Below are positions 1 to 64,000 of a stretch of DNA of 64,000 nucleotides, piece by piece. Location of the stretch: the NCBI GenBank assembly GCA_965197745.1, contig CBDANS010000006.1, forward strand, positions 1,376,001 to 1,440,000, read 5' to 3'. Position 1 is the stretch's first letter. The number at the start of each line of letters is the position of its first letter. Source of the DNA: Opitutales bacterium (lineage in GTDB: Bacteria; Verrucomicrobiota; Verrucomicrobiia; Opitutales; PNEW01). The notes under the pieces are model-generated. The model was not told the origin of the DNA. It saw only the letters and a program-made list of their open reading frames with translations, and made no database searches. The position numbers were made by a program, and so were the translations under genes.

Positions 1-2
1 TA

Positions 3-1238
3 GGACAATATAAGCCGCCCTATTTTTATGGTCAGATGCCCACCCCATTTTATGACGCCAATGACGGCTACCCATCCTATCTTTTAGTGAACCAGGGTGG
101 AGGGAGATTTAAGGATCAAACGGATAGCTCAGGTCTTGCCACCAAGCGCTATCGGCGAACTTATAGCACATCGTTTCTCGATCTCAACGATGATAAAACG
201 CTTGATTTACTCGTGGTCAGTGATTTTTCCGGAGCTGATGTTTATTATAATAGAGGGGATGGTACATTTATGGATGTAACTTCCACCGCCATAGATGAAC
301 GCAGTTCCTTCGGCATGTCTCATTCCTTCGGTGACTATAATCGTGATGGGAAACTGGATATTTACATGGGGGGGATGGGTTCGACAACAGCCCGAAGACT
401 TGAGAATATGGGGGTTGGTAGGGAAGACAGGAAAAAAATCACTAATATGCGTATGCCCATGGGCTATGGCAACCGGATGTATCTTGCCTCCCCGGATGGT
501 ATCTACCGACAACCCTCCTTTATTGATCAGGTGAATCGCTCAGGTTGGAGTTGGGGGATGAGCACATTTGATTTCGATTCGGACGGAGCGCAGGATATTT
601 ATATAGCCAATGGAAACTATTCGATGGAAACATGTGAAGACTACTGCAGTATTTTTTGGACCCAGGACATCTATTCGGGAAATTCTGAACATAACCCGGC
701 GCTTGAAAATTTATTCAGCAATACACGACTTAATTTTGGGACTGAAGCTAAAGGTGGGTGGAACCCCTACGAAAAAAACGTGCTCTTTATGAATCTCGAT
801 GGGGAAGGGTTTATTAATGTTTCATTTCTCATGGGTGCGGCTTTTTCTTATGATTCAAGAACGGTAGTGACAGATGACCTGGACAACGATGGGCGGCCCG
901 ATCTCATTATCACCTCTGTCGATTGGGTGAAACAAACACGAGACCTGCACGTTTATCAGAATCGCTGGCCCATGAAAAATAACTGGGTAGGCGTTCGTTT
1001 GCCCGAGGGGAAAGGTTACTCCCCCTTCGGGGCCAAAGTCACGTTAGTCAGTGAAGGAGGGAAGCAAATACAGTCCATAGTTACGGGCGATTCACATCTC
1101 GCTCAGCATTCCACCCAAAAACATTTTGGTCTGGGCCAGGATATATCCGTGAACTCCATTGAAGTTCACTGGCCCGATGGTCGCACCACCCTCGTGAATG
1201 ATCCAGCCATTAATCAGTATCACCTGGTCACTCCGTGA
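3..1238 (+). CDS. CRTAC1-like FG-GAP repeat protein with C-terminal ASPIC/UnbV domain (5' truncated by window edge)
   Basis: Frame is open from base 3 (GQYKPPYFYGQMPTP...). Repeated DxD/NxDGxxD motifs (DYNRDGKLD, DFDSDGAQD, DLDNDGRPD) and ASPIC/UnbV-type tail GAKVTL...HFGLG...EVHWPDG. Confidence 0.85.
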   Translation, partial: GQYKPPYFYGQMPTPFYDANDGYPSYLLVNQGGGRFKDQTDSSGLATKRYRRTYSTSFLDLNDDKTLDLLVVSDFSGADVYYNRGDGTFMDVTSTAIDERSSFGMSHSFGDYNRDGKLDIYMGGMGSTTARRLENMGVGREDRKKITNMRMPMGYGNRMYLASPDGIYRQPSFIDQVNRSGWSWGMSTFDFDSDGAQDIYIANGNYSMETCEDYCSIFWTQDIYSGNSEHNPALENLFSNTRLNFGTEAKGGWNPYEKNVLFMNLDGEGFINVSFLMGAAFSYDSRTVVTDDLDNDGRPDLIITSVDWVKQTRDLHVYQNRWPMKNNWVGVRLPEGKGYSPFGAKVTLVSEGGKQIQSIVTGDSHLAQHSTQKHFGLGQDISVNSIEVHWPDGRTTLVNDPAINQYHLVTP

Positions 1239-1328
1239 CGATTGCCGATTTCGAACATGATGCACGATGCAAGATCCAGGGTGGTTGGACAATGATCTCA
1301 TCGATAATAGCTAGATGTCAGGCAATTA

Positions 1329-1583
1329 GGTGGAACGCGCTGTCCCTAGTGCGTTGAGGATATCGGACGCAAAAGACATACCCCTGGAATGGAAGATGTC
1401 GGGCTTCGCCCTCGGTACGGATTTCGGATTGGAGGGATTCGCCGCAGAGACGCAGAGTACGCAAAGTTAGTATATAAAATTTTGTTTTTGTATTATTCAT
1501 AAACTAAAATCTCAGCGCTCTCAGCGCCTCTGCGGTTAATTTGCCAAAAAACAATCGACAATCGCAAATCGGCAATCCGAAAT
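1329..1583. repeat. Composite intergenic repeat cluster: GTGG-REP-like hairpin, CTACCGAG-type mini-element, 9-mer inverted arms, heptamer array
   Basis: GGTGGAACGCGCTGTCCCTAGTGCGTT 1329-1355; GAAGATGTCGGGCTTCGCCCTCGGTA ~1392-1417; CGCAGAGA(C/T)-type 9-mers 1443-1465 with inverted partner 1511-1536; AATCGAC/AATCGCA/AATCGGC/AATCCGA 1553-1583. Confidence 0.8.
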
Positions 1584-1585
1584 TG

Positions 1586-2527
1586 TCAGAACCACCTTTC
1601 ACGGTTCACGACATTCTGCAGCGGTTCTCCGGAGATAAATCGGCGCAGGTTTTCTATCAGTGTAGCGACGCGCCGTTGCTGAATATAGGAGCTGACCCCT
1701 GCGATGTGCGGAGTAATGATCACATTTTCCATTTCCCAAAGTGGATGATCTGAGGGCAGCGGTTCAGTCTCGAAAACATCGAGACCGGCACCTGCAATTT
1801 CACCGTTTTCAAGAGCGCTCGTTAAAGCACTGAGGTCGACGACGACCCCTCGCGAAATATTGATGAAATAGGCGGTCTTCTTCATCCGCTGCAGTTGCTC
1901 ACCACCGATCAGCTTAACCGTTTCAGGGCTATGGGGGATGCAACTGACGACAAAATCAGATTCCTCGAGAAGCTCATTAAGCTTATCGATCTCCCACAAT
2001 GCATCAACAATGTCAGGTTTTTCACGCCGCTTGGCATCGGTGGCGATAACACGCATCCCACAGGCTGCGCTGCGTCTGGCAAGTTCTATTCCGATCCCGC
2101 CGAGCCCGATAATCCCCAATGTTTGATTGGCGAGATGTATTACCGGAACACCGCGCTCCCAGCTCCGGGCAAGTTGCTTGCGCAAATAGAGATGAAACCC
2201 GCGGGCGAACATTAAAATATAAGCTAAGGTATGGTCGGCTATGACATCACTGAAAATTCCGGCCATGTTACTGATTTCGATATCACTCTCGATTAAAGCC
2301 GGGAACATATAATTTTCCAGGCCGATGCACGGTGCCTGAATCCAATTCAGCTTGCTTGCGCGCTCTAATAAAACGGGAGTAATCGTGCCGTAGACAGCAT
2401 CGACTTCTTCGATTACTTCCAGCGCTTCCTCTTCGGAGTTGATATTCAGAATTTCTACCTGGTCTGAGACTGACGCGATCTCATCCACCGCTCTTTTTTC
2501 TAATGCCGGGTATATTAATAATTTCAT
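1586..2527 (-). CDS. D-2-hydroxyacid dehydrogenase
   Basis: GIIGLGGIG Rossmann motif, INISRG, AGLDVFETEPLP, ITPHIAG. Confidence 0.92.
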   Translation of the reverse strand: MKLLIYPALEKRAVDEIASVSDQVEILNINSEEEALEVIEEVDAVYGTITPVLLERASKLNWIQAPCIGLENYMFPALIESDIEISNMAGIFSDVIADHTLAYILMFARGFHLYLRKQLARSWERGVPVIHLANQTLGIIGLGGIGIELARRSAACGMRVIATDAKRREKPDIVDALWEIDKLNELLEESDFVVSCIPHSPETVKLIGGEQLQRMKKTAYFINISRGVVVDLSALTSALENGEIAGAGLDVFETEPLPSDHPLWEMENVIITPHIAGVSSYIQQRRVATLIENLRRFISGEPLQNVVNRERWF

Positions 2528-3699
2528 TGGCTTACTCTTCGCTCGCGGTGTGGAGCATATTTTTTTTCGGTGAGAAGATGTTCAAGATAAATACGAGAGC
2601 CATCCAATGAATCGGAAACATTCGCGGCGATCACTGCAGTCAAACTTTTCATCGCGTCTGAAAAAGGTGAGCAGATATTACCGGGAGATTGTGCAATAAT
2701 GGCTTCTATAAAATTACGACTGATGGCCAGGGTTGAATCTTCCAAAAGAGTAGCGTTCTCCGGTGGAACATCGAGTTTATGGCGTAGTTGGGAGTCGTCA
2801 GGAGTTGTCTTTGGGGGGTAGGCGCCATCGTAATGATAAGAGACAAATTCATCCGAATTAAGAACAAGTCGCCCTTCGTTCCAAAGAATTTGATGATCGA
2901 GATAACTGTTGTATACGCGACGCAGACGTGAAATCGCCATGTTCCCCACCGCGCCATTCTCGAATCCAAAAATGACATTATAAGTATGGGGATTATCGGC
3001 ACTCTCAATAATTTCGTCGGGTAGACGATTGACATAATTTGCTTGTACCCAAACGACATCACCCAACCAGTAACGCCATAAATCCAGCGTGTGAATTCCA
3101 TTTTCGACTGCCGTTGTCCCCGTCCAGGCACGGCTTGCCGTCCATACGCGATTTGCGGGACCGCCAACAGTTTCAGTGGGCATGTGTTTCACACTGTGTG
3201 ATTCCAAAGGAGCGTGGAAGGTATAGTTCGCTTGCACTACGCGTTTATCGGAAAGAAAATCTTTTACCGTTGCATGGCGGGGTTCAAATCTCTGCTGGAA
3301 GCCAACCGCAGAATAGACACCGGTTTCTTTAATTGTGGCCTCCATTTCGAGCGCTTCGTCAAGATAAAGGCTCATCGGCTTTTCGACAAATAAATGTATA
3401 CCCGATTGTGCTGCGCGAATCACTTCGCCACGATGGAGATTGGGTGGTATTGCCAGGTAAAGCACATCGGGCTTGCTCTCAGCGATCAGTTCGTCGAACG
3501 CGGTCGTCAATTTTATATTATCCTCGCGGTAATCGGGAACGAAGCTTCTTATTTTATCTCCATCGAGATTAGTCGCGAAGGAATCTGCTAAAACTGTTAT
3601 TTCGACCAGCCCCTCCGATTGCAGTTGCCACAAGGCTTTCAAGTGCTGTAGCCCGCGCTGCCCAATCCCGAGCATCCCAATTCGCAGTGGTTTTGTCAT
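2524..3699 (-). CDS. Gfo/Idh/MocA family oxidoreductase
   Basis: RIGMLGIGQRG, HLFVEKPM, VGFQQRF, NGIHTLD motifs; 4-bp overlap with the downstream gene. Confidence 0.9.
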   Translation of the reverse strand: MTKPLRIGMLGIGQRGLQHLKALWQLQSEGLVEITVLADSFATNLDGDKIRSFVPDYREDNIKLTTAFDELIAESKPDVLYLAIPPNLHRGEVIRAAQSGIHLFVEKPMSLYLDEALEMEATIKETGVYSAVGFQQRFEPRHATVKDFLSDKRVVQANYTFHAPLESHSVKHMPTETVGGPANRVWTASRAWTGTTAVENGIHTLDLWRYWLGDVVWVQANYVNRLPDEIIESADNPHTYNVIFGFENGAVGNMAISRLRRVYNSYLDHQILWNEGRLVLNSDEFVSYHYDGAYPPKTTPDDSQLRHKLDVPPENATLLEDSTLAISRNFIEAIIAQSPGNICSPFSDAMKSLTAVIAANVSDSLDGSRIYLEHLLTEKKYAPHRERRVSQ

Positions 3700-3753
3700 T
3701 GTTTATAAGATAGCCACATAAAGCACAAAAGGCACAAGAGAGTTTTTATAAAA

Positions 3754-3888
3754 TTGTCATTGCGAAAGAGGTGAAAACCAACCTCGGCTACCGAGCGCAG
3801 CGACATCTTTCAATCCATGTGTATGTAGGACGCCTATTGACAATCCCCTGGATCGCCGCAGTCGGCCACGCCTCCTTCGCGATGACAA
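3754..3888. repeat. TGTCATTGCG...CGCAATGACA long palindromic element carrying a 23-nt insert (3788-3810)
   Basis: Terminal IR TTGTCATTGCGAA / TTCGCGATGACAA; related copies at 6790-6898, 27984-28219, 44996-45156 and a right arm at ~35755-35797. Confidence 0.85.
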
Positions 3889-4071
3889 TTAAAATAAATT
3901 GATTTAAACTCATTCTGAAATTCAATGAACGCGATCATCCTTCGCCCGGTTGCCAATGACCGACATGCACCACGTGGCCCTACATTCATTAAATTTCTCA
4001 ATTGTGTTATTTGCGGCCAACTCTTTCTTTTGGCTATCCTGCATCCTGGATCCCGCATCCTGCATCATGAT

Positions 4072-5325
4072 TTACTCATCTTCTAATAATGCCCCGCTGA
4101 GGCTTTGGGTATCAAGGGTTCGGGTTACACGGAAAATTCCGGAGGGACCGAGAGGTGAACCGATATAGACAAAAATATGTTGCACTCCTCGCTTTTCATC
4201 AATTATCGCGGCCCCGGGATGCATCCCGTCAATTTCAGATCTGCTCATGAATCCATTCCTGTGAAGCAGGGTTCCTTCAAATCGCCATTCATTGCTTCCA
4301 TTTTTCAGTTTATCGGGGTCGATGCTCCAGAGGTTGAGCGTTTGACCATCGCGCGCATTCTGTGGACCTTTGCCTGCATCGCCGTTGCGGTCGGTAGCGA
4401 CGCATTCTATACGCTTGCTCACCGGATTGTAGCTCAAGTCAACGGTGTCCTGTGTCCATGCACCGTGAGAAGGGCTTTCGCTTATGTCGCGGACATCGGT
4501 AGCGCGAATCGTAGAGAGCATGGGTTTGAATGGAAACCAACCTTTCCTGGCATAAAGCTGAACATATCTCCAGGTATTAGAACGGGGTTCGAAACTTTCA
4601 TACCCGTGACATCTTGCGACCACTAGAATGGCTCCATCATGCAGTAATAGCGTAGGTTCAATGGGTGTGGCAAAGTCCGGGAATACCTGTTTTTTCTCTT
4701 TCCAGGTATTGCCCCCGTTTTTTGAATAACGTATCCATATTTCTGGCGGAACATAGGGTGTTCCATCGGGATTTCGTTTATCAGCCAGCGCGTTGCTATG
4801 GCCGGCGACAATGAGACCGCGGGTTGGATGGTCGAGAAGACGCGGACCGTTATTCGTTTGCGGTCCTGAAAGTTGCTCTTCGCCAAATGCACCGGGAAGA
4901 TGTTCCCAGGTTTTACCCTCATCTTCTGATCGGAAAACCCCGTAATTGGTCACCACGACTACCGTGCCATCCCTTGTCGTTCCGATAGAATTTCCAAAGT
5001 CCAAACGACACCCAACGGTTTCACTATTAATGAAAGATTTCAAATCAACTGGATTGGACCATGATTTTCCACCGTCCGTAGAGCGCGTCATCATTGTATA
5101 GGTGCTAAATTCATCACGTGGTTCACTCCCGCCCCAATGAAAAGGCAGTCGATAGAAAACAACGATCATGGTTTCCCCTGACATGGTTGCTACCGGCCAG
5201 CCGAAATGATTGTTATGGGTATGAAGATTTTCACCTTCAGGTAAGACGACGTGGACGAGTTCCAGCATACCCGCTGTTTTTTTCAGGAGCGCTTTAGAAC
5301 GCTCATTCAATTGTAATAGATTCAT
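4072..5325 (-). CDS. BNR/Asp-box (sialidase-like) protein
   Basis: Asp-boxes RSTDGGKSW, RSEDEGKTW, YSKNGGNTW. Start placed at ATG 5325 (MNLLQLNE); the longer ORF extends into a repeat. Confidence 0.75.
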   Translation of the reverse strand: MNLLQLNERSKALLKKTAGMLELVHVVLPEGENLHTHNNHFGWPVATMSGETMIVVFYRLPFHWGGSEPRDEFSTYTMMTRSTDGGKSWSNPVDLKSFINSETVGCRLDFGNSIGTTRDGTVVVVTNYGVFRSEDEGKTWEHLPGAFGEEQLSGPQTNNGPRLLDHPTRGLIVAGHSNALADKRNPDGTPYVPPEIWIRYSKNGGNTWKEKKQVFPDFATPIEPTLLLHDGAILVVARCHGYESFEPRSNTWRYVQLYARKGWFPFKPMLSTIRATDVRDISESPSHGAWTQDTVDLSYNPVSKRIECVATDRNGDAGKGPQNARDGQTLNLWSIDPDKLKNGSNEWRFEGTLLHRNGFMSRSEIDGMHPGAAIIDEKRGVQHIFVYIGSPLGPSGIFRVTRTLDTQSLSGALLEDE

Positions 5326-5489
5326 AATATAGGTTTCAGATGAGTGACTCACTGCATGGATCAGACCGGCCGAAATTTCCAGCAATAGTAAAATTATTAA
5401 AGTTCTCTGGAGATTTAGTGGTTTATTCAATGTTAGATTTCGACCTACAGCCGCGGGACTCGGTAGCCAATTGTCGATTGAAGAGATTA

Positions 5490-5575
5490 ACCGCAAAGAC
5501 GCGGAGAACGCAGAGTTTATGCTTAAAATTCTTGTTTGTACTGTTCATAATCTAATTCTCTGCGACTAAGCGGTT
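5490..5575. repeat. 9-mer-armed MITE-like element (second copy of 1443-1536)
   Basis: ACCGCAAAGACGCGGAGAACGCAGAG ... CTCTGCGACTAAGCGGT around an AT-rich spacer similar to that at 1466-1510. Confidence 0.65.
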
Positions 5576-5653
5576 AATTTACTAATAACTATCGACAATG
5601 TTATATATTCGCTTTTCGCATCATTGCATTTACGCATTACCACATACGCGCAT

Positions 5654-6223
5654 TCACTCATTTTCCATCAAAGCCTTGCGGAGGCGGTGGGCGCGCTCCC
5701 CGATGGGAAGTTGAAAGTTGGGGACGGGTTCATTGGCTTGATCAACTTTCCAGACGAAGACGAGAGGACCTTTCCCTTCGAAGAGAAGGTCGAGCTTTTG
5801 GTCAAAGTCAGTGTCATCGGTAAGGGTATAAACTGCTTCAATACCAGCGCCACGCGCAATTGTTTCATAATTTATTTTACCGGCACCCGGCACGAATTGA
5901 TTACCGGTTATTTCGTAGGTGCCGTTTTCAATGATCACGAGGGCATAATTTTCAACCGGTCTTTGGGCGACAGTAACAAGCGTTCCTAAACACATAAGCA
6001 TACTGCCGTCCCCGTTAAGGGTAATGACTCGGCGGTCGGGTCGGGCGATGGCGAGGCCATGGGCCAGGTCTGCGGCGTGTCCCATACCACTGTCAACCGA
6101 GGCAAAATCAAATGGTCCGTCAGATAAATTTTCCCAGGGTTTGGCGGTACCCATGTTAGTGATAATTATCTCGTCCTTGCGACGAGCGGCTAACTTCTCA
6201 AGACAGGTATATTTATTAAGCAT
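5654..6223 (-). CDS. TPP-dependent decarboxylase beta subunit (sulfopyruvate/phosphonopyruvate decarboxylase-like)
   Basis: TPP-binding motif GDGSMLM...IIENG; 189 aa; directly follows the alpha subunit. Confidence 0.8.
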   Translation of the reverse strand: MLNKYTCLEKLAARRKDEIIITNMGTAKPWENLSDGPFDFASVDSGMGHAADLAHGLAIARPDRRVITLNGDGSMLMCLGTLVTVAQRPVENYALVIIENGTYEITGNQFVPGAGKINYETIARGAGIEAVYTLTDDTDFDQKLDLLFEGKGPLVFVWKVDQANEPVPNFQLPIGERAHRLRKALMENE

Positions 6224-6225
6224 GA

Positions 6226-6720
6226 TTATACTGTCTCCTCGGTCAGTAATACAGCTGAGGGTAGAGAAGAAGCTAATGCTTTTTTCGCACCGGTTGAAAT
6301 CTGGTCCATGTCCTTATCATCGCTGAGAATGGAGTAGGGGATATTCCAGGCTTTAAGGGTGGGCTCGAGAAAGGTAGCCACCGAATCCACGCGCGGGGCC
6401 TCAGGGCTTAAGGTTTTAAAACCACGGTAACCTATAAGGAGGAGAACAGGGATTCCCATATTATAGACGGTGCCCCGGAAGGCATCTCCCGATTCCAGGA
6501 ATCCGGTATTTTGAATAAGCACCGCGGGATTCTTGCCCCCCAGGAAAAGCCCGGAAGCGATCGCAAAGGCTTCTCCCTCGCGGCTGACTTGAATGACTTC
6601 AATTTCAGGTTCTTTCCACAGCAACTCAAAGAGGACTCGTGATCCATTATCAGGAAGACCGACGATATGCGTAATGCCCTGCTTCTTGAATTCTTCAAGT
6701 ATGAGTCTTGAACTTATCAC
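6226..6720 (-). CDS. TPP-dependent decarboxylase alpha subunit (ComD-like)
   Basis: GLPDN, VSREGEAFAIASG, LIQNTG, LLLIGYRG match the PYR domain of ComD/Ppd alpha. Confidence 0.8.
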   Translation of the reverse strand: MISSRLILEEFKKQGITHIVGLPDNGSRVLFELLWKEPEIEVIQVSREGEAFAIASGLFLGGKNPAVLIQNTGFLESGDAFRGTVYNMGIPVLLLIGYRGFKTLSPEAPRVDSVATFLEPTLKAWNIPYSILSDDKDMDQISTGAKKALASSLPSAVLLTEETV

Positions 6721-6789
6721 CGTGAATCCAGCTTCTTCGGAATGAAATAATTAGTGAAATATAAGATGGAGAAAAAACATTTATTTTAA

Positions 6790-7153
6790 TTGTCATTGCG
6801 GGGAGCAACGAGACGAAGCAATCCAGAGGGAATTATTTTTCGCAATAGACATTTCCCTGGATTGCCGCAGTCGGCTACCGCCTTCTTCGCAATGACAATA
6901 GGGGAACAATTACTCAATCGACAATTTATTTCTCAATCTAACCGACATTACCCAGCGCGTTTCTCCAATTGCGACATCCTCAACGCGCTAGGGACACGAT
7001 TCAACTTAGCTCATCGCAGGTTGCGTTCCACCTATTTGCCTGACACACATAGCTGTTATCTTTAAGATGACTGTCTTAACACCTGTATCCTGCATCATGT
7101 ATCCTGCATCGTGTCCGCATTCGTACCGAGGACAAAGCCCGACATCCTCCAAT
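6790..7153. repeat. Repeat cluster: empty TGTCATTGCG palindrome, filled GTGG-REP, heptamer array, CTACCGAG-type element
   Basis: 6790-6898 palindrome; 6981-7033 REP with 24-nt insert 6997-7020; TGTATCC/TGCATCA array 7084-7111; TACCGAGGACAAAGCCCGACATC 7124-7146. Confidence 0.8.
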
Positions 7154-7159
7154 TTGAGA

Positions 7160-7766
7160 TCACTCAATCGTCAGTTCTTCGGTAATTACGGTGACTTCAT
7201 CCCCGTCTTCGTTGGCGAAGGTGGCATCAATGCTCAGTGTGGGCTGAGGGGTGTTGTCAGACTTGAAGTTGTTCTGGGTGATCAGGGTCTCAAACCCGTT
7301 CGTGGGTGAACCACTCTCAGCGACGACAACCGCAGCGCCATTGGTCTGCAAGAGGTCGCCCCCGGTGATCCTCAACCCGGGGTTGCCCGCGGGTACCGTG
7401 AAGGACCCTTCTCCGAACAGGATGTGGGGCACCGCATCGCCATCAGCATCGATATTGCCGATGGTTAAGCGTACCGCGATCGGCACTCCTCGGGCATCCA
7501 CCCCGGTCACTCACGATTCGCCCTTCCTGACCGGGTCCGAGGGTTAACGCTTTTGACCCTGAGTGTAAAAGAGTCGCATCTTCCAGGGTCTCTATCGTGA
7601 AGCCGAAAAACTGGATATCATTCGGCGGTTCACCAAGGGTAAATTCTCCTGTCCCTTCGGCATTTTCAAAATCGATGAATACTTCCTGTTCCTGAGGCGC
7701 GGCCAGGATGAATAAAGGAAAAGTCAGTCATGCCCACATAACTGTAACACGTTTTATTAGGTTCAT
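7160..7766 (-). pseudogene. Internally deleted paralog of the Ig-domain surface protein family
   Basis: AGGAGA RBS; ATG 7766 MNLIKRVTVMWA*LTFPLFILAAPQEQEVFIDFENAEG...LHSGSKALTLGPGQEGRIVSDRG matches the N-termini of 33414 and 56135, then joins out of frame to GVDARGVPIAVRLT...EELTIE (their C-terminus). TGA at 7728-7730. Confidence 0.9.
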
Positions 7767-8052
7767 TTACTCTCCTGACTGCAATTAATCTATTAAGGAA
7801 AAGATATAAAAGAGGATGATTAAGTATTTGTTTAGATGGTCTCAATCAATTAAATAATCACTCAAACCCTGATATAATACACTTTTTACCTGGGAGCTGG
7901 TCAAGGGCACTGAATTAAGCTGATTCTTGACCCTGGTATGTTGGGTCATGAAAATTCATTATTAAGACGCATTAATTTTCTGTATTGAAATTAGTATGAG
8001 GCAACGCAGTGTTGAACCCATATTTTTAAATAATAACGGAACGGACAGTTAA

Positions 8053-9363
8053 ATGACCCTTGAGGAATATGAACGCGCTTTTAACCATATGGTGTTGGAC
8101 GATGCGATGGATGAATATGGGCTTATTCGCCACCAGTTGACTTACCCGGTTCGCAAGCCACTCAGTAATGATCTCCTGAAGCACGAACGGGACGAAAGGG
8201 ATCGCAGAAAAGCTGCGGGTCAAAAATGGCATCCACTGGACGGCACACCGGCCTATGTCATGTACGAGGACGCAAATTATGTCGGCAACCGCTACCTCAT
8301 CTCTCAAGTGTGGCGCTCACGTGTCACCGGGGAGGCCGGATCAAAAGACGACGCACGCCGGGCCTATGAAGCCTCTCTCTATCCCTACCGCGAGGGCACG
8401 AGGAAAGAAAAAGGGTACTGGCCAAAACCTTATGGAGCATTGAAGGGAAATTACGCTGTCGACAAAAACTACACGGAAACGAGTTTAGATCAGGCTTATT
8501 CACCGGTCATCGCCCTATGGCGCTACTACCAGTATTTGGCAGATGATACTGAGAAACAGGAAATTGGAGAAGCGCTCCAGGCACATGGGCATTGGTGGAT
8601 TAATCACGAATACAATTATGACTACCTGGGTGAAGTATGGAATGTCTTCGATAATAATATGCCCCCTTTTAAAGCAGGTAAAATATCCTCACCGAGTGAA
8701 GCCCTCAAGATTCCCATTGGAATGCATATCGCTTATCAAATTACGGGCGACAAAACCCTGCTTGATGAATGCGTGAGGATATTGCGGAAAGGGATTGCCG
8801 ACGGGGGGGTGCAAATGCATCGCGGACCACGGGGTGAGATAAAGGAACTCTACCACTGGGCGGAGATATACGACTACTTCATGCGTGAGACTGAGCTTTG
8901 CGATGAGACTGATTGGCCTCGATTAATCAAGGCGTGCTGGCGAGCGGCAAAGAGCACGGTGCAGGAAGATGGTTTATGCATTGGCATGGGAAACTTCATG
9001 GACGATGGGCTCATCGAGAAGTACGAACCCGGGCCCGCTGATCACGTGGATCACTGTAATTACTGGAAAACCGACGCCAGGCATACGGCATCAACGACTC
9101 AGATGGCATGCCTGGCCATGTTGATTCAAGAACTGGACTACGATTCCGAAGCTGGAAGTGTTGGAAAGACGCTCTTGTCGAATGTGGCTAAAACCTTTGA
9201 GGACGACTATCGACCCTACCCCGTGGACTCATAACTTTATGCCCATCCCGAGCAGATGCCTCCATCACAGAGAGATAATCCACCACGGTCTATTTTTTGT
9301 ACGCGCACAGTTGTTTTCTGGTTGGATGCCTATTGGCGGGGAAAATTACACGGTATTTTCTAA
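8053..9363 (+). pseudogene. Uncharacterised protein (possible alpha/alpha-barrel glycosidase-like) with probable premature TAA at 9232-9234
   Basis: 393-aa ORF; the same frame continues 42 codons past the TAA (LYAHPEQMPP...FWLDAYWRGKLHGIF*) to 9363, just before the ABC gene. Fold call is a guess from the helical, aromatic-rich composition. Confidence 0.55.
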
Positions 9364-9395
9364 GATTGCAGAAACAGTTAAGATAAGAATAATCC

Positions 9396-11444
9396 ATGGA
9401 GATAAAAATCATCGAGCGATTTCGGGGACTTGTTGTTTTTTCCCTGGTTCTCATGATTTTCAACCCGTTCGGCTGCTCACAGGATATACCATCAACAGAA
9501 TCACACGCACCTGAAGTAACTCAACCCGATTCCGTCAGTACCGAGGGGTTCAGTTTTATTTATAAGGGTCCCATTCCCACCACTTTCAGCGAAGCGCCGG
9601 AACTGGCAAGACGCGTTGCCGCGGGGGAGTTACCTCCGGTGGACAATCGTCTGCCAAAAGAGCCGTTGATTGTTCCCACCATTGAACGCATCGGCCAATA
9701 CGGTGGCACCTGGCGGCGTGCATTCTCGGGTCGCGCCGATCATAACAACTTCGACCGCATAATGCATGACCACTTGATTTACTTTGATTTTGATGGCTAT
9801 ACCCTGATGCCCCATATCGCGAAAGCATGGGAAGTCAGTGAAGACGGGACAACCTTCACTTTCCATCTGCGTCAGGGGATGAAGTGGTCTGATGGAGCGC
9901 CGTTTACAGCCGATGACTTTGTCTTCGCCTTCGAAGACGTGAACCTGAATGAAAATATAAACCCGGTTGTTCCCGCCTACTATAAAATCGATGGGCAACT
10001 GTGCAAAGTGGAAAAGTTAGATGAGACTACGATTCGCTATACCTTTGATAAACCAAACTTTGTCTTCATTGAAAAGGTGGGGGGATTAATTACTGGGGGC
10101 CAATTCAGTTCCCTGGGGATTAATTGTCTCTATGCACCCCGGCATTATTTAAAACAGTTTCTCCCGAAGTATACCCCCTTGAGTGATCTGAAAAAAAGGG
10201 TGAAGATCAACGGTGATAAGAGTTGGGTGCAGCTCTTCAAACGCATGGCTTCACCCCACGAGAATGCTGAACTCCCGGTTATCGGTCCCTGGAAAATGGT
10301 CACACCGATAACGAGTGAAGTTTACACCTTGGAACGCAACCCCTACTACTTTGCCGTCGATCCCAAGGGAAATCAGCTTCCCTATATAGACAGGATTGCA
10401 AGCCACCTGGTTGAACAAATCGAGTTGCTCAATGCCCGTGTCATTGCCGGTGAAGTGGACATGCAGCACCGTCATGTCCTCTTGGACAAGGTTCCGGTTC
10501 TCATGCGGGAAGCAGACAAAGGCAATTACCGCGTGCGTTTCTGGCCAAATTTAGGTGGTTCTGAATCGATCATCTATTTTAATCAAACCTGGCAGGGAGA
10601 CCCGGAAATTGAAAAGTGGCTGAGAAACCGCGATTTTCGGATTGCCCTCTCTCTGGCCATTGATCGTGACGAGATAAATGAATCGATATTTTTGGGCATT
10701 GGTCAGCCCAGGGCCTTCGTGGCCGTGCCGAATAACCCCTATTATCCGGGACCGGAGTACGAGAATAAGTATGCGGTGCGTGACCTGGAAGAATCCAACG
10801 CGATACTTGACAGGCTCGGTCTGGATAAAAAAGACAGCAAAGGTTTTCGCCTGCGCGCCGACGGTAAAGGGCGTGTGATTATTTCGCTATCCGTGCTGAG
10901 TCAGGCGATGGTAAATTTTGAAGGTATCGCTGAACTTCTCGCGAACCACTGGAAGGATGTTGGCATATATGTACATGTACGAGTTGAAGAGCGAAGTTAT
11001 TATGGTAAACGTGCAACTACAAACGAACATCAACTTAGCATGTGGGTTTCCGGCGGTTCTGAAAACCCGTGGACTTACCCCGATATGACCATACCGGGTA
11101 ACAGTGCTTTCGCGCCACTCATCGGTCGCTGGAAATTAACTAAAGGTCGAGAGGGGGTAGCGCCTACCGGGAATCTCCTTCGGTTGCTGGAAATTTACGA
11201 GGAGGGCGGTAAGCTGCCTAAAGAATTACGATCTGAGCTGGGAAAAGAATTATGGAAAATTCATGTGGACAACCTTTATGTTATTGGCACGGTAGGGCAA
11301 TCTCCGGCTATGAATGGCGTTGTCGTGATAAAAAATAATTTCCGCAATGTTCCCGACGTCGCGCCAAACAGCGCGCCATTGCAGAATCCGGGTATTGCCA
11401 GAACCGAACAATTCTTTTTTGATAGCAGCCCGACAAAGTACTGA
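9396..11444 (+). CDS. ABC transporter substrate-binding protein (family 5, peptide/oligosaccharide)
   Basis: Lipoprotein-like N-terminus (FGC), GELPPVDNRLP, GQYGGTWR, LRQGMKWSDGAPFTADD, ERNPYY. Confidence 0.92.
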   Translation: MEIKIIERFRGLVVFSLVLMIFNPFGCSQDIPSTESHAPEVTQPDSVSTEGFSFIYKGPIPTTFSEAPELARRVAAGELPPVDNRLPKEPLIVPTIERIGQYGGTWRRAFSGRADHNNFDRIMHDHLIYFDFDGYTLMPHIAKAWEVSEDGTTFTFHLRQGMKWSDGAPFTADDFVFAFEDVNLNENINPVVPAYYKIDGQLCKVEKLDETTIRYTFDKPNFVFIEKVGGLITGGQFSSLGINCLYAPRHYLKQFLPKYTPLSDLKKRVKINGDKSWVQLFKRMASPHENAELPVIGPWKMVTPITSEVYTLERNPYYFAVDPKGNQLPYIDRIASHLVEQIELLNARVIAGEVDMQHRHVLLDKVPVLMREADKGNYRVRFWPNLGGSESIIYFNQTWQGDPEIEKWLRNRDFRIALSLAIDRDEINESIFLGIGQPRAFVAVPNNPYYPGPEYENKYAVRDLEESNAILDRLGLDKKDSKGFRLRADGKGRVIISLSVLSQAMVNFEGIAELLANHWKDVGIYVHVRVEERSYYGKRATTNEHQLSMWVSGGSENPWTYPDMTIPGNSAFAPLIGRWKLTKGREGVAPTGNLLRLLEIYEEGGKLPKELRSELGKELWKIHVDNLYVIGTVGQSPAMNGVVVIKNNFRNVPDVAPNSAPLQNPGIARTEQFFFDSSPTKY

Positions 11445-11450
11445 AATCAC

Positions 11451-12449
11451 ATGATGACTCAATTAATTCTCCGTCGCATTGCGTGGATGCTGATAATGAC
11501 CGTGGGAATATCCGTCGTTTCCTTTTTCATTATTCAGCTCCCACCGGGTGATTTTCTCGATGCTCACATTGCTCATCTTCAAAATCAAGGGGACAGTGTC
11601 AGCCTGGAAGTTATCGAAAATCTAAGGAGACAGTACGGTTTGGATAAGCCCTTACACATACAATATTTTAAAATGGTTAAGGGTATGCTTCATGGAGACT
11701 TTGGTTGGTCTTTCAGTTATGAGCGTCCCGCAACCGAACTTATTGGCGAACGCCTCCTGCTTACGATCATTCTCACCCTTACCTCAATGCTCTTCACCTA
11801 TATGCTGGCCATTCCTATCGGTATTTATTCGGCCGTGAATCAATATTCGATCAGTGATTACACCTTCACCTTCTTCGGATTTATCGGTCTGGCCGTGCCC
11901 AATTTCCTGCTCGCTCTCGTGCTCATGTACTTTGCCTACTCCGTGTTTGGCCTCAGCATCGGCGGGCTTTTTTCACCCGAATACATAGTAGCGCCCTGGA
12001 GTCTGGCGCGCGTCTGGGATTTATGTAAGCATCTCTGGATACCCGCCATCGTCTTAGGCGTTGCCGGGACCGCGGGAATAATCCGTGTCATCCGCGCCAA
12101 CCTGCTCGACGAACTTCAGAAACCTTACGTCGTTACCGCACGCGCCAAAGGCTTGCGCGAGTGGAAGCTCATTCTGAAATATCCCGTCCGTATCACCATG
12201 AATCCCGTTCTCAGTACCATCGGCTATATCCTGCCAGTATTAGTCTCGGGCAGTGTGATTGTTTCGGTAGTGCTCAGTCTGCCCACGGTTGGACCCCTGC
12301 TCCTGCGAGCGCTTGTTTCTCAAGACATGTACCTCGCCGGCACCATTGTCCTTTTGCTTGGAGTGCTGACGATAATAGGCACCCTCATTTCTGATATATT
12401 ACTCATTATTTCGGATCCCCGAATCCGTACCGGGGGAAGTGAGTCATGA
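11451..12449 (+). CDS. ABC transporter permease (DppB/OppB-like)
   Basis: IIQLPPGD, YGLDKP, YVVTARAKGL EAA-loop, multiple TM segments. Confidence 0.93.
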   Translation: MMTQLILRRIAWMLIMTVGISVVSFFIIQLPPGDFLDAHIAHLQNQGDSVSLEVIENLRRQYGLDKPLHIQYFKMVKGMLHGDFGWSFSYERPATELIGERLLLTIILTLTSMLFTYMLAIPIGIYSAVNQYSISDYTFTFFGFIGLAVPNFLLALVLMYFAYSVFGLSIGGLFSPEYIVAPWSLARVWDLCKHLWIPAIVLGVAGTAGIIRVIRANLLDELQKPYVVTARAKGLREWKLILKYPVRITMNPVLSTIGYILPVLVSGSVIVSVVLSLPTVGPLLLRALVSQDMYLAGTIVLLLGVLTIIGTLISDILLIISDPRIRTGGSES

Positions 12450-13585
12450 GCAAGGATTCGACCACAACCGAATTGAATGAAGCGGGAGTCGTTCGCAAAG
12501 ATATCGCCACGCAATGGCAACTGGTGTGGTGGCGGTTCCGCAGTCATAAGATGGCCCTCATCGCATTATACGTCGTCATAATATTATACCTCATTGCCCT
12601 ATTCGCCGAATTTCTGGCCACCGGTGATCCCCACATTACGAATTCCTATTATGCCTACTGTCCCCCGCAATCAATACACTGGTTCGATGATGGAGCCTTC
12701 CGTCCCTACGTGGAGAGCCTCACGGGACGACGTGACCCGGAAACATACGCACGTGTGTATACTTTAGATCCCAACAAGAAATTACCCGTTCATCTCTTCT
12801 CGCATGGAGATCCCTATAAATTCCTGGGATTATTTAAAATGGACTGGCACCTGTTCAGTATTCAGGATGACGGCAGGCGCACCGATATCTTTTGGATCGG
12901 AACAGATGAACTGGGGAGGGATCTCTGGTCCCGTCTTATATACGGGACACGCATCTCCCTTTCGATTGGTCTGGTCGGTGTGGCCTTGAGCCTTCTTCTC
13001 GGTATTACCCTGGGCGGACTGTCCGGTTACCTGGGGGGGGTGGTGGACAACGGTATCCAGCGCTCGATCGAATTCATTCGTTCCATTCCGACGATCCCAC
13101 TCTGGATGGGACTGGCGGCAGCATTACCGAAAGACTGGTCTATCATAAAAATTTATTTCGCGATAACCCTGATAATTTCACTTATCGGTTGGACAGAGCT
13201 TGCCCGCGTGGTGCGTGGAAAGTTTCTTGCGCTGCGGGAAGAAGATTTCGTGATGGCGGCGCGCTTGTGCGGGTGCAGCACGATACGAATAATTTTCCGC
13301 CATATGCTTCCCTCGTTTATGAGCCACATTATTGCGGCTACGACCCTTGCCATCCCCGTTATGATCATCAGCGAAACAGCGCTCAGCTTTTTGGGCCTTG
13401 GCTTGCGCGCGCCAGCCATCAGTTGGGGGGTCCTCCTTCAGCGAGCCCAGAATATACAGACGGTCGCCCTCTATCCCTGGATGATGCTCCCCGCCGGTGC
13501 TGTCATTGTCGCTGTTCTCGCCTTTAACTTTTTAGGGGACGGATTGCGCGACGCGGCGGATCCGTACTCGAGTACATCAAAATAA
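12446..13585 (+). CDS. ABC transporter permease (DppC/OppC-like)
   Basis: GTDELGRDLWSRLIYGTRISL, FVMAARLCG, FNFLGDGLRDAADP. Confidence 0.93.
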   Translation: MSKDSTTTELNEAGVVRKDIATQWQLVWWRFRSHKMALIALYVVIILYLIALFAEFLATGDPHITNSYYAYCPPQSIHWFDDGAFRPYVESLTGRRDPETYARVYTLDPNKKLPVHLFSHGDPYKFLGLFKMDWHLFSIQDDGRRTDIFWIGTDELGRDLWSRLIYGTRISLSIGLVGVALSLLLGITLGGLSGYLGGVVDNGIQRSIEFIRSIPTIPLWMGLAAALPKDWSIIKIYFAITLIISLIGWTELARVVRGKFLALREEDFVMAARLCGCSTIRIIFRHMLPSFMSHIIAATTLAIPVMIISETALSFLGLGLRAPAISWGVLLQRAQNIQTVALYPWMMLPAGAVIVAVLAFNFLGDGLRDAADPYSSTSK

Positions 13586-13887
13586 TCGGTGAACAGCCCA
13601 ACGGATATGCGGGGATGCGTTAATGTGGATATGCGGGATGCGTTAATGCGTGTAAGCGAAAATGCGGAAATGCGAGGGTGACGGCTGATCGCATCCGTTG
13701 GATTTTATTATTAATTGGAAAAATACGGCCACGACGACGCGTGGCCCTCCAGGAATAATGTGATTATGGGATCATGTGTGGATGAGTATAAGCAGAAATG
13801 CGGGAATAAAATAACGCGTTTATAACCTTTACACAAGTTTAATTGTGTGTTATATTTACCCTTAATTAAACCAAAATTAAGGACAAT

Positions 13888-14742
13888 ATGAAAAGTTTCT
13901 ATGAATTCCAAAAGCAATTCCCTAACGATGAAGCATGTTTGCAACGTATTATGGTTGAGCGCTATGGTGGCACAGAGCTTGACTGCCCAAAATGTGACGC
14001 TTTTAGTAAGTTTTATCGCATGACAAGAGATCGTGGATATGTATGCCAACACTGTGGTCATCATCTTTACCCATGTGTTGGAACACTTATGGGGAATACC
14101 CACCTTCCTCTCCATAAGTGGTTCTACGCCATGTATTTGTTTTCTACTTCTCGGCATGGTGTTGCAGCAATGGAACTGAGTCGGCAACTTGACGTGCCAT
14201 ACAAAACCGCATGGCGTATGGCGCACGAAATTCGCAAATATATGGCGGACGTTGACGGTGAAAATACTTTGAAAGGTATTGTAGAAGCCGACGAAATCTA
14301 TATTTGGGGGAGACATTCTGGGGGCAAGCGTGGACGTGGTGCATCTAATAAAACGGTGGTCTTTGGGATGCTTGAACGTAACGGCGAAATAATGACTAAA
14401 ATTGTTCCTAATGTTCGCAAACACGTCCTTCAACCCATTGTTAAAGAAAACGTGAAACAAGGAAGCATAATGCATACTGATGAACTCCGATCTTATAATG
14501 GGATTAATAAAATTGGTTATAGGCATAGAACTGTTAATCACGGGGATGGCGAATATAGTCGGGGAGATATTCATGTTAACGGGATTGAGGGGTTCTGGGC
14601 GCGCTTGAAGCTTTCGATACGCGGGACGCACGTCCACGTTTCGAAGAAGCATCTCCAGAAATATGTGAAGGAGTTTGAATATCGCTACAATCGTCGGGAT
14701 TGGCCGAACGCGATTTTTGGGGATTTGGTCGCAAATCTTTAG
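13888..14742 (+). CDS. IS1595-family transposase (Zn-ribbon + ISXO2-like DDE)
   Basis: CPKC...CQHC, KWFYAMYL, VEADE, HTDE, VNH, HVNGIEGFW, EFEYRYNRR. Confidence 0.93.
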   Translation: MKSFYEFQKQFPNDEACLQRIMVERYGGTELDCPKCDAFSKFYRMTRDRGYVCQHCGHHLYPCVGTLMGNTHLPLHKWFYAMYLFSTSRHGVAAMELSRQLDVPYKTAWRMAHEIRKYMADVDGENTLKGIVEADEIYIWGRHSGGKRGRGASNKTVVFGMLERNGEIMTKIVPNVRKHVLQPIVKENVKQGSIMHTDELRSYNGINKIGYRHRTVNHGDGEYSRGDIHVNGIEGFWARLKLSIRGTHVHVSKKHLQKYVKEFEYRYNRRDWPNAIFGDLVANL

Positions 14743-14822
14743 AGCACGCTGCTTTGATCAGTGCATTAAACCTCGCCTGTGATTTAGTTGTCATTTTGAG
14801 TCATTAAGCGTTCTATTTCTGA

Positions 14823-15230
14823 TCATGGTATGGTAACAAAGCAATCAACGAGTAATTGATAAGCTCCTTTCCTCTTACAGCCACGTTTACCACGTACATA
14901 TACTACAGTTCCAACATCGTATGGAGGGCGTTTATAATCTTTTGTAGAGCATTGAATGTCGTATAAAAATTCGCCTTGCATATCTCGAGCAAAAAAGTGA
15001 TCGAGACCATCAATATTCTCAACTCTCAAAACATATATCACATAGTTTTGTTTGAAAACAAAAAGCCACGTTTTTAATTCAGGAATAGCACATAAAAGAA
15101 CACACAAAAGCATCAAACTTGCAAAGCCAAACAATATCATTGTGGACTCCTGGTGGATGTAGAACTCGATAATAAGACCAATCCCGACTCCAAAGCCAAA
15201 CAGGAAACAGTTTCTAAGTCTTTTAACCAC
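14823..15230 (-). CDS. IS passenger gene: hypothetical membrane protein (two N-terminal TM helices)
   Basis: 135-aa AT-rich ORF inside the TIRs, convergent with the transposase; two hydrophobic segments followed by a beta-rich soluble part. Confidence 0.6.
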   Translation of the reverse strand: MVKRLRNCFLFGFGVGIGLIIEFYIHQESTMILFGFASLMLLCVLLCAIPELKTWLFVFKQNYVIYVLRVENIDGLDHFFARDMQGEFLYDIQCSTKDYKRPPYDVGTVVYVRGKRGCKRKGAYQLLVDCFVTIP

Positions 15231-15285
15231 TTATGTTTCATAATTAATGGTTGTTGTCTTGTGTTAAGGTTATAAACGCGATAGA

Positions 15286-16426
15286 TTGAGATGGCATTGT
15301 AAAAACAGATGTTTATACCTGCGAAGTTATTTAGTATTATTACTAATAGCAGGAATGTCATCTTGCTCTGACTCATCCCAAAAAAACAAAGCGGATCAAA
15401 GGCCAAATATCCTTTTGCTGGTTGCTGATGATCTGGGGGATGCTGATCTTGGGTGTTATGGCGGTGATATCGAAACACCAAATATTGATAATTTAGCCGC
15501 CGCTGGCTTGAGGTTCAGCAGATTTTATACTTCCCCACTCTGCGCTCCTTCAAGAGCAATGCTACTTTCAGGAAATGATAATCACATAGCTGGAATGGGT
15601 AGGCAACACCTCCGCACCAGTGAATTTGGATATGAGGGAATGTTGACAGATCGTGTAGCAACAATTCCACAAGTGCTCAGAAACGCCGGTTACCATACAT
15701 ACATGGCTGGGAAATGGCACCTCGGGATGGACAATCCTCACTTAAAAGGATTTGAACATTCTTTCGTGCTTATTGGAGGTGGAGCAAACCACTATGACGA
15801 CCAGGGGTTCATGGCTGATACGCCCGTTTCATTATATACCGAGGATGGGCAACCTGCTCGCTGGGAAGGAGGTAACTACTCCACTGATTTTTATACCGAC
15901 AAACTCATAGAATACATAGACCGTCATCAAGGAGATCGAAAACCCTTCTTTGCTTATGCTGCATATACGTCACCGCATTGGCCTTTGCAGGTAGATGAAT
16001 CATACTGGAAAAAATATGCAGGTCGTTATGATGACGGCTACGAAGAATTAAAAGAAAGACGGCTGGAAAGTCTCAAAAATGCAGGAATGATACCCGAAGA
16101 CGCAGTCTTACCTCCCAATCATGAAATGGTGAAGCCATGGGATTCCTTGACTGCAGAAGAAATGAAAAAGGAATCTAGAAAAATGGAGCTATACGCAGGA
16201 ATGGTTGATAATCTGGATTTAAATATCGGTAGATTAATACAGCACTTAAAACACATTGGCGAATATGAAAACACCTTGATAGTTTTTATCTCTGATAATG
16301 GAGCTGCCGCCGAAGATTTCTATTACCATGAATATTTTGGCCCATTTATTCGGGAACATTTTAATGATGACTATGAGAGTATGGGAAAACCTAACTCTTT
16401 TATATCCTCTGGTCCTCAATGGGCAG
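15286..16426 (+). pseudogene. Arylsulfatase, 3'-truncated by IS3
   Basis: PNILLLVADDLG, formylglycine motif CAPSRAMLLSG, GKWHLG, SDNG; sulfatase-like sequence stops at GPQWA where the IS end begins. Confidence 0.88.
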
Positions 16427-17510
16427 TGGTCGTGACCACGAAAACTGGTCCACTTGAAAAGTTAGTCTGGGACACCTAGAAAGGACTCAGACAATGAAAG
16501 GCAAAAGCTATACAACCGAAGAGAAGATACGGATGCTGCGGCAGGCGGACAAAGGGAAAACGATCCTGGAAGCATGCCGCGAGAACAACATAAGCGAACA
16601 GAGCTTCCACCGCTGGAAGCGTGAGTTTGGGATGATTGATGTCAACCAGGCCAAGCGGATGAAGGAACTCGAGAAGGAGAACGCGCGGTTAAAACGGATG
16701 CTGGCGGACAAGCTGCTGGGGATAGAGATCCTGCAGGAGACGCTTGAAAAAAAATGGTAGATGTCGCTTATGCTCGGTAGTAAGCCCTGGGCACAAGCGG
16801 CAAGTGGCAGAGAGACTTGTGGCTCGGGGCCAGTGTTCGATGCGAGCGGGGTGCCGGTACTTTCGGCTGCACCGTTGCACCTATGCGTATAGGGCCAAGC
16901 AACCGGATGCTTGGTTAATGAAACTGAAGGCGGCAGTAAGGCGGTTATCACGGCAATAGGCGAGGTGGGGCTATCCGAAGATCACGAAGCTGCTGAAGGA
17001 CGAAGGCTGGCAGATGGGTAAACGTCTGCGACGTGATCAGGGCTGGCGATCCCCCCCACGCAAGCCAAGACGCCGGCGCAGGGGTGTCTCCACCGGGCTG
17101 CCGACCAAGGCCGAACATCCCGGCCATGTTTGGACCTGGGATTTTATCCACGATAAGACGGTCCGCGGTGGCAGTTTAAAAATGTTGTCCGTGCTCGATG
17201 AGTAGACCCGCGAGTGCCGGGTGATCCATGTCGATCGCCATATCAATGCGGAGACGGTGCGCGGTCTCATGCAAAAACTGTTCGACTGGCATGGACCTCC
17301 ACCATTTATCCGTAGCGACTATGGATCGGTTCCGAGGGAAGCGCTCATGCTTAAACCAAGAGTGGTTTCTAAGCGTTACCGAAACGCGTGTTGTCATCCA
17401 TGCGTGGAAGCAAAATACAATGCCCAACACCCTCATTGTCGGCTAGGCTTTCTCTGTCTCAACGCTTTTGCCAAACGCTTGCAGGAACTCAATCCAACAG
17501 GTCCTGGCTT
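16427..17510 (+). mobile_element. Degenerate IS3-family element (right end missing)
   Basis: IS3-type left end TGGTCGTGACCACGAAAACTGGTCCAC; orfA 16494-16760; A8 slippery run; orfB fragments (WGYPKI, HVWTWDF, LSVLDE, FIRSD) broken by TAGs at 16957 and 17203 and by deletions. Confidence 0.85.
16494..16760 (+). CDS. IS3-family transposase OrfA
   Basis: HTH (CRENNISEQSFHRWKREFG) plus leucine zipper (RMKELEKENARLKRMLAD), ending EKKW*. Confidence 0.88.
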   Translation: MKGKSYTTEEKIRMLRQADKGKTILEACRENNISEQSFHRWKREFGMIDVNQAKRMKELEKENARLKRMLADKLLGIEILQETLEKKW

Positions 17511-17568
17511 TAGGTTATGCGCTGAATGTAAGAATCTGGTTAAAGATTAATCAATTAAAATACTATTA

Positions 17569-17904
17569 TTAGGGCCATATTAAAGAATCCCAATTTTTCG
17601 ACTTAGCCAAATTCTCTTCAGCCCATTTTCGTTTCCAAATAGACAGAGAGTATCGAACACCTTTACGCGGTGGTTTAGGGAGGTCTTTAGTAAAATAACC
17701 TACATCTTTCTCAAAGTAAGAGGCAATCTTACATAAATTTTTAAATGTAATATTCTGCTCGCCTCTCTCAACTCTGCCGATGTAGCTGCGATCAAGTTTG
17801 ATTTTTTTGGCTAGTTTCTCTTGTGATACGCCTTTTTGATCCCTGACTAAGCGAATCCTGTCTCCAAGTTCGTATAATGCACGGGTTGGAAGATCTAAAG
17901 CCAT
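17569..17904 (-). CDS. Xre-family HTH transcriptional regulator
   Basis: LGDRIRLVRDQKGVSQEKLA...DRSYIGRVERGEQNITFKNLCKIA. Confidence 0.9.
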   Translation of the reverse strand: MALDLPTRALYELGDRIRLVRDQKGVSQEKLAKKIKLDRSYIGRVERGEQNITFKNLCKIASYFEKDVGYFTKDLPKPPRKGVRYSLSIWKRKWAEENLAKSKNWDSLIWP

Positions 17905-18136
17905 AATTACTGGTTAATTTGTGAGACTTATAGTCCTCTTTTACGTTAGGTTAAAATTTATATATAGGATTCGTAAGTAATTATAGAATAAACATATGTA
18001 TAATATAAATAAATTGATCCCAAGCAGATTAAAAAGCTTTTGATAACATAGTAAGGGCAACTTTTATTAAAATCAAACATAATGAGAGGACCAAAAACCG
18101 CAGAGCTCTGCGGAAATTTAAAACAGGAGATAGAAA

Positions 18137-19012
18137 ATGAAATCAAGGTTAAGACAAACATTTAGAACCAAAAAATATTCAGTGGCACGGTTAACGATGA
18201 TGGCAAAAGACGCGATCAAAAGTGCTGAGGATCATCAACGAAGCGCCATCGATTCTGTCAAGGAAGCCGGGGACTTGCTCATTAAATTAAAAAGCCGTGT
18301 TAAAAAGATACGAGACTCAGATACTGGGAGGTTGATGTATAATTGGGAAGATTGGGTAGTGGGAAACATTGGGATTTCGGCTCGGTCTGCTCAAGATTAT
18401 ATGCAGATTGCTAGAAAGTGGAACAAATTAGCAGAGGAAGCACGAAAGGGTAATCTAAGTAAAGACCGAGCACTGCGAATTCTCCGAGGTAAAGAAGACA
18501 ATCAACCAAGCCCAACACCTGATACTCCAGAGCAACCAGGAATTAGGCTTAGGGGTAAACAATTGAGAATACGTGAAGCTCGGAGAGATCTTAGCAGACG
18601 CATAAATGGATTCATCGGAAGATGCACCGACGATGAAGTGCTATTTTTGGTAGAACAGGATAATATGGAGCTATTGAACAGGGTATTTAAGAAACTGTGT
18701 AATCAAATAAAGCCTATTGCTCCTATATTGGTTAAAGCTGAGGAAAAGCGCAACAACCCACCTGATCATTTACTACATGCAGACTACGAAGAAGATGAAG
18801 GGTATGAGGAGAAGCAGGAATATTTTAAAAAAATAGATTTAAAAATTCTTGAACACTTCAAGCAACGGAATGACTTAACACCATACCAACGCAAACAAAT
18901 ACTAAAAGCAGTTGGTGGAAAAAAAGGATGCCATGGGAAAAGATTGTTAATTGAACATTTAGTATCGCATGAATCAGATAGCCAAAGGGAACGGATTGAT
19001 CAGGCAGCATAA
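18137..19012 (+). CDS. DUF3102-like domain protein
   Basis: EAGDLLIKLK...WEDWV...ISARSAQDYMQIA resembles the DUF3102 consensus; CAGGAGA RBS; divergent from the HTH gene. Confidence 0.65.
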   Translation: MKSRLRQTFRTKKYSVARLTMMAKDAIKSAEDHQRSAIDSVKEAGDLLIKLKSRVKKIRDSDTGRLMYNWEDWVVGNIGISARSAQDYMQIARKWNKLAEEARKGNLSKDRALRILRGKEDNQPSPTPDTPEQPGIRLRGKQLRIREARRDLSRRINGFIGRCTDDEVLFLVEQDNMELLNRVFKKLCNQIKPIAPILVKAEEKRNNPPDHLLHADYEEDEGYEEKQEYFKKIDLKILEHFKQRNDLTPYQRKQILKAVGGKKGCHGKRLLIEHLVSHESDSQRERIDQAA

Positions 19013-19168
19013 AATAACGTAGGTATAAAGATGCTTGAAGTGTCCTGACGAAACGATATTTGGCGGGAATGACGCAGGAAGGCTTTTTTCTGGCACCCAG
19101 AGGACATGAAATGTTTTCCAGGGCATTGTGGTTGTGGGATATGGGCATAGTGCCGTCAGATTTAACTC

Positions 19169-19197
19169 TTGACGTCGAGGAATCCCTTGGTTATACA
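19169..19197 (+). promoter_or_regulatory. Candidate sigma70 promoter
   Basis: TTGACG-17 bp-TATACA immediately upstream of the 19208-19282 hairpin. Confidence 0.4.
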
Positions 19198-19207
19198 TGC
19201 CTATGTG

Positions 19208-19282
19208 TTCTGCCTTACTTAAGGGTAAAACTTCTCTAAGGCCCCAGAGATCGAATTCAAAACTACCTCTAAGTAAGCAGAA
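19208..19282 (+). ncRNA. Candidate structured small RNA / long hairpin
   Basis: TTCTGCCTTACTTAAGGGTA pairs imperfectly with TACCTCTAAGTAAGCAGAA; inner TCTCT/AGAGA stem; no family recognised. Confidence 0.35.
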
Positions 19283-19397
19283 TGACCCATTCTATAAAAT
19301 GGGCAAGCTACTGGTAATCAATAACCTGAGCATGTCAAGGTTTTAAAAGTAATTAAAAATTAAGATAATAAGTATATAATATAGCTATAGCAGGTGT

Positions 19398-19461
19398 GGC
19401 AACGGTGCAGATATCTAGACCTGCATCGGGGTACGTTTACTTGATCGCGTGCCCAGCTGCC
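19398..19461 (+). ncRNA. Candidate three-way-junction leader RNA upstream of the recombinase
   Basis: GGCA/TGCC closing stem with inner GGTGCAG/CTGCATC and GGGTACG/CGTGCCC stems; GC-rich island between TATAAT (19375-19380) and ATG 19500. Confidence 0.35.
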
Positions 19462-19499
19462 CAAATTTTTTAAATCGAGATAAAAAGAAAGATCGACAA

Positions 19500-21440
19500 A
19501 TGACAAAAGAATCAGAGGATGCCCCAAGGGTTTACAGCTATATCAGGTTTAGCACACCTGAACAGGCACAGGGGGACTCAGAACGACGGCAGATAAAAGC
19601 AGCCAAAGCGTTTGCTGAGAAAAAGAGTTTGGCGTTAGATAATGAACTCCAAATGACTGATCGTGGGTATAGTGGCTATCACGGTACCCACAGGAAAAAA
19701 GGCTCACTAGGCATCTTTCTAGAAAGAGTAAATGAAGGTGAAGTGCCAAGAGGAAGTTATTTGATAATCGAGAACCTTGACCGTTTGAGCCGTGAAGGTG
19801 TTATCAATACCCTTCAGAATATCGTGTTAAACATAATCGATAATGGGATCACGATTCAAACGCTTTACCCAGAGCAGGATTATTCAAAAGAAAATATCGA
19901 TGACAAGATTATTGAGTTTATTGCTCACCTGCAAAGAGCCCATGCAGAGAGTGACCGAAAGAGCTATCTACTAAAGGAGGTATGGAAACACAAAAGGAAG
20001 CAGATAAGAGAAAATAAGGGGAAACTAACCAATATATGTCCAAACTGGTTAAGAGTTGAAGGTGATGAATTTAAAATCATAGAGGAAGCAGCAACAACAG
20101 TGAAGATGATCTTTGATATGAAGAATGACGGTTTGAGCATTCGGGCAATCGAAAGAAAATTAAATGCGGAGGCACCTTGGAAACCACCATATAACCCGAA
20201 ACGAATCGGGGAGGGTTGGCGTTGCAGTTACATCAATAAGATACTCAGAACCCGAGCCGTCATTGGAGAATTTCAGCCATACCGATATGTTGTGGATGAG
20301 TTGACTGATGAAAGAAAAAGAGAAAAAGATGGAGATCCAATAGCCAGTTATTACCCTGCAGTCGTTGATCCTAACTTATTCAATACAGTTCAGCAAAAGT
20401 TGGATGAGATAAAAGCTACCCGACACAATGGTGGTGGACGCAAGGGCAAGGTGGGCAATCTATTTACGCATATTGCAAAGTGTGGATACTGTGATGGTAG
20501 TATGCATTATGTTTCTAAAGGCAATGGACCAAAATACGGGCGGTATCTTGTATGCGATAATGGAAATAGAGGTGTAATTAAAAATGGTAAACGAGTTTGT
20601 GAATCTCATTCAGTAAGGTATGACGAGTTTGAGCAGATCGTTTTAAAGAACTGCCGTCGATTGAAACCTCAGCAAGTGTTACCGAACGAGGACGAGCAAA
20701 AAGAAATATGTCGTAATTTACAGACACGAATTACAGGTCAGGAAATCGAGATTAAGGATATTGAAAAAAGAAGGGAAATATTGCTCGATCAACTTTCAAG
20801 AACTGAAGATGAGGAAGCACGTAGTGAATATGAAAAGTTAAGAGGCCAATTACTTGAGGATATTAAGAATCGAAAAAATACGATAGAGAACGATCAGACT
20901 GCACTAAGGAAGACTGAACACAGTAGCCAGTCATTTAAAAAATGGCAAAAAGATATTGAGTCACTGTTTAAAGCACTGAAGAGCGGAGATGTTGACATAC
21001 GATTAAAAATGCAAGCGCATCTAAAAGAATTCATTGAGCGAATAGATGTTTATGGTAAAGGTGGTGAGGATACAATAGATAACATAGATGAAATAATTGG
21101 CGAATGCGGTATGGCTAGCGATTGGGGTAAGGTTAATAGGGGAGCATACAAGAACTTCATGCGTTATATCCGCGAACAGTGTCTGTCTTCGAAAGGACGC
21201 TTTTATCAAATACACCTTAAAAATTTCACTGCCAGGACAAAAGAGAGAGTAATGAAGAACGGTAAGCGTATAGTTCTGGGTAGATCATCACGTATTGTAC
21301 CAATTCAAGTTGCACCAAAAAGTAGCCTTGCTTATCGAATGGAGTTAATAGAGGACGAAGATGGGAAAAAAGGCTCGCGTCATTTTGGGCCAAAATTAGA
21401 GTTGTTAAGTAATGATTTCTTTGATAATCGCAAACGATGA
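19500..21440 (+). CDS. Large serine recombinase (resolvase + recombinase + Zn-ribbon + coiled coil)
   Basis: YSYIRFSTPEQAQGDS (catalytic Ser), ENLDRLSR, YYPAVV, KCGYCDG...YLVC...C; start placed at ATG 19500. Confidence 0.93.
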   Translation: MTKESEDAPRVYSYIRFSTPEQAQGDSERRQIKAAKAFAEKKSLALDNELQMTDRGYSGYHGTHRKKGSLGIFLERVNEGEVPRGSYLIIENLDRLSREGVINTLQNIVLNIIDNGITIQTLYPEQDYSKENIDDKIIEFIAHLQRAHAESDRKSYLLKEVWKHKRKQIRENKGKLTNICPNWLRVEGDEFKIIEEAATTVKMIFDMKNDGLSIRAIERKLNAEAPWKPPYNPKRIGEGWRCSYINKILRTRAVIGEFQPYRYVVDELTDERKREKDGDPIASYYPAVVDPNLFNTVQQKLDEIKATRHNGGGRKGKVGNLFTHIAKCGYCDGSMHYVSKGNGPKYGRYLVCDNGNRGVIKNGKRVCESHSVRYDEFEQIVLKNCRRLKPQQVLPNEDEQKEICRNLQTRITGQEIEIKDIEKRREILLDQLSRTEDEEARSEYEKLRGQLLEDIKNRKNTIENDQTALRKTEHSSQSFKKWQKDIESLFKALKSGDVDIRLKMQAHLKEFIERIDVYGKGGEDTIDNIDEIIGECGMASDWGKVNRGAYKNFMRYIREQCLSSKGRFYQIHLKNFTARTKERVMKNGKRIVLGRSSRIVPIQVAPKSSLAYRMELIEDEDGKKGSRHFGPKLELLSNDFFDNRKR

Positions 21441-21470
21441 TTTAAAGCTAAGTACAATAATATCAAATAG

Positions 21471-21941
21471 TTAAACCGCATATAACATAAGGATGGTGGG
21501 CCCTTCTTCTAAGCGCATGCGTAATACGATGTATAGTTCGACACGGTCCAAGGGTGTGTCCTTGGTTTGGCCTGATAGGGGATAGCCGTCTACGGTCTGA
21601 TCACCAGCGATAGCAAATGATGTGCAGCCCTCTTTCCCCGCGCTCAACTTTGAAATGGACGATTCAAGGGGTTCCTGAGGGGAGCCTGTCTCTTCCCAGA
21701 TACCGCGGTGCAAATCGAATAAGTAGGGCGCCCGTTCATCGACCAGACATTTTATTTCTGGATCGAGTGACTTCCATTGATAGGCCATGTCGAGATAAAG
21801 TCGGTATCCAGGGTAATTCTTAGTTGTGAATTTTGCGTACTCCTTCCCACACTCGTAAGCCGATCCTTCGAAGTTTACGAGGGGAATAACACCTTCCGGT
21901 GCGAGACGGGAGGTGATGGGAGTCTCTTTTATGTCACTCAT
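21471..21941 (-). pseudogene. C45-family Ntn-hydrolase (acyl-CoA:6-APA acyltransferase-like), 3'-truncated at the LSR element
   Basis: GSAYECG, EGCTSFAI (Cys nucleophile), GQTKD; ends after 156 aa at the edge of the AT-rich element. Confidence 0.7.
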
Positions 21942-21964
21942 GATGATACTACACTATACCCTAT

Positions 21965-22927
21965 TTAATTTATTTCCAGGTTTTCGAGAAATTGCACCAG
22001 TTTTTTTACAATAAATGCTATTGCCATATGCTGAGATTCGTAGGTAACGCCGCCAATATGGGGTGAGATGACAAGATTTTCATGCGTGTTTGCGTATTGT
22101 ATAAGAGGATGGCTTGCCAGGTCTTCGTTCCACTCGCCGTCAATGACGTCGATGCCGGCGCCACCCAAATGGTTCGTTTCCAAGGCATCAAGAAACGCGG
22201 CTTCGTCGATGATGGCCCCTCGACTGGTGTTGACCAGCACGGCGCCCGATTTCATTTTTTGAAACACGTCAGAGCTAATTAGACCTCGGTTCTTTTCAGT
22301 GAGGTGGATGTGAATCGTTAAAACATCAGACTCAGCGATCAAGGTTTCAAAGTCGACCATCGTTACTCCTGCGGGGGGATTAATGTCTTTAGTATCGCAA
22401 GCGATAACACGCATGCGGAATGCCTTACCGTACTCCGCCATCATGCGTCCGAGACGTCCATAGCCAAGAACGCCTAATGTTTTCCCTGAAATTTACTGCC
22501 CGCGATAGCGACCCGCCGGTGACCGCCAGTGACCGGATTTTACCCAATCAAAAGCCGTTGGCAATTTGCGTACCGTAGCCAGCATCAGGGCCCAGGCCAT
22601 TTCCGCCGTAGCGGTTACATCATTCAAAAACGCAATCTCTTCTTTTAGCGAGATTATGGTAATACCCATTTCTTCAGCTGCATTGAGATCGATATGATCG
22701 AGTCCGGTGGACGCCGTGGCGATTACCTTCAATCGATTTGCCTGTTTGAGTATCTCGCGATCAAGACGTATGCTCATCGACGAGAAGTAGGCATCGACAT
22801 CGCTAATCGCTTCTATAAAAGCATTCCGTTCAGGAGGAATAGTAACGAATTCAGCAACTTCCGTGAGGGGCCCCAGGGCAGGAGGAATATTATCCTCGTT
22901 TGACATCCGTAATATTCGCCAGCGCAT
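21965..22927 (-). pseudogene. D-isomer 2-hydroxyacid/phosphoglycerate dehydrogenase-like gene split by an in-frame TAA (22493-22495)
   Basis: YRGQ*ISGKTLGVLGYGRLGRMMAE reads through in a single frame joining the two ORF-track pieces; STGLDHID, NTSRG, SPHIGG. Confidence 0.9.
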
Positions 22928-22943
22928 TTTATTTTTACTGATG

Positions 22944-24353
22944 TTATGAAGAAATCTTACTTAGACAGTCTAAAAAATCAATAATGCTGAGCCCCGTATG
23001 ATAACCAGGGTCCGCATCGGCCGTTGCCGGAATCGTGTCCACAGGTTGACCGGTATCATCAATGGTTTGGTAGGCCATAAGGAAAACGTCCCTGTTTACA
23101 TAATTTTTAACGAAGGCATTTGAGCAATGCGACAGTATTTGAAGAATCTCTTCAGTATATTCATCATCGGGCGCAATCAATAATAACTCTGCGGCGGCGC
23201 GCATCGTCTCAGGGAGATTCCACCATGGCATGTCGTTATTGATAGGTGTGCGAGAAATGAGGTCATAGGCTTTGCACAGGCCGCCGATTTTTTTATTAAA
23301 ACCGTTCCTGAAATTCTGGATTAACACTTTTGGAAATAGTTCAACGCATTGTTCGAGTAAACTTTGCTGTGATGCGGTTTTCTCTACACGATCCCGCTGA
23401 ACTAACAGGAACTTGGAAGCAATGCCGATAAACTCCAGCGAATGACCGGGGTCCGATAGAATGTGCCCATTTTGTTCCCAGGGAATTCCATCGGCATCGA
23501 TTGCTTCAACAAAATCGAAAAGCTCTAAATTTTTGAATTGGCCCAGGTTTATGTGATGGTCTACTACGTGGCGTATCAGTCGCTCTCCGCGCTCATACCA
23601 CTCGTCTTCATTGAAGTATTTCGCAAGATTAGCGCACCCCAGGATCGAGATCATGAACCCACCGTGACCGCGCTTGCCAGCTACCGATCGAACCGGGTTT
23701 TTGGGATCGAATGATACTTGATCTCCCACTTGCCGTCCTTTTTCTATGTTCGTTACTATTTTTCGAAAATACGTTTTGGCTTCTTTCACTTTATCAGTCC
23801 GACCGAGTAGTTGTGCTGCTGCCACCATCCTTTTGGCATAGAACATATCAGTGGTCGATGTCTGTTGTGAATCAAGTTTTATAGGTTGCCGTCGACCCCG
23901 TTCATCCATTGAGAAGGATTTACCTTCGGGGGTCATTAAAAATGAAATGCGGCCGTTATTTTTGGCGCGTATAGCTTCCATTTGATCGAACACTTCTTCG
24001 GTCATGCGTATTAAGCGTGTTCTCCGTTCATGAATTTCATTGGGTGTGAGAAAAGAACAATGCGGCAGCCATTCAATATGACCGGCTAAAGATTCCAGAC
24101 CCCGACCCTGGATCCAACCGAAAATGGCTGTCCTGCCTTTGAAGTCTTTTTCACTATCCTTCCCTTCCGGGAAATCAGCACCGGTAATAATGCTTAGCTT
24201 GGTGTCGATAAAATGATAATCCGGATTTCGCTCGTAGCGATCCAGAATAGCATCAATAATAATAAGCGTCATCATCTCGTAATCTTTGATTACGCTTTTA
24301 ACTGCGGAAATGGTTGCCTCGCGAATAAGGCTACCCTGATAGATAGGGTCCAA
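22944..24353 (-). CDS. AGE-family (N-acylglucosamine 2-epimerase-like) protein
   Basis: WIQGRG, DPGHSLEF, WWNLPETMRA and DPGYHT parallel AGE catalytic motifs; lies next to a nagA-like gene. Confidence 0.65.
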   Translation of the reverse strand: MDPIYQGSLIREATISAVKSVIKDYEMMTLIIIDAILDRYERNPDYHFIDTKLSIITGADFPEGKDSEKDFKGRTAIFGWIQGRGLESLAGHIEWLPHCSFLTPNEIHERRTRLIRMTEEVFDQMEAIRAKNNGRISFLMTPEGKSFSMDERGRRQPIKLDSQQTSTTDMFYAKRMVAAAQLLGRTDKVKEAKTYFRKIVTNIEKGRQVGDQVSFDPKNPVRSVAGKRGHGGFMISILGCANLAKYFNEDEWYERGERLIRHVVDHHINLGQFKNLELFDFVEAIDADGIPWEQNGHILSDPGHSLEFIGIASKFLLVQRDRVEKTASQQSLLEQCVELFPKVLIQNFRNGFNKKIGGLCKAYDLISRTPINNDMPWWNLPETMRAAAELLLIAPDDEYTEEILQILSHCSNAFVKNYVNRDVFLMAYQTIDDTGQPVDTIPATADADPGYHTGLSIIDFLDCLSKISS

Positions 24354-24355
24354 GT

Positions 24356-25498
24356 TTATACCATTTGAGGATTTACGGTTGTATCGAGCAGTTCATCGCC
24401 CATCGATAATACTTGATCCAACTGGAGACCATTCTCCGTCCAACGCGTAAGCACGAATTCTGCTGGTTCTCCCTCCTTTATCTCGGGCAGATCGATGCCG
24501 ATTATTTCTGCGGGAATAATGCTTTGCTGGCGCCAGGCTTCTTCCAAAGACCAACCCAGTTCGCAGAGGCGTTCCACACACCGGTCTGCCTGGTGCCAGG
24601 CACCGGCGAGAAGCTCTTGCCCCTTGAGGTGACAACAACCATTTTCCTCAATAACAAAATTCCCATAATCCCCTGGGGGCATTCCTGAATGCCCGCTGGC
24701 ATCAGATACCGGAAATATTTTTTCCTTACCTTTGGCCGCGAATACAGCTCGAATCAATTCTCCCGGTAAATGGTGCCCGTCGATGATAAGTCCCAAATAA
24801 ATGCGATCGTCGGCCAGCCAGGACCAGAATGGATTGTGATGGCGGTGAACCTCCGGTGGCGCGCCGTTGCCAAAATGTGTAACCATATCCACACCCAAAT
24901 CCGCTGCGCGCCTTATCGATTCCGCTGAGGGTCCACAGTGCCCCATTGTTATTCGCAGTTTGTTTTCAATCGCTTTGCGAATCGTTTCCGTGGCATGGGG
25001 TAGTTCCGGATCGATATTAAAAATCATAATTCGACCACCGGAAGCATCCTGTAACTTTGCCCATTCGTCCCAGTTTGGATCACGAATATATTCGGGGTTA
25101 TGCGCCCCCCGCCAGCCATAATCGCGCGACATGTAAATGCCTTCGAAAAACGCGCCGAAATAGAGCGAGGCAAGATTTGCATCTGCGTTCAACTGCCGAT
25201 TGAATTCTGCTAAACTTTCCAATTGTTTCTCGTAGGGATAGGTCGTAAATGTCGCCAGCATCCTGCCAACGCCATGTCGCCTCACATGCGAAGCAATGAT
25301 CCGCAGATTGTCCGGACTTTCGTGCAGCCGGTTAAAAGATTTGCCCAGCGCTCCGTTCTGTTGCAAGTCGACAAGCGGTGGCGCTATTAGGGGTGGATCA
25401 GTGGATTGCGCCATTTTTACCGAAGCGATGACTTTTTTCTCTATCGTTACTTCGATAACTTTGCCGTCCAACGTTTTACCAAGGTACGATTTTCCCAT
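24356..25498 (-). CDS. nagA: N-acetylglucosamine-6-phosphate deacetylase-like amidohydrolase
   Basis: LVDLQQNG, FFEGIY, RGAHNP, MGHC, THFGNG, IDGHHL, VSDA; start placed at ATG 25498. Confidence 0.75.
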   Translation of the reverse strand: MGKSYLGKTLDGKVIEVTIEKKVIASVKMAQSTDPPLIAPPLVDLQQNGALGKSFNRLHESPDNLRIIASHVRRHGVGRMLATFTTYPYEKQLESLAEFNRQLNADANLASLYFGAFFEGIYMSRDYGWRGAHNPEYIRDPNWDEWAKLQDASGGRIMIFNIDPELPHATETIRKAIENKLRITMGHCGPSAESIRRAADLGVDMVTHFGNGAPPEVHRHHNPFWSWLADDRIYLGLIIDGHHLPGELIRAVFAAKGKEKIFPVSDASGHSGMPPGDYGNFVIEENGCCHLKGQELLAGAWHQADRCVERLCELGWSLEEAWRQQSIIPAEIIGIDLPEIKEGEPAEFVLTRWTENGLQLDQVLSMGDELLDTTVNPQMV

Positions 25499-26015
25499 AA
25501 TGAATAGCTTAGTATAATAGGGCTGCAGTTGATTTATCCTTTTCCCTAAATCACGGAAAGTGACATTAAAAATCAATCAAATATATATCTCTGGTCATAT
25601 ACAATCTTATGTTTTTCCATAAACATAAGTTACTCATCTTCAAATCGAGATGAACTCAAATCTAACAGCCCCGGAGGGGCGGCACAGGTTTAGTTCATAG
25701 CGCACGCTGGGGGTATCATTATAAGCAATAATCTTCGTCTTCGTCCACGTCTTCATCCTTAAAATAAATATACAATGATGAGAACTCGATTTAAGACGTA
25801 GACGAAGAGGGAGACTAAGACGAAGCTATTCGGTACAAATATATAAACCCAAGCCCAATAGTCATAGATAGTTGCCTCGAGCAAGCTAACTATCGGAATC
25901 ATAAATCCTTACTTTATGGAAATGGTTATTGCCACAATGTGATTTAAAAATTTAAAAATTTTTTGCCAGGCTTGGTTACACGAGAGTAAGAGAGATTGAA
26001 GTTTGAATATAATAG

Positions 26016-27119
26016 ATGCTGGAAACATTTAAAGTCCCGATAAAAGAACAGGTCAGAGTTTCGGAAAATTCACTGCGCCGGTCGGTGACCGCATTTTTTG
26101 AAAAGATGGGCGAATCATCTGAAGACGCGGCGATTGCCGCCGATACACTCGTCACTTCCGATTTAAGAGGCGTGGAAAGCCACGGTGTATCTAATATGTT
26201 ACGCGCATACCGTATCGGCTATGAGAGTAAGAAAATCAAGGCACAGCCCAATTGGCATATCGTGCGCGAAACAGCGGGCACCGCGAATATCGATGCTGAT
26301 AACGGACTGGTCGTCTTCCTTGGGCGCCATGCCATGCAGATAGCGATAGATAAGGCCAAAAAAGTTGGTGTTGGCGCAGTAACGGTTTTTAACAGCGAAC
26401 ACTCGGGAGCGATTGGACACCATGCAATGGGCGCCGCTCAAGAGAATATGATTGGCCTGGCTATGACTTCAGCCAGTGCCCGCGTAGTGCCGACCTTCGC
26501 TTCGAAAGCGTTGCTCGGGACGAATCCAATAGCCGTTGCGGCTCCGGCACGTAACGAAGCACCCTTTCTTTATGACGCGGCGACCTGTTCTGTCGCTATG
26601 AACAAAATATGGATAGCCCGCCGATTGGGCTCGATGTTGGGTCCGGGCTGGATTTGCGACAATCAAGGTGTCCCGATTGTCGAATCGATTCTTACGCCCG
26701 AAAGTGATGATGATTTTTTACTGCTTCCTTTAGGCGCAACACGTGAACAGGGTTCACATAAAGGATTTGGACTGGCCATGATTGTGGATATACTGGGGGC
26801 GCTCTTAGCCGGTTCCATTCCCGATATGCTTACCAGTGTAGATAATAAAAATCGAAAACAAAGCCACCATTTCACCGCTTACAATATAGAAGCATTCACC
26901 GAGGTTGATACCTTCAAAAATAATATGGATCGCATGTTGAAGATGATCAGAGAGACCCAACCGGTCCCAGGTGAAGAACGTGTTGTCTATCCCGGCTTGA
27001 TTGAGTACGAAGAGGAACAGGAACGCCGAGCGAAGGGCATACCCTTCCATAAAGAAGTGGTGGTCTGGATTAGGGAAATGACAGGGGAGTTATCTATTCC
27101 CGATATCGAAATCCTTTAA
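26016..27119 (+). CDS. Ldh_2 family oxidoreductase (malate/L-lactate/L-sulfolactate dehydrogenase class)
   Basis: SDLRGVESHG, NSEHSG, LGTNPIA, YDAAT, SHKGFGL, VYPG. Confidence 0.92.
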   Translation: MLETFKVPIKEQVRVSENSLRRSVTAFFEKMGESSEDAAIAADTLVTSDLRGVESHGVSNMLRAYRIGYESKKIKAQPNWHIVRETAGTANIDADNGLVVFLGRHAMQIAIDKAKKVGVGAVTVFNSEHSGAIGHHAMGAAQENMIGLAMTSASARVVPTFASKALLGTNPIAVAAPARNEAPFLYDAATCSVAMNKIWIARRLGSMLGPGWICDNQGVPIVESILTPESDDDFLLLPLGATREQGSHKGFGLAMIVDILGALLAGSIPDMLTSVDNKNRKQSHHFTAYNIEAFTEVDTFKNNMDRMLKMIRETQPVPGEERVVYPGLIEYEEEQERRAKGIPFHKEVVVWIREMTGELSIPDIEIL

Positions 27120-27135
27120 ATAAATAGGGAAACAG

Positions 27136-27900
27136 ATGAGCCGTCTATTAGATGCCTACCGCGCATTGCACCAACAAGCTTTCATTCCTATTTTTGTCAG
27201 AGATCATATCCCCGATTCAAAAAAATTACTTGAAGGATGCCAAGAGGCTGGAATGCGGGTAATCGAATATACCCTGAGGCGGCTTGATGCACACACGATG
27301 ATCCCATGGATTCGCGAAAATTGTCCCGACCTATTTCTTTTGGTCGGCAGTACCTTGGACGATGATGCCATCATCACTAAACAACGGGAGAAATTTCCAC
27401 AACTCCTGACCATTGACGAACTGGACGCTATGGATGTGGATGGATTTATCAGCATGATTGGTTGGAGTGAAGCAAGCATTAAGAAGTATCACTCACGGCG
27501 TATCGTGATCCCTGCTGTATCGACGTCAAGGGAAGCATTTTTAAATGTGGCTGCGGGTGCGCATTTCGTTAAGGTGCCCGGATCCAAACCGGAGTTGATC
27601 AAAAGTTATCGGTGGGAAGCAGCGTTTGATTATTGTCCTCTATTTGCGCCCGGCGGATTGACTCCAGATCGTATCCCCACTGCTGTTGCAGCAGGTGCGG
27701 TAATCACCGCCACGGGTTTCGATTTGACCTTAAAAGAATGTTCCGCGGAAGTATCTGTAAGTGAGATTGCAGCCATAATGAAACATTACATGGAGACGGC
27801 CCAAGACGCTCAGCGCGCCACCTGGCCCGAGTTGGCAAAAGCAGCCGATGCCGACAATCAAACATGGTTGAACGCATTGCCGCATTATCACCCGTTTTGA
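27136..27900 (+). CDS. KDPG/KHG aldolase-like TIM-barrel protein
   Basis: GMRVIEYTLR, LVGSTL, GAHFVKVP, APGGLT. Confidence 0.7.
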   Translation: MSRLLDAYRALHQQAFIPIFVRDHIPDSKKLLEGCQEAGMRVIEYTLRRLDAHTMIPWIRENCPDLFLLVGSTLDDDAIITKQREKFPQLLTIDELDAMDVDGFISMIGWSEASIKKYHSRRIVIPAVSTSREAFLNVAAGAHFVKVPGSKPELIKSYRWEAAFDYCPLFAPGGLTPDRIPTAVAAGAVITATGFDLTLKECSAEVSVSEIAAIMKHYMETAQDAQRATWPELAKAADADNQTWLNALPHYHPF

Positions 27901-27983
27901 GGAGGGGCGGCGGTCTACGGTTATATCGGCTAGGAGGAGTGATGGCCTCAAGGTAAGGTTAGAATTGTATGTCTTCGTCTTTT

Positions 27984-28424
27984 TGTCATTGCGAGGGAGG
28001 TTATCAATCGATCGCGGCTACCGAGCGCAGCAACATCTCTCATTCCAGGCGAATAGTCATTGTGGTTACGGATACTATTCTCTGCTCTAAAACATGATTA
28101 ACCGGATATATAATGTTATTTGGCAATCGTCTACTGAGCGAAGCCTTGCATCCAGGGACTGCGATTACGCAACAGATATTCCCCTGGATTGCTTCGTCAC
28201 TTCGCTCCTCGCAATGACATTTAAGACGAAGATTAACGCATATCCCATAGATGAATATATATTACAGAATAATGGAGGGACGCGCGTTGTCGCGTCCATG
28301 AAAGTCGTACCCAAAGCGGCCACGACGACGCGTGGCCCTCCAAAAATACATCATTGACACGTTGAACGCGGTACCTGCCTGTCATAGTTCTCCCGCAACT
28401 GCGGGACTACGACGTGGCAAGCGA
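27984..28424. repeat. Repeat cluster: filled TGTCATTGCG palindrome, inverted GGAG-REP doublet, CCTG-element remnants
   Basis: Palindrome 27984-28219 with 23-nt insert 28018-28040; GGAGGGACGCGCGTTGTCGCGTCC 28274-28297 facing GGCCACGACGACGCGTGGCCCTCC 28318-28341; TCCCGCAACTGCGGGA 28391-28406. Confidence 0.85.
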
Positions 28425-28464
28425 ATACGGAGATTATCGTGAACAACACTATCCCTTAACCCCG

Positions 28465-29346
28465 CTAACCTTTCAAGGTCGCGTCGAAGAGGGGGCGTTC
28501 GAGATCCATTTGCCTTTGATAGATAGATCCCACTCCTAAATCCCTGGGTAAGGGCAAGCGAACCGGAACATCGGTCACTCTTGGTTGGTTCGTCTGCTCA
28601 CCGCGCAATATTCCTTTTTTTATAATCTCCCACAGCTCATCGGTCGTTTTAGTGGCGTGGACAAGGGGCCAGGCATCGAGCGCACAATATTGAAATAATA
28701 ACAAGCGTCGTGACATGGTAGAAGTATTCGCGGCCGATCCATGTAAAAGACGGACATGATGGATGCTGATGCCCCCCGCTTTTATTTGCACGGGCACGGC
28801 TCCTTCCGCAGTAAAGTCAGATTCGGTCACGGCGCCAATGAAATAACCATTTTGTTGGTGGTCATAGACACGCCCTTTGTGTGATCCTGGAATAAACATG
28901 AGACAGCCATTTTCGAGGGTCATGTCATCTATGGCGATGCCCACAGCCAGTATATCATCGTTGGTATGCGGGTAAAATGCCCAGTCCTGATGCCACTGAA
29001 CAGGGCTCCCCTCTTCGGGCAATTTAAAATTCAGTTTATCGCCGTTCTGACGAACGCCTGGCCCGATTAATTGCTCTACCCTGTCGAGGATTCCTTTATG
29101 GCGCAACATCGCATCATAAACCGGGTGCTGTTTTATCGGATTGGATATACGTCGCAGACGTGGTGTCTCCGCTGAATGGCCGGGTCCCAGATCATAAACC
29201 GAGTCTGTTTCCGATAGGGTCCGAGATTTTTCGAGAAACTCGTCTGTCACCAAACGGAGATCACTGAGTTCTTCATCGGATAATACCCCTTCGATCGCGA
29301 GATATCCGTCCGAACGATATTTTTCAATATGTTCTACAGAAGGCAT
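28465..29346 (-). CDS. Phytanoyl-CoA dioxygenase (PhyH) family protein
   Basis: DGYL, WHQD, ENGCLMFIPGSH, LHGSAAN...RR. Confidence 0.92.
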   Translation of the reverse strand: MPSVEHIEKYRSDGYLAIEGVLSDEELSDLRLVTDEFLEKSRTLSETDSVYDLGPGHSAETPRLRRISNPIKQHPVYDAMLRHKGILDRVEQLIGPGVRQNGDKLNFKLPEEGSPVQWHQDWAFYPHTNDDILAVGIAIDDMTLENGCLMFIPGSHKGRVYDHQQNGYFIGAVTESDFTAEGAVPVQIKAGGISIHHVRLLHGSAANTSTMSRRLLLFQYCALDAWPLVHATKTTDELWEIIKKGILRGEQTNQPRVTDVPVRLPLPRDLGVGSIYQRQMDLERPLFDATLKG

Positions 29347-29433
29347 AATGCCAAAATCACTTTAAAGTAATTATAAGACCAGTCAATGGATACGAATTAT
29401 GCCTAAGGTTTAAAGCTTAAAAACGAAACCTCA

Positions 29434-30288
29434 TTAATCTGCCCTCCACTCTCCATCATATCCTGTATACCCATCAGCATAGCCCTTTAAATGTTCCGGC
29501 ATTTGAGAAATCATCTCTTTAGCTGATGCAGGTAATGGCCAGGGCGCATCGATTTTAATCGACTTCGGACGAAACCCGATACCGCAGGAATAACGTCGTT
29601 CATGAGTGGCCATATTAGTATGGTAGGTCCTGTCGGCAAAGCATATGAGATCTCGCGGGTCGGCGATGACCGCGACACAACCGGGAACATCGATACTATT
29701 ATAAACGGCATCAAGAGCATCGCCGATGGGATGAAAGCTGTTACGGCCGGGAGTAAGTTCAAACCCTTCAGGGCCCTCCCAGTTGGGGGTATGCGATTTT
29801 TCTATCACTGCGATTCCGCTGTGTTCGGGGTGGCTGCCGTTAAGATAAAACCAATTACCACTTGGCAATGCATGACAGTTAAGGAGATCACTAGCCACTT
29901 TAGGGTTTTTTACGTGAGCACGACTGTCCGTATGCCATGTCCCGAATGGCTCACCGGCAGTTCTTAGAATAGCCGCTGAACGATGGAGACACAGCTCTTT
30001 GGACTCGTGAGTTTGATGGAGATAGTTCAAATAGGGTGCGTGATCAAGCAGTTTCCAGAGGGGTTTGCTGGCCTCGGCAAATGCCATATGATAGCGGTTG
30101 GATGTCGGTGGCAGGTCTCGCTGCGGATCGAGGATTTCGTCGATTGATTCTTTCAATTCTACGACCATCTTCTCGTCAATCATTTTACGTAGAACGCAGT
30201 AGCCGTAGTCGTCCATACAAGCGAGTGCATCCGGGATATTATCCCGATCAAAATAAATATTATAATGCGGTTGATAATTATCCGTCAT
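29434..30288 (-). CDS. PhyH-like Fe/2OG dioxygenase
   Basis: YGYCVL, WHTD, KSH, TYH...RRYS. Confidence 0.75.
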   Translation of the reverse strand: MTDNYQPHYNIYFDRDNIPDALACMDDYGYCVLRKMIDEKMVVELKESIDEILDPQRDLPPTSNRYHMAFAEASKPLWKLLDHAPYLNYLHQTHESKELCLHRSAAILRTAGEPFGTWHTDSRAHVKNPKVASDLLNCHALPSGNWFYLNGSHPEHSGIAVIEKSHTPNWEGPEGFELTPGRNSFHPIGDALDAVYNSIDVPGCVAVIADPRDLICFADRTYHTNMATHERRYSCGIGFRPKSIKIDAPWPLPASAKEMISQMPEHLKGYADGYTGYDGEWRAD

Positions 30289-30333
30289 TGAACTGCAGGT
30301 TCTCTCTCATGCTTAGATCTTAAAGATTACCGT

Positions 30334-31068
30334 TTAATCAAGAAACGAAGCAGCAGCTTGATCAAGAAAAAGTTGGCAATGGGAATGTTGTTGGAGGATA
30401 GAAGCGGGCACTAACGGAGACACTGCACCTTCAATGGTATTTTTCACCGCTTCTGCTTTCCGTTGATCGGGAACGGTGCAAACAATTTTTTTGCTCATTA
30501 TGATTTGCGAGATACTCATCGATATGGCCTGTCTGGGAACAGCATCCAGGGTGGGGAACCAACCTTCACCTAACTGCTGGCGGCGGCATTGTTCATCGAG
30601 GTTAACAACAATGAAGGCATCCCGGGCTTCGAAGTCTGCTGGTGGGTCGTTAAAGGCGAGATGACCATTTTCGCCAATCCCGACAAGAGCTAGGTCAATG
30701 GTTACTGCTTCGATTAATTTTCCTAAACGGCGGCATTCCGCGACTGGATCGGGAGCTTCACCGTCAATGTAATGAAATGCTTTTATCCCCGGTAATTTAT
30801 CGACAAATCGTTCCTTGAGGTATTTTCGAAAGCTTGCCTGATGGGTCATGGGCAAATTGATATACTCATCAAGATGAAACGCTGTTACCCGCGACCAATC
30901 GATTGCTTCCTCTGTGAGTTTAGACAATAATTCGATCTGACTGGTCCCGGTAGCGAGAATTATATTCGTTTCACCTGCCCTATTAATCGCTCCCTTAATC
31001 GTTTCAATGGCACTCGAAGCGGCGGCTGCCGACATATCCTCACCATTGGAGAATACCTTACAGTCCAT
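30334..31068 (-). CDS. nagB: Glucosamine-6-phosphate deaminase
   Basis: [32 protein letters not shown]. Confidence 0.88.
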
Positions 31069-31092
31069 AGGAAATAAATTATCAATTATAAT

Positions 31093-31944
31093 TTATACTC
31101 TGGTGAATTTCTGCAGGCGATTGAGCAATTTAGGCACTTCACCCACAAAAATATCACCGTGCGAATCGACGCACAGACCATGGGGAAATTCCGTAAATTG
31201 ACCGGGTGCTTTACCCGCTTCACCCCAGCGGGAAAGCAGTTCTCCATCCAGGTTGAATAGGCTGATCCGATGCGGGGCTTCAGTTACATAGACGATGTCA
31301 TCACTGTCTATGAATATGAAATTGGGGCTCAGGATATCTGTCCACTCTTCAATAAATTTACCATCGAAGTCGAACAGTTGAATGCGGTTATTCTCACGGT
31401 CAGTTACGAGTACGCGATTGCGGGGATCGACCCAGAGGCCATGAGGCAAGACAAACTGGCCGGGTCCCGTTCCCTCCTCGCCCCAGGAAAGCAGCAGTTC
31501 CCCTTCTGATGAGAATCGATGCACGCGACGCTGGCCATAACCATCAGAGACGAATATATCCCTTGATGGAGCGACCATAGCGCTTGTTGGTCGATTAAAC
31601 GGCAATCCCGGTGAACCGGTCTGATTGGGTGTTCCCAGGGTTTGAAGCACCTCTCCTTCAGTGTTAAATATTCGCAAGGTATGATCGTCAGTATCACAAC
31701 AATAGATGCGGTCGTTTTCATCAATCCAAAGACTATGGGGGTTGGAGAGTACATCCTCTCCCCATTTTGTCAGATAATTTCCATCGCGGTCATAAACGAG
31801 AATACTCGGAGCTTTGCGCCGTGCCAAGTAAACGCGATCCTGCGAATCGGTGCTTATATCGGTAATGATACCACCGAATTCTTTTCCCCCGGGACCCTGG
31901 CCCCAACCTTCGACAACCCTATATTTATAAGTATCAGCGATCAT
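31093..31944 (-). CDS. NHL-repeat protein (peptidyl-alpha-hydroxyglycine lyase-like)
   Basis: Repeats FNRPT, FVSDGYG, GPGQFVLPHGL, DRENNRIQLF. Confidence 0.88.
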   Translation of the reverse strand: MIADTYKYRVVEGWGQGPGGKEFGGIITDISTDSQDRVYLARRKAPSILVYDRDGNYLTKWGEDVLSNPHSLWIDENDRIYCCDTDDHTLRIFNTEGEVLQTLGTPNQTGSPGLPFNRPTSAMVAPSRDIFVSDGYGQRRVHRFSSEGELLLSWGEEGTGPGQFVLPHGLWVDPRNRVLVTDRENNRIQLFDFDGKFIEEWTDILSPNFIFIDSDDIVYVTEAPHRISLFNLDGELLSRWGEAGKAPGQFTEFPHGLCVDSHGDIFVGEVPKLLNRLQKFTRV

Positions 31945-32076
31945 ATTGTATTATACCTTAAAAGTGTTAATTGTTTCTCTCCTGTATATTATTAGCATTA
32001 TGATCGCCAATGAATACTGATTCCGTCAATCCCTCATTTTCTTTCGCTGGCTGTTATTTGGCTTACAGTTAATCCC

Positions 32077-33276
32077 TTAGATCCCTTCGGGGTGGAGATT
32101 AAAGGTCAGTGACCTGAAATCGGGCAGACGATGAAAGGTGACAAGATCGTTGTCGTGTTGATTGGGTCGGTTTTTCGATGTTCGTGAAGCGATCAGTAAG
32201 TCGTCGCCATTAATTAAAAGAGAAGCATAATTGAAACTCTGCAACGGGCTGGGCCACATGGCAACGCATCCGGCTGGAAACCAGTTCAGGGCATCCAGGC
32301 TGTAATATAAGAAGAGAAATCGCCTTTCGTTGCCCGGGCCGCCAAGGAATCCCATGGCATTGAGTTTCCGACCCCATTCGATATCCTGAGATTTTGTCGG
32401 CAGGCAAGCCGTCATCCAGAAATAACCGGTCTTGTCATCACGAGTGATATGGAAATAGTTCTGTCCACCGGGCAGGGGATAGAACTGGGTGAATCGAAAG
32501 TTCAGTGTATCCTTTTGGTCATCTACATCACATACCGCGCACATATGTGAGGTAGCCATACCATCAATGCGTAACCGAATAATAACGCGTATCCTGCCAT
32601 TGACATTCACGATGTTCGGTTCGAGCCAGTGATCACCCCCGTCGGGGTTCTCATCGCGAAAAGGAAACAGATCGGCACTCAATCCCTCGGGCGTACCGGG
32701 ATAGGTGAGGTAAGGTGAAATCCGCCAAGATGCAGGGTCCATCAAATTTGACTTTAAGTCTCCCGCGACCACCACGGCCCGAGAACCTGCACGGTTAAAA
32801 TTCCCCTCTTCGTTAGGCGCCCCGAGGGTCCAGTATAAAGTGTTTCCGCAGACTGCATGTGGCGTAAATGTGTTCCAGAACCTTCCCTCAAACAAAGTTA
32901 CCGGCTCACTCCATGTCTTTGCTTCGTCTTCGCTGTAGACGAGGACAATGTCTCTGCGACCCAGCTTTTTGCACAGATAATAAAGTCGGTCGCGGCATAT
33001 GAAAGGAATACCGTCGTCGAGCTCCAGTGAACCCTGAACTTTCCATGTTTTCCCCTGGTTCTCGCTGATATGGAATAAAGTCTTTATTTCACGATTGGGA
33101 ACGCCTGGCTCGGAGTGGTTACGGTCAAGCAGAGCAAAACTGGATAGCAATCGTCCACTGGGCAATCGCATGAGCGATGGAGTATCGGTGTAAATCTGCG
33201 GCTCAGGTGCTTCAAAAATTACCGCATAGCCTTGGGCCAGTGGAGTTGCCCCTTCATTCGATGATATGTCGTTCAT
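32077..33276 (-). CDS. BNR/sialidase-like beta-propeller protein
   Basis: Asp-box-like SENQGKTW, YSEDEAKTW, YSLDALNW. Confidence 0.7.
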   Translation of the reverse strand: MNDISSNEGATPLAQGYAVIFEAPEPQIYTDTPSLMRLPSGRLLSSFALLDRNHSEPGVPNREIKTLFHISENQGKTWKVQGSLELDDGIPFICRDRLYYLCKKLGRRDIVLVYSEDEAKTWSEPVTLFEGRFWNTFTPHAVCGNTLYWTLGAPNEEGNFNRAGSRAVVVAGDLKSNLMDPASWRISPYLTYPGTPEGLSADLFPFRDENPDGGDHWLEPNIVNVNGRIRVIIRLRIDGMATSHMCAVCDVDDQKDTLNFRFTQFYPLPGGQNYFHITRDDKTGYFWMTACLPTKSQDIEWGRKLNAMGFLGGPGNERRFLFLYYSLDALNWFPAGCVAMWPSPLQSFNYASLLINGDDLLIASRTSKNRPNQHDNDLVTFHRLPDFRSLTFNLHPEGI

Positions 33277-33413
33277 TTATTATTAAAAAATAGCGATTAA
33301 ATTATTATAAGAAAGTTAATAAAATAATTTGATGCTGAGACTAATCAATTTTACTAGTTAATTAACGCAGTTGAGAAATTTTAGTAAATTGAACCGTTAA
33401 AAGATTGATTCCG

Positions 33414-35618
33414 ATGAAAATTAAAATTCCTTTTTTACTCCTTTAAATTTTGTTACCTGTTCACCTTTATGCATTACCTGAAGAACTTGTGATATTTACG
33501 GATTTTGAGGACATTAGCGGAGAGGGAGAATTTTTCATTGGTGAAGAACCGAACCGAGTCAGGTTAATCGGATTCACGGTGGAGACCTTAGAGGATCCGA
33601 CACTCTTACACTCGGGAACAAAAGCGATAACCCTTGGGCCCGGTCAGGAAGGTAGAATTATATCGGAAAAAGGCATTCAACTCATTCAATTTTACGCGGC
33701 GGAGTCAACAGGCGGGGGAAAAATCGAATTCAGAGGAGTAAAGTTAGTCACTGCCGGGGTTGTTTCAGGATCCGAACCTCAGGTAGTGATCGCTGAAAAT
33801 GGTGTCGTGGAAGGATTGCCGACCGACATCAGTCCCGGTGCCAACCCGACATTACAAAGCTTTGTCTCTGACAGTAATATTTTTCTCGATATCACTGATT
33901 TTGATTTTCTTGACGGCATCGTGGAAATGAAGGTCTTAAATGTATCAGGAAAATTTTCACTCGATGATCTGGGAATTACCCTGACAGACAGACCGGTGAA
34001 CAATACCATCTATGACACTTTTGAAGGTTTTTCCAGGGGAGATGGTATTGCCTCACCGATTGTTCTTGGTCAATCGCCAACTACGGCGACCTTCACAGGG
34101 GGATTTATACTTGGTGGCTCAGGAGGGGTACGCACCGCTACTCAATCATGGGGGATAAATAACGGTGAATCCGCGACTATCACCTTTGAGACTCCAGCTT
34201 TTGAGGTGGATTTTTATGGATCCACGGTTGTGACCACGAGCACCAACAGTCCCGATACTTCAATTGAAGTCTATGACACGGATGACAACCTGATTGCTAC
34301 TTTCACAAATTTTGAAGCTGACATCACCCCGGAATTTAAACCCGGGTTTATATCCATCAATGCCGTAGAACTGGGTGCTCCCGGAGGCATCAGCCAGCTG
34401 ATTATGTCTGACAATCAGAATATAAACCCGACATTCAGCCGTTCGACTATCGATGACTTCGGTTTTACCCCTATTGGTGCTCCCGGCACGGATGACGGAT
34501 TTCCTCCCCCAAGCCCAACTATCACTGCCCAACCCGAGAGCCAGGAAGTAACGGCCGGCAGCACTGTTACCGTATCTGTTACAGCCAGTGGTGACGGGCT
34601 TTCATACCAGTGGTACCTGGGTAACAGCGGAGATACTTCTAACCCCATAGCCGAAGCCACGACCAGCATCTTTAACAAGGGAGAAGTAAATGAGACTTCA
34701 AGTTGCTGGGTCCGGGTGAGCCAGGTATCGGGAGGTAGTGTGGATAGCGACACCGCGGTCATTACCGTATCAGTCCCAGCCGTACCCCTGGTGCTTGAAG
34801 GTACCGGGGATATTGCCGGTGAAAACATCCAGCACCCCAACGGCAACGTTTTTGACCAGATATTACTCACCGGCGATAGCATCAGGCTTCAGGCGAGACC
34901 CAATCAGATTACCCGGGTATCGTTCATGGACGAAGACGAGGACATTGTGCAGGTAGAGTTCTCCGGCGCGGGGACCTTTACCGTAACCCTAGACCCGGCT
35001 ACCTTCCTCCCTCCGGCCCTGCCCCCGCGCTACAATCAGTCAGTAGAGTACGTGACAGGCAGACCGAGTGTGGTTATCGAAGGAGCCGATTCCAATACCT
35101 TTTTCAGTATCTTCACGGTGGGCAGGATCAATGCGGTGAACCAGGCACTGTTCCCTGAGGGCCAGGTCTATGACGCTCAAGCGGACGTAACGATAGTAGA
35201 AGTGATCAACTCCACGGGAATGGGGGGCATGCAATTATCGAACACGGTCTTTAGTGGAAGCACAGACAGGATCGGGATCGATGCGCGAGGAGTGCCAATT
35301 GCGGTGCGATTAACGGTAGGTGACATCGATGCCAGCGGGGATGCGGTACCCCATTTACTTTTTGGAGAGGGTTCCTTTACAGTTCCGGCGGGTAACCCCG
35401 GTTTGAGAATTACGGGCGGAGACCTGGAGCAGACAAACGGTGCATCCATCGTCGTGGCCGAGAGCGGGTCGACGACGCGTGGCTTCGACCAATTGATTAC
35501 GCAGAACAATTTTAAATCGGACAATACCCCTCAACCGACGCGGAGCATTAATGCAACTTTTGTTAACGAGGATGGGGATGACATTACTGTCGAAGTCGAT
35601 GAGGTGACGATTGAATGA
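33414..35618 (+). pseudogene. Acidic Ig-domain surface protein with in-frame TAA in its signal peptide (33444-33446)
   Basis: ATG 33414 MKIKIPFLLL*ILLPVHLYA is in frame with the 722-aa ORF; two repeated beta domains (TDFE...LDDLG; DTFE...IDDFG), Ig domain (PTITAQP...LSYQWY), conserved C-terminal domain. A shortened product could still start at TTG 33450. Confidence 0.75.
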
Positions 35619-35656
35619 ACTATCGTTCAGTTTTAAGTGTTAGGTTTTATGCAATT

Positions 35657-35884
35657 AGGTGGGACGGGTGGGTGCCTGTCAGCCATAGCTACCGAGCGTG
35701 AAACACGACATCTTCCATTCCAAAGGACAATCAATACATGATTGGAATTCGGCTGGATTGCTTCGTCTCCCGCTGTTGCGGGCTCCTCGCAATGACAATT
35801 GGAAGAATACGAATTAATAATTAAATTTGATAACCGTTAGGCACAATCCGCAATCCGCAATCCGATATCCGCATTCCGCAATTC
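35657..35884. repeat. Multiply nested repeat remnant plus CAATCCG heptamer array
   Basis: AGGTGG-REP start, CCTGTCAGCCATAG, CTACCGAGCGTGAAACACGACATCTTC (35688-35715), palindrome right arm with TCCCGCTGTTGCGGG, then (CAATCCG)n 35844-35883. Confidence 0.8.
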
Positions 35885-35894
35885 CTAATGGCGC

Positions 35895-37364
35895 TCAGCT
35901 CCATGACATCTCGGGATCAAGAGGGTAGATAGGACGGGGAGCGTGCTGATAATCTTCAGGGCAGAGGACTTGCTTATCAAATCCAGGGCTGTCCACCATG
36001 AGAATTTTCGCAGCGACATCATCATAGGTGACCAATGGATTTAATCCTTCTTTTACAACGATGAATTTTTTTTCGTTTGGATCGATGCCCAGTTCTTGTA
36101 AAAATGATGGGCCACCGAGCTTACCCGCGCGTTCGATTAAGACAATTTCAATTCCCTGGTCTTCCACTACGGCAATTTTTCCCAGGGCTGTCTCATATCC
36201 CGAATGAATCGTGGTATCTCCGGCCACATCAGCATTCACTGCTTTGACCGTTCCATCGAATACTAACGGGGGATTATCTGTTCGACATACTTTACCACCT
36301 ATTGACAAATGCACCTTATTGCCAACACCTGCCTGCACCGCTTCGGAAACAGATTGAGGATCAACAATACCCACTGCGATCGAATCCTTGATTCCTTCTT
36401 CATAAAAGTAGCGAAGCGTAGACACGACATCACCCGAGGCCCCACCTAAGGTGCAATCGCTTAGCTCATTAAGGACAATGGGCTTATCTGATGATTCCAG
36501 CCCGATTTTTACAGCCTCCTTTGCTGAATGAATAGGAAAAAGAAATTCTTTTCTCAGGTTCCACATCTTATTGGCGAGCTGTTTTGCATATGTATTTGCC
36601 AGATTTTGATCTTCGCGAGAAATAACCAGGACGCTGGCGCCAAGGATGCTTACATCTGCCCATGGATAACCTACAAAAAACGAACTGGTAATTATCTTTG
36701 GGTCACGTTCTATTCGCTCGACCTCTGAACGTAGTTGGTCAATAGGTTCACTTCTGTTTTCAGCCGGCGTGATGAGGGGAAGTTTGATAAATGATTTAGT
36801 GAGGACGGGTTTTTCTTTAATTAGAGTGACCAGGTGCCTGGCTGCCATACAACCGACTTCATATTGATCAATGTGTGGATGGGTGCGATAACTCACGAGG
36901 ATATCCGCGTGTGAAACCATGGCTTTGGTCGCGTTAGCGTGATGGTCAAAGGTTGCAGCCACATATTTCACATCCGGGAAACATAACCTTATGCTTTCCA
37001 GAATATCGCCTTCGGGATCTTCTATTTCTTCTACATTCATCGATCCATGCAGCGCTAACAAAATGCCATCCAGTGTATGGCTGATCTGTTCCAGGTTTTT
37101 GATCAGATCTGTTTTAATTTGTTCGTAGGTGGACTTGGACACTAAGGGGGATGGCATTGCCCATGCTGAAAGAGTAGGGACAATCGTGACACCCTCTTTT
37201 TCCAAGGTTTGCACCATTCCCCCAATTTCCGAACGTCCGACACGATGGGCTGAAATGATACCGTCACCCCTAATGTATTGGGTATTACGGAAGTTCTCCA
37301 AGGTCGTGCGGCCTGGAGCGAAGGTGTTCGATTCATGCATCATGGCGCCAATCGCGATATTCAT
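35895..37364 (-). CDS. M81-family metallopeptidase (MlrC-like)
   Basis: MHESNTF, LALHGSM, FDHHAN, YRTHPHID, GYPWAD. Confidence 0.92.
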   Translation of the reverse strand: MNIAIGAMMHESNTFAPGRTTLENFRNTQYIRGDGIISAHRVGRSEIGGMVQTLEKEGVTIVPTLSAWAMPSPLVSKSTYEQIKTDLIKNLEQISHTLDGILLALHGSMNVEEIEDPEGDILESIRLCFPDVKYVAATFDHHANATKAMVSHADILVSYRTHPHIDQYEVGCMAARHLVTLIKEKPVLTKSFIKLPLITPAENRSEPIDQLRSEVERIERDPKIITSSFFVGYPWADVSILGASVLVISREDQNLANTYAKQLANKMWNLRKEFLFPIHSAKEAVKIGLESSDKPIVLNELSDCTLGGASGDVVSTLRYFYEEGIKDSIAVGIVDPQSVSEAVQAGVGNKVHLSIGGKVCRTDNPPLVFDGTVKAVNADVAGDTTIHSGYETALGKIAVVEDQGIEIVLIERAGKLGGPSFLQELGIDPNEKKFIVVKEGLNPLVTYDDVAAKILMVDSPGFDKQVLCPEDYQHAPRPIYPLDPEMSWS

Positions 37365-38341
37365 GAGGAAGTGTTCCTCTTCGCCAGCGCCATATCTATC
37401 ATTTTTTCTACTGTAATTTGGGGCCGATAGCCAAGCATCCTTCCCGCTTTTTCATTGCTGATTACGTAGGGTTGAGGGCCCACAACTTTCACCCCTTCCC
37501 AGGAAACCCCCAGCCCTTTTGCGACCCTGTCTATCACGTCGAGACTTCTGAATGGAACTTCAGCTGCGATGTTGAAGATTTGATTCTTCGCTTGCTCATG
37601 TTTCTCAATGGCAAGTGCGAAACCACGGGCAATGTCCTGTGCGTGTGCCAGTTGAAGAGCAACGGATTCACCGTTTTCATAAAGCAGTGCCATCGCCCCT
37701 TTGCCATTCGCCAATTTTGGGCCGATAACTTCTCTGTCTTTTGCATCGATTAAACTCTCCCAAAATTCATAGGCAAATGACTCCAATACATCATCTTCAT
37801 CCAGACACCAGCCAACGCGAATAATTGTGTAGGGTAAACTGAACACCTTTTGGTAATTGATACACATCGATTCCACCAGGGCTTTTGCCAACGCATAAAA
37901 TCGCCCCGGCCGCGGAAAAACCTCAACCTCTTCCGTCACCGGTTCGTCATATTTTTTATAGATAGCAGAGAACACTGCATCCGAACTGGCATAGACAAAT
38001 AAGTCTATGCTCCCTGCTGTTCTTGCTGCTTCGAGAAGGTTGAAGGTCCCTTTCACATGATACTCAAACATCCGGTTATTTTCCTTCTCAAAATTCGACG
38101 GTCCAATCATGTCAAATATCGCTGCAAGGTGGCAGACAAACTGACAACCCTGGACCGCTTCAAGGAGACATTTAGCGTCGAGGATGTCCCCGCGCACAAG
38201 TACCATATTGTCACTGACGATCCCATCAGGTTCGTGTTCGTGCACGAGGACTTTCACTGTATACCCGCTGTCGAGCAACAAACGAAGCACCCGTTTGCCG
38301 ATACGCCCAGCCCCTCCCGTAAGGAATACAGTCTTGTTCAT
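37361..38341 (-). CDS. NAD-dependent epimerase/dehydratase
   Basis: TGGAGRIG, HLAA, YASS, YALAK (YxxxK). Confidence 0.9.
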   Translation of the reverse strand: MNKTVFLTGGAGRIGKRVLRLLLDSGYTVKVLVHEHEPDGIVSDNMVLVRGDILDAKCLLEAVQGCQFVCHLAAIFDMIGPSNFEKENNRMFEYHVKGTFNLLEAARTAGSIDLFVYASSDAVFSAIYKKYDEPVTEEVEVFPRPGRFYALAKALVESMCINYQKVFSLPYTIIRVGWCLDEDDVLESFAYEFWESLIDAKDREVIGPKLANGKGAMALLYENGESVALQLAHAQDIARGFALAIEKHEQAKNQIFNIAAEVPFRSLDVIDRVAKGLGVSWEGVKVVGPQPYVISNEKAGRMLGYRPQITVEKMIDMALAKRNTSS

Positions 38342-38350
38342 GAACTTTCC

Positions 38351-39526
38351 TCAGCCTGATTTAAGCTCATCTTGCAGCTGGATCACCTTCTTTATAGCAT
38401 CTGCAATCAGAGCAACCTGCTTCTCGTCACCGAGCAGGGCATGATGGGAAATCCAGACCGACCTATCGGCTATTTGTTCTGAAACAGGAAAACTCCCCGC
38501 TACCACTCCTTCGTTCTTAAGACAGTCAAGTTTATGAAGCGGGGGATATGCCTCTTCAACTGGGACTCCTTCGGCCCGCAACGCTCGTGTGAAGTCGTCT
38601 CTCGGAATATGAGCTTCGAGAATGAATGTAAACAGATAGTATCCATGTCGGTCCATCATCGATTGCCGTAATTGAGGTCTAACCCCTTCGATTTTGCACA
38701 AATGCTCATTAAGCAATGCGCCGTTTTGCTCTCTTTTCTTACACTGTTCCTCGAGGCGGCTCATCTGGGTAAGAAGGAGGGCAACCTGTAGCTCGGTCAT
38801 CCTGTAGTTAGTGCCGCAGATATAGTGGTTGTAATCGTCTTCTGAACCACGACGGCCGGCATTGTGAATAGATTTGAGTTTGGAAAAAAGAAGTTCGGAT
38901 TGGGTAACAACGGCACCGCCTTCCCCGCAGCATAGAGTTTTGCTTGATTGAAAACTGAATGTACCGATAGAGCCAAAGGTGCCAACATATTGACCGTCAA
39001 ATATTGCACCATGTGCATGAGCGCAGTCCTCGATGACAAATAGTTCTTCTCGTTCGGCGATCTCCATGATGCGGGGCATATCACAGGGATGGCCGCCGAA
39101 ATGCACGGGGATAATGGCTTTTGTCTTGTCAGTTATAGCATCCTTTATGAGATCAGGATCAATGTTGAAAGTTGCAGCATCCACATCGACAAGGACGGGT
39201 TTTATTCCACGACGAATGGGGGCAACCGCTGTGGCCATAAACGTATAATCCGGAACAATGACTTCGTCATTTTTACCGATGCCCAAGGCTTCGAGGGCTA
39301 AATCTATCGCGATCGAGCCGTTGGCAACGGGCAATACATAATCAGCATGCTGAAATTCGGCAAACTGCCTGGCGAACTCGGGAAGTCGTGTTCCTCCTAC
39401 TCCCCATATTCCGCTCCTTATTACCTCTTCAATCTCTCGAATGTCCTTTTCGTCCCATACCGGCCAAAGCGGAAATTCCTTTTCAATGATCGGACTGCCG
39501 GTATGAACTGCTAATGATTGGGTCAT
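38351..39526 (-). CDS. DegT/DnrJ/EryC1/StrS aminotransferase
   Basis: IEDCAHAHG, FSFQSSK, GEGGAV, GTNYRM. Confidence 0.93.
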   Translation of the reverse strand: MTQSLAVHTGSPIIEKEFPLWPVWDEKDIREIEEVIRSGIWGVGGTRLPEFARQFAEFQHADYVLPVANGSIAIDLALEALGIGKNDEVIVPDYTFMATAVAPIRRGIKPVLVDVDAATFNIDPDLIKDAITDKTKAIIPVHFGGHPCDMPRIMEIAEREELFVIEDCAHAHGAIFDGQYVGTFGSIGTFSFQSSKTLCCGEGGAVVTQSELLFSKLKSIHNAGRRGSEDDYNHYICGTNYRMTELQVALLLTQMSRLEEQCKKREQNGALLNEHLCKIEGVRPQLRQSMMDRHGYYLFTFILEAHIPRDDFTRALRAEGVPVEEAYPPLHKLDCLKNEGVVAGSFPVSEQIADRSVWISHHALLGDEKQVALIADAIKKVIQLQDELKSG

Positions 39527-39866
39527 CCCGATATTTCCTGTAAATAATGGAATATCACCACGGAGACCTGCAAGTCAATGTGAATGGATATCTGATGAAA
39601 AGCGACGACGTATCGTTATCAATATAAGGCTAAGAAACCAGGTGTAATTAAGAGCCGGTGCCCGTTGACTGATTTATCCAATCCGCGTATCTGATGGTGA
39701 CTTAATCGAGGACAGTGTCCGGCAACTGCAATATTCAGAAAATAAAATTCATTGGTACGAGTACGCAGACCAAAACGCGATCGACCCTTTGACGACCGTT
39801 AAAATGCTGGATACACAGGTTATAAGGTTGCTAACACAGCAACCTTCACTTCTTCGCTAAATCCTA

Positions 39867-40148
39867 TTACCTTTTTCTGTTATAGTCGCCTCTGGGTGCT
39901 CTCTCTTCCCTAGGTTTGGCCTGATTAACTTTAATAGGCCTTCCACCCAATTCAGTATTATCCAATGCCTCTATGGCGCTTTGACCTTCTTTCACGTCAG
40001 GCATCGTCACAAATGCAAACCCTTTGGCTCTTCCGGTATGCCTGTCATATATTATATTTACTTTTTCTACATTTCCATACTCAGAAAATGTATCTCTAAT
40101 CGTCTGTTCATCCGTGTCGTACGGAAGATTTCCAACATATATATCCAT
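39867..40148 (-). CDS. RRM RNA-binding protein
   Basis: RNP2 IYVGNL and RNP1 KGFAFVTM. Confidence 0.95.
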   Translation of the reverse strand: MDIYVGNLPYDTDEQTIRDTFSEYGNVEKVNIIYDRHTGRAKGFAFVTMPDVKEGQSAIEALDNTELGGRPIKVNQAKPREERAPRGDYNRKR

Positions 40149-40350
40149 TTCTCTATATTCCTTTAAGTATTACGCCATTGCAAATAAGGACAGTTCTGAA
40201 TAATGGCGAAACCAGATCCTGCTTTTGAACATTCATCGATCACATTCAAATTCTTTTTCAAAAATTTATCAAACATATTTAAAAGCGAAGGTATTGCACC
40301 ACTGATATAAAAAAAGCAAGGCTACATTTAGGCTATCTGCCCCCCTCGGT

Positions 40351-41478
40351 TTAACAGCACCAGTGTTGAATGAGCTTTGTGTACATTTCTGTCCCCCGTT
40401 CCAACTGATCCAGATCGATCCACTCATCGTTCTTATGCGCCTGGGCAATGTTACCAGGGCCGAAAACGACCAGTTTAGGCATCGTTGTAAATGCCATCCC
40501 ATCACTGCCATAGGAAACGGTCCGCGGTGCTTCTTTCCCTGCCAGCTTCAGCATATCATGCATAAATTCCGAATGAGGATCGCAATATAGTGGGGCTCCA
40601 TATAAACCGGTTTCAAATTCGAGGCCGCATTTTTCTGCCACCTGTCGCGCCCGATCTATTAGCGTATCGGTGTCCAGGCCCGGCATCGGTCTAAATCGAA
40701 CGATGCAGACGCTCTGTGGCGGTGTTATATTGAGCGCCTTGCAGTTGTCTTTCATTATGATATTCCAGCGCAATGTAGGTGGATTGAATTCTTCGTTTTT
40801 CCACTTCGGGTCTGATTCAGTCTCATCATGTAATTTTTTCATTTCAACAAGGAATGGGATCATGGCGAGATTGGCGTTAAGGCCCTCCTCGGTGCTGGAA
40901 TGAGCAGCCTTACCATGCGATATAGCCTGGAATCCGGAAGTTCCTTTGTGCGCGTAGACAACTTCGAGCATTGTCGGTTCACCGATCACACCCATACTCT
41001 CACCTTCGACCATTTCCCGATAGTACTTAGAATTTTGTGCTACTTGTATCGCCCCTTCCATACTGATTTCTTCATCTGCAGTACAGGTTACATATACCGG
41101 GTTTTTTAACTCCGCGGTGGATATCTGTTCCGCTGCGGCTAACATACAGGCGACCGATCCTTTCATGTCACAGCTTCCGCGGCCGTAAAGTTTATTATCT
41201 TTTACCGTTGGTGTGTAGGGACCATGATCCTGGGAAAACCAGGCATCGACAGGGACAACATCGGTATGACCAAAGTAAGCCATACCACCCCGGTCATTTC
41301 CTTTTTTGCCGACAATACTTGCCTTTCTCGTTCCGTTAATGTCGTCATACTCAAGTCGCTCGGTTTCAAAACCGATTATTTTTAAAGTGTCTTCTACATA
41401 GTCGCTTATCGCGATATTCGATAAGACACTCGTCGACTCAAAAGCGATCAAATCCCGGCTGTATTCAAGTGAATCCAT
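40351..41478 (-). CDS. argE: Acetylornithine deacetylase-like M20 peptidase
   Basis: GHTDVVP, GRGSCDMKG, ADEE, GEPT, AHKG, GPGNIAQAH. Confidence 0.85.
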   Translation of the reverse strand: MDSLEYSRDLIAFESTSVLSNIAISDYVEDTLKIIGFETERLEYDDINGTRKASIVGKKGNDRGGMAYFGHTDVVPVDAWFSQDHGPYTPTVKDNKLYGRGSCDMKGSVACMLAAAEQISTAELKNPVYVTCTADEEISMEGAIQVAQNSKYYREMVEGESMGVIGEPTMLEVVYAHKGTSGFQAISHGKAAHSSTEEGLNANLAMIPFLVEMKKLHDETESDPKWKNEEFNPPTLRWNIIMKDNCKALNITPPQSVCIVRFRPMPGLDTDTLIDRARQVAEKCGLEFETGLYGAPLYCDPHSEFMHDMLKLAGKEAPRTVSYGSDGMAFTTMPKLVVFGPGNIAQAHKNDEWIDLDQLERGTEMYTKLIQHWCC

Positions 41479-41648
41479 AAAGTGTTATTCTGACTGTGAT
41501 AATCTATTCCTGTAAATGTAATTATGAGTTACGATCATTAATCTTCAGTTTGCTGTCGATCAATAAGTATTATTGAAACAATCTCTTCAGGGTAAGCATT
41601 TCGTTCACCTCAGCGCGTTTTTATAATTATAGTGAAATTCATTTTATT

Positions 41649-42181
41649 TGGAGGGACGCGCTCCGTCGCGTCCGTGGATATTCCATTGAAAGCCGTAATC
41701 CAAAGCGGCCACGACGAAGCGTGGCCCTCCAGAAATTCATCATAGCCAGGTGGAGCACGGTGTCCCTGCCGTGATTAGTAAAGTAATAAATAAAGAAGCG
41801 TGCTGGGACAGCCCGCTCCACCTATGTTTTATGCTATCGCAGGTTGAACGAGCTGTCCCTAGCGCGTATGTAGTAATTAAAAAATAAAAAATAGCGTTCT
41901 CTTGATCAGCTGTCGTCCCAATAAATTCTTTACGGCCACGACAACGCGTGGCCCTCCGGAAAATTTGACCGTTGTTATGAGATTAGATGCCCATATTAAG
42001 GACGAAGATGTTTAAAATAAACTGGAGGGACGCGCGGTCGCCTGACGGCCATAGTTCCGCATCTGCGAGGCGACGGCTGATCGCGTCCACGTATTTAATA
42101 ATCAGAGATTAAGAAGCGTGCTGAGATCAACCTTCGTCCCGCGGTGGCGGGACTACGGCGTGACAGGCAGCCCGCTCCACC
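41649..42181. repeat. Dense REP cluster with empty and filled copies
   Basis: GGAG-REPs 41650-41673, 41707-41730, 41934-41957 and filled 42024-42088; GTGG-REPs 41748-41774, 41793-41822, 41840-41867 and filled 42111-42181. Confidence 0.9.
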
Positions 42182-42294
42182 GTAAATTATGATAAAAATA
42201 TAAAATTGTTTACACTGATAATTAAGGCACATAGACAGTAAAGACCTGAAACAGGCAATTGAGATTTTATGAATAAAAAATTTATGGAGGATTC

Positions 42295-43134
42295 ATGAAA
42301 CCCAAGTTAGCCTGTCCCGACTTCACTTTTCCATTGTTAAAACATGAACAGGCGCTGCAGCTGATTGCCATGCTGGGTATCAAAGGTGTGGATATCGGAT
42401 TGTTTGAAAAGCGATCGCATCTCCAACCATCAATTGAGTTCAAAAATGTGCGGCGTTCAGCATATCGATTAAAAGGGAAGCTGGACAATCTTGGGCTGAA
42501 AGCAGCCGATGTTTTCATGCAACCTGCAGGGGATTTCCGAACCAACGCGATCAACCATCCCCAGCGATCGCGCCGTCGACGGATGCGTGACTGGTACCTG
42601 AAAACACTGGAGTACGCAGCAGGGTGTAAATGCAGACATGTCACGATAACGCCCGGCGCTCATTTCGAAGGAGAATTATACCGTGATTCCTTTGCCCGGG
42701 CCGTTGAGGAATTACAATGGCGGGTAGATGAGGCCAAACACCATCGCATCGTTCTGGGAGTCGAAGCGCACTTAGGATCGATTGTCCCTCGACCCAAACC
42801 TGCGGAAAAACTGGTAAAAAGTGTTCCCGGGTTGACACTGACCTTGGACTACGGGCACTTCATACGCGATGGTTGTTCGGAAGCGGTTATAGAACCGCTG
42901 CTCAAGTATGCCAGTCACTTCCATGTGCGCGGAGGATCCAGGAAGCGTTTGCAGGAAAGCTTTGATAGCAACACCATTGATTTTAAAAGAATATATAAAG
43001 TGATGCAGAAAACAGGGTACCGTGGATGGCTTTCGCTTGAGTACGTCTGGACCGATTGGGAGCATTGCAATGAGTGCGATAATCTTTCTGAGACAATTCG
43101 CTATCGGGATTTTTTTCGGATGCTGGCAAACTGA
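42295..43134 (+). CDS. Sugar phosphate isomerase/epimerase (AP-endonuclease-2 TIM barrel)
   Basis: GVEAH, LDYGH, HFHVR, LSLEY; GGAGG RBS. Confidence 0.88.
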   Translation: MKPKLACPDFTFPLLKHEQALQLIAMLGIKGVDIGLFEKRSHLQPSIEFKNVRRSAYRLKGKLDNLGLKAADVFMQPAGDFRTNAINHPQRSRRRRMRDWYLKTLEYAAGCKCRHVTITPGAHFEGELYRDSFARAVEELQWRVDEAKHHRIVLGVEAHLGSIVPRPKPAEKLVKSVPGLTLTLDYGHFIRDGCSEAVIEPLLKYASHFHVRGGSRKRLQESFDSNTIDFKRIYKVMQKTGYRGWLSLEYVWTDWEHCNECDNLSETIRYRDFFRMLAN

Positions 43135-43320
43135 AGATACAAGAAAAATAGGGGAGCAAGATGTATTCCATTGGTATGACTTTCAATCTGAAACCCAGAT
43201 GTTACCCCGAGTATAAAGAAGCTCAGACATATTATAGCCTGAGATCGCGGAGCATTTGGCAGTCAACAAAGTAAATATGGCGATCCACTGCTTTGGGGAA
43301 CGGCTATCATGGACAACTCA

Positions 43321-43433
43321 CGGACGCGACAACGCGCGTCCCTCCATTATTCTGTTAATAATAATATTTATCTGGAGGGCCACGCGTCGTCGTGGGCGTA
43401 TCGAATTATATGGGGTCTACGACGTGGCAAGCG
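43321..43433. repeat. GGAG-REP pair (empty copies)
   Basis: GGACGCGACAACGCGCGTCCCTCC 43322-43345 and GGAGGGCCACGCGTCGTCGTGGGC 43374-43397. Confidence 0.85.
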
Positions 43434-43459
43434 CAAACCAAGTATATTAACGATTAGGA

Positions 43460-44920
43460 TCAGCATTCTGGAAATGGCAACTGGGTGAGTGCTCGCCAGT
43501 AAGCCGGGCCGCGTAAAGATTCCCCGTGCAATGGAGCTTCGGTGCCAATGATTCGATCGATGAGCATTCTGCTCATACGCGTGAGCTGCTCCCGGTAGTC
43601 GGGATTAGGGTAGAGATTGTGGATTTCGTCGGGGTCTTGATCGAGATCATAAAGTTCGCCGTAGTCTTGACCGGGGTAATGAATGAGTTTCCAGCGTTGC
43701 TCTCTCAGCATCTTGACCGCGCCAATTTCCGCAAAAATTGATGATCGCTTCGGCGACGTCTCGCCGCGCAAATCTGAATTCAATTCATGCCCCTGGATCT
43801 GGGAGGGGCGATCTATCCCCAGTTCATTGACGATAGTCGGAAAGATATCGATCAATTCGATGGGTTCTTTCACATTGTTGCCTCGACTAGCTTGGGGTGA
43901 TGGGGACCGAATGATCAATGGAACACGCAATGAGACATCATAGAGCATCGGGTATTCGTCTTTGGGTTTTTGCAGCATTCCGTGATGACCGAGTAGTTCC
44001 CCGTGATCGGACAAGAAAACAATAAGGGTATCATCCAGCAATCCAAGTTGCGTCAGGGAATTCATGATTTTACCAACTTGATCATCTATCATTGTAATCG
44101 AAGCATAGTAATAGGCGATGACACGTTGTAATCTTTCCCTGTCCAGATTTTCATAATTACTCGTTCTTCCTTCGACCTTATACTTCGCTTGCTGAGGCGG
44201 TTTTCCGGACAGGTCGCTATGAAATGAAGCCGGTAGTGGCATATCCGCGGGGTCATACAGGGACGCGTAGGGCTCGGGAGGTTCAAACGGATTATGAGGG
44301 TTAGGAAAACCGACAAAGAGGAAAAAGGGTGTGTCGGACGAACGGTTATGAAGATAGGCAACCGCCTGATCGGCTGCCCACACATCAAAGTAAGCTTCAG
44401 CAGGGATGCAATTCACCGTGCATTGAAATGAATCCAGATATTCCTGAGTGGCATGGTGTGTGTAAGAACGATGAAAGTAATCCCAATAACCGTTATCTTT
44501 AATCCACTTTTTATAGTGTGGGTACAATACCTCGGGATCGGTTGCGGCGGAGTTCTGCCCCTCACACAGCATCTGTTCGGCAAAAGAGGCATTTGTTTTC
44601 TCTTCGAACAAGTGTACTTTTCCCGTGGCGCAGGTATCCCATCCCAATGATTTTAAGAACTCGGGTAGGGTCACTTCCTCTTCATGCATGGCGCAGTGGT
44701 TGGAAATCGCTCCATTGGTATGCGGATACCTGCCCGTAAGCATTGAAGAACGGCTGGGCACACATTGTGGATGCTGCGCAAAAGCAGAGTCGAAACGTGT
44801 TCCTGCGGCCGCTAATTTATCCAGGTATGGCGTCTTGACGATGGCATTGCCATAACAACCGACACTATCCGCGCGCAACTGATCAGCGAGCATGAATATT
44901 ACATTTCGGGAATTTGCCAT
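43460..44920 (-). CDS. Sulfatase
   Basis: ADQLR, CVPSRSSMLTGRYP, GKVH, PHNP, SDHG. Confidence 0.95.
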   Translation of the reverse strand: MANSRNVIFMLADQLRADSVGCYGNAIVKTPYLDKLAAAGTRFDSAFAQHPQCVPSRSSMLTGRYPHTNGAISNHCAMHEEEVTLPEFLKSLGWDTCATGKVHLFEEKTNASFAEQMLCEGQNSAATDPEVLYPHYKKWIKDNGYWDYFHRSYTHHATQEYLDSFQCTVNCIPAEAYFDVWAADQAVAYLHNRSSDTPFFLFVGFPNPHNPFEPPEPYASLYDPADMPLPASFHSDLSGKPPQQAKYKVEGRTSNYENLDRERLQRVIAYYYASITMIDDQVGKIMNSLTQLGLLDDTLIVFLSDHGELLGHHGMLQKPKDEYPMLYDVSLRVPLIIRSPSPQASRGNNVKEPIELIDIFPTIVNELGIDRPSQIQGHELNSDLRGETSPKRSSIFAEIGAVKMLREQRWKLIHYPGQDYGELYDLDQDPDEIHNLYPNPDYREQLTRMSRMLIDRIIGTEAPLHGESLRGPAYWRALTQLPFPEC

Positions 44921-44995
44921 TTATTTTCCTTATCTTGTTCAGCTATTGCATTGGGCCATGGTTGTTTTATTCCTCTGATATAACACATGTCTAGC

Positions 44996-45156
44996 TCATT
45001 GCGTGGGAGGCCACCAGCTGGCCCCGACTACCGAGTCTCGCGACTGCGAAGCGGCATCTTCCATTCCAGGAGAATAGCCGTCGTGTTTACGATTACCACT
45101 CTATCTACTATAAATTTTTCCATTGAAGCTTCGTCTCTTCACTCCTCGCAATGACA
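44996..45156. repeat. Degenerate TGTCATTGCG palindrome with CTACCGAG-type insert
   Basis: TCATTGCGTGGGAG...CTACCGAGTCTCGCGACTGCGAAGCGGCATCTTC...CTCCTCGCAATGACA. Confidence 0.75.
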
Positions 45157-45245
45157 ATAGGACGCGGACGAAGTTTTAAACTTTGAGAAATAATAAATCC
45201 CTTAAGCTCCACCGCATACTTGATTTTCTCATTTACGCATAACCC

Positions 45246-46823
45246 TCATTTCCCTTCACGGTCCTTAAGTTCCGGCCAGATGCTGCGCATCTGCCAGGCG
45301 TCTATTGAGACAAGCGATGCTTCACTGCCTCGTGCGAAGACTGAGACCCCATTGCTGTCGTCACGATCAGGATAGGCGCGAATAGTCAAACATTGCGTCC
45401 CGTTAGCGAATACTTCAACGATGGATCGGTCGATGAAGATGTGCAGGTGAAGAAGTTCTCCTATATCAAGTTTAAGGGGCCCTGTTTCAGGAATGCGCGC
45501 GAGAACATCACTTCGCAGAGATGAAGACGAAACATCAATCTGGAGCGAGCTGATGGTGTTCTGGCGCGAGCTTATAATTTCAGGTATGTTTTTCCGAAAG
45601 AGCGTGACACATGTCTGCTCTGTGCCTTCGGGCGAACGAAAAACGCATAGTCCCACTTCTCGTGCATCATGCGGATCGATGACGGCGTAAATCTCCATTG
45701 CTTTTCCATTAATGCTCGCTAAGACAATTTCACCATTTGCGGGAATTTTCTTTGACTCGATGCGTCGGTGATCGAATCGCAATGTTTCGAGTTCGTTAAC
45801 CGGCTCGATTTTGAGAGTGTTATCTGCATCCAATGACAGACATCGAGGGACAGTCATAATATCGTTCCATCCCTCTCGCGGCTTACCTTCTTTGACATTA
45901 AAGAATGCGATAAACCTGCCTTTATCGTCGATCATAGCCCCGGGTGCGTGCAGACTGCCGACCACAAAAGCTCCATAATTCATGCGCCCATGGTAATCCG
46001 GCATGAAGCGATGTGCTGTCCGGTCGTATGTGCCGACATAGTACTGCGCGGCGCGTTTGTGACTGAAAAAAAGGAGCATATGCTTTCCGTTAGCAATGGG
46101 CCAGAAGTTAGGGACTGCACTGTCTTCTCCTGGTTCGGTGAAACCCCCGTGCTCGATTAATGGACCAAGATATTCCCATTCTGCCAGGTCTTTAGAGTGG
46201 AATAATGGATTCACCCCTCGGCAATTATTTCCAATGTCACCGTCCTTGTAGGTGCCAGATAGGGCGTAATAGCCGTCTTCTTCTTTCCAGATACAGGGGT
46301 CGAAGACACGGTAGGGAGCACCGTTTTCGTCAATGGGCACGATCGGAATAACCGGATTATTTAGATGCTTTTTCCAGTTCAGCAGCAGCGGATCGGAAGC
46401 GGTAGCGATGGCATTGCCCGATTCTGTGCCGTGATAGATGGCTACCACCCGGTCTTCTTCAACCAGGGTCTGTCCGCTGTAGCAGTCCTTTTCTGTATCG
46501 GGGTAAATCGCGGGAGGCAGATCGCGCCAATGGACGAGATCATCGCTTACAAAGTGTCCCCACATGACCCTGTCCACACCATCAGGCTTAAACTGGTAGA
46601 AAAGATGGTAATTCCCCTGCCAATAGCAGGGACCATTAGGGTCGTTCATTACATTTTCGGGTGGCGAGAGATGGTAAAGCGGACGATAGGGATCGTCAGC
46701 CAGTCGTTCCCGCGATGCTTTGAACTTTAATAGATCTTCATCCCTATCCAACGCTTTAAGCTGTTCCTCGAGAGTGTCGGGAAATGTTTTCCCCCGCAGC
46801 GCTTCATATTTATGAACAGGCAT
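45246..46823 (-). CDS. Glycoside hydrolase family 32 protein
   Basis: MNDPNG, YHLFYQ, WGH, YSG, FDP, DRSIVEVF; the canonical RDP reads FDP and no EC motif is evident. Confidence 0.88.
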   Translation of the reverse strand: MPVHKYEALRGKTFPDTLEEQLKALDRDEDLLKFKASRERLADDPYRPLYHLSPPENVMNDPNGPCYWQGNYHLFYQFKPDGVDRVMWGHFVSDDLVHWRDLPPAIYPDTEKDCYSGQTLVEEDRVVAIYHGTESGNAIATASDPLLLNWKKHLNNPVIPIVPIDENGAPYRVFDPCIWKEEDGYYALSGTYKDGDIGNNCRGVNPLFHSKDLAEWEYLGPLIEHGGFTEPGEDSAVPNFWPIANGKHMLLFFSHKRAAQYYVGTYDRTAHRFMPDYHGRMNYGAFVVGSLHAPGAMIDDKGRFIAFFNVKEGKPREGWNDIMTVPRCLSLDADNTLKIEPVNELETLRFDHRRIESKKIPANGEIVLASINGKAMEIYAVIDPHDAREVGLCVFRSPEGTEQTCVTLFRKNIPEIISSRQNTISSLQIDVSSSSLRSDVLARIPETGPLKLDIGELLHLHIFIDRSIVEVFANGTQCLTIRAYPDRDDSNGVSVFARGSEASLVSIDAWQMRSIWPELKDREGK

Positions 46824-46880
46824 AGTATAATTTCCTCTACAATGTCTATCTACGTATTATCCGTATCGGGACCTGTTATT

Positions 46881-47606
46881 CTAAACGTTTCGATTTACAC
46901 TACTGAAATAGACTAAATAGATCTGTTCGTCCGTGACATTAATTATGGTATGACCGGGATCACAGGGACAAACCGATATCGTGGTTCCTTCTGATTGGAT
47001 ACAGACTTCCTGGCTTACGAGATGAACAGCCTGACCTCGCCACATGTACCATACTTCGTCAAAATCAGGTCCATGACCATGATTATCGCCGGTTCGAAGA
47101 GGATCGATTAATACCACACCCACATACCCCAGCTCATTAAAACCGTCTTCCTGGTCAAAGAGTCGATAACCCAGATAACACCAGTGGTTAATGCTCATAA
47201 CGCTTTCTCGATAGTTGCGAACCAGGGGTTTGTTTGCTCTATTCGCGGATTCATCGGAAAGTGATTCAACGACCAGTAAAAATTCCATTGGGGTGGGTCC
47301 GTCATTATTAATGGTATATTCAATACCTGGCGGCATAAGAATGCCATCGCCTTCTCTGAGTGCCTGCTCACTATTGGGAGTACTCAATATACCCGATCCA
47401 TTTAGAATAAAGAAGACTTCCTGAATACCTTCATTGATTTGGGCAAGTGATCGCGTTCCCGTTTCCAAAGAGCAGTGTGAATAAGAATCGATATAGCGTA
47501 GCACTGATTCAGAACTATTATCTCCTTCTTTGCGAAAGATCGTTCGTTGAACGATGTTTCCATGAGTGAGGGAAAGATCGCCTTCTTTCCAGTGTCGCTT
47601 ATCCAT
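46881..47606 (-). CDS. Bicupin protein
   Basis: QEVFFILNGSG...EGDGILMPPG and HGH...DEVWY...GH cupin motifs. Confidence 0.75.
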   Translation of the reverse strand: MDKRHWKEGDLSLTHGNIVQRTIFRKEGDNSSESVLRYIDSYSHCSLETGTRSLAQINEGIQEVFFILNGSGILSTPNSEQALREGDGILMPPGIEYTINNDGPTPMEFLLVVESLSDESANRANKPLVRNYRESVMSINHWCYLGYRLFDQEDGFNELGYVGVVLIDPLRTGDNHGHGPDFDEVWYMWRGQAVHLVSQEVCIQSEGTTISVCPCDPGHTIINVTDEQIYLVYFSSVNRNV

Positions 47607-47626
47607 TTGACCTCCTGACTATTGAA

Positions 47627-48607
47627 TTAACCTCGCAGCGCGCGCAATAGCAATTCTTTATCGATATTCCCTCCCGATAAAACCAACCCTGTTTTTTTTC
47701 CCGCCATCCTTTCTTTTTCCTTTATTAAGGCTGCCAGCGGACTTGCCCCAGCGCCCTCGGCGACATTATGCGTATCGGTGTAATAGAATCGAATAGCATC
47801 AAACATTTCATTATCAGAAACAGTTACGATTCGAGTCACCCCTTGTATTATAAATTTTAAAGCGATCGCGTCAGGAACCCGGACCGCAAGTCCGTCGGCA
47901 AAAGTATCACAGGTATCCGTTGATTCACATTTTTTATGATTAAAGGAAAGCGCATATGCAGGAGCTTTTTCCGAGACAACACCCACGATCTCTGTTTTCA
48001 AATTCAATGCATTGCGGGCATTGACCATACCGCAAATTCCAGAACCTAAACCTATGGGTACGTAGACGGTGTGCAAGTCAGGAACCGCCTTCAATAACTC
48101 AACACCGCAGGTGCCTACACCCTGAACGAGCAATGGATGAAAAGAGGGAAACATATGCAGGTTCTCCTTATCAGCCAATTCCCTGGCATATTCCAATGCG
48201 GTATTAAAATCTTCTCCATGTTCAATTAATTCGGCACCATATGCTTTCATCGCACGGTTTTTTTCTGGGCTATTTCCATGGGGAATTACAACGACTGCCC
48301 GAAGGCCCTTTTTCTTAGCGGCATAAGCAACACTCTGCCCATGGTTACCTCGTGTTGCGGCGACTACACCGGAAATTTCTCTTTCACTTTCAATCTTATT
48401 TTCTAAATACCAGATGCCACCCCGGACCTTAAACGAGCCCGTGGGTAAATGATTTTCATGTTTGGTCCAAACTTCACATCCGCACCTTTCACACAAAAGC
48501 GGCCATGCAATCTGTGGGGTAGGTGAGAGGTGTTCATAAATTACGGAAGAAGCCGACTCAAAATCGGATAGAGAAATGGCTATATGCTCACTATCTTTTA
48601 ATTCCAT
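47627..48607 (-). CDS. Threonine/serine dehydratase (PLP)
   Basis: KHENHLPTGSFKVRG, TRGNHG, PIGLGSG, LSGGN; start uncertain. Confidence 0.9.
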   Translation of the reverse strand: MELKDSEHIAISLSDFESASSVIYEHLSPTPQIAWPLLCERCGCEVWTKHENHLPTGSFKVRGGIWYLENKIESEREISGVVAATRGNHGQSVAYAAKKKGLRAVVVIPHGNSPEKNRAMKAYGAELIEHGEDFNTALEYARELADKENLHMFPSFHPLLVQGVGTCGVELLKAVPDLHTVYVPIGLGSGICGMVNARNALNLKTEIVGVVSEKAPAYALSFNHKKCESTDTCDTFADGLAVRVPDAIALKFIIQGVTRIVTVSDNEMFDAIRFYYTDTHNVAEGAGASPLAALIKEKERMAGKKTGLVLSGGNIDKELLLRALRG

Positions 48608-48698
48608 TAATTCCTGACTAACGATACTAGCACAGCTTCGCAAGCTGAACAATCAAATGCTCATCTTTGTTCTCTGCATAGAATAAAAATAAATGAAT

Positions 48699-49178
48699 GG
48701 TGGAGTGGGCTGTCACAGCACGCTTCTTAAACCCTGATTAACAATAATACAAACGCGGTAGGGACCAGCCGTCGTCCCGTCCCGCAATCGCGGGGGGACT
48801 ATGGCCGGCAGGCGACAACGCGCGTCCCTCCATTAATTTGTTAGAAATATTCATTTAAATTTAGGTTATGAATCTTCGTCTTCGTCTATCTCCAATAAAA
48901 TATAATATAATGACAGTTCAAATCGAGACGAAATGGTGGAGCGGGCTCCCCAGCACGCTTCTTTTTTTACTGAACATAAACGCGGTAGGGACACGATTCT
49001 ACTGAGCTCGTCGCAGGCCGCGTTCCACCTGGCAATGATGCCGATTCGGAGGGCCACGCGATGCCTGTCATGCCGTAATCCTCCCGCGACTGCGGGATGG
49101 GACGAAGGCAGATCGTAGCCGTATTAGGGTTCAGCATTCAATAGACAATCCGCGGACGCAACGGATTGCGTCTCTCCA
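48699..49178. repeat. Dense REP cluster with empty, filled and chimeric copies
   Basis: Empty 48699-48728 and 48935-48964; chimera 48752-48832; filled 48979-49030 and 49048-49121; 49153-49178. Confidence 0.88.
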
Positions 49179-49733
49179 TTATTCAGTCTTTGGTTCTAGA
49201 GATATATCATGGAACTGAGTCCCTGACACCAAACCCATGCTTTCACCGCTTGTTATTGAAATCGCCCCGTGTATCTCCTCATTAATGCCCCAGAATACCA
49301 GTTCCTGCCCTTTGCTTTCGTAGATCGTTACTTCCCCTCCACGATTCACGATCGCGTGCAATTGAACATAGCCATCAGCTCTTTTATTATAAGTCATGAC
49401 TAAACCATCTCCAATTTTATTGGATCCGAGGGAAGCGACTACTTCGCCATCATCACCGACGACTTCAAATCTTTTAATTTGGACAATTTCAGGTTCCTTA
49501 TGCAACGATGGAGTCGTTTCCTGAAGCCCAGTGGTGTTCCCTTGAACCATAGACGAGGCATCCTCTTTTGCGCGTATTTCGTCAATCATGTATGTTCTTG
49601 ATTCCAGAACAAAATGGAGCGTGAAAATTAAAACAACCCCAACGCCGAATAAAACTATACCCATACTAAACAAGGCCAGTTTTAATCGGCTGTTTTGTTG
49701 TTCTAAGTGATGAAAACGATCTTCTAATTTCAT
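49179..49733 (-). CDS. Hypothetical single-TM protein
   Basis: Short coiled coil (LEDRFHHLEQQNSRLK), one TM helix, Gly-rich beta C-terminus. Confidence 0.65.
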   Translation of the reverse strand: MKLEDRFHHLEQQNSRLKLALFSMGIVLFGVGVVLIFTLHFVLESRTYMIDEIRAKEDASSMVQGNTTGLQETTPSLHKEPEIVQIKRFEVVGDDGEVVASLGSNKIGDGLVMTYNKRADGYVQLHAIVNRGGEVTIYESKGQELVFWGINEEIHGAISITSGESMGLVSGTQFHDISLEPKTE

Positions 49734-50075
49734 TAGCTTGGCGCTATTTATCAGTTGCTTTTAAAGACAGAGGTAAGGCTGGATTGTCAGGAAAAGGGCT
49801 GCAGTCATAATAAGAAGGAATAATAAATACCAGAGTGACTGCGGTAACAGATTTTACGCTGAAGTAAATAATCTGTAATCAGTAATTGAGTCATAGATAA
49901 ACTGTTTTGTCAAAATCTTTCATCATTAACAATTTTCCTGGTTCCGCTTCAGGGTCACTGCCCATAAGCCAAAACATATTCCTCGGGGATGTTTTTATTT
50001 TTATCGATTATGCCCTTCACATTTTCATAAAAGTAAGGCACGGGACAATGACTCATTCTCATTGGGTCAGAATCT

Positions 50076-50522
50076 TTAAATTTTCTTTATGAAATGAACG
50101 AGTCGCAGATTTTCACGAAAACCCAAAGCTTTGTGCGCTGCGACACTAGTGACATTTTCAAGCTCAGCGTCGCTTGCCAGTTCGCTGAATCCTTTTTCTT
50201 TAACCCATTTTTCCGCTGACTCCACTAATTTTCGTCCAATTCCCTGGCCTCTATATTGGGTGTCAACATACCACCCTTCGAGATAGCCGACATGTGAGGA
50301 AAGAGAGCCGTCCACTCTTGATCTGATGGATAGCTCAGCAAATCCCCGTGGTTTATTTTTCGTGTCGAGAAAAAACAAAACGGTCTTTGTCTCAGGTTTA
50401 GCCAGGTATTCATTCATTTCAACAGCGTGCATTTCATCGCTGCACTCTGGCCATAAAGCTTTACGCATACGTCTCCATGCGTCCCAATCCCCTTTTATGT
50501 AAGGTCTAATTTCCACAGCCAA
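50076..50522 (-). CDS. GNAT acetyltransferase, AAC(6')-I-like
   Basis: MRKALWP, GFAELSIR, YLEGWYV, RGQGIG, ELASDA, AAHKALGF. Confidence 0.85.
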   Translation of the reverse strand: MAVEIRPYIKGDWDAWRRMRKALWPECSDEMHAVEMNEYLAKPETKTVLFFLDTKNKPRGFAELSIRSRVDGSLSSHVGYLEGWYVDTQYRGQGIGRKLVESAEKWVKEKGFSELASDAELENVTSVAAHKALGFRENLRLVHFIKKI

Positions 50523-50553
50523 TGGGCTACAATAGCGGTGCAGATCGGCATCT

Positions 50554-51339
50554 TTATACTAAGTAATTACTGGGTATACGGGTGCGTTCGTATAGGGCTT
50601 CAGGAATGCGATTGAGAATTGATTCGGGAATCTCACCGGACCAATTATGCGGCACCGTTTTGGGCCGCCGATTCCAAAACAATAACAGGGTGCGACGATG
50701 ATCACTGTTATTGCTGTGTGCTGCATGTAACATCCTTCCCTCGGCAATGACAAGAGAGCCGGCTTTAACCGGGACATCGATGGCTTCAGGATGGTCGCAG
50801 AACATGTCAGGATCCTGTTGGTCTACATTATGGGCTCCTTCGGCATGGGGCGGAATTAATCGATCATGGAGATCAATGCGTTTCAGGTGGGTGCCGGGTA
50901 TGACGCGAAGACAGCCGTTCTCAACCCTGGTCTCCACGAGGTAATAGGAAAAGAACAAATACTGTGGCCAGGGTGCGGCACTTATGGGGTCATTCCAATC
51001 CCCCCAATCCTGATGCCAATACAGCGCCGGACCACCCGGGGGCTTACTGAGAACAATTAGCGTTTCATCTGGCTTAAAATCGCCCAGCCCCAGTGCTTCT
51101 ATTGCGACGTACGCGGGCTGCCAGTGAATCAGCCGGTCGATCACGGGTTCGTCACTGGCATTCACGCGAAGATCCGACCCCTGGTACTTCCAGTGTGCGG
51201 GATGTTCAACCGCGTCAAGCATGCGATCAGTCTCCCGCCGTAGTTCGTCGAGAATGTTTTCACTCAATACATTTTCGATGATGCAGTAACCATCGGTGAT
51301 CAACTGGATCCGTTTTTCTGCTGTTTCATCAGGGTTCAT
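50554..51339 (-). CDS. PhyH family dioxygenase
   Basis: DGYC, WHQD, ENGCLRVIPGTH, LHAAHSN...RR. Confidence 0.92.
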   Translation of the reverse strand: MNPDETAEKRIQLITDGYCIIENVLSENILDELRRETDRMLDAVEHPAHWKYQGSDLRVNASDEPVIDRLIHWQPAYVAIEALGLGDFKPDETLIVLSKPPGGPALYWHQDWGDWNDPISAAPWPQYLFFSYYLVETRVENGCLRVIPGTHLKRIDLHDRLIPPHAEGAHNVDQQDPDMFCDHPEAIDVPVKAGSLVIAEGRMLHAAHSNNSDHRRTLLLFWNRRPKTVPHNWSGEIPESILNRIPEALYERTRIPSNYLV

Positions 51340-51568
51340 GCGGGAATGCTTTATTTCTTAAGGTTCCAGTTAATAAAGCAAAGGACCAGACAATTGTAAA
51401 TAATTTGTAAGGTATTTATCAATAAAGTGTTAAAGGTGCAACCGGGGGGTTTAATGATTTGCTAATAAGGTGAAGATATACTATAAATGAATCTAATACA
51501 CTATTAATAGAGCTGCACATTTAGAAGATAAATAATTTTCACGAGATAAGATAAATGGAGAGAAAACG

Positions 51569-52156
51569 ATGAACAGAACAAACGACACAATGATAATCTG
51601 GCCTTTCGGTCTTCGAAAGGAATATACCTCCCGTCTTGGTGTGGCCGGCATGGGTGTTGTGAATGGACCCAAAAAAGGGGACAACATCAATTCATATGAA
51701 ATCTCATATGCAGATAGAAGCAAAGACTGGGATGATCCTTATGTAGAAAAACTCAGGGATCTGGCGTTGTCTTACTGGTTGGGATCGGAATATGACATTG
51801 CGTTAATCAAGATAGAAAAATTAAGCTCAACTATCGAACCGGTTACCAGTGTATACCATGTTTTTGACGCGCTCACGCATACTGCTTTAAAACTAAAGTA
51901 TGACTTCGACTGGAACGATGCGAGGTCTTGCCACCTATCATTAAATTCGGTCGATTATTCGATACTAATTCCTTTTCTCTTAACCTACTATAACGGTGTC
52001 TTTATCGATGACACGATGCTGGGTGAAAGTTGGGTGAATTATCACCGAATAATTACCAAAAGCATCCCACCTAAAATTAAAATACATCAAAAAGGGAAGA
52101 AGGATTTAAGATTTCTACAATCAGAAACATGTAAATACGCCCTGGAAAAAGAATAG
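51569..52156 (+). CDS. Hypothetical protein
   Basis: 195-aa AT-rich ORF with GGAGAG upstream; no motif recognised. Confidence 0.5.
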   Translation: MNRTNDTMIIWPFGLRKEYTSRLGVAGMGVVNGPKKGDNINSYEISYADRSKDWDDPYVEKLRDLALSYWLGSEYDIALIKIEKLSSTIEPVTSVYHVFDALTHTALKLKYDFDWNDARSCHLSLNSVDYSILIPFLLTYYNGVFIDDTMLGESWVNYHRIITKSIPPKIKIHQKGKKDLRFLQSETCKYALEKE

Positions 52157-52224
52157 ACAATTTTACTATCACCTAAAATAAATGATTGTTCAACAAACCG
52201 ACTTTTTAATACTTGTAGTTCGCA

Positions 52225-52692
52225 ATGAAAAATTCCCAAAAATTTGGGGAGATGCTAGCCTTTACCCTGGTAGAAATGATGATTGCTGTCGTCATCGTCG
52301 GTCTATTGGCATCGTTTGCGATTCCCGCGTTTAGAAGAGCGAATACAAAGTCTATGAATTCCCGCCTTCTCAATGATTATCGAATTCATGCCGAAGCATT
52401 CAAGCGCTATGCCCTGGAAACTGGTAACTACCCACCCGATGGGGGATTTGGTTCCATGCCAGCAGGTATGGATGAATATTTACCCTCCACATGGCTAGAC
52501 TCACCCGCGGGCGGTCAGTGGATTTGGGATTATAACCAATGGGGCATCACCGCAGGAATAAGTATTCGCAATCCCAGTGTCGGAACCCAACAAATGGCGT
52601 TGCTCGATGCACAACTGGATGACGGCGATCTCGCGACAGGATATTTCCGAAAGGTTAATGCAGATCGTTTCACTCTTGTAATCGAGGAGTAA
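52225..52692 (+). CDS. Prepilin-type N-terminal cleavage/methylation domain protein (pseudopilin)
   Basis: AFTLVEMMIAVVIVGLLASFAIP. Confidence 0.9.
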   Translation: MKNSQKFGEMLAFTLVEMMIAVVIVGLLASFAIPAFRRANTKSMNSRLLNDYRIHAEAFKRYALETGNYPPDGGFGSMPAGMDEYLPSTWLDSPAGGQWIWDYNQWGITAGISIRNPSVGTQQMALLDAQLDDGDLATGYFRKVNADRFTLVIEE

Positions 52693-52710
52693 GGCTCGAG
52701 ATCATTAACC

Positions 52711-55350
52711 TTATTGCAAAGCGCGCATTCTTATTTTCACGCAGCGCTCGTCTTCCTGGTGGTTGACTTTAAGGCGTTTCATTACAATCGAGCTTAGATC
52801 CGGGTGCTCATCTATAAACTGTTTGATTTGTTTCACGCTTTGATCGGAACAGAGCGTCGGGGTTAAATAACGAGCATAACTGGAGGTAAAAACATCGGGT
52901 TTGTGTTCGATGAGGAGCAAAAGATTGTTGAAAATATCGTGGGTAAATTGCTGGTGGAGAGTTTCCTGCTCAAAGGGAAAAAGATGCGTCATCACGACAC
53001 GAGCGCGTGCCATGGGAAGTGGAGAATCCAAATTCAAAAGTTTATCTATCCATTCCTCTTTGATCCCATTATCCGGTTGTACCACTAAAGCGGCTAAGGA
53101 TGACTTTTTACCTTTTTCCGAACCGTCTTTTTCAAGTTCAGCGAGACGAAGCGCTTCGGCTGTCGGATAACGATGTTTATTAAGGTGAATAACAATGTTC
53201 CAACGGCGATCCTGGTCGAGAGTATATTTTTTAAGTTTTAAATTGCCGTTGAGTAATGACTCCAACCGTGTGAGAGCCTCTGATGATCGGGCCATGCTGG
53301 TATAAGTATCCAGCCATAATTTTTGAAAATCTGATTTACCTTTAGCGGCGGTTAATTTTGACCAAAGGAAACTCTCACTCATCTCAATATACGCTTGTCT
53401 TTTGGCAATATCTTCCGGGGAACATTTTGGGAGGAAATATAGGGCGGCCTTCATACGATCCGCGGTTCGCGTCGCTATTTTGATATCCCTCTCATTTGAT
53501 AAATGTTCAAACATGATGGAGATATAGTCCCAAATCGATATTTCCAACGCTCGCACCATGTCCCAGAGGGATTGCCAAAACATCATGCGGACAAATGGAT
53601 CTTTGATTACGGACAGGTATGACTCGGCAGCCTGTAGCGTTGCGTTATCGAGCTGGACGTTGATAAAATCATAGTCACCGTGATTGGGATAAATTAGTAA
53701 TGGACAATTTTTTTGATGAAGTTGAAGAACGGGAGTTTCATCTGCTGAATAGATGACAGGGATGGATTGATTCAAAACGATCTTTCCGTCTTGAAGGGAA
53801 TACAGTCCCACCAGTGTTTTATGCTCTCGTAACCGCGGATAATTCGGTTGCGCTGTCTGCTTGAGGGTAAATGTCGTAATTTTATTATCGATGCACGTAA
53901 GCTCAGCCTTAAGATTGTTATGGTTAGAAGTTTTTAACCATGAATTGGTCCAAACCTTAAGATTTTTTCCCGAAGCATGGGACAGAGAATTTATAAAGTC
54001 GGCCATCACCGTATTTTTGAACGCATAATTTTTAAAATAATGCCGCACACCCTCCCTGAAATTCACAGGGCCCAAAAGGTGAGAGAGTTGTTTTAAAGCC
54101 GAAGCGCCTTTACCATAGGTGATGCCGTCAAAATTGGCGAATCCCTGTTGCGTGTCTGGGACTTCAGCGACAATGGGATGTGTGGTGACGAGGCGATCTT
54201 CCCAATAAGCCCATTGTTTAGTGCGATTATAAAATGTCTGCCACGCTAATTTAAATTCTGTCGCTTCAGCAAGGGCAAGGGAGGCCATATAGGTTGCGAA
54301 ACTTTCATTGAGCCACAAGTCATCCCACCATTTCATCGTTACCAGATTACCAAACCACATATGGGCCATTTCATGTAGAATGGTATTAGCTCTTCGTTCA
54401 CGCTGATTGTAAGTTGGCGTCCCTTTTGGCATATAGCTTTCATTAAAGGTCACCGCGCCGGTATTTTCCATCGCCCCGGCATTAAAGTCGGGGACAATCA
54501 ATTGATCGTATTTTCCAAAGGGGTAAGGGGTGTCGAAGTAATTTTGAAAAAAGTCGAAACCCTGTTTCGTGATTAAAAACCATTCATTTACATTCATGTA
54601 CTTGGCAAACGATTGACGGGAGAAAATCCTTAAGGGAATATTCCCTGCTTGGGATTTCCAGACCCTATAAGGACCGGCATGAAGGGAGAAAATATAAGTG
54701 CTGAATACTTCGCTTCTGGGAAAGATCCACTGTTTGCGTTGTAAAGGAATTTTATTTATTTCCGATTCCCGGTTTGAAGTCACAACCTTCCAATTCTCAG
54801 GAACCTCAACTTTCAATGCGTAACTGGCCTTAATGTCCGGTTGATCGAAACAGGGGAAGAGCAAATTGGCATCATAGGGTTCAAAGTCGGTATAAAGATA
54901 AACATTTTCATCTTCCGGATCTTTAAATCGATAGAGCCCGGAACCCGATTTACTATAGGGGTGCTGATACTCAACGGAAATAACATTGGTTCCCTTCCGT
55001 AACCATTGGGGTGCAATCGCAATAAAATAATTATTATAGGAAAAATTCTCGAACGGTTGCCTGTTTAAATTAAGGGTAATGATACTACCGCCTTCAAAGT
55101 CGATAGTGAGCGGGGCGTTATTATCATTTAATTCAAAAAAAATAATAACATTTCCTGAAAAATCTTTTTCTACTCGATCAAGTGAAAGCGAAAGTTCATA
55201 GCGCACGTTGCTGACAATCTTCGCTCGTTGCTCAGCGTCTATTTTTGTGAGGCCTCGGATCGCTTCTCGTGCGGATAATCCCTGTCCGGCAATGAATAGG
55301 GTAATAGCGACGGTTAAGAAGACGGATAGTTTCAGCGAATCTTTCCCCAT
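52711..55350 (-). CDS. pepN: Aminopeptidase N (M1)
   Basis: GAMEN, HEMAHMWFG...WLNESFA, YGKG; signal peptide. Confidence 0.95.
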   Translation of the reverse strand: MGKDSLKLSVFLTVAITLFIAGQGLSAREAIRGLTKIDAEQRAKIVSNVRYELSLSLDRVEKDFSGNVIIFFELNDNNAPLTIDFEGGSIITLNLNRQPFENFSYNNYFIAIAPQWLRKGTNVISVEYQHPYSKSGSGLYRFKDPEDENVYLYTDFEPYDANLLFPCFDQPDIKASYALKVEVPENWKVVTSNRESEINKIPLQRKQWIFPRSEVFSTYIFSLHAGPYRVWKSQAGNIPLRIFSRQSFAKYMNVNEWFLITKQGFDFFQNYFDTPYPFGKYDQLIVPDFNAGAMENTGAVTFNESYMPKGTPTYNQRERRANTILHEMAHMWFGNLVTMKWWDDLWLNESFATYMASLALAEATEFKLAWQTFYNRTKQWAYWEDRLVTTHPIVAEVPDTQQGFANFDGITYGKGASALKQLSHLLGPVNFREGVRHYFKNYAFKNTVMADFINSLSHASGKNLKVWTNSWLKTSNHNNLKAELTCIDNKITTFTLKQTAQPNYPRLREHKTLVGLYSLQDGKIVLNQSIPVIYSADETPVLQLHQKNCPLLIYPNHGDYDFINVQLDNATLQAAESYLSVIKDPFVRMMFWQSLWDMVRALEISIWDYISIMFEHLSNERDIKIATRTADRMKAALYFLPKCSPEDIAKRQAYIEMSESFLWSKLTAAKGKSDFQKLWLDTYTSMARSSEALTRLESLLNGNLKLKKYTLDQDRRWNIVIHLNKHRYPTAEALRLAELEKDGSEKGKKSSLAALVVQPDNGIKEEWIDKLLNLDSPLPMARARVVMTHLFPFEQETLHQQFTHDIFNNLLLLIEHKPDVFTSSYARYLTPTLCSDQSVKQIKQFIDEHPDLSSIVMKRLKVNHQEDERCVKIRMRALQ

Positions 55351-55455
55351 GTCCGTAGTGTTAAATTTCCGGGTATCCTGATGGCAAGTGAAGGGATAGG
55401 GTATAATGAGGATGCTACCGACAGAAACCTAAGTCTATAGCGTAGGTAGTGCCAT

Positions 55456-55830
55456 TCACTTGCGAAGTGAATAGACCGGGGATTCTTTTGCCGTGTCTGC
55501 AAGTTTTTGCGTCGTTCGCTTCAGACGTGCAGTCAAAGTCTTGATAATGGCTAAACCGACATCCGGATTTTCCTGAATAAGCTTTCGCATATCGTCAGCC
55601 ACGACGTGGACAACCTTACTGGGTTCTTTTGCTTTTACGGTACAGGTCCGCGGTTCACCAAGAAAGTCACCCATCTCGCCAAAGATGGTGCCTGGATGCT
55701 TGAGCACGCTGAGTAGTATGCCATCTTTGATAACTTCCAGATTTCCCGACTCGAGGATATAAAAACCCCCGTCCGTTTGTCCCTGTTCAATGATAACCTG
55801 CCCCGGCGAAACTTCTAAATATTCTTCCAT
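55456..55830 (-). CDS. Cyclic-nucleotide-binding domain protein
   Basis: IIEQG, FYILESG, FGEMG...PRTCTV. Confidence 0.9.
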   Translation of the reverse strand: MEEYLEVSPGQVIIEQGQTDGGFYILESGNLEVIKDGILLSVLKHPGTIFGEMGDFLGEPRTCTVKAKEPSKVVHVVADDMRKLIQENPDVGLAIIKTLTARLKRTTQKLADTAKESPVYSLRK

Positions 55831-56134
55831 GGATCCTTATTCCTGTGATTAATCGGTGAGAACTAAATCAGAAAGTCAAACTTTACCTTAAAATTTATTT
55901 TTGATTTTGCCCTTTTGGCAAGCTTAGTCTTATTGACACATCCCAGGGGGTCAATTCTCTGCCAAGGGAACATTGTCCTTACGCTGGATACTTAATCATA
56001 TATACAGGGCGCACTTACAGAGAGGGTTGGAGATAAATAAATTTTTAAAAACTGGAATTTATTTTATTTCTTTGGCTCTTATAGGTCTAATTGTTAGCGA
56101 TAAACGGTGAAAAAAATCAAATTGAGAAAGCATC

Positions 56135-58363
56135 ATGGATTTTCAATGGATTAAACCTGCGGTGATTATTTATTTTGGGGTAACCCTTCCCCTCAATGCC
56201 GCGCCACAAGATCTCGACAACTTTACCGATTTTGAAGAAGTATCAGGAGAGGGAGATGAATTCATCATTGGCGACCCTCCCAACACCATTCGTGTCATAG
56301 GCTTCACCCTCGAAGATGTGGTGAGCCCAACGCTCGCCCATTCCGGGGCGCGTGCGCTTGTCCTTACGCCGGGCAAGGAAGGGAAAATTTTATTCGAACG
56401 GGGTGTCAACCTTCTTCAATTCTATGCGGCTGAATCGACGGGTGGAGCCAGGATTGAACTTAGAGATAGAAATTTTGAAGTTCTAAGCCCGAACGGTCTG
56501 GTCATTGGTTTACCCACTACCATCAGTCCCGGTGCCAATCCTCTATTACAAAGTTTTGTCGCATACAGTGGAGATTTTACTGATGCATCGGATATGAATT
56601 TTACGAATGGAATAACTGAGATAAAAGTAGTCAATGTGAACGGTGTATTTGCGCTCGATGATCTTGGATTCACCTATGTTGAAGGACCGCCCAATAACAC
56701 GGTATATGAAGATTTTGAAAGAAGATTCAATAATCCTTTATTTGCCGATCCGACTGAATTTACTTTAGGGCAATCTCCCTATACGGCTCATTTTGCTAAC
56801 GGCTTCGTGGGAACTTCGGGAAGGGAGTCATTTAACCACACCTTTCCAGCAGTCATATTGATCCCCAATGAATTCGTGAGTGGGGGCGGGTGGATTATCA
56901 GTGATAATAGTGTAGGGACAATTACCTTTGAAACGCCAGCTGCTCAGGTTCAATTTTATGCCGCTGTTGTCGTTGAAGGTGAAGGAGAGATTAATGTCTT
57001 TGATACAAATGATAACCTGATTACTTCGACAAGGGAAATCCCGAGAAATATTGAAATAACTTCTGTTGTTCCATTCACCTTTTTTGATTTTAATGCCGCG
57101 GAACTGGGTGCTCCAAACGGGATTGGAAAAGTTACCTACCACAGAAATCCGGGAATGGTAACGGGGCAAGGTGATATAGACGATATTGTTATTGATGACA
57201 TTGGGTTTACTCCCATCGGTGCCCCGGGAAGCGGGACCGAGGGTCCCATCCCCTCAGAAGCTCCCTCGATCATTACTCAACCCATAAGCCAGGAAGTGCA
57301 GTCCGGCACCGCTCTAGTCTTGTCAGTAACCGCAACTGGAGATGACTTGAGTTACCAGTGGTATGAAGGTAACAGCGGTGACGTCACTAATCCCATTGCT
57401 GGCGCCACAGACGGGACGATCGACACCGGTATTCTTACCGAGAGCAGGAATTTCTGGGTAGCGGTTACTGGCACAGGTGGTAGCGCTGACAGCGATACCG
57501 CGGTCATCACGGTTGCAGTTCCTTCCGTGCCCCTCGTCCTCGATGGTGCGGGCGATATTGCCGGTGAAAATATCCAGCACCCTAATGGTAATATATTCGA
57601 CCAGGTACTGCTAACAGGAGAAACGATTCAGCTTCAGGCCAGACCGGGACAGATCACACGGGTCTCCTTTATGGATGAAGACGAAGACATCGTGCAGGTA
57701 GAGTTCTCAGGAGCAGGGACCTTTACTGTTACCTTGGACCCGGCCACCTTCCTACCCCCTGCGTTGCCCCCTCGCTACAATCAGGAAGTGTCCTATGTGA
57801 CCGGTAAACCGAGCTTGGTAATCGATGGCGCCGACGACACGACTTTTTTCAGTATCTTCACCGTAGGATCGATTAATGCCGTAAACCAGGCCCTCTTCCC
57901 CGAAGGGCAGGTCTATGATGCCCAGGCCGACGTCACCCTCGTGGAAGTAATCAACTCCACCGGAATGGGTGGCATGCAACTGGCGAATACGGTATTCAGC
58001 GGAGACACAGGGAAGGTAGGCATAGATGCCCGCGGAGTGCCGATAGCAGTACGTTTAACGATAGGTGACATCGACGCCAGTGGCGATGCAGTACCTCATC
58101 TGTTGTTTGGAGAAGATTCCTTTACAGTACCTGCGGGCAATCAGGGACTGCGCATTACTGGAGGAGATTTTGCGCAGGCGAACGGAGCTTCAATCATTGT
58201 CGCGGAGGGTGGATCGACGACCCTTGGGTTTGAAACTCTATTCTCTCAGAATAATTTTAAGTCAGATGGAACAGATCAACCCACACAGAGCATAGACGCG
58301 ACTTTTAGAAATGAGGATGGAGATGAAATTACGGTCTCTGTGATTGAGGTGACGATCAATTAA
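56135..58363 (+). CDS. Acidic Ig-domain surface protein (intact paralog)
   Basis: Signal peptide, two repeated beta domains, Ig domain (PSIITQP...LSYQWY), C-terminal domain starting GENIQHPNGNIFDQVLLTG. Confidence 0.88.
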   Translation: MDFQWIKPAVIIYFGVTLPLNAAPQDLDNFTDFEEVSGEGDEFIIGDPPNTIRVIGFTLEDVVSPTLAHSGARALVLTPGKEGKILFERGVNLLQFYAAESTGGARIELRDRNFEVLSPNGLVIGLPTTISPGANPLLQSFVAYSGDFTDASDMNFTNGITEIKVVNVNGVFALDDLGFTYVEGPPNNTVYEDFERRFNNPLFADPTEFTLGQSPYTAHFANGFVGTSGRESFNHTFPAVILIPNEFVSGGGWIISDNSVGTITFETPAAQVQFYAAVVVEGEGEINVFDTNDNLITSTREIPRNIEITSVVPFTFFDFNAAELGAPNGIGKVTYHRNPGMVTGQGDIDDIVIDDIGFTPIGAPGSGTEGPIPSEAPSIITQPISQEVQSGTALVLSVTATGDDLSYQWYEGNSGDVTNPIAGATDGTIDTGILTESRNFWVAVTGTGGSADSDTAVITVAVPSVPLVLDGAGDIAGENIQHPNGNIFDQVLLTGETIQLQARPGQITRVSFMDEDEDIVQVEFSGAGTFTVTLDPATFLPPALPPRYNQEVSYVTGKPSLVIDGADDTTFFSIFTVGSINAVNQALFPEGQVYDAQADVTLVEVINSTGMGGMQLANTVFSGDTGKVGIDARGVPIAVRLTIGDIDASGDAVPHLLFGEDSFTVPAGNQGLRITGGDFAQANGASIIVAEGGSTTLGFETLFSQNNFKSDGTDQPTQSIDATFRNEDGDEITVSVIEVTIN

Positions 58364-58386
58364 TCACACATCTGAAAAAGGATTTT

Positions 58387-58923
58387 TTACGTGTATCGCA
58401 GTGCTAAGGCGATAACCGTGGCCCAGCCCAGAACCTTGAACTTGCCGGCTGAAAGAGCGGCTTCCACTTCGGAACGACTGAGTCTTTGAAGTTCCTGTTC
58501 TTCCAGATCATCTGAGTTAGATTCAGACACCTGGCGCGCTTCACGGGCAAGAAAAAGATGGGCAATGCCAGCACCTCGATTGCCGTCCACGATATAATCT
58601 CCCAGATGAATCCAATCCCCTGCTACATACCCGGTCTCTTCCAGGAGCTCCCGTTGTGCGGCGGTAAGGGAGTCTTCACCCGGTTCCAGGTATCCTCCCA
58701 CCGGTGCAAGCGTTATTCCCTCCACACTGTATTTAGTCTGACGGAAGCAAAGATACTCACCTTTTTCGGTTACCGCGGCAATATTTACGTAGTCGGGAGT
58801 GATAATCCAGGGCCAATCATCAATCACTTTACCGTCGGGTAACTCAACTGCGTGATTTTCGACAAGTAAATAACTGCTGTGATTCAAGATAGTTTCTCGG
58901 GAGAGCGTTTTCCAGGGTTTCAC
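58387..58923 (-). CDS. NUDIX hydrolase
   Basis: GGYLEPGEDSLTAAQRELLEETGY Nudix box. Confidence 0.93.
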   Translation of the reverse strand: MKPWKTLSRETILNHSSYLLVENHAVELPDGKVIDDWPWIITPDYVNIAAVTEKGEYLCFRQTKYSVEGITLAPVGGYLEPGEDSLTAAQRELLEETGYVAGDWIHLGDYIVDGNRGAGIAHLFLAREARQVSESNSDDLEEQELQRLSRSEVEAALSAGKFKVLGWATVIALALRYT

Positions 58924-59039
58924 AGGGTCGAAGTTCCTTGCTTAAATTATATTAAGATCATGCGATTTTTTTAATAGGTGATTAATCCCTATTTAACAAT
59001 AATACAAACGCGGACGAGGCCCTTAATTACGAAATAAAT

Positions 59040-59185
59040 GGTGGAGCGGGCTACCTGTCACGCCGTAGTCCCGCCACCGCGGGACGGGAATACGGTTGAT
59101 CCCAGCCCGCTTCTTTTTTATTACTTATCCGAAAACGTGGTAGGGACACGATTCGACTGAGCTCGTCGCAGGCCGCGTTCCTCCT
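59040..59185. repeat. Inverted pair of GTGG-REPs, both filled
   Basis: Inserts at 59054-59099 and 59149-59172. Confidence 0.85.
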
Positions 59186-59329
59186 GGCATTCTCATGGAA
59201 ATATGCCACACGTCCAACAACCTTAACCCTTAGCCAACTATTTCAATTTACGGAGAAATATATGTTGCAGGATGGAATAGAGTTTTGTATTGGCTATACG
59301 AATTCTAAAAATTAACTAATACAACACTT

Positions 59330-60061
59330 ATGAGTAGCGAGACATTCATCCAGGCATTACAATCAGAAATCGATAAAAGACACCTGTTAAAGCACCCGTT
59401 TTATCAAATGTGGAATCGTGGAACATTACCCATAGAGGTGATGAGAAAATATGCTGAACAGTACTACCATTTAGAAAAGAATTTTCCGACATTCTTAAGT
59501 CGAATGCATGCAGCTTGTGCCAATGATGAATTCGAGGTGCGTCAGGCTATCACTGATAATCTCTATGATGAAGAACACGGCCCTGAAAATCACCGTGAAT
59601 TGTGGCTGCGATTTGGAGAGGGGATTGGCGCGACACGCACCGATATGCAGGGTTCAGTGCCATTGGCTGAAACCCAGGCGGCTATTGATACCTTTAGTGA
59701 GTTGGCCTCCAATTCATACCTGGAGGGTGTCGGCGCATTGGCTGCTTACGAATCACAAATTCCTGCAGTCGCTGAGACGAAACTGGATGGATTGGAAAAT
59801 AATTACCAGATGACAGATGAGCGAAGCCAAAGGTTTTTCAAGGTTCACGGCATCATGGATATCGAGCACGCAAATTCCTGGTGGGACATTATTCGAAAGC
59901 ACGCGGACAACGAGGAGAAGGAAAATAAGGTGACCGAAGCAGTGAAGAGAGGGAGAGACGCGCTCTGGAGTTTTCTCGACGGAGTCAGCCGCACTTATAT
60001 GCCAGAAGAAGAGCAGGAAGAAATGGAATTGCTCTATGCAGAGGTGGCTCCACCCGCCTGA
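59330..60061 (+). CDS. CADD-family heme-oxygenase-like dimetal oxidase (putative pABA synthase)
   Basis: HPFY..W, YAEQYY, DEEHG..NH, YESQ, ETKL, H...D..H match Chlamydia CT610/CADD motifs; immediately upstream of folP-folK. Confidence 0.9.
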   Translation: MSSETFIQALQSEIDKRHLLKHPFYQMWNRGTLPIEVMRKYAEQYYHLEKNFPTFLSRMHAACANDEFEVRQAITDNLYDEEHGPENHRELWLRFGEGIGATRTDMQGSVPLAETQAAIDTFSELASNSYLEGVGALAAYESQIPAVAETKLDGLENNYQMTDERSQRFFKVHGIMDIEHANSWWDIIRKHADNEEKENKVTEAVKRGRDALWSFLDGVSRTYMPEEEQEEMELLYAEVAPPA

Positions 60062-60067
60062 TCGCAT

Positions 60068-60880
60068 TTGAAGTTTAAAAAAAACAAAACAGTAATCATG
60101 GGGGTGCTAAATGTCACCCCCGATTCATTTTCAGATGGCGGCCAGTTTTTTACGGTTGAAGATGCCATTACGAGGGCGAAGCAGCTTGTAGAAGAGGGTG
60201 CCGACATCATAGATGTCGGAGGAGAAAGCACGCGACCCGGTTCGGATCCGGTCACCACAGAGGAGGAACTCAGCCGTGTGGTCCCGGTAATTGAGCAATT
60301 GGCAAAGGATATTAAAGTACCGGTTTCGATCGATACCTATGAACCGGTTGTCGCGGAAAAATGTATCAGTCGCGGCGCAAAGATGATTAATGATATAAGC
60401 GGCTTGCGTCATGAGGATGGGAGGATGATGCATGTTGCCGCAGAGCATCGCGTGCCCATCTGCATTGTTCACATGCAGGGGTTACCGAAGACCATGCAGC
60501 AGGAACCCCATTACGATGATGTGATTACAGATATTAAACAATTTTTCAGTGAGCGTGTGGATGCCGCTCAGTCGGCTGGGATACAAATTGAAAATATCAT
60601 TCTCGATCCGGGTATAGGCTTTGGTAAAACCCTGGAACATAACTTAACGATTTTAAGGCGATTGCACGAACTTACTGATCTTGGATTGCCACTCCTGATC
60701 GGAACCTCGCGTAAGTCGTTTATTGGAAAAATCAGCGACCTTGATGCAGACCAACGTTTGGAGGGCACTATTGCTTCAAATGTAATAGCGGTATTGAACG
60801 GCGCTCAAATTGTGCGCGTTCACGATGTGCGTGAGCATAAACGCGCTTTCGAAATCATTGATGCCATCAGAGCGGCATAA
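60068..60880 (+). CDS. folP: Dihydropteroate synthase
   Basis: MGVLNVTPDSFSDGG, GGESTRPG, DPGIGFGK, SRKSF, RVHDV. Confidence 0.97.
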   Translation: MKFKKNKTVIMGVLNVTPDSFSDGGQFFTVEDAITRAKQLVEEGADIIDVGGESTRPGSDPVTTEEELSRVVPVIEQLAKDIKVPVSIDTYEPVVAEKCISRGAKMINDISGLRHEDGRMMHVAAEHRVPICIVHMQGLPKTMQQEPHYDDVITDIKQFFSERVDAAQSAGIQIENIILDPGIGFGKTLEHNLTILRRLHELTDLGLPLLIGTSRKSFIGKISDLDADQRLEGTIASNVIAVLNGAQIVRVHDVREHKRAFEIIDAIRAA

Positions 60881-60885
60881 TAATA

Positions 60886-61341
60886 ATGGTAAGCGATGTC
60901 TTTTTAGGACTGGGAGCCAACCTTGGCGACCGCAGTAAGAATATCGAACAAGCTGCTGCAATGCTCGGTGAACACGGGACCGTCATTGCCGTATCAAAGT
61001 TACATGAAACCGAACCTTGGGGGATTACCGATCAACCGCTGTTTTTAAACGCTGCCCTGCACCTGCAAACTAGTCTTGAGGCTTACAATCTGCTTAAAAG
61101 CATTTTTGAAATCGAACGCAATCTTAAGCGTGAAAGAAGGGTCAAGTACGGACCGCGTACCATTGATATCGATATTCTGCTTTATGGGGATACGGTCATT
61201 GATGAACCAGGATTACAAGTGCCTCATCCTGGTATGCACGAGCGATTATCTGTCCTTCTGCCCCTCATCGATATCGCTCCCGAGGTGGTGCACCCCGTGC
61301 TTCGAAAGACGGTCGCGGAACTTCTGGCGGAGATGATGTGA
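60886..61341 (+). CDS. folK: 2-amino-4-hydroxy-6-hydroxymethyldihydropteridine diphosphokinase
   Basis: LGLGANLG, ETEPWG, FLNA, GPRTIDIDIL, PHP. Confidence 0.97.
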   Translation: MVSDVFLGLGANLGDRSKNIEQAAAMLGEHGTVIAVSKLHETEPWGITDQPLFLNAALHLQTSLEAYNLLKSIFEIERNLKRERRVKYGPRTIDIDILLYGDTVIDEPGLQVPHPGMHERLSVLLPLIDIAPEVVHPVLRKTVAELLAEMM

Positions 61342-61345
61342 ATAA

Positions 61346-61445
61346 AAGGTGCCAGTGTTTCCTTCGACTACGCTCAGGACAGGCATGGGTTCGGGGTTCA
61401 GTGGGAGAAGGTGTCGGGGTTCAGATACCAGTAAACAGTGAACAG
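61346..61445. repeat. Heptamer array with 24-nt CCTG insert (61360-61383)
   Basis: TCCTTCGACTACGCTCAGGACAGG within GGGTTCG/GGGTTCA repeats; inverted copy at 63423-63472. Confidence 0.8.
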
Positions 61446-61582
61446 TATGGAAGAGGGAAGATTGGCTGGCTGGATATATCTGTATATTTTATGCATATTC
61501 TATCCTTCCATTCTTCACCTGATTACTGCTAACTTTTCACTTAACCCTCAACTCAGAACCAATAATCCTTATATTTAGAATA

Positions 61583-61789
61583 ATGGACATAGGAAAAGGT
61601 ATCTTCAATTTCCCCTCTGGGTATTTATCACGGCTTCGCTACCCTTGGTTATTTCTCATTACTATTTTGCTCTTTATCTTCGACTTGGTGATTCCGGATG
61701 TCCTGCCTTTTGTCGATGAAATTATTCTCGGTCTGTTGGCCGCAATTTTCAGCAAAATGAAAAAAGAGAAATCCGGGAAGTCAGAGTGA
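61583..61789 (+). CDS. Small membrane protein (DUF6116-like)
   Basis: LRYPWLF...DLVIPDVLPFVDEIILGL. Confidence 0.65.
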   Translation: MDIGKGIFNFPSGYLSRLRYPWLFLITILLFIFDLVIPDVLPFVDEIILGLLAAIFSKMKKEKSGKSE

Positions 61790-61806
61790 GAGGTGTTAGT
61801 GACTGA

Positions 61807-62391
61807 GGATTCAGGGTTCAGGGTTCAGGAAAAATGCCGATAGTTAAAAGTGAACTGTAGTTAAACGGTCGACTGTCGGAGGAGAGGAATGAGTGCCTAT
61901 AAACGGTTGGAGGATTTAAGTGTTTATCAGAAGCTATGCCAACTTCACATTGAAATCTGTGACTTAACTCACGAGTGGCCCGTTGAGGAAAAATACGAAC
62001 TTGGGTCGCAAGCGAGACGGTCTTCAAACAGTGCAGCTGCTCAATTAGCTGAGAAATACGATGTTTCGGCATATTAGAAATAAGATCGAGGGAGTGAATC
62101 GCAGTCGAGGTGAAGCCGCTGAAATTTTGCACCACATATATATGGCGCATCTGAAGAAATACGAAAGCAGAAATACATATGAGGATTATACCCAACGCTA
62201 TCAGGAATGCATCCGGATGCTGAATGGAATGGAACGGTCCTTAGAGAGGTATCTACCCGAAAGTGCCCATCGATGGCCCGAAGCCACACACGAGGAACGT
62301 TAATCGCAGATTAACTCCACATCGGTCTTTTCTGAACCCTGAACCCTGAACCCTGCCTGTCCTGAGCGAAGCCGAAGGAAACCCTGAACCC
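61807..62391. repeat. Inverted heptamer arrays bracketing the four-helix-bundle gene
   Basis: GGATTCA-GGGTTCA-GGGTTCA 61807-61827 and (CTGAACC)n 62332-62391 with 24-nt insert 62356-62379. Confidence 0.85.
61889..62303 (+). pseudogene. Four-helix-bundle (23S rRNA IVP / TIGR02436-like) protein, frameshifted near 62063
   Basis: LEDLSVYQK...WPVEEKYELGSQARRSSNS...LAE then, one base out of frame, RHIRNKIE...SRGEAAE...ECIRMLNG. Confidence 0.85.
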
Positions 62392-62476
62392 TAGCTCGTG
62401 ACTTCCAGTATTGACGGCGTTAGAAACCGTCACGACAATCACGGTCGTCAAAAGCAACAAAAACTAAAGGAACATC

Positions 62477-63370
62477 ATGACCAGAGTTAATAAATGTATC
62501 GAATTGTTGGAGCAGGGGGAACCGGTCTACTTAAGCACTTGGGCTGAAGTTACTTATGAAGCTGGCCTGGAGCAGGCAAAAACCTGGGCCGACATGATCA
62601 TCATCGATTTTGAACACCTCGCTTACGATATTGTGGGTCTGACTAAGTTCATGCGCGGTCTTAAGGATGGGGGCCCTACCGCAAGTGGTCATCCGACACC
62701 GACCGTGCTTGTATCTCCACCTCCGAATTGTACTAGTCCTGAAGAAGTCATTTACAATGCATGGCAAGTCAGGCAGATCCTTACGACAGGGGTCCATGGA
62801 TTTTACTACCCGCAGGCGCGTGATCCCGAGTCGGTTAAGGCTTATGTCTCTACCACACGTTACACTTTTCAGACTATCGGGCGCGACCAGGGTTTACCGG
62901 AGGGCCTGCGCGGACACGGCGGGGAGAATCATGCAGCCAAAATCTGGGACATTTCTCCCGACGATTACCTGATGAAAGCGGACCCATGGCCCTTGAATCC
63001 GGATGGTGAACTATTGCTGGGCCTGAAAATTGAAGACCCGCAAGGCATAGCAAATGCCGAAGCAATCGCCAGTACTCCTGGTATCGCACTTATGGCAGGG
63101 GGGGTAGGTGATATAGCGATGTCGATGGGCTATGTCCCGAGACCCGACTGGCCCTACCCATCGGACTTGTTAAATGCATGGTTAGCCATAGAGTCGACCT
63201 GTAGAAAGGTTGGTATTTCCTTTGTCTGGGGTTGGCATGATCCTGAAATGACCGAAGAGCAACAGGTGGAGTACCTCATCAAAGAAAAAGGGGCAAAAAT
63301 AATAGTGGGGAAAAACGAGGAATATGCAGCCGCCGGCCGGAAAATCACCGGCCGCACCATGCCCGTGTAG
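62477..63370 (+). CDS. HpcH/HpaI aldolase family protein
   Basis: IDFEH, GLRGHG, GLKIED, GVGDIAMSMG; AAGGA RBS. Confidence 0.8.
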   Translation: MTRVNKCIELLEQGEPVYLSTWAEVTYEAGLEQAKTWADMIIIDFEHLAYDIVGLTKFMRGLKDGGPTASGHPTPTVLVSPPPNCTSPEEVIYNAWQVRQILTTGVHGFYYPQARDPESVKAYVSTTRYTFQTIGRDQGLPEGLRGHGGENHAAKIWDISPDDYLMKADPWPLNPDGELLLGLKIEDPQGIANAEAIASTPGIALMAGGVGDIAMSMGYVPRPDWPYPSDLLNAWLAIESTCRKVGISFVWGWHDPEMTEEQQVEYLIKEKGAKIIVGKNEEYAAAGRKITGRTMPV

Positions 63371-63472
63371 GGGAAAGAAGTGAACGGTGAACAGTGGAAG
63401 AATGAATTGATTATAATTATTTCCCTGAACCCATGCCCGTCCTGAGCGAAGCCGAAGGAAACCCGACACCTT

Positions 63473-64000
63473 ATGCTAGCAAATTCCCAACTCCAAGGTC
63501 TGCTCTTTGGATCTTTTGTCGGTGACGCTCTTTCCATGGGGTCTCTTTGGATTTACAATCCCAAAGCGATTGAAAGAAAGTTTGGAAGAATAACCGACTA
63601 TCGATTGCCTGAACCGAATTCTTATCATCCGAAAAAGAAAGCGGGAGATTTTACTCACTACGGTGATCAAACCATGGTATTGATGGATTCTATTGCCGGG
63701 ATTCAGGCATTTGATTTGGGCGATTTTTCTGCGCGTTGGCAGCAACTCTTCACGGGTTACGAGGGCTATGTGGACCAGGCGACGAAAGACACCTTAGCGC
63801 ATATTGCATCGGGAATTACACCAGGGAGAGCAGGGTCCTCGTCGAACGATTTGGCGGGAGCTTCAAGGATAGCACCCGTGCTTATCGGCTATGCTGATAA
63901 AGATTTCAATGAAGTGCAATCAGCTGCGGAAGCACAGACCGCGATGACCCACAACCACCCTCAAGTAATCGAAGCAGCTACGTATTTTGCACGCGTTGCA
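63473..64000 (+). CDS. ADP-ribosylglycohydrolase family protein (runs off window; absent from ORF track)
   Basis: MLANSQLQGLLFGSFVGDALSMG...WIY...GDFTHYGDQT...SNDLAGASR...TAMTHNHP. Confidence 0.85.
   Translation, partial: MLANSQLQGLLFGSFVGDALSMGSLWIYNPKAIERKFGRITDYRLPEPNSYHPKKKAGDFTHYGDQTMVLMDSIAGIQAFDLGDFSARWQQLFTGYEGYVDQATKDTLAHIASGITPGRAGSSSNDLAGASRIAPVLIGYADKDFNEVQSAAEAQTAMTHNHPQVIEAATYFARVA

Follow-up and report, generated by a model that had tools for sequence, protein, structure and literature searches.

Very small hairpin repeats inserted in IS3-family transposase genes and palindromic repeats of an Opitutales genome

Among described genetic elements, the small dispersed repeats (SDRs) of cyanobacteria and the REPs come nearest to the short repeats, here called modules, that are the subject of this work. 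The SDRs of heterocyst-forming cyanobacteria are reportedly 21-27 nt long and are said to interrupt other repeats or conserved stretches that also occur without them, and to have heptamer tandem repeats nearby. Short inserts in genes also include the mitochondrial 'byps' of Magnusiomyces, which are translational bypass inserts. Another insert of the bypass type is that of phage T4 gene 60 (bioRxiv 10.1101/2022.08.31.505936). GTAG REPs, REPINs and RAYT transposases are treated by Di Nocera et al. 2013 (PMC3733652) and by Bertels and Rainey 2011 (PMC3116915). Opitutus terrae, of the same phylum as the present genome, is reported to be strongly enriched in GTAG REPs and to hold the largest number of intragenic ones. 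PMC3733652 gives bacterial MITEs a length of 70-300 bp, and presents Rickettsia palindromic elements and intragenic REPs as small repeats in coding sequences. The d(GCGNAGC)/GNA triloop DNA mini-hairpins, as described in PMC13037366 and PMC3201870, are a structural motif rather than a genetic element.

The window, which is the whole 64,000-nt stretch analysed (Opitutales bacterium, GCA_965197745.1, contig CBDANS010000006.1, forward-strand positions 1,376,001 to 1,440,000), contains a decayed IS3-family copy with 23 additional nucleotides in its frameshift window. This insert belongs to a family of very small hairpin repeats, about 100 in number and confined to the lineage, with the consensus (C)TACCGA-G[mini-hairpin]C-GACATCTTCCA. 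The source genome holds 102 good copies after curation, 23-37 nt long, which fall into five context classes, and a genome-wide scan for TACCGAG-N5-20-GACATCTTCCA returns 44 exact matches against 0 with a reversed control. Within the window, CTACCGAG-N3-20-GACATC occurs three times where 0.01 is expected, a count reached in 0 of 100 shuffles, and CTACCGAG occurs six times (0.90 expected). All eight further copies named by the sequence-only reading, which had been made from the letters of the window, are present, those at 5436-5465 and 28019-28037 being degenerate. Its proposal that the motif belongs to more than one kind of repeat also holds, as modules lie in palindromic repeat arms, in short tandem-repeat tracts (adjoining CCCTGAA, CAATCG-type and TGGTGAA repeats) and at sites 3' of ATAGCCAC. 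Open frames of at least 150 aa overlap 17 of the 102 modules; on inspection these cases involve IS copies, tracts of repeats, or frames that extend genes upstream, and no convincing module was found inside an ordinary host gene among the 102.

The family is narrowly distributed. Exact matches occur in two further genomes of the same family (66 and 83) and in one genome of another family (6), so that only 4 of the 31 relatives searched bear modules; none was found in the 27 other relatives or in 400 further genomes of the phylum, and the reversed control gave 0 everywhere. An Rfam scan of the whole window returned 0 matches at the gathering score, and a literature search with the string GTCATTGCGAG gave unrelated primer matches only. 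The intergenic region that precedes one tRNA gene and bears a module contains different repeats in each of three genomes, with no clean before/after pair, and a second module locus compared between genomes gave no orthologous match.

The middle of the module is variable in sequence and conserved in form. A perfect stem closed by G and C is found in 47 of 70 strict copies, as against a mean of 11.5 and a maximum of 19 over 200 shuffles, and these 70 copies have 45 distinct middles. Watson-Crick pairs fill 64 of 80 and 94 of 119 cells, compared with 28 and 33 after a shift of the 3' partner by one position. Stems range from 0 to 7 bp, mostly 2 or 4 bp (2 bp only in the module of the window IS copy), and the loops include GCA (13), GAA (9) and GTA (6). 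The commonest middles, GC-GCA-GC, C-GAA-G and C-GTA-G, resemble the GNA mini-hairpins, and IS-type modules have GCGAAGC. Nearest-neighbour DNA folding of six window modules predicts weak structures (-0.8 to -5.5 kcal/mol, z +0.5 to -0.8), by standard parameters that do not capture the special stability of d(GCGNAGC)/GNA mini-hairpins.

Table 1. Positions of the decayed IS3-family copy, its parts and the module copies within the window.
Feature	Position	Strand	Detail or basis
Module, X = GGCGAAGCCC, then TTCCATTCCAGG	1390..1417	-	
Module, X = CGCAGC, in a GTCATTGCGAG palindromic repeat arm	3788..3812	+	
Module, X = GACAAAGCCC, beside short tandem repeats	7124..7151	+	
Decayed chimeric IS3-family copy, IS-1 part	16427..17337	+	blastn against ~45 genomic copies
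orfA, 88 aa, helix-turn-helix transposase N-terminal protein	16494..16760	+	C-terminus LEKKW-stop
A8 slippery run, IS3-type -1 frameshift window	16747..16754	+	
23-nt inserted module (site A)	16758..16780	-	minus-strand reading CTACCGAG-CATAAGC-GACATC-TA
orfB remnant (DDE integrase core), stops and frameshifts	16780..17329	+	
Fusion of two IS-type modules: module B head TTCCGAGG and module F tail GAAGCGCTCA	17330..17347	+	
3' orfB remnant originating from a third IS3-family lineage, not IS-1	17348..17530	+	alignment
Module in repeat arm, degenerate, one mismatch (AACATC)	28018..28042	+	
Module, X = CGTGAAACAC	35689..35717	+	
Module with long middle, X = 17 nt, in repeat arm	45028..45063	+	

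The host of the 23-nt insert is of the IS3 type. The intact 1290-bp genomic copy to which the window copy was aligned matches PF01527 (E 3.7e-20; HTH_Tnp_1, the helix-turn-helix of orfA) and has the rve/rve_3 core (PF00665, 1.8e-22; PF13683, 4.3e-26). In intact copies A8 is followed by CTGTAAGCC with orfB at -1, and the termini are of the 5'-TG...CA-3' form (left repeat TGGTCGTGACC..., right repeat end ...CCCGACCA). The IS-1 part of the window copy starts with the left inverted repeat TGGTCGTGACCACGAAAACTGG, and its orfB has in-frame stops and small deletions. Its frames are those given by the sequence-only reading: VSPGHKRQ, starting at 16780, is at +1 relative to orfA, so the usual -1 relation is absent. 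It is absent because of the insert, which reads TAGATGTCGCTTATGCTCGGTAG on the plus strand and CTACCGAGCATAAGCGACATCTA in reverse complement. The insert moves orfB from -1 to +1, places the downstream sequence 23 nt farther from the slippery run and creates within itself the TAG that ends orfA.

Alignment with related copies bears out the claim that the 23 nt are additional. Site A lacks them in 35 of 42 aligned IS-1 copies, all four intact paralogues included, and there reads AAAAAAAA-CT/CG-GTAAGCCC with orfB in the -1 frame; they are also lacking in eight IS relatives of other genera, and the frameshift window of the relatives has the form GAAAAAAAG(T/C)TGT(A/G)AGCC. The extra 23 nt are present in 7 of the 42, the window copy among them, and an eighth carrier is a fragmentary copy on contig C5, outside the 42-copy alignment. 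The edges of the insert can be placed only to within 1-3 nt, as GTA/TA recurs at either end. All seven aligned carriers are otherwise defective: six have a frame-breaking module in orfB, and in the seventh the conserved Glu codon is replaced by TAG. The position is equal and the middle nearly identical in the seven aligned copies, the fragment and three loci of a MAG record from another genus, and the insertion at site A thus looks, from these shared features, like one old event. The distribution of the insert on the IS tree is patchy, and recombination between IS copies can be its source.

The arms of the GTCATTGCGAG palindromes are a second, independent system of empty and filled sites: 45 arms hold a module and 118 are empty, and some palindromes are filled in one arm only. 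Removal of the insert at 3788 restores ..GGCAATCC.., as had been stated, and this equals the normal sequence of the 118 empty arms. At the empty sites, which read C-AG-T, G-AG-T, G-AG-T, C-AG-A, G-AA-T, C-AA-A and GC-AA-T, the module takes the place of one or two of the middle bases (here set between hyphens). The left flanks of modules vary (CTTAC, TCCG, GATG, TGGC, AAGC, GTG), and at the junctions examined there is neither a clean target duplication nor a conserved target tetranucleotide. Dozens of near-identical paralogous sites occur both with and without the module, and this defines the geometry of insertion, one or two bases replaced at S-AR-T.

Site A is only one of several places at which transposase genes are interrupted. 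Related modules of 31-42 nt, headed by TACCGAG or TTCCGAG, interrupt orfB at four conserved codons in three IS3-family lineages, as catalogued from per-family alignments of 42 IS-1 and 34 IS-2 copies. In IS-1 they add 31 nt after SDNGS (37/42 copies), 42 nt between LD and EY (2/42) and 41 nt between PWQ and NG (1/42); in IS-2 the four sites are filled in 28, 32, 10 and 8 of the 34 copies, and module F is also carried by the third IS3 family. In all, 38 of 42 IS-1 and 34 of 34 IS-2 copies are interrupted, and every one of the 34 full IS-2 copies has at least two modules. Modules B, D, E and F (73, 33, 14 and 14 matches) were not found anywhere outside IS3 orfB. They lie in the sense orientation of the transposase, whereas the site A module lies antisense. 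Related IS loci in other genomes mostly keep SDNG[SP]EF uninterrupted (67/79), and module B is present in 6 of the 79, all from one Opitutales MAG record.

Being defective does not keep IS copies from multiplying in the source genome. Fourteen IS-2 copies are at least 98.5% identical and each has two modules; a translated IS-2 copy has an in-frame stop in orfB, and the same TAG is seen in 15 of the 34 aligned copies. Intact IS copies nest among clades of near-identical filled copies, and all four filled/empty combinations of sites A and B are seen. These site A and B states and the nesting of intact copies, which speak against dedicated mobility, are explicable by gene conversion alone.

Recombination between IS copies is directly visible in the window, where the IS copy is a chimera with its joint inside two modules. 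The junction was aligned with the master copy, with a copy bearing the site A and site B modules and with a copy of the third IS3 family carrying module F. Module B, the head of the fusion, normally stands after SDNGS, and the stretch of orfB that lies between sites B and F of intact copies is absent from the window copy. Another chimeric copy is IS-2 upstream and IS-1 downstream of module B.

The modules share with SDRs their very small size, their association with tandem repeats and their position as inserts in repeats or conserved sequence of which insert-free versions exist (at site A, 7 filled against 35 empty; in the arms, 45 against 118). They differ in phylum, the IS relatives of the present case being found in Verrucomicrobiota/Opitutales MAGs, and probably in sequence, and the present modules have conserved flanks around a variable mini-hairpin and repeatedly interrupt IS3 transposase genes. 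With the REPs and REPINs of the accounts cited above they have in common hairpin repeats of 20-40 nt in about 100 or more copies, often in larger mosaic or palindromic structures; the 102 copies of 23-37 nt are likewise small, numerous and mainly extragenic. A C precedes the module in 76 of 102 copies, forming CTAC, that is GTAG on the other strand. This GTAG, however, stands 3' of the hairpin with CTCG between, unlike the GTAG at the 5' foot of REPs, and module stems are variable and of 0-7 bp, while those of a REP family are given there as conserved and 6-9 bp long. Moreover, no RAYT (Y1/HUH) gene flanked by a module was found in the source genome.

Other small elements fit less well. Like MITEs, the modules are non-autonomous and nested in other mobile elements, but they are 3-10 times shorter; they are not MITEs, as their ends, TACCGAG and GACATCTTCCA, do not form a terminal inverted repeat and 1-2 nt are replaced without duplication. 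A miniature element derived from IS200/IS605 is likewise rejected, given no fixed 5' tetra- or pentanucleotide and no strand bias to the lagging-strand template (26 versus 18 copies outside repeat arms and 33 versus 25 inside show no replication-strand bias). Rickettsia palindromic elements, like intragenic REPs, are described in PMC3733652 as mostly in-frame inserts in genes thought still to function; the modules that lie in genes, in contrast, are seen only in those for transposases, where they add 23, 31, 35, 41 or 42 nt and either shift the reading frame, introduce a stop or interrupt a catalytic motif.

On balance, we lean towards the view that the module, very small and non-coding, behaves as a mobile repeat that is not autonomous, of the kind of REPs or SDRs. 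The unit would be about 23-37 nt, (C)TACCGA-G[variable GNA/GNRA-looped mini-hairpin]C-GACATC-TTCCA, and would insert at short S-AR-T-like sites, replacing one or two target bases without clear target duplication, probably as a single-stranded mini-hairpin with an enzyme supplied in trans. It appears to have entered the IS3 frameshift window once, in an ancestor from which a minority IS sublineage descends, either before the split from a sister genus or independently of it. Every carrier of this insert has further defects, so that only multiplication in trans or reshuffling through recombination can account for these copies. The TACCGAG- and TTCCGAG-headed relatives interrupt the four conserved orfB codons in the three IS3 lineages, and modules, once in place, serve as recombination points between IS copies. 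In this the sequence-only reading, which had taken the insert as a sign of independent mobility, is partly supported. A true insertion and a repeat family have been established, and the motif lies far above chance genome-wide; the insertion at site A, on the other hand, with its shared position and near-identical middle in all carriers, is not evidence of current mobility. Its view that the insert lies in a non-repeat target is mistaken, the target being an IS of about 45 copies and therefore repetitive itself. As for mechanism, no transposase could be linked to the modules and no enzyme or transposition intermediate was found, and spread among copies is explicable by recombination. A Y1/RAYT transposase is unsupported as the module enzyme: Y1_Tnp (PF01797) is present in 4 of 4 genomes that bear modules, but 12 of the 27 without modules have it too, and the sole match in the source genome carries a frameshift and lacks modules for about 1.2 kb in both directions. 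In the sister genomes the Y1-type open frames measure 333-347 aa.

A bolder claim, which we consider unlikely, is that the modules represent a class of insertion elements not described before, ultra-small (23-45 nt) and site-preferring, which would move through a single-stranded mini-hairpin intermediate by a host or element enzyme, with a preference for S-AR-T in codons of the IS3 catalytic domain. If this were true, the modules would be transposon parasites or a lineage-specific means of disabling transposons, and the interruption of 34/34 IS-2 and 38/42 IS-1 copies, with none seen in host genes, would be explained. The lineage offers unusually clean material on the spread of repeats below about 40 nt, such as REPs without RAYT and the cyanobacterial SDRs. 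In it, tiny repeats prove able to inactivate transposase genes at large scale and act as crossover points that give rise to chimeric IS elements. For annotation, module inserts explain apparent frameshifts and stops in the IS3 transposases of these genomes.

An account without dedicated mobility has a real chance of being right, though we doubt it: stable mini-hairpins would stall replication, template switching at microhomologies would copy patches, and gene conversion or crossing-over would spread them. The joints of chimeric IS copies fall exactly within modules, in the window copy as in the IS-2/IS-1 copy, and the mixed states of sites A and B, the intact copies inside filled clades and the loss of 1-2 target bases without duplication all agree with it. 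Left junctions, too, often have 2-5 nt in common with the sequence that usually precedes modules: TACCGAG follows TGGC at site E and GTGGC or GCGGC in repeat arms, and TTCCGAG follows TTCCG at site B where ATCCG or TTCCG precedes TACCGAG. This account, however, leaves the modules of sites B, D, E and F without a donor outside IS elements, and a TACCGAG head at no fewer than seven unrelated S-AR-T sites is more regular than random template switching. Furthermore, about 100 copies with conserved flanks and 45 different middles imply long-term propagation. It is improbable that the module is instead a functional structured element (a protein-binding site, an RNA stability or termination hairpin, or part of a small RNA) kept by selection, its presence in IS copies being a by-product or a transposase-damping device of host or IS. 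Conserved flanks with compensating changes in a variable hairpin, the intergenic position of nearly all copies and the placing of each IS site at a conserved catalytic-domain codon, with the high proportion of interrupted copies, would be expected of such an element. The absence of Rfam matches in the window at the gathering score, the unremarkable predicted folding energies and the very narrow taxonomic range are at odds with it, as is the mixed orientation of IS modules relative to the transposase, antisense at site A and sense at the others, which therefore implies no common RNA-level role in the IS.

Hardly credible is a further explanation, by which insert-bearing copies would remain functional through a transposase fused by +1/-2 slippage on A8 or by ribosome hopping from GTA to GTA. 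No stop interrupts the +1 frame between a point upstream of A8 and orfB, the insert included (KKNGRCRLCSVVSPGHKRQ), GTA codons stand at both edges of the insert (16757-16759 and 16780-16782), and insert-bearing copies occupy eight loci; bypass inserts, too, are short mobile inserts in coding sequence, with matching codons at the edges as at site A. In phage T4 gene 60, a stop codon follows the take-off codon; here, the codon after the take-off GTA following a -1 slip is GAT, not a stop. Every insert carrier, moreover, has the further disabling lesions described above. Programmed translational bypass is rejected, with the GTA/GTA match limited to site A and no carrier having an intact orfB. Assembled (Logan) RNA and DNA contigs, compared with an IS-2 copy rather than with site A and of a kind that cannot show rare forms, contain no module-skipping joint. 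One RNA-library contig carries module F as 37 letters in place of 2.

The window corresponds to C6:1376001-1440000 in a genome of 4.45 Mb on 7 contigs. In the decayed window copy of IS-1, an IS3-family element with about 45 copies in this genome, the frameshift window (site A) holds 23 extra nucleotides. As the sequence-only reading had noted, the orfB-type reading VSPGHKRQ is +1 to orfA; it begins at 16780. Intact IS-1 is 1290 bp long and has the ends TGGTCG...GACCA. Besides orfA it has a 315-aa orfB in the -1 frame and the motif SDNGSEF, and it matches Pfam HTH_Tnp_1 and rve/rve_3. When 41 full-length copies and the window copy were aligned (42 in all), site A was empty in 35, reading AAAAAAAA-CT-GTAAGCCC in 34 and -CG- in one, and filled in 7, reading AAAAAAAATGGTA-GATGTCGCTTAYGCTCGGTAGTA-AGCCC, +23 nt; an eighth carrier is a fragmentary copy on contig C5. 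The foreign comparison comprised 79 related IS loci from MAG records labelled Opitutales, Puniceicoccaceae, Pelagisphaera, Akkermansiaceae, Planctomycetota and others, and the windows inspected in other genera (L008, L009, L010, L013, L014, L017, L036, L048) read insert-free GAAAAAAAG(T/C)TGT(A/G)AGCC. Intact IS-1 copies and these foreign loci lack the 23 nt, and together with the empty majority they show that the insertion is genuine. In one Opitutales record, site A is filled in three loci (L011, L012, L070) and empty in L037; the insertion is old and common to two genera. Point changes account for all variation in its middle part and so suggest a single event. The insertion that had been proposed is supported; current, independent mobility was not demonstrated.

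Features of the window and module sites in orfB (slashes mark junctions)
Feature	Position	Length or size	Remark
Decayed IS3-family element	16427-17530
orfA	16494-16760	88 aa	end ..LEKKW-stop
A8 run	16747-16754
23-nt insert	16758-16780	23 nt	TAGATGTCGCTTATGCTCGGTAG, reverse complement of CTACCGAGCATAAGCGACATCTA
Palindromic MITE-like repeat	3750-3860, 28000-28120, 45000-45130		also genome-wide
Site B	after SDNGS (TTCCGAGGAGCGAAGCGACGACATGCRAAGCCA)	+31	IS-1 37/42 filled
Site D	LD/EY	+42	in-frame TGA; IS-1 2/42 filled
Site E	PWQ/NG	+41	IS-1 1/42 filled
Site F (fourth module)	D/E/CLN	+35	IS-2 8/34 filled

The insert belongs to a family of modules, each with a TACCGAG head, a variable middle (X), GACATC and the tail TTCCA. 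The window holds CTACCGAG-N3-20-GACATC three times (0.01 expected) and CTACCGAG six times (0.9 expected), and the additional copies previously listed there are all present. Genome-wide, TACCGAG-N3-30-RCATC has 129 matches, whose lengths peak at 19, 23 and 30 nt; those of 15 nt belong to an unrelated IS. With ≤1 mismatch there are 260, against 47 for the reversed control. The motif is far commoner than chance. A ~20-copy element (e.g. C6:175342) with TACCGAGAGAACATC in apparent coding sequence is a chance match to the loose motif and has no relation to the module. The stricter pattern TACCGAG-N5-20-GACATCTTCCA occurs 44 times in this genome, 66 and 83 times in two same-family genomes of another genus, and 6 times in a single genome from a different family; it was absent from a third same-family genome (82% complete), 26 other genomes of the order and 400 further genomes of the phylum, and its reversed control gave 0 in all genomes searched, which establishes the narrow range. 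Among 102 curated copies (tail TTCCA demanded, ≤1 mismatch), 58 lie in arms of the palindromic GTCATTGCGAG repeat, 12 adjoin tandem repeats of CAATCG type, 9 follow ATAGCCAC, 7 occupy IS-1 site A and 16 are found elsewhere; 76 are directly preceded by C. Modules are often found at the edge of or inside hexamer or heptamer tandem repeats, CCCTGAA (C5 and C7 copies) or CAATCG-type; in L005, a genome of another family, the tandem repeat is TGGTGAA x 13.

The palindromic repeat consists of arms, GTCATTGCGAG-[variable]-GACGAAGCAATCCAGG, on either side of a central hairpin; the arms number at least 163, and their variable part has the GAG-hairpin-CGA layout of the module. Empty arms (118) read ..GC/AA/TCCAGG in 69 and ..GC/GA/TCCAGG in 18, the remaining ones having other forms; filled arms (45) read ..GC/TACCGAG-X-GACATCTTCCAT/TCCAGG in 25, the others being variants, and some palindromes have a single filled arm. 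The junction geometry is common to all sites: the empty form is S/AR/T or S/AR/A, whose one or two middle bases are replaced by the module, and IS-1, IS-2 (a second IS3-family element) and the arms show no consistent target duplication. In 47 of the 70 strict copies, the stretch that starts at the G of TACCGAG and stops just before GACATC pairs perfectly; with shuffled middles this holds for 11.5 copies on average and 19 at most. Loops are mostly GCA, GAA or GTA across 45 distinct middles, and some stems carry compensating changes. The hairpins belong to the GNA-triloop type, described as very stable DNA mini-hairpins (PMC13037366, PMC3201870); standard folding of six window modules was weak and not significant.

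Same-head modules also break up orfB of IS-1 in the sense orientation. The corresponding orfB codons of IS-2 hold these modules as well (D 28/34, B 32/34 and E 10/34 full copies), no copy among the 34 is module-free, and module F recurs in a third IS3 lineage. Every genomic match to modules B, D, E and F (73, 33, 14 and 14) lies in a transposase context. Among the 79 foreign loci, 67 have uninterrupted SDNG[SP]EF and 6, all from that one Opitutales record, have module B.

Only 4 of the 42 IS-1 copies are module-free, two of them with the canonical two-ORF layout; the other two have a single 415-aa ORF, created by a 1-nt change in orfA that joins the frames. These fused-frame copies (C7:1901265 and C4:136858, outside the window) read GAGCTCTTTGAAGGAG for GAGCTCGAGAAGGAG, are otherwise intact and need no frameshift. 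All carriers of the site-A insert are otherwise defective. Sites A and B occur in all four filled/empty combinations, and in a tree built with insert columns excluded, filled-A copies are scattered and intact copies are nested among near-identical module-B carriers, a pattern compatible with recurrent gain and loss as well as with recombination among copies. Two chimeras show recombination at modules directly. In the window copy, IS-1 sequence runs as far as the head of module B (17330-17337), the tail of module F (17338-17347) comes next, and the 3' part of the third IS lineage follows to 17530; the orfB stretch between sites B and F is missing. The second chimera has IS-2 sequence on the upstream side of module B and IS-1 sequence on the downstream side. 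Fourteen IS-2 copies, at least 98.5% identical, each hold two modules; one copy that was translated, L093 (G000:C6:974400-976350), has an in-frame orfB stop (TAG in 15 of 34 aligned copies), and the assembly contains no intact IS-2 master copy. Dead copies are thus multiplied in trans, and the spread of interrupted copies can be explained without recoding. Because IS-2 ends resemble IS-1 ends, cross-mobilisation between the two is conceivable.

The module is a very small REP/SDR-like repeat, unusual for its systematic nesting within transposase genes. Its nearest known counterparts are the small dispersed repeats of cyanobacteria, followed by GTAG-tagged REPs, in which Opitutus terrae is reported to be rich, with the highest number of intragenic copies (PMC3733652). 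The module differs from REPs in tag polarity, stem conservation and associated RAYT, and falls outside the definitions of MITEs, IS200/IS605 derivatives and translational bypass elements. Neither the module nor REP-like inserts in IS3 transposase genes were described in the literature searched, the coverage of which was incomplete and did not extend to O. terrae consensus sequences. The module may have propagated as a non-autonomous element, probably via single-stranded hairpin DNA. No enzyme could be linked to it by comparing Y1_Tnp, which is present in 4/4 module-bearing genomes but also in 12/27 module-free ones, its copy in this genome being frameshifted and without flanking modules. Modules showed no strand bias, and joints skipping a module were not seen in public-run contigs compared with IS-2, a contig-level comparison in which rare forms are not visible.

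At one module-bearing intergenic site compared among three genomes, different repeats fill each spacer, which shows no more than a fast turnover of such spacers. From the conserved gene to the conserved tRNA gene, the spacer measures 317, 179 and 484 nt in L004, L094 and this genome (G000:C6:1363260-1363995), respectively. In the window, an ORF at 15286-16479, which we take from its translation alone to have sulfatase-like motifs, crosses the left boundary of the IS (16427) and terminates inside it; as it has no continuation beyond the IS, the gene appears to have been truncated by IS insertion and later deletion.

Follow-up and report, generated by a model that had tools for sequence, protein, structure and literature searches.

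Two families of short inserts, here termed E (30-49 nt) and S (24 nt), appear to be among the smallest mobile DNA elements described so far, since they are nested precisely in hairpins, in repeats and in each other, and the same E core occurs in unrelated phyla. They were analyzed in a window, that is, a stretch of 64,000 nucleotides from an Opitutales bacterium, as well as in the whole genome and in those of other bacteria. We suggest, with a probability of about 0.55, that E and S are non-autonomous mobile DNA and that a Y1/HUH enzyme of RAYT/IS200 type mobilizes them in trans while they are folded as single strands.

Structure of the two insert families

The larger insert, E, begins with 5'-CYTG, followed by the stem P1, the motif RTAG, a variable hairpin, GAM and the closing strand of the stem, and its 3' end is the exact end of P1. 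RTA and GAM make up a conserved internal loop, below which the inner hairpin varies in length, giving elements of 30-49 nt. The alignment of 38 copies has 95.5% paired cells, with changes on both sides in 7 of 14 pairs, and its covariation score of 0.333, compared with 0.184 in shuffles, was reached by 0 of 500 shuffles. The terminal pair is UA in 24 copies, CG in 9, AU in 4 and UG in 1, while T, A and G of the RTAG motif are invariant in all 38. As is characteristic of a REP substrate, a conserved tetranucleotide (RTAG) is thus located directly 5' of a hairpin.

The smaller insert, S, reads CCTG-NNN-YGAGCNNAGYCGAA-N'N'N', in which NNN and N'N'N' form a covarying 3-bp clamp. Three otherwise different inserts had been distinguished in the initial annotation; there are, however, only two families, since both 24-mers described there are homologous and belong to S. 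Among 36 regular-expression hits with a full clamp, 32 are convincing copies, whose clamps are CGA/TCG (15), TCC/GGR (7), CCC/GGG (6), CCA/TGG (2), TCA/TGA (1) and TGA/TCA (1). The CCTG start, with CCCG in a single copy, holds among the 24-mers.

A covariance model of E, R1, gave at least 100 matches in the genome at E-values of no more than 0.01, where 150 of 1510 first-look candidates were scored, and the S pattern occurs 30 times, against 1 occurrence of the reversed control pattern. Based on these genome counts and on the R1 matches in the window, both E and S are far more frequent than expected by chance. No Rfam family matched the window at gathering scores, and a search of 41600-42250 at E-values up to 10 gave chance-level matches only. 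In addition, no paper with the string CTGTCGGCCATAG was found in the literature. The 5' part of E resembles the start of 5S rRNA (CCTGG.GGCCATAGC), but the 5S rRNA of this genome begins with TCTGGTGATCATAGG and the 5S model matched the true gene only, so that a link to 5S rRNA was discarded. Readings of the internal loop as a hammerhead, a k-turn or a loop E were also considered, but Rfam gave no support for them.

Host repeats and RAYT genes

The intergenic regions concerned consist of ordinary REP hairpins of two kinds, namely H1 (GGAGGG-stem-loop-stem), of which 141 empty copies were counted, and H2 (GGTGGA-stem-TGTCCC-stem). H2 starts with G-GTGG-A, and the head of H1 is only partly typical of REPs, because it reads GGAG instead of GTRG. 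The genome encodes two RAYT (REP-associated Y1 tyrosine transposase) proteins of 161 aa, at L160:1333-1818 and L161:1465-1950, with NF047646 scores of 83.6 and 87.2 bits, above the cut-off of 80 bits. The HUH (HIH) and Y..NNP motifs are readable in their translations, and H1 hairpins are located on both sides of both genes. A third RAYT gene, with H2 (GGTGGA) hairpins on both sides, several of them filled, is present in the relatives G001 and G002, where it scores 80.4 and 78.1 bits against the same cut-off of 80; it was not found in the genome studied here, which is 92% complete.

The H1 and H2 hosts belong to RAYT systems: a RAYT gene is present, it is flanked by the REPs, and the REPs are short palindromes in high copy number, as in REPtrons. 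A match to an already described REP/MITE family with a known mechanism had been named in the initial annotation as refuting its interpretation. The host repeats are indeed of a known kind, REPs with RAYT genes, but no description of inserts in REP loops was found in the literature searched. An IS200-like gene at C6:163380 was also considered as a candidate and set aside: its RAYT-like score of 66.6 bits is below the cut-off, it is apparently split into two overlapping frames, and there are no repeat hairpins around it.

Empty and filled sites in the window

The strings quoted in the initial annotation as empty and filled sites are all present in the window, with correct positions and strands. 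Empty H1 hairpins, of the type that flanks both RAYT genes, are located at 41650..41673 on the + strand (GGAGGGACGCG-CTCCGT-CGCGTCC), at 41707..41730 on the - strand (GGAGGGCCACG-CTTCGT-CGTGGCC) and at 41934..41957 on the - strand, the last of which has the loop CGTTGT, in agreement with the filled sites. An empty variant of the H2 type, GGTGGAGCACGG|TGTCCCTGCCGTG, at 41749..41773 (+) corresponds to the empty site that had been proposed for a 24-mer. The empty H2a REP GGTGGAGCGGGCTG|TCCCAGCACGC (GGTGGAGCGGGCTG|TCCCAGCACGCTTCTT) at 41793..41822 (-), for which the counts of rebuilt empty sites given below provide additional evidence, has a variant at 48699.

The filled counterparts are as clear. 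An H1 REP at 42024..42088 (+), with host arms at 42024-42040 and 42081-42088, carries an E of 40 nt at 42041..42080 (+) that reads CCTG ACGGCC ATAG, hairpin, GAC GGCTGA (R1 45.2 bits, E-value 2.7e-9), and its empty counterpart, GGAGGGACGCGCGTTG|TCGCGTCC, is located at 28274..28297 (+). The E of 41 nt at 42127..42167 (-), CCTG TCACGCC GTAG TCCCGC-CACC-GCGGGA CGAA GGTTGA (R1 57 bits, E-value 3e-12), is hosted by an H2a REP at about 42111-42181. For the E of 49 nt at 49064..49112 (+), a member of the TCATGCC/GGCAGA subfamily in an H1 REP (32.9 bits), the empty counterpart is the H1-like REP GGAGGGCCACGCGTCG|TCGTGG (GGAGGGCCACGCGTCG|TCGTGGGC) at 43374..43397 (+). An E of 46 nt at 59054..59099 (+; 41.7 bits) is located within the H2a-like REP 59040-59111. 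Another E of 48 nt at 48765..48812 (-; 51.6 bits) had been missed before; its host is chimeric, since it is flanked by the 5' half of an H1 and the 3' half of an H2b. These five are the strong ones among 7 R1 matches in the window at E-values of no more than 0.05; the sixth and seventh are a single weak palindromic place matched on both strands (28378-28421 on the - strand and 28374-28417 on the + strand).

Copies of S with the clamp CGA/TCG are located at 48994..49017 (-), in the H2b REP 48979-49029, and at 59149..59172 (-), in an H2b-like REP, and a further copy in an H2b REP is at 6997..7020 (-). The S at 62356..62379 (+), with the clamp TCC/GGA, interrupts an array of CCCTGAA heptamers, and the register CCCTG|AACCCTG is kept around it, just as had been described. 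A second copy with this clamp, at 61360..61383 (-), is beside heptamer-like repeats, and the copy that starts with CCCG is at 63436..63459 (+).

When four sequencing runs were compared with 41500-61400, the assembled contigs were found to break at repeats. In two of the runs, contigs span the sites at 48994 and 49064 in the filled state, and among the contig joints listed for this region none omits exactly one insert.

Junctions and independent insertion

The elements had been described as discrete inserts with exact junctions and no target duplication, and the genome-wide data agree. For 33 of 87 E copies the rebuilt empty site was found elsewhere, with 252 matches in total, against 0-3 when the junction was shifted by 1-2 nt. 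The boundaries of E, G|CCTG and N|T, are unambiguous by sequence. Of the 87 copies, 48 have TG immediately to their left and 56 have TC immediately to their right; for the copies in other phyla, TTG or CTG precedes 20 of 41. Both E and S have a single orientation relative to the REP host, lack a target duplication and mostly follow YTG. Their targets are hairpin loops, heptamer arrays (in register), tRNA 3' ends and E copies, directly after the CCTG of the latter, as in the self-nested E at C6:972383 and C7:1536320.

Then, could the composites have arisen only once and been amplified together with their REP, so that the empty and filled sites are recombination-shuffled variants of one REP family? 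Some data fit this explanation. All 14 CGA/TCG copies of S in this genome are found in the same host at a single junction, some composites form clusters of identical copies (such as those at C6:137059, 138699 and 143680), and the long flanks of the 8 copies with the TTAACACC context are nearly identical. E and S inside a REP are indeed also copied along with the host REP. The initial annotation had regarded a single host with a single shared junction as a sign of one ancestral event; this applies to the CGA/TCG copies of S alone, but not to E, which has several hosts and several subfamilies per position. The E subfamily TCGGCC/GGCTGA occurs in three host classes (H1a, H1b and H5). In H2a and H2b, in turn, one and the same position is occupied by 2-4 different E subfamilies. 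Therefore, the E insertions are independent events, and the proposed repeated entry into other repeats is confirmed. E is also found in heptamer arrays, at tRNA ends and within E itself, and the same core occurs in unrelated local hairpins of other phyla.

Further evidence comes from the congeneric genomes G001 and G002, in line with the presence/absence check that had been recommended. At their RAYT locus, where the gene is 96.4% identical, exactly one 24-nt S and one 30-nt E differ in orthologous REP hairpins, with the REP intact. In principle, such a difference could also arise by gene conversion among REP copies. Based on the host-by-subfamily table and these orthologous single-module polymorphisms, an origin by co-amplification without independent mobility is largely refuted, and we regard it as very improbable. 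Many copies are nevertheless old: one filled site is conserved between two genera, and the CGA/TCG subfamily of S has its single junction in this genome.

Distribution across phyla

E is multicopy in Patescibacteria and is also present in Dependentiae. In other phyla it is likewise located in hairpin loops, heptamer arrays, tRNA 3' ends and E itself; for example, it interrupts TTAACTG heptamers at three loci of a Patescibacteria genome (L099, L107 and L113). E-positive genomes are patchy, with 27 of 151 in Opitutales and 17 of 151 in Patescibacteria, and the copy numbers reach 60-100 per genome. A tRNA gene is located within 250 nt of E at 7 of 12 loci and within 100 nt at 5 of 40, and some E copies abut tRNA 3' ends, supplying CCA on the tRNA strand. 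Neither an R1 match nor the S pattern was found in the plasmid pNPUN01 of N. punctiforme (354,564 bases), the sole Nostoc record searched.

The conservation of the core across phyla, the proximity to tRNA genes and the covariation behind the fold might also suggest that E functions mainly as a structured RNA or as a module bound by proteins, for instance in tRNA 3' processing or termination, with copies that are maintained by selection and nesting that is secondary. However, copies within heptamer arrays, within each other and within REP loops argue against such a role, as do the lack of an Rfam match, the 60-100 copies per genome and the patchy occurrence. Consequently, we consider a primarily functional module quite improbable and return to mobile DNA as the preferred reading.

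Candidate enzymes for the proposed mobility

In the favored mechanism, the element would fold as a single strand, and a Y1/HUH enzyme would cut and join it in trans. The resident RAYTs or a relative could supply the activity, and the core of RTAG plus hairpin would act as the recognition element. A Y1/HUH (RAYT-like) transposase is a plausible candidate and our best guess for the enzyme, whose absence from the window had been noted before and is confirmed here. According to passages on RAYTs in two papers, these proteins require GTAG plus a hairpin and act on single-stranded REPs (PMC8266576; PMC3333891), and a passage of the latter gives C|T as the cleavage site of characterised RAYTs (PMC3333891).

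The attribution to HUH transposition in the initial annotation is plausible. RAYT genes do exist, the E core has RTAG and a hairpin, and Y1 genes are enriched in genomes with E. In Opitutales, PF01797 (Y1) was found in 24 of 27 E-positive but 54 of 124 E-negative genomes (odds ratio 10.4, p = 1.2e-5), and in Patescibacteria in 13 of 17 versus 58 of 134 (odds ratio 4.3, p = 0.018); it should be noted that the enrichment is confounded, with contributions of genome size, general mobile-element load and relatedness. At the 4 small H2-type RAYT loci of G001 and G002, all four have R1 matches at E-values of no more than 0.001, with E located within the H2 REPs, while among other Y1 loci 3 of 18 have weak matches only (E-values 0.017-0.037). 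No R1 match was found within 1.5 kb of the two RAYT genes of this genome, nor at 7 further Y1 loci (1 in this genome and 6 in G032, G033 and G035).

Other observations do not fit the attribution. IS608-type elements show a replication-strand orientation bias. Such a bias is absent from E, whose + and - counts are roughly equal in each tenth of contigs C6 and C7 and on both arms of the GC skew. The ends of E are not at C|T, as RAYT cleavage would have it, and cleavage models with C|T or C|C, worked by hand, did not reproduce the observed junctions. Moreover, PF01797 was not found in several genomes that bear E, namely G042 (17 copies; 72% complete), G229 (8 copies), G031 (3 copies) and G034 (4 copies), the last two being of about 1.2-1.3 Mb, with E-bearing records titled 'chromosome: 1'.

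The mismatch with RAYT cut sites could point to another DNA enzyme that acts on folded single strands or cruciforms, such as an integron- or Xer-type tyrosine recombinase or an unknown nuclease-ligase, for which E would be an attC-like structured site with a variable terminal structure. Insertion that is orientation-specific and without duplication, the variable length of the inner hairpin (30-49 nt) under a conserved internal loop, and targets in loops of unrelated hairpins in several phyla are all consistent with such an enzyme. However, a GTTRRRY-like core is absent, no candidate gene was found beside the elements, and the sole family shown to be enriched so far is that of the Y1 genes. This alternative is therefore judged to be unlikely.

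Mobility by an RNA intermediate deserves attention as well, in which a transcript of the element would fold and then be converted back into DNA at hairpin loops and tRNA ends. The precedent is a route that Elhai in 2008 reportedly suggested for the SDRs of cyanobacteria. The fold is specific for the CCTG strand owing to its many G.U pairs (columns 7 and 49 form such a pair in 21 of 38 copies), but G.T wobbles are frequent in single-stranded REP hairpins of DNA, too. Covariation of A-C and G-A in the internal loop is reminiscent of RNA, and the position at tRNA 3' ends, giving CCA on the tRNA strand, would suit such a route. RVT_1 genes are present in G035, G033 and G229, but RVT_1 (PF00078) was not found in this genome, with its at least 100 E copies, or in G042, with 17; this genome also gave no match to TnpB (PF07282). 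An RNA route thus seems improbable to us, and a Y1/HUH enzyme acting on folded single-stranded DNA is still preferred.

Implications

It is possible, although we propose it only tentatively, that E is a horizontally spreading mobile element of 30-49 nt in Verrucomicrobiota, Patescibacteria and Dependentiae, which consists of nothing but a folded recognition structure. Such an element would enter DNA that is exposed as single-stranded loops, namely in REPs, terminator hairpins, slipped heptamers, the ends of tRNA genes and E itself, where it would join 3' of YTG with no duplication, and it would borrow a widespread Y1/HUH enzyme or a hitherto unknown one. If so, E would be the smallest transposable element to cross phyla and a second layer of parasites on REP-RAYT systems. 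To our knowledge, the Nostocaceae provide essentially the only documented case of very small mobile repeats so far. New handles on the mechanism are a covariation-backed fold, exact ends, a target preference and a natural setting inside REP-RAYT systems, together with clean orthologous empty/filled pairs at one locus of two related genomes and the occurrence of E in Patescibacteria whose very small genomes encode few candidate enzymes. With the defined fold, the REP-RAYT setting, the orthologous pairs and the breadth of occurrence taken together, a direct test of the mechanism can be made using oligonucleotides and a set of two or three purified proteins. In addition, REP arrays can be layered mosaics, which bears on REPIN population studies, on the annotation of intergenic hairpins near tRNA genes and on repeat-aware MAG assembly.

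Comparison with known systems

The closest precedent is the SDRs of cyanobacteria. SDR1-8 of Nostocaceae were reportedly described by Elhai and colleagues in 2008 as repeats of 21-27 nt, inserted precisely and without duplication in tandem heptamers and in their own copies, with a common fold backed by compensatory changes. The size of S (24 nt), precise insertion without duplication, nesting in heptamers and in themselves, and a fold kept by compensatory changes are thus shared with the SDRs. E, however, is longer (30-49 nt) and has REP loops as its main hosts. In the one Nostoc record searched, pNPUN01, neither E nor S was found. While the relevant passage of one paper reports SDRs only from Nostocaceae (PMC5861425), E and S occur in Verrucomicrobiota, and E also in Patescibacteria and Dependentiae.

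As for REP/REPIN-RAYT systems (REPtrons), the H1 and H2 hosts are of this kind, with RAYT genes flanked by their REPs, and the E core resembles them in having RTAG followed by a hairpin. The differences are the extra outer stem and the conserved 5' CYTG of E, as well as junctions that are not at C|T. No description of inserts inside REP loops was found in the literature on nested or miniature repeats and on RAYTs and REPINs. Moreover, REPIN-RAYT systems are described as inherited for the most part vertically, whereas the distribution of E extends over several phyla.

IS200/IS605 elements and their miniature derivatives (PATEs) share the single-strand logic with E and S, that is, a hairpin with a short adjacent motif and insertion 3' of a short target without duplication. 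In contrast, E and S have one composite hairpin instead of two subterminal ones, are 5-10 times smaller, and use a target of about YTG only, which is shorter and looser than TTAC or TTGAT; E also lacks the replication-strand bias. The BIMEs of enterobacteria are similar mosaic intergenic arrays of REPs and other short motifs, but there the extra motifs are located between REPs and not within their loops. Finally, REP loops are also the targets of IS1397-type insertion, according to a title cited in PMC3116915, although IS1397 is a full-size insertion sequence.

Structure of the nested inserts

The window covers C6:1376001-1440000 of the genome under study (G000; 4.45 Mb, 7 contigs, ~45% G+C). 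In it, the 816-bp stretch between two divergent ORFs, one ending at 41478 and the next starting at 42295, is a chain of small hairpins. Empty hairpins, that is, those lacking an insert, lie at 41650-73, 41707-30, 41749-73, 41793-822 and 41934-57, and filled ones at 42024-88 (insert 42041-80) and about 42111-81 (insert 42127-67). The initial annotation had quoted empty and filled sites for CCTG-initiated inserts, and every one of these strings is present at its position.

The longer inserts belong to a single structured family, termed E. It opens with 5'-CYTG and an arm of 6-7 nt, continues with RTAG, a hairpin that varies among copies and either GAC or GAA, and closes with the arm complementary to the first, whose last paired base is exactly the 3' end. 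A structural scan gave 53 candidates; 4 were judged false, 45 distinct copies were left after removal of identical duplicates, and 38 were aligned. Among these 38 copies, 95.5% of the cells pair in the proposed fold, changes on both sides occur in 7 of the 14 pairs, and the covariation score is 0.333 versus 0.184 for shuffled alignments, with 0/500 shuffles reaching the former value. Pairing falls to 24-58% when the partner is slid by 1-3 columns. The outermost pair is UA in 24 copies, CG in 9, AU in 4 and UG in 1, and the fold is specific to the CCTG strand because of its many G.U pairs. The covariance model of E (R1) identified at least 100 copies in the genome at an E-value <= 0.01 (150 of 1510 candidates were scored). 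It gave 7 matches in the window at an E-value <= 0.05, the two weakest being a single palindromic place read on both strands, while the match at 48765-48812 was absent from the initial list.

The 24-mers, previously regarded as different elements, are indeed discrete inserts, but they constitute one family (S) with the pattern CCTG-NNN-YGAGCNNAGYCGAA-N'N'N' and a covarying 3-bp clamp. Of 36 regular-expression matches in which the clamp is complete, 32 were judged convincing; their clamps are CGA/TCG (15 copies), TCC/GGR (7), CCC/GGG (6), CCA/TGG (2), TCA/TGA (1) and TGA/TCA (1). The genome has 30 occurrences of the pattern, compared with one of a reversed control pattern. S is abundant only in G000, two relatives that are congeneric with each other (G001 and G002), G018 and G064. 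Tandem pairs with a start-to-start spacing of 24-25 nt, i.e., arrays of adjoining S, are present in G001 (C1:6989/7013, 390750/390774, 4014559/4014583 and 4048572/4048597) and G002 (C2:1472786/1472810).

Host hairpins

The host hairpins are ordinary REPs that have RAYT genes (REP-associated Y1 tyrosine transposases) of their own. A PF01797 search of the genome returned only one IS200-like gene, around which no hairpins were found. At this locus (C6:161880-165206), the IS200-like Y1 gene (198-aa ORF) is followed by an overlapping 171-aa ORF in another frame, whose C-terminal domain has a second copy on the opposite strand; the arrangement suggests either a frameshift in the gene or an error of assembly. 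The RAYTs were traced through a small Y1-like protein adjoining E copies in G001 and G002. Two 161-aa paralogues were found in G000, scoring 83.6 and 87.2 bits on the NCBIfam 'REP-associated tyrosine transposase' model (cut-off 80), and both genes have GGAGGG hairpins (H1) on both sides. The RAYTs of G001 and G002 (145-156 aa) score 80.4 and 78.1 bits against the same cut-off of 80, and are flanked by GGTGGA hairpins (H2, with forms H2a and H2b), several of which are filled with E or S.

There are 141 empty H1 hairpins in the genome, with the loops CTCCGT (74), CGTTGT (26), CGTCGT (25) and others (16), and about 36 filled with E. Both E copies and empty H1 hairpins concentrate strongly in a few regions, at about 0.64-1.07 Mb of C7 and 0.59-0.73 Mb of C6. 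Read on the opposite strand, the REPs consist of a hairpin and a trailing CTCCA (H1) or TCCACCA (H2), and may in this respect resemble a minihelix with a CCA-like tail. The commonest 11-mers genome-wide represent other repeat families, for example TGTCATTGCGAGG...GCGAAGCGACGA with up to 131 copies, GACGAAGACGA with about 114 and GAGGGCGTAGCCCGAA with about 90.

On the reverse strand of window 48765-48830, the 5' arm and loop of H1 (GGAGGGACGCGCGTTGTCG) precede the E copy and the 3' half of H2b (TCCCTACCGCGTT) follows it; here two REP families meet at the E element to form a chimeric host. At single H2a sites in G001 (L158:1291-1370 and 2141-2235) and G000 (C6:284564), a 24-nt S-like piece in opposite orientation (CGATTCGGCTGAGCTCA.CGAAGT) is followed by E.

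Precision, independence and age of the insertions

The exactness of the junctions, claimed in the initial annotation, held genome-wide when 12 nt from either side of each E copy were joined and an exact 10-mer across the junction was required: the rebuilt empty site is present elsewhere for 33/87 copies, with 252 matches in total, versus 0-3 when the junction is shifted by 1 or 2 nt. Most H1 sites fail here because the left half of the loop has diverged and an exact 10-mer is needed. TG closes the left flank in 48/87 copies, and TC opens the right flank in 56/87.

The distribution of subfamilies among hosts shows independent insertion events in both directions. The E subfamily TCGGCC/GGCTGA occupies H1a (6), H1b (7) and H5 (2), while a single H2b position carries CCGGCC, CCAGCC, ACGGCC/ACAGCC and TCCGAY forms, and a single H2a position carries ACGGCC and TCACGCC forms. 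Self-nesting is seen as well: at C6:972383 and C7:1536320, one E begins immediately behind the CCTG of a second E. However, all 14 copies of the CGA/TCG form of S examined share the same host and junction (14/14), and several composites are clearly co-amplified. Therefore, both processes occur, that is, a limited number of insertions and subsequent copying along with the REP.

The RAYT loci of G001 (L156) and G002 (L150), 96.4% identical over 525 nt of the gene, differ in presence and absence of inserts within the same hairpins. In the upstream hairpin, empty in G002 (GGTGGAACGCGG|TGTCCCTACCGCG), G001 carries a 24-nt S in the position of the bar; in the downstream one, likewise empty in G002 (GGTGGAGCGGGCTG|TCCCTAGCGCG), G001 carries a 30-nt E in that position. 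In a third H2a hairpin, G001 holds a truncated E where G002 has no insert. These differences are direct evidence of movement, equally compatible with insertion or precise excision, though conversion from another REP copy could conceivably have produced them too. Among the joints listed for contigs of four public runs, which break at repeats, no insert-sized difference was seen. Conversely, many copies are old: one filled H1 site occupies an identical position in the genus of G000 and in G001 (genes 80-84% identical), though with a different inner hairpin, and G002 is without the whole repeat cluster.

Distribution across phyla and tRNA association

When one genome of each species was scanned with the exact pattern, 19 loci contained the E core, each copy in a different local context; they belong to MAGs of Opitutales, Opitutaceae, Lacunisphaera and Oleiharenicola, of Saccharibacteria, Peregrinibacteria, Peribacteria and other Patescibacteria, and of Babeliales and Babeliaceae. 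R1 gave 60, 24, 7, 4 and 3 matches in five of these genomes. E behaves alike in other phyla, where it occurs in loops of local hairpins (L105, L116, L117, L126), in TTAACTG heptamer arrays with the register kept (L099, L107, L113) and within another E (L128); TTG or CTG forms the left flank in 20/41 copies.

The distance from E to a tRNA gene is at most 250 nt at 7/12 loci and at most 100 nt at 5/40 further loci. In L086, L118, L127 and L136, the final TGG of E doubles, on the opposite strand, as the CCA of a tRNA. The same arrangement is found in G000 for one E (tRNA-Val) and two S (tRNA-Lys and tRNA-Leu, clamp CCA/TGG), the elements abutting tRNA 3' ends being at C5:56162, C6:764119 and C7:1614085. 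Subfamilies in such positions carry a matching clamp, CCAGCC/GGCTGG or CCA/TGG. In L085, L090 and L091 (Patescibacteria, Peregrinibacteria), E interrupts, at CAACTG|AGCTAC in the D-arm, a duplicated copy of the adjacent tRNA's 5' portion; the duplicate measures 16-23 nt and lies just upstream of tRNA-His, tRNA-Pro and tRNA-Ile.

Candidate enzyme and comparison with known repeats

Of the genomes sampled, 27/151 in Opitutales and 17/151 in Patescibacteria are E-positive, the query genome being counted in each sample. Y1 genes (PF01797) occur in 24/27 E-positive versus 54/124 E-negative Opitutales (odds ratio 10.4, p 1.2e-5) and in 13/17 versus 58/134 Patescibacteria (odds ratio 4.3, p 0.018); genome size, kinship and the load of mobile elements confound both comparisons. 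Exceptions are G042 (17 E copies, 72% complete), G229 (8), G031 (3) and G034 (4). The E core, RTAG plus a hairpin, is REP-like; RAYTs require GTAG plus a hairpin (PMC8266576, PMC3333891) and cleave at C|T (PMC3333891), and neither end of E coincides with such a C|T site. E orientation showed no replication-strand bias, and neither a reverse transcriptase nor TnpB was found in G000. Taken together, an HUH enzyme is therefore the best available, still tentative, reading of what moves E (probability roughly 0.4).

The REP-RAYT hosts are of a known kind. For the inserts no earlier description was found: they match no Rfam family, and our literature search yielded no account of comparable elements within REP loops. 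E and S behave like the small dispersed repeats (SDRs) of Nostocaceae, which were reportedly described by Elhai in 2008 and are treated in PMC5861425 and PMC4390886. Two differences stand out: neither E nor S was found in the Nostoc punctiforme plasmid pNPUN01, and, unlike the SDRs of Nostocaceae, the E/S inserts occur in other phyla.
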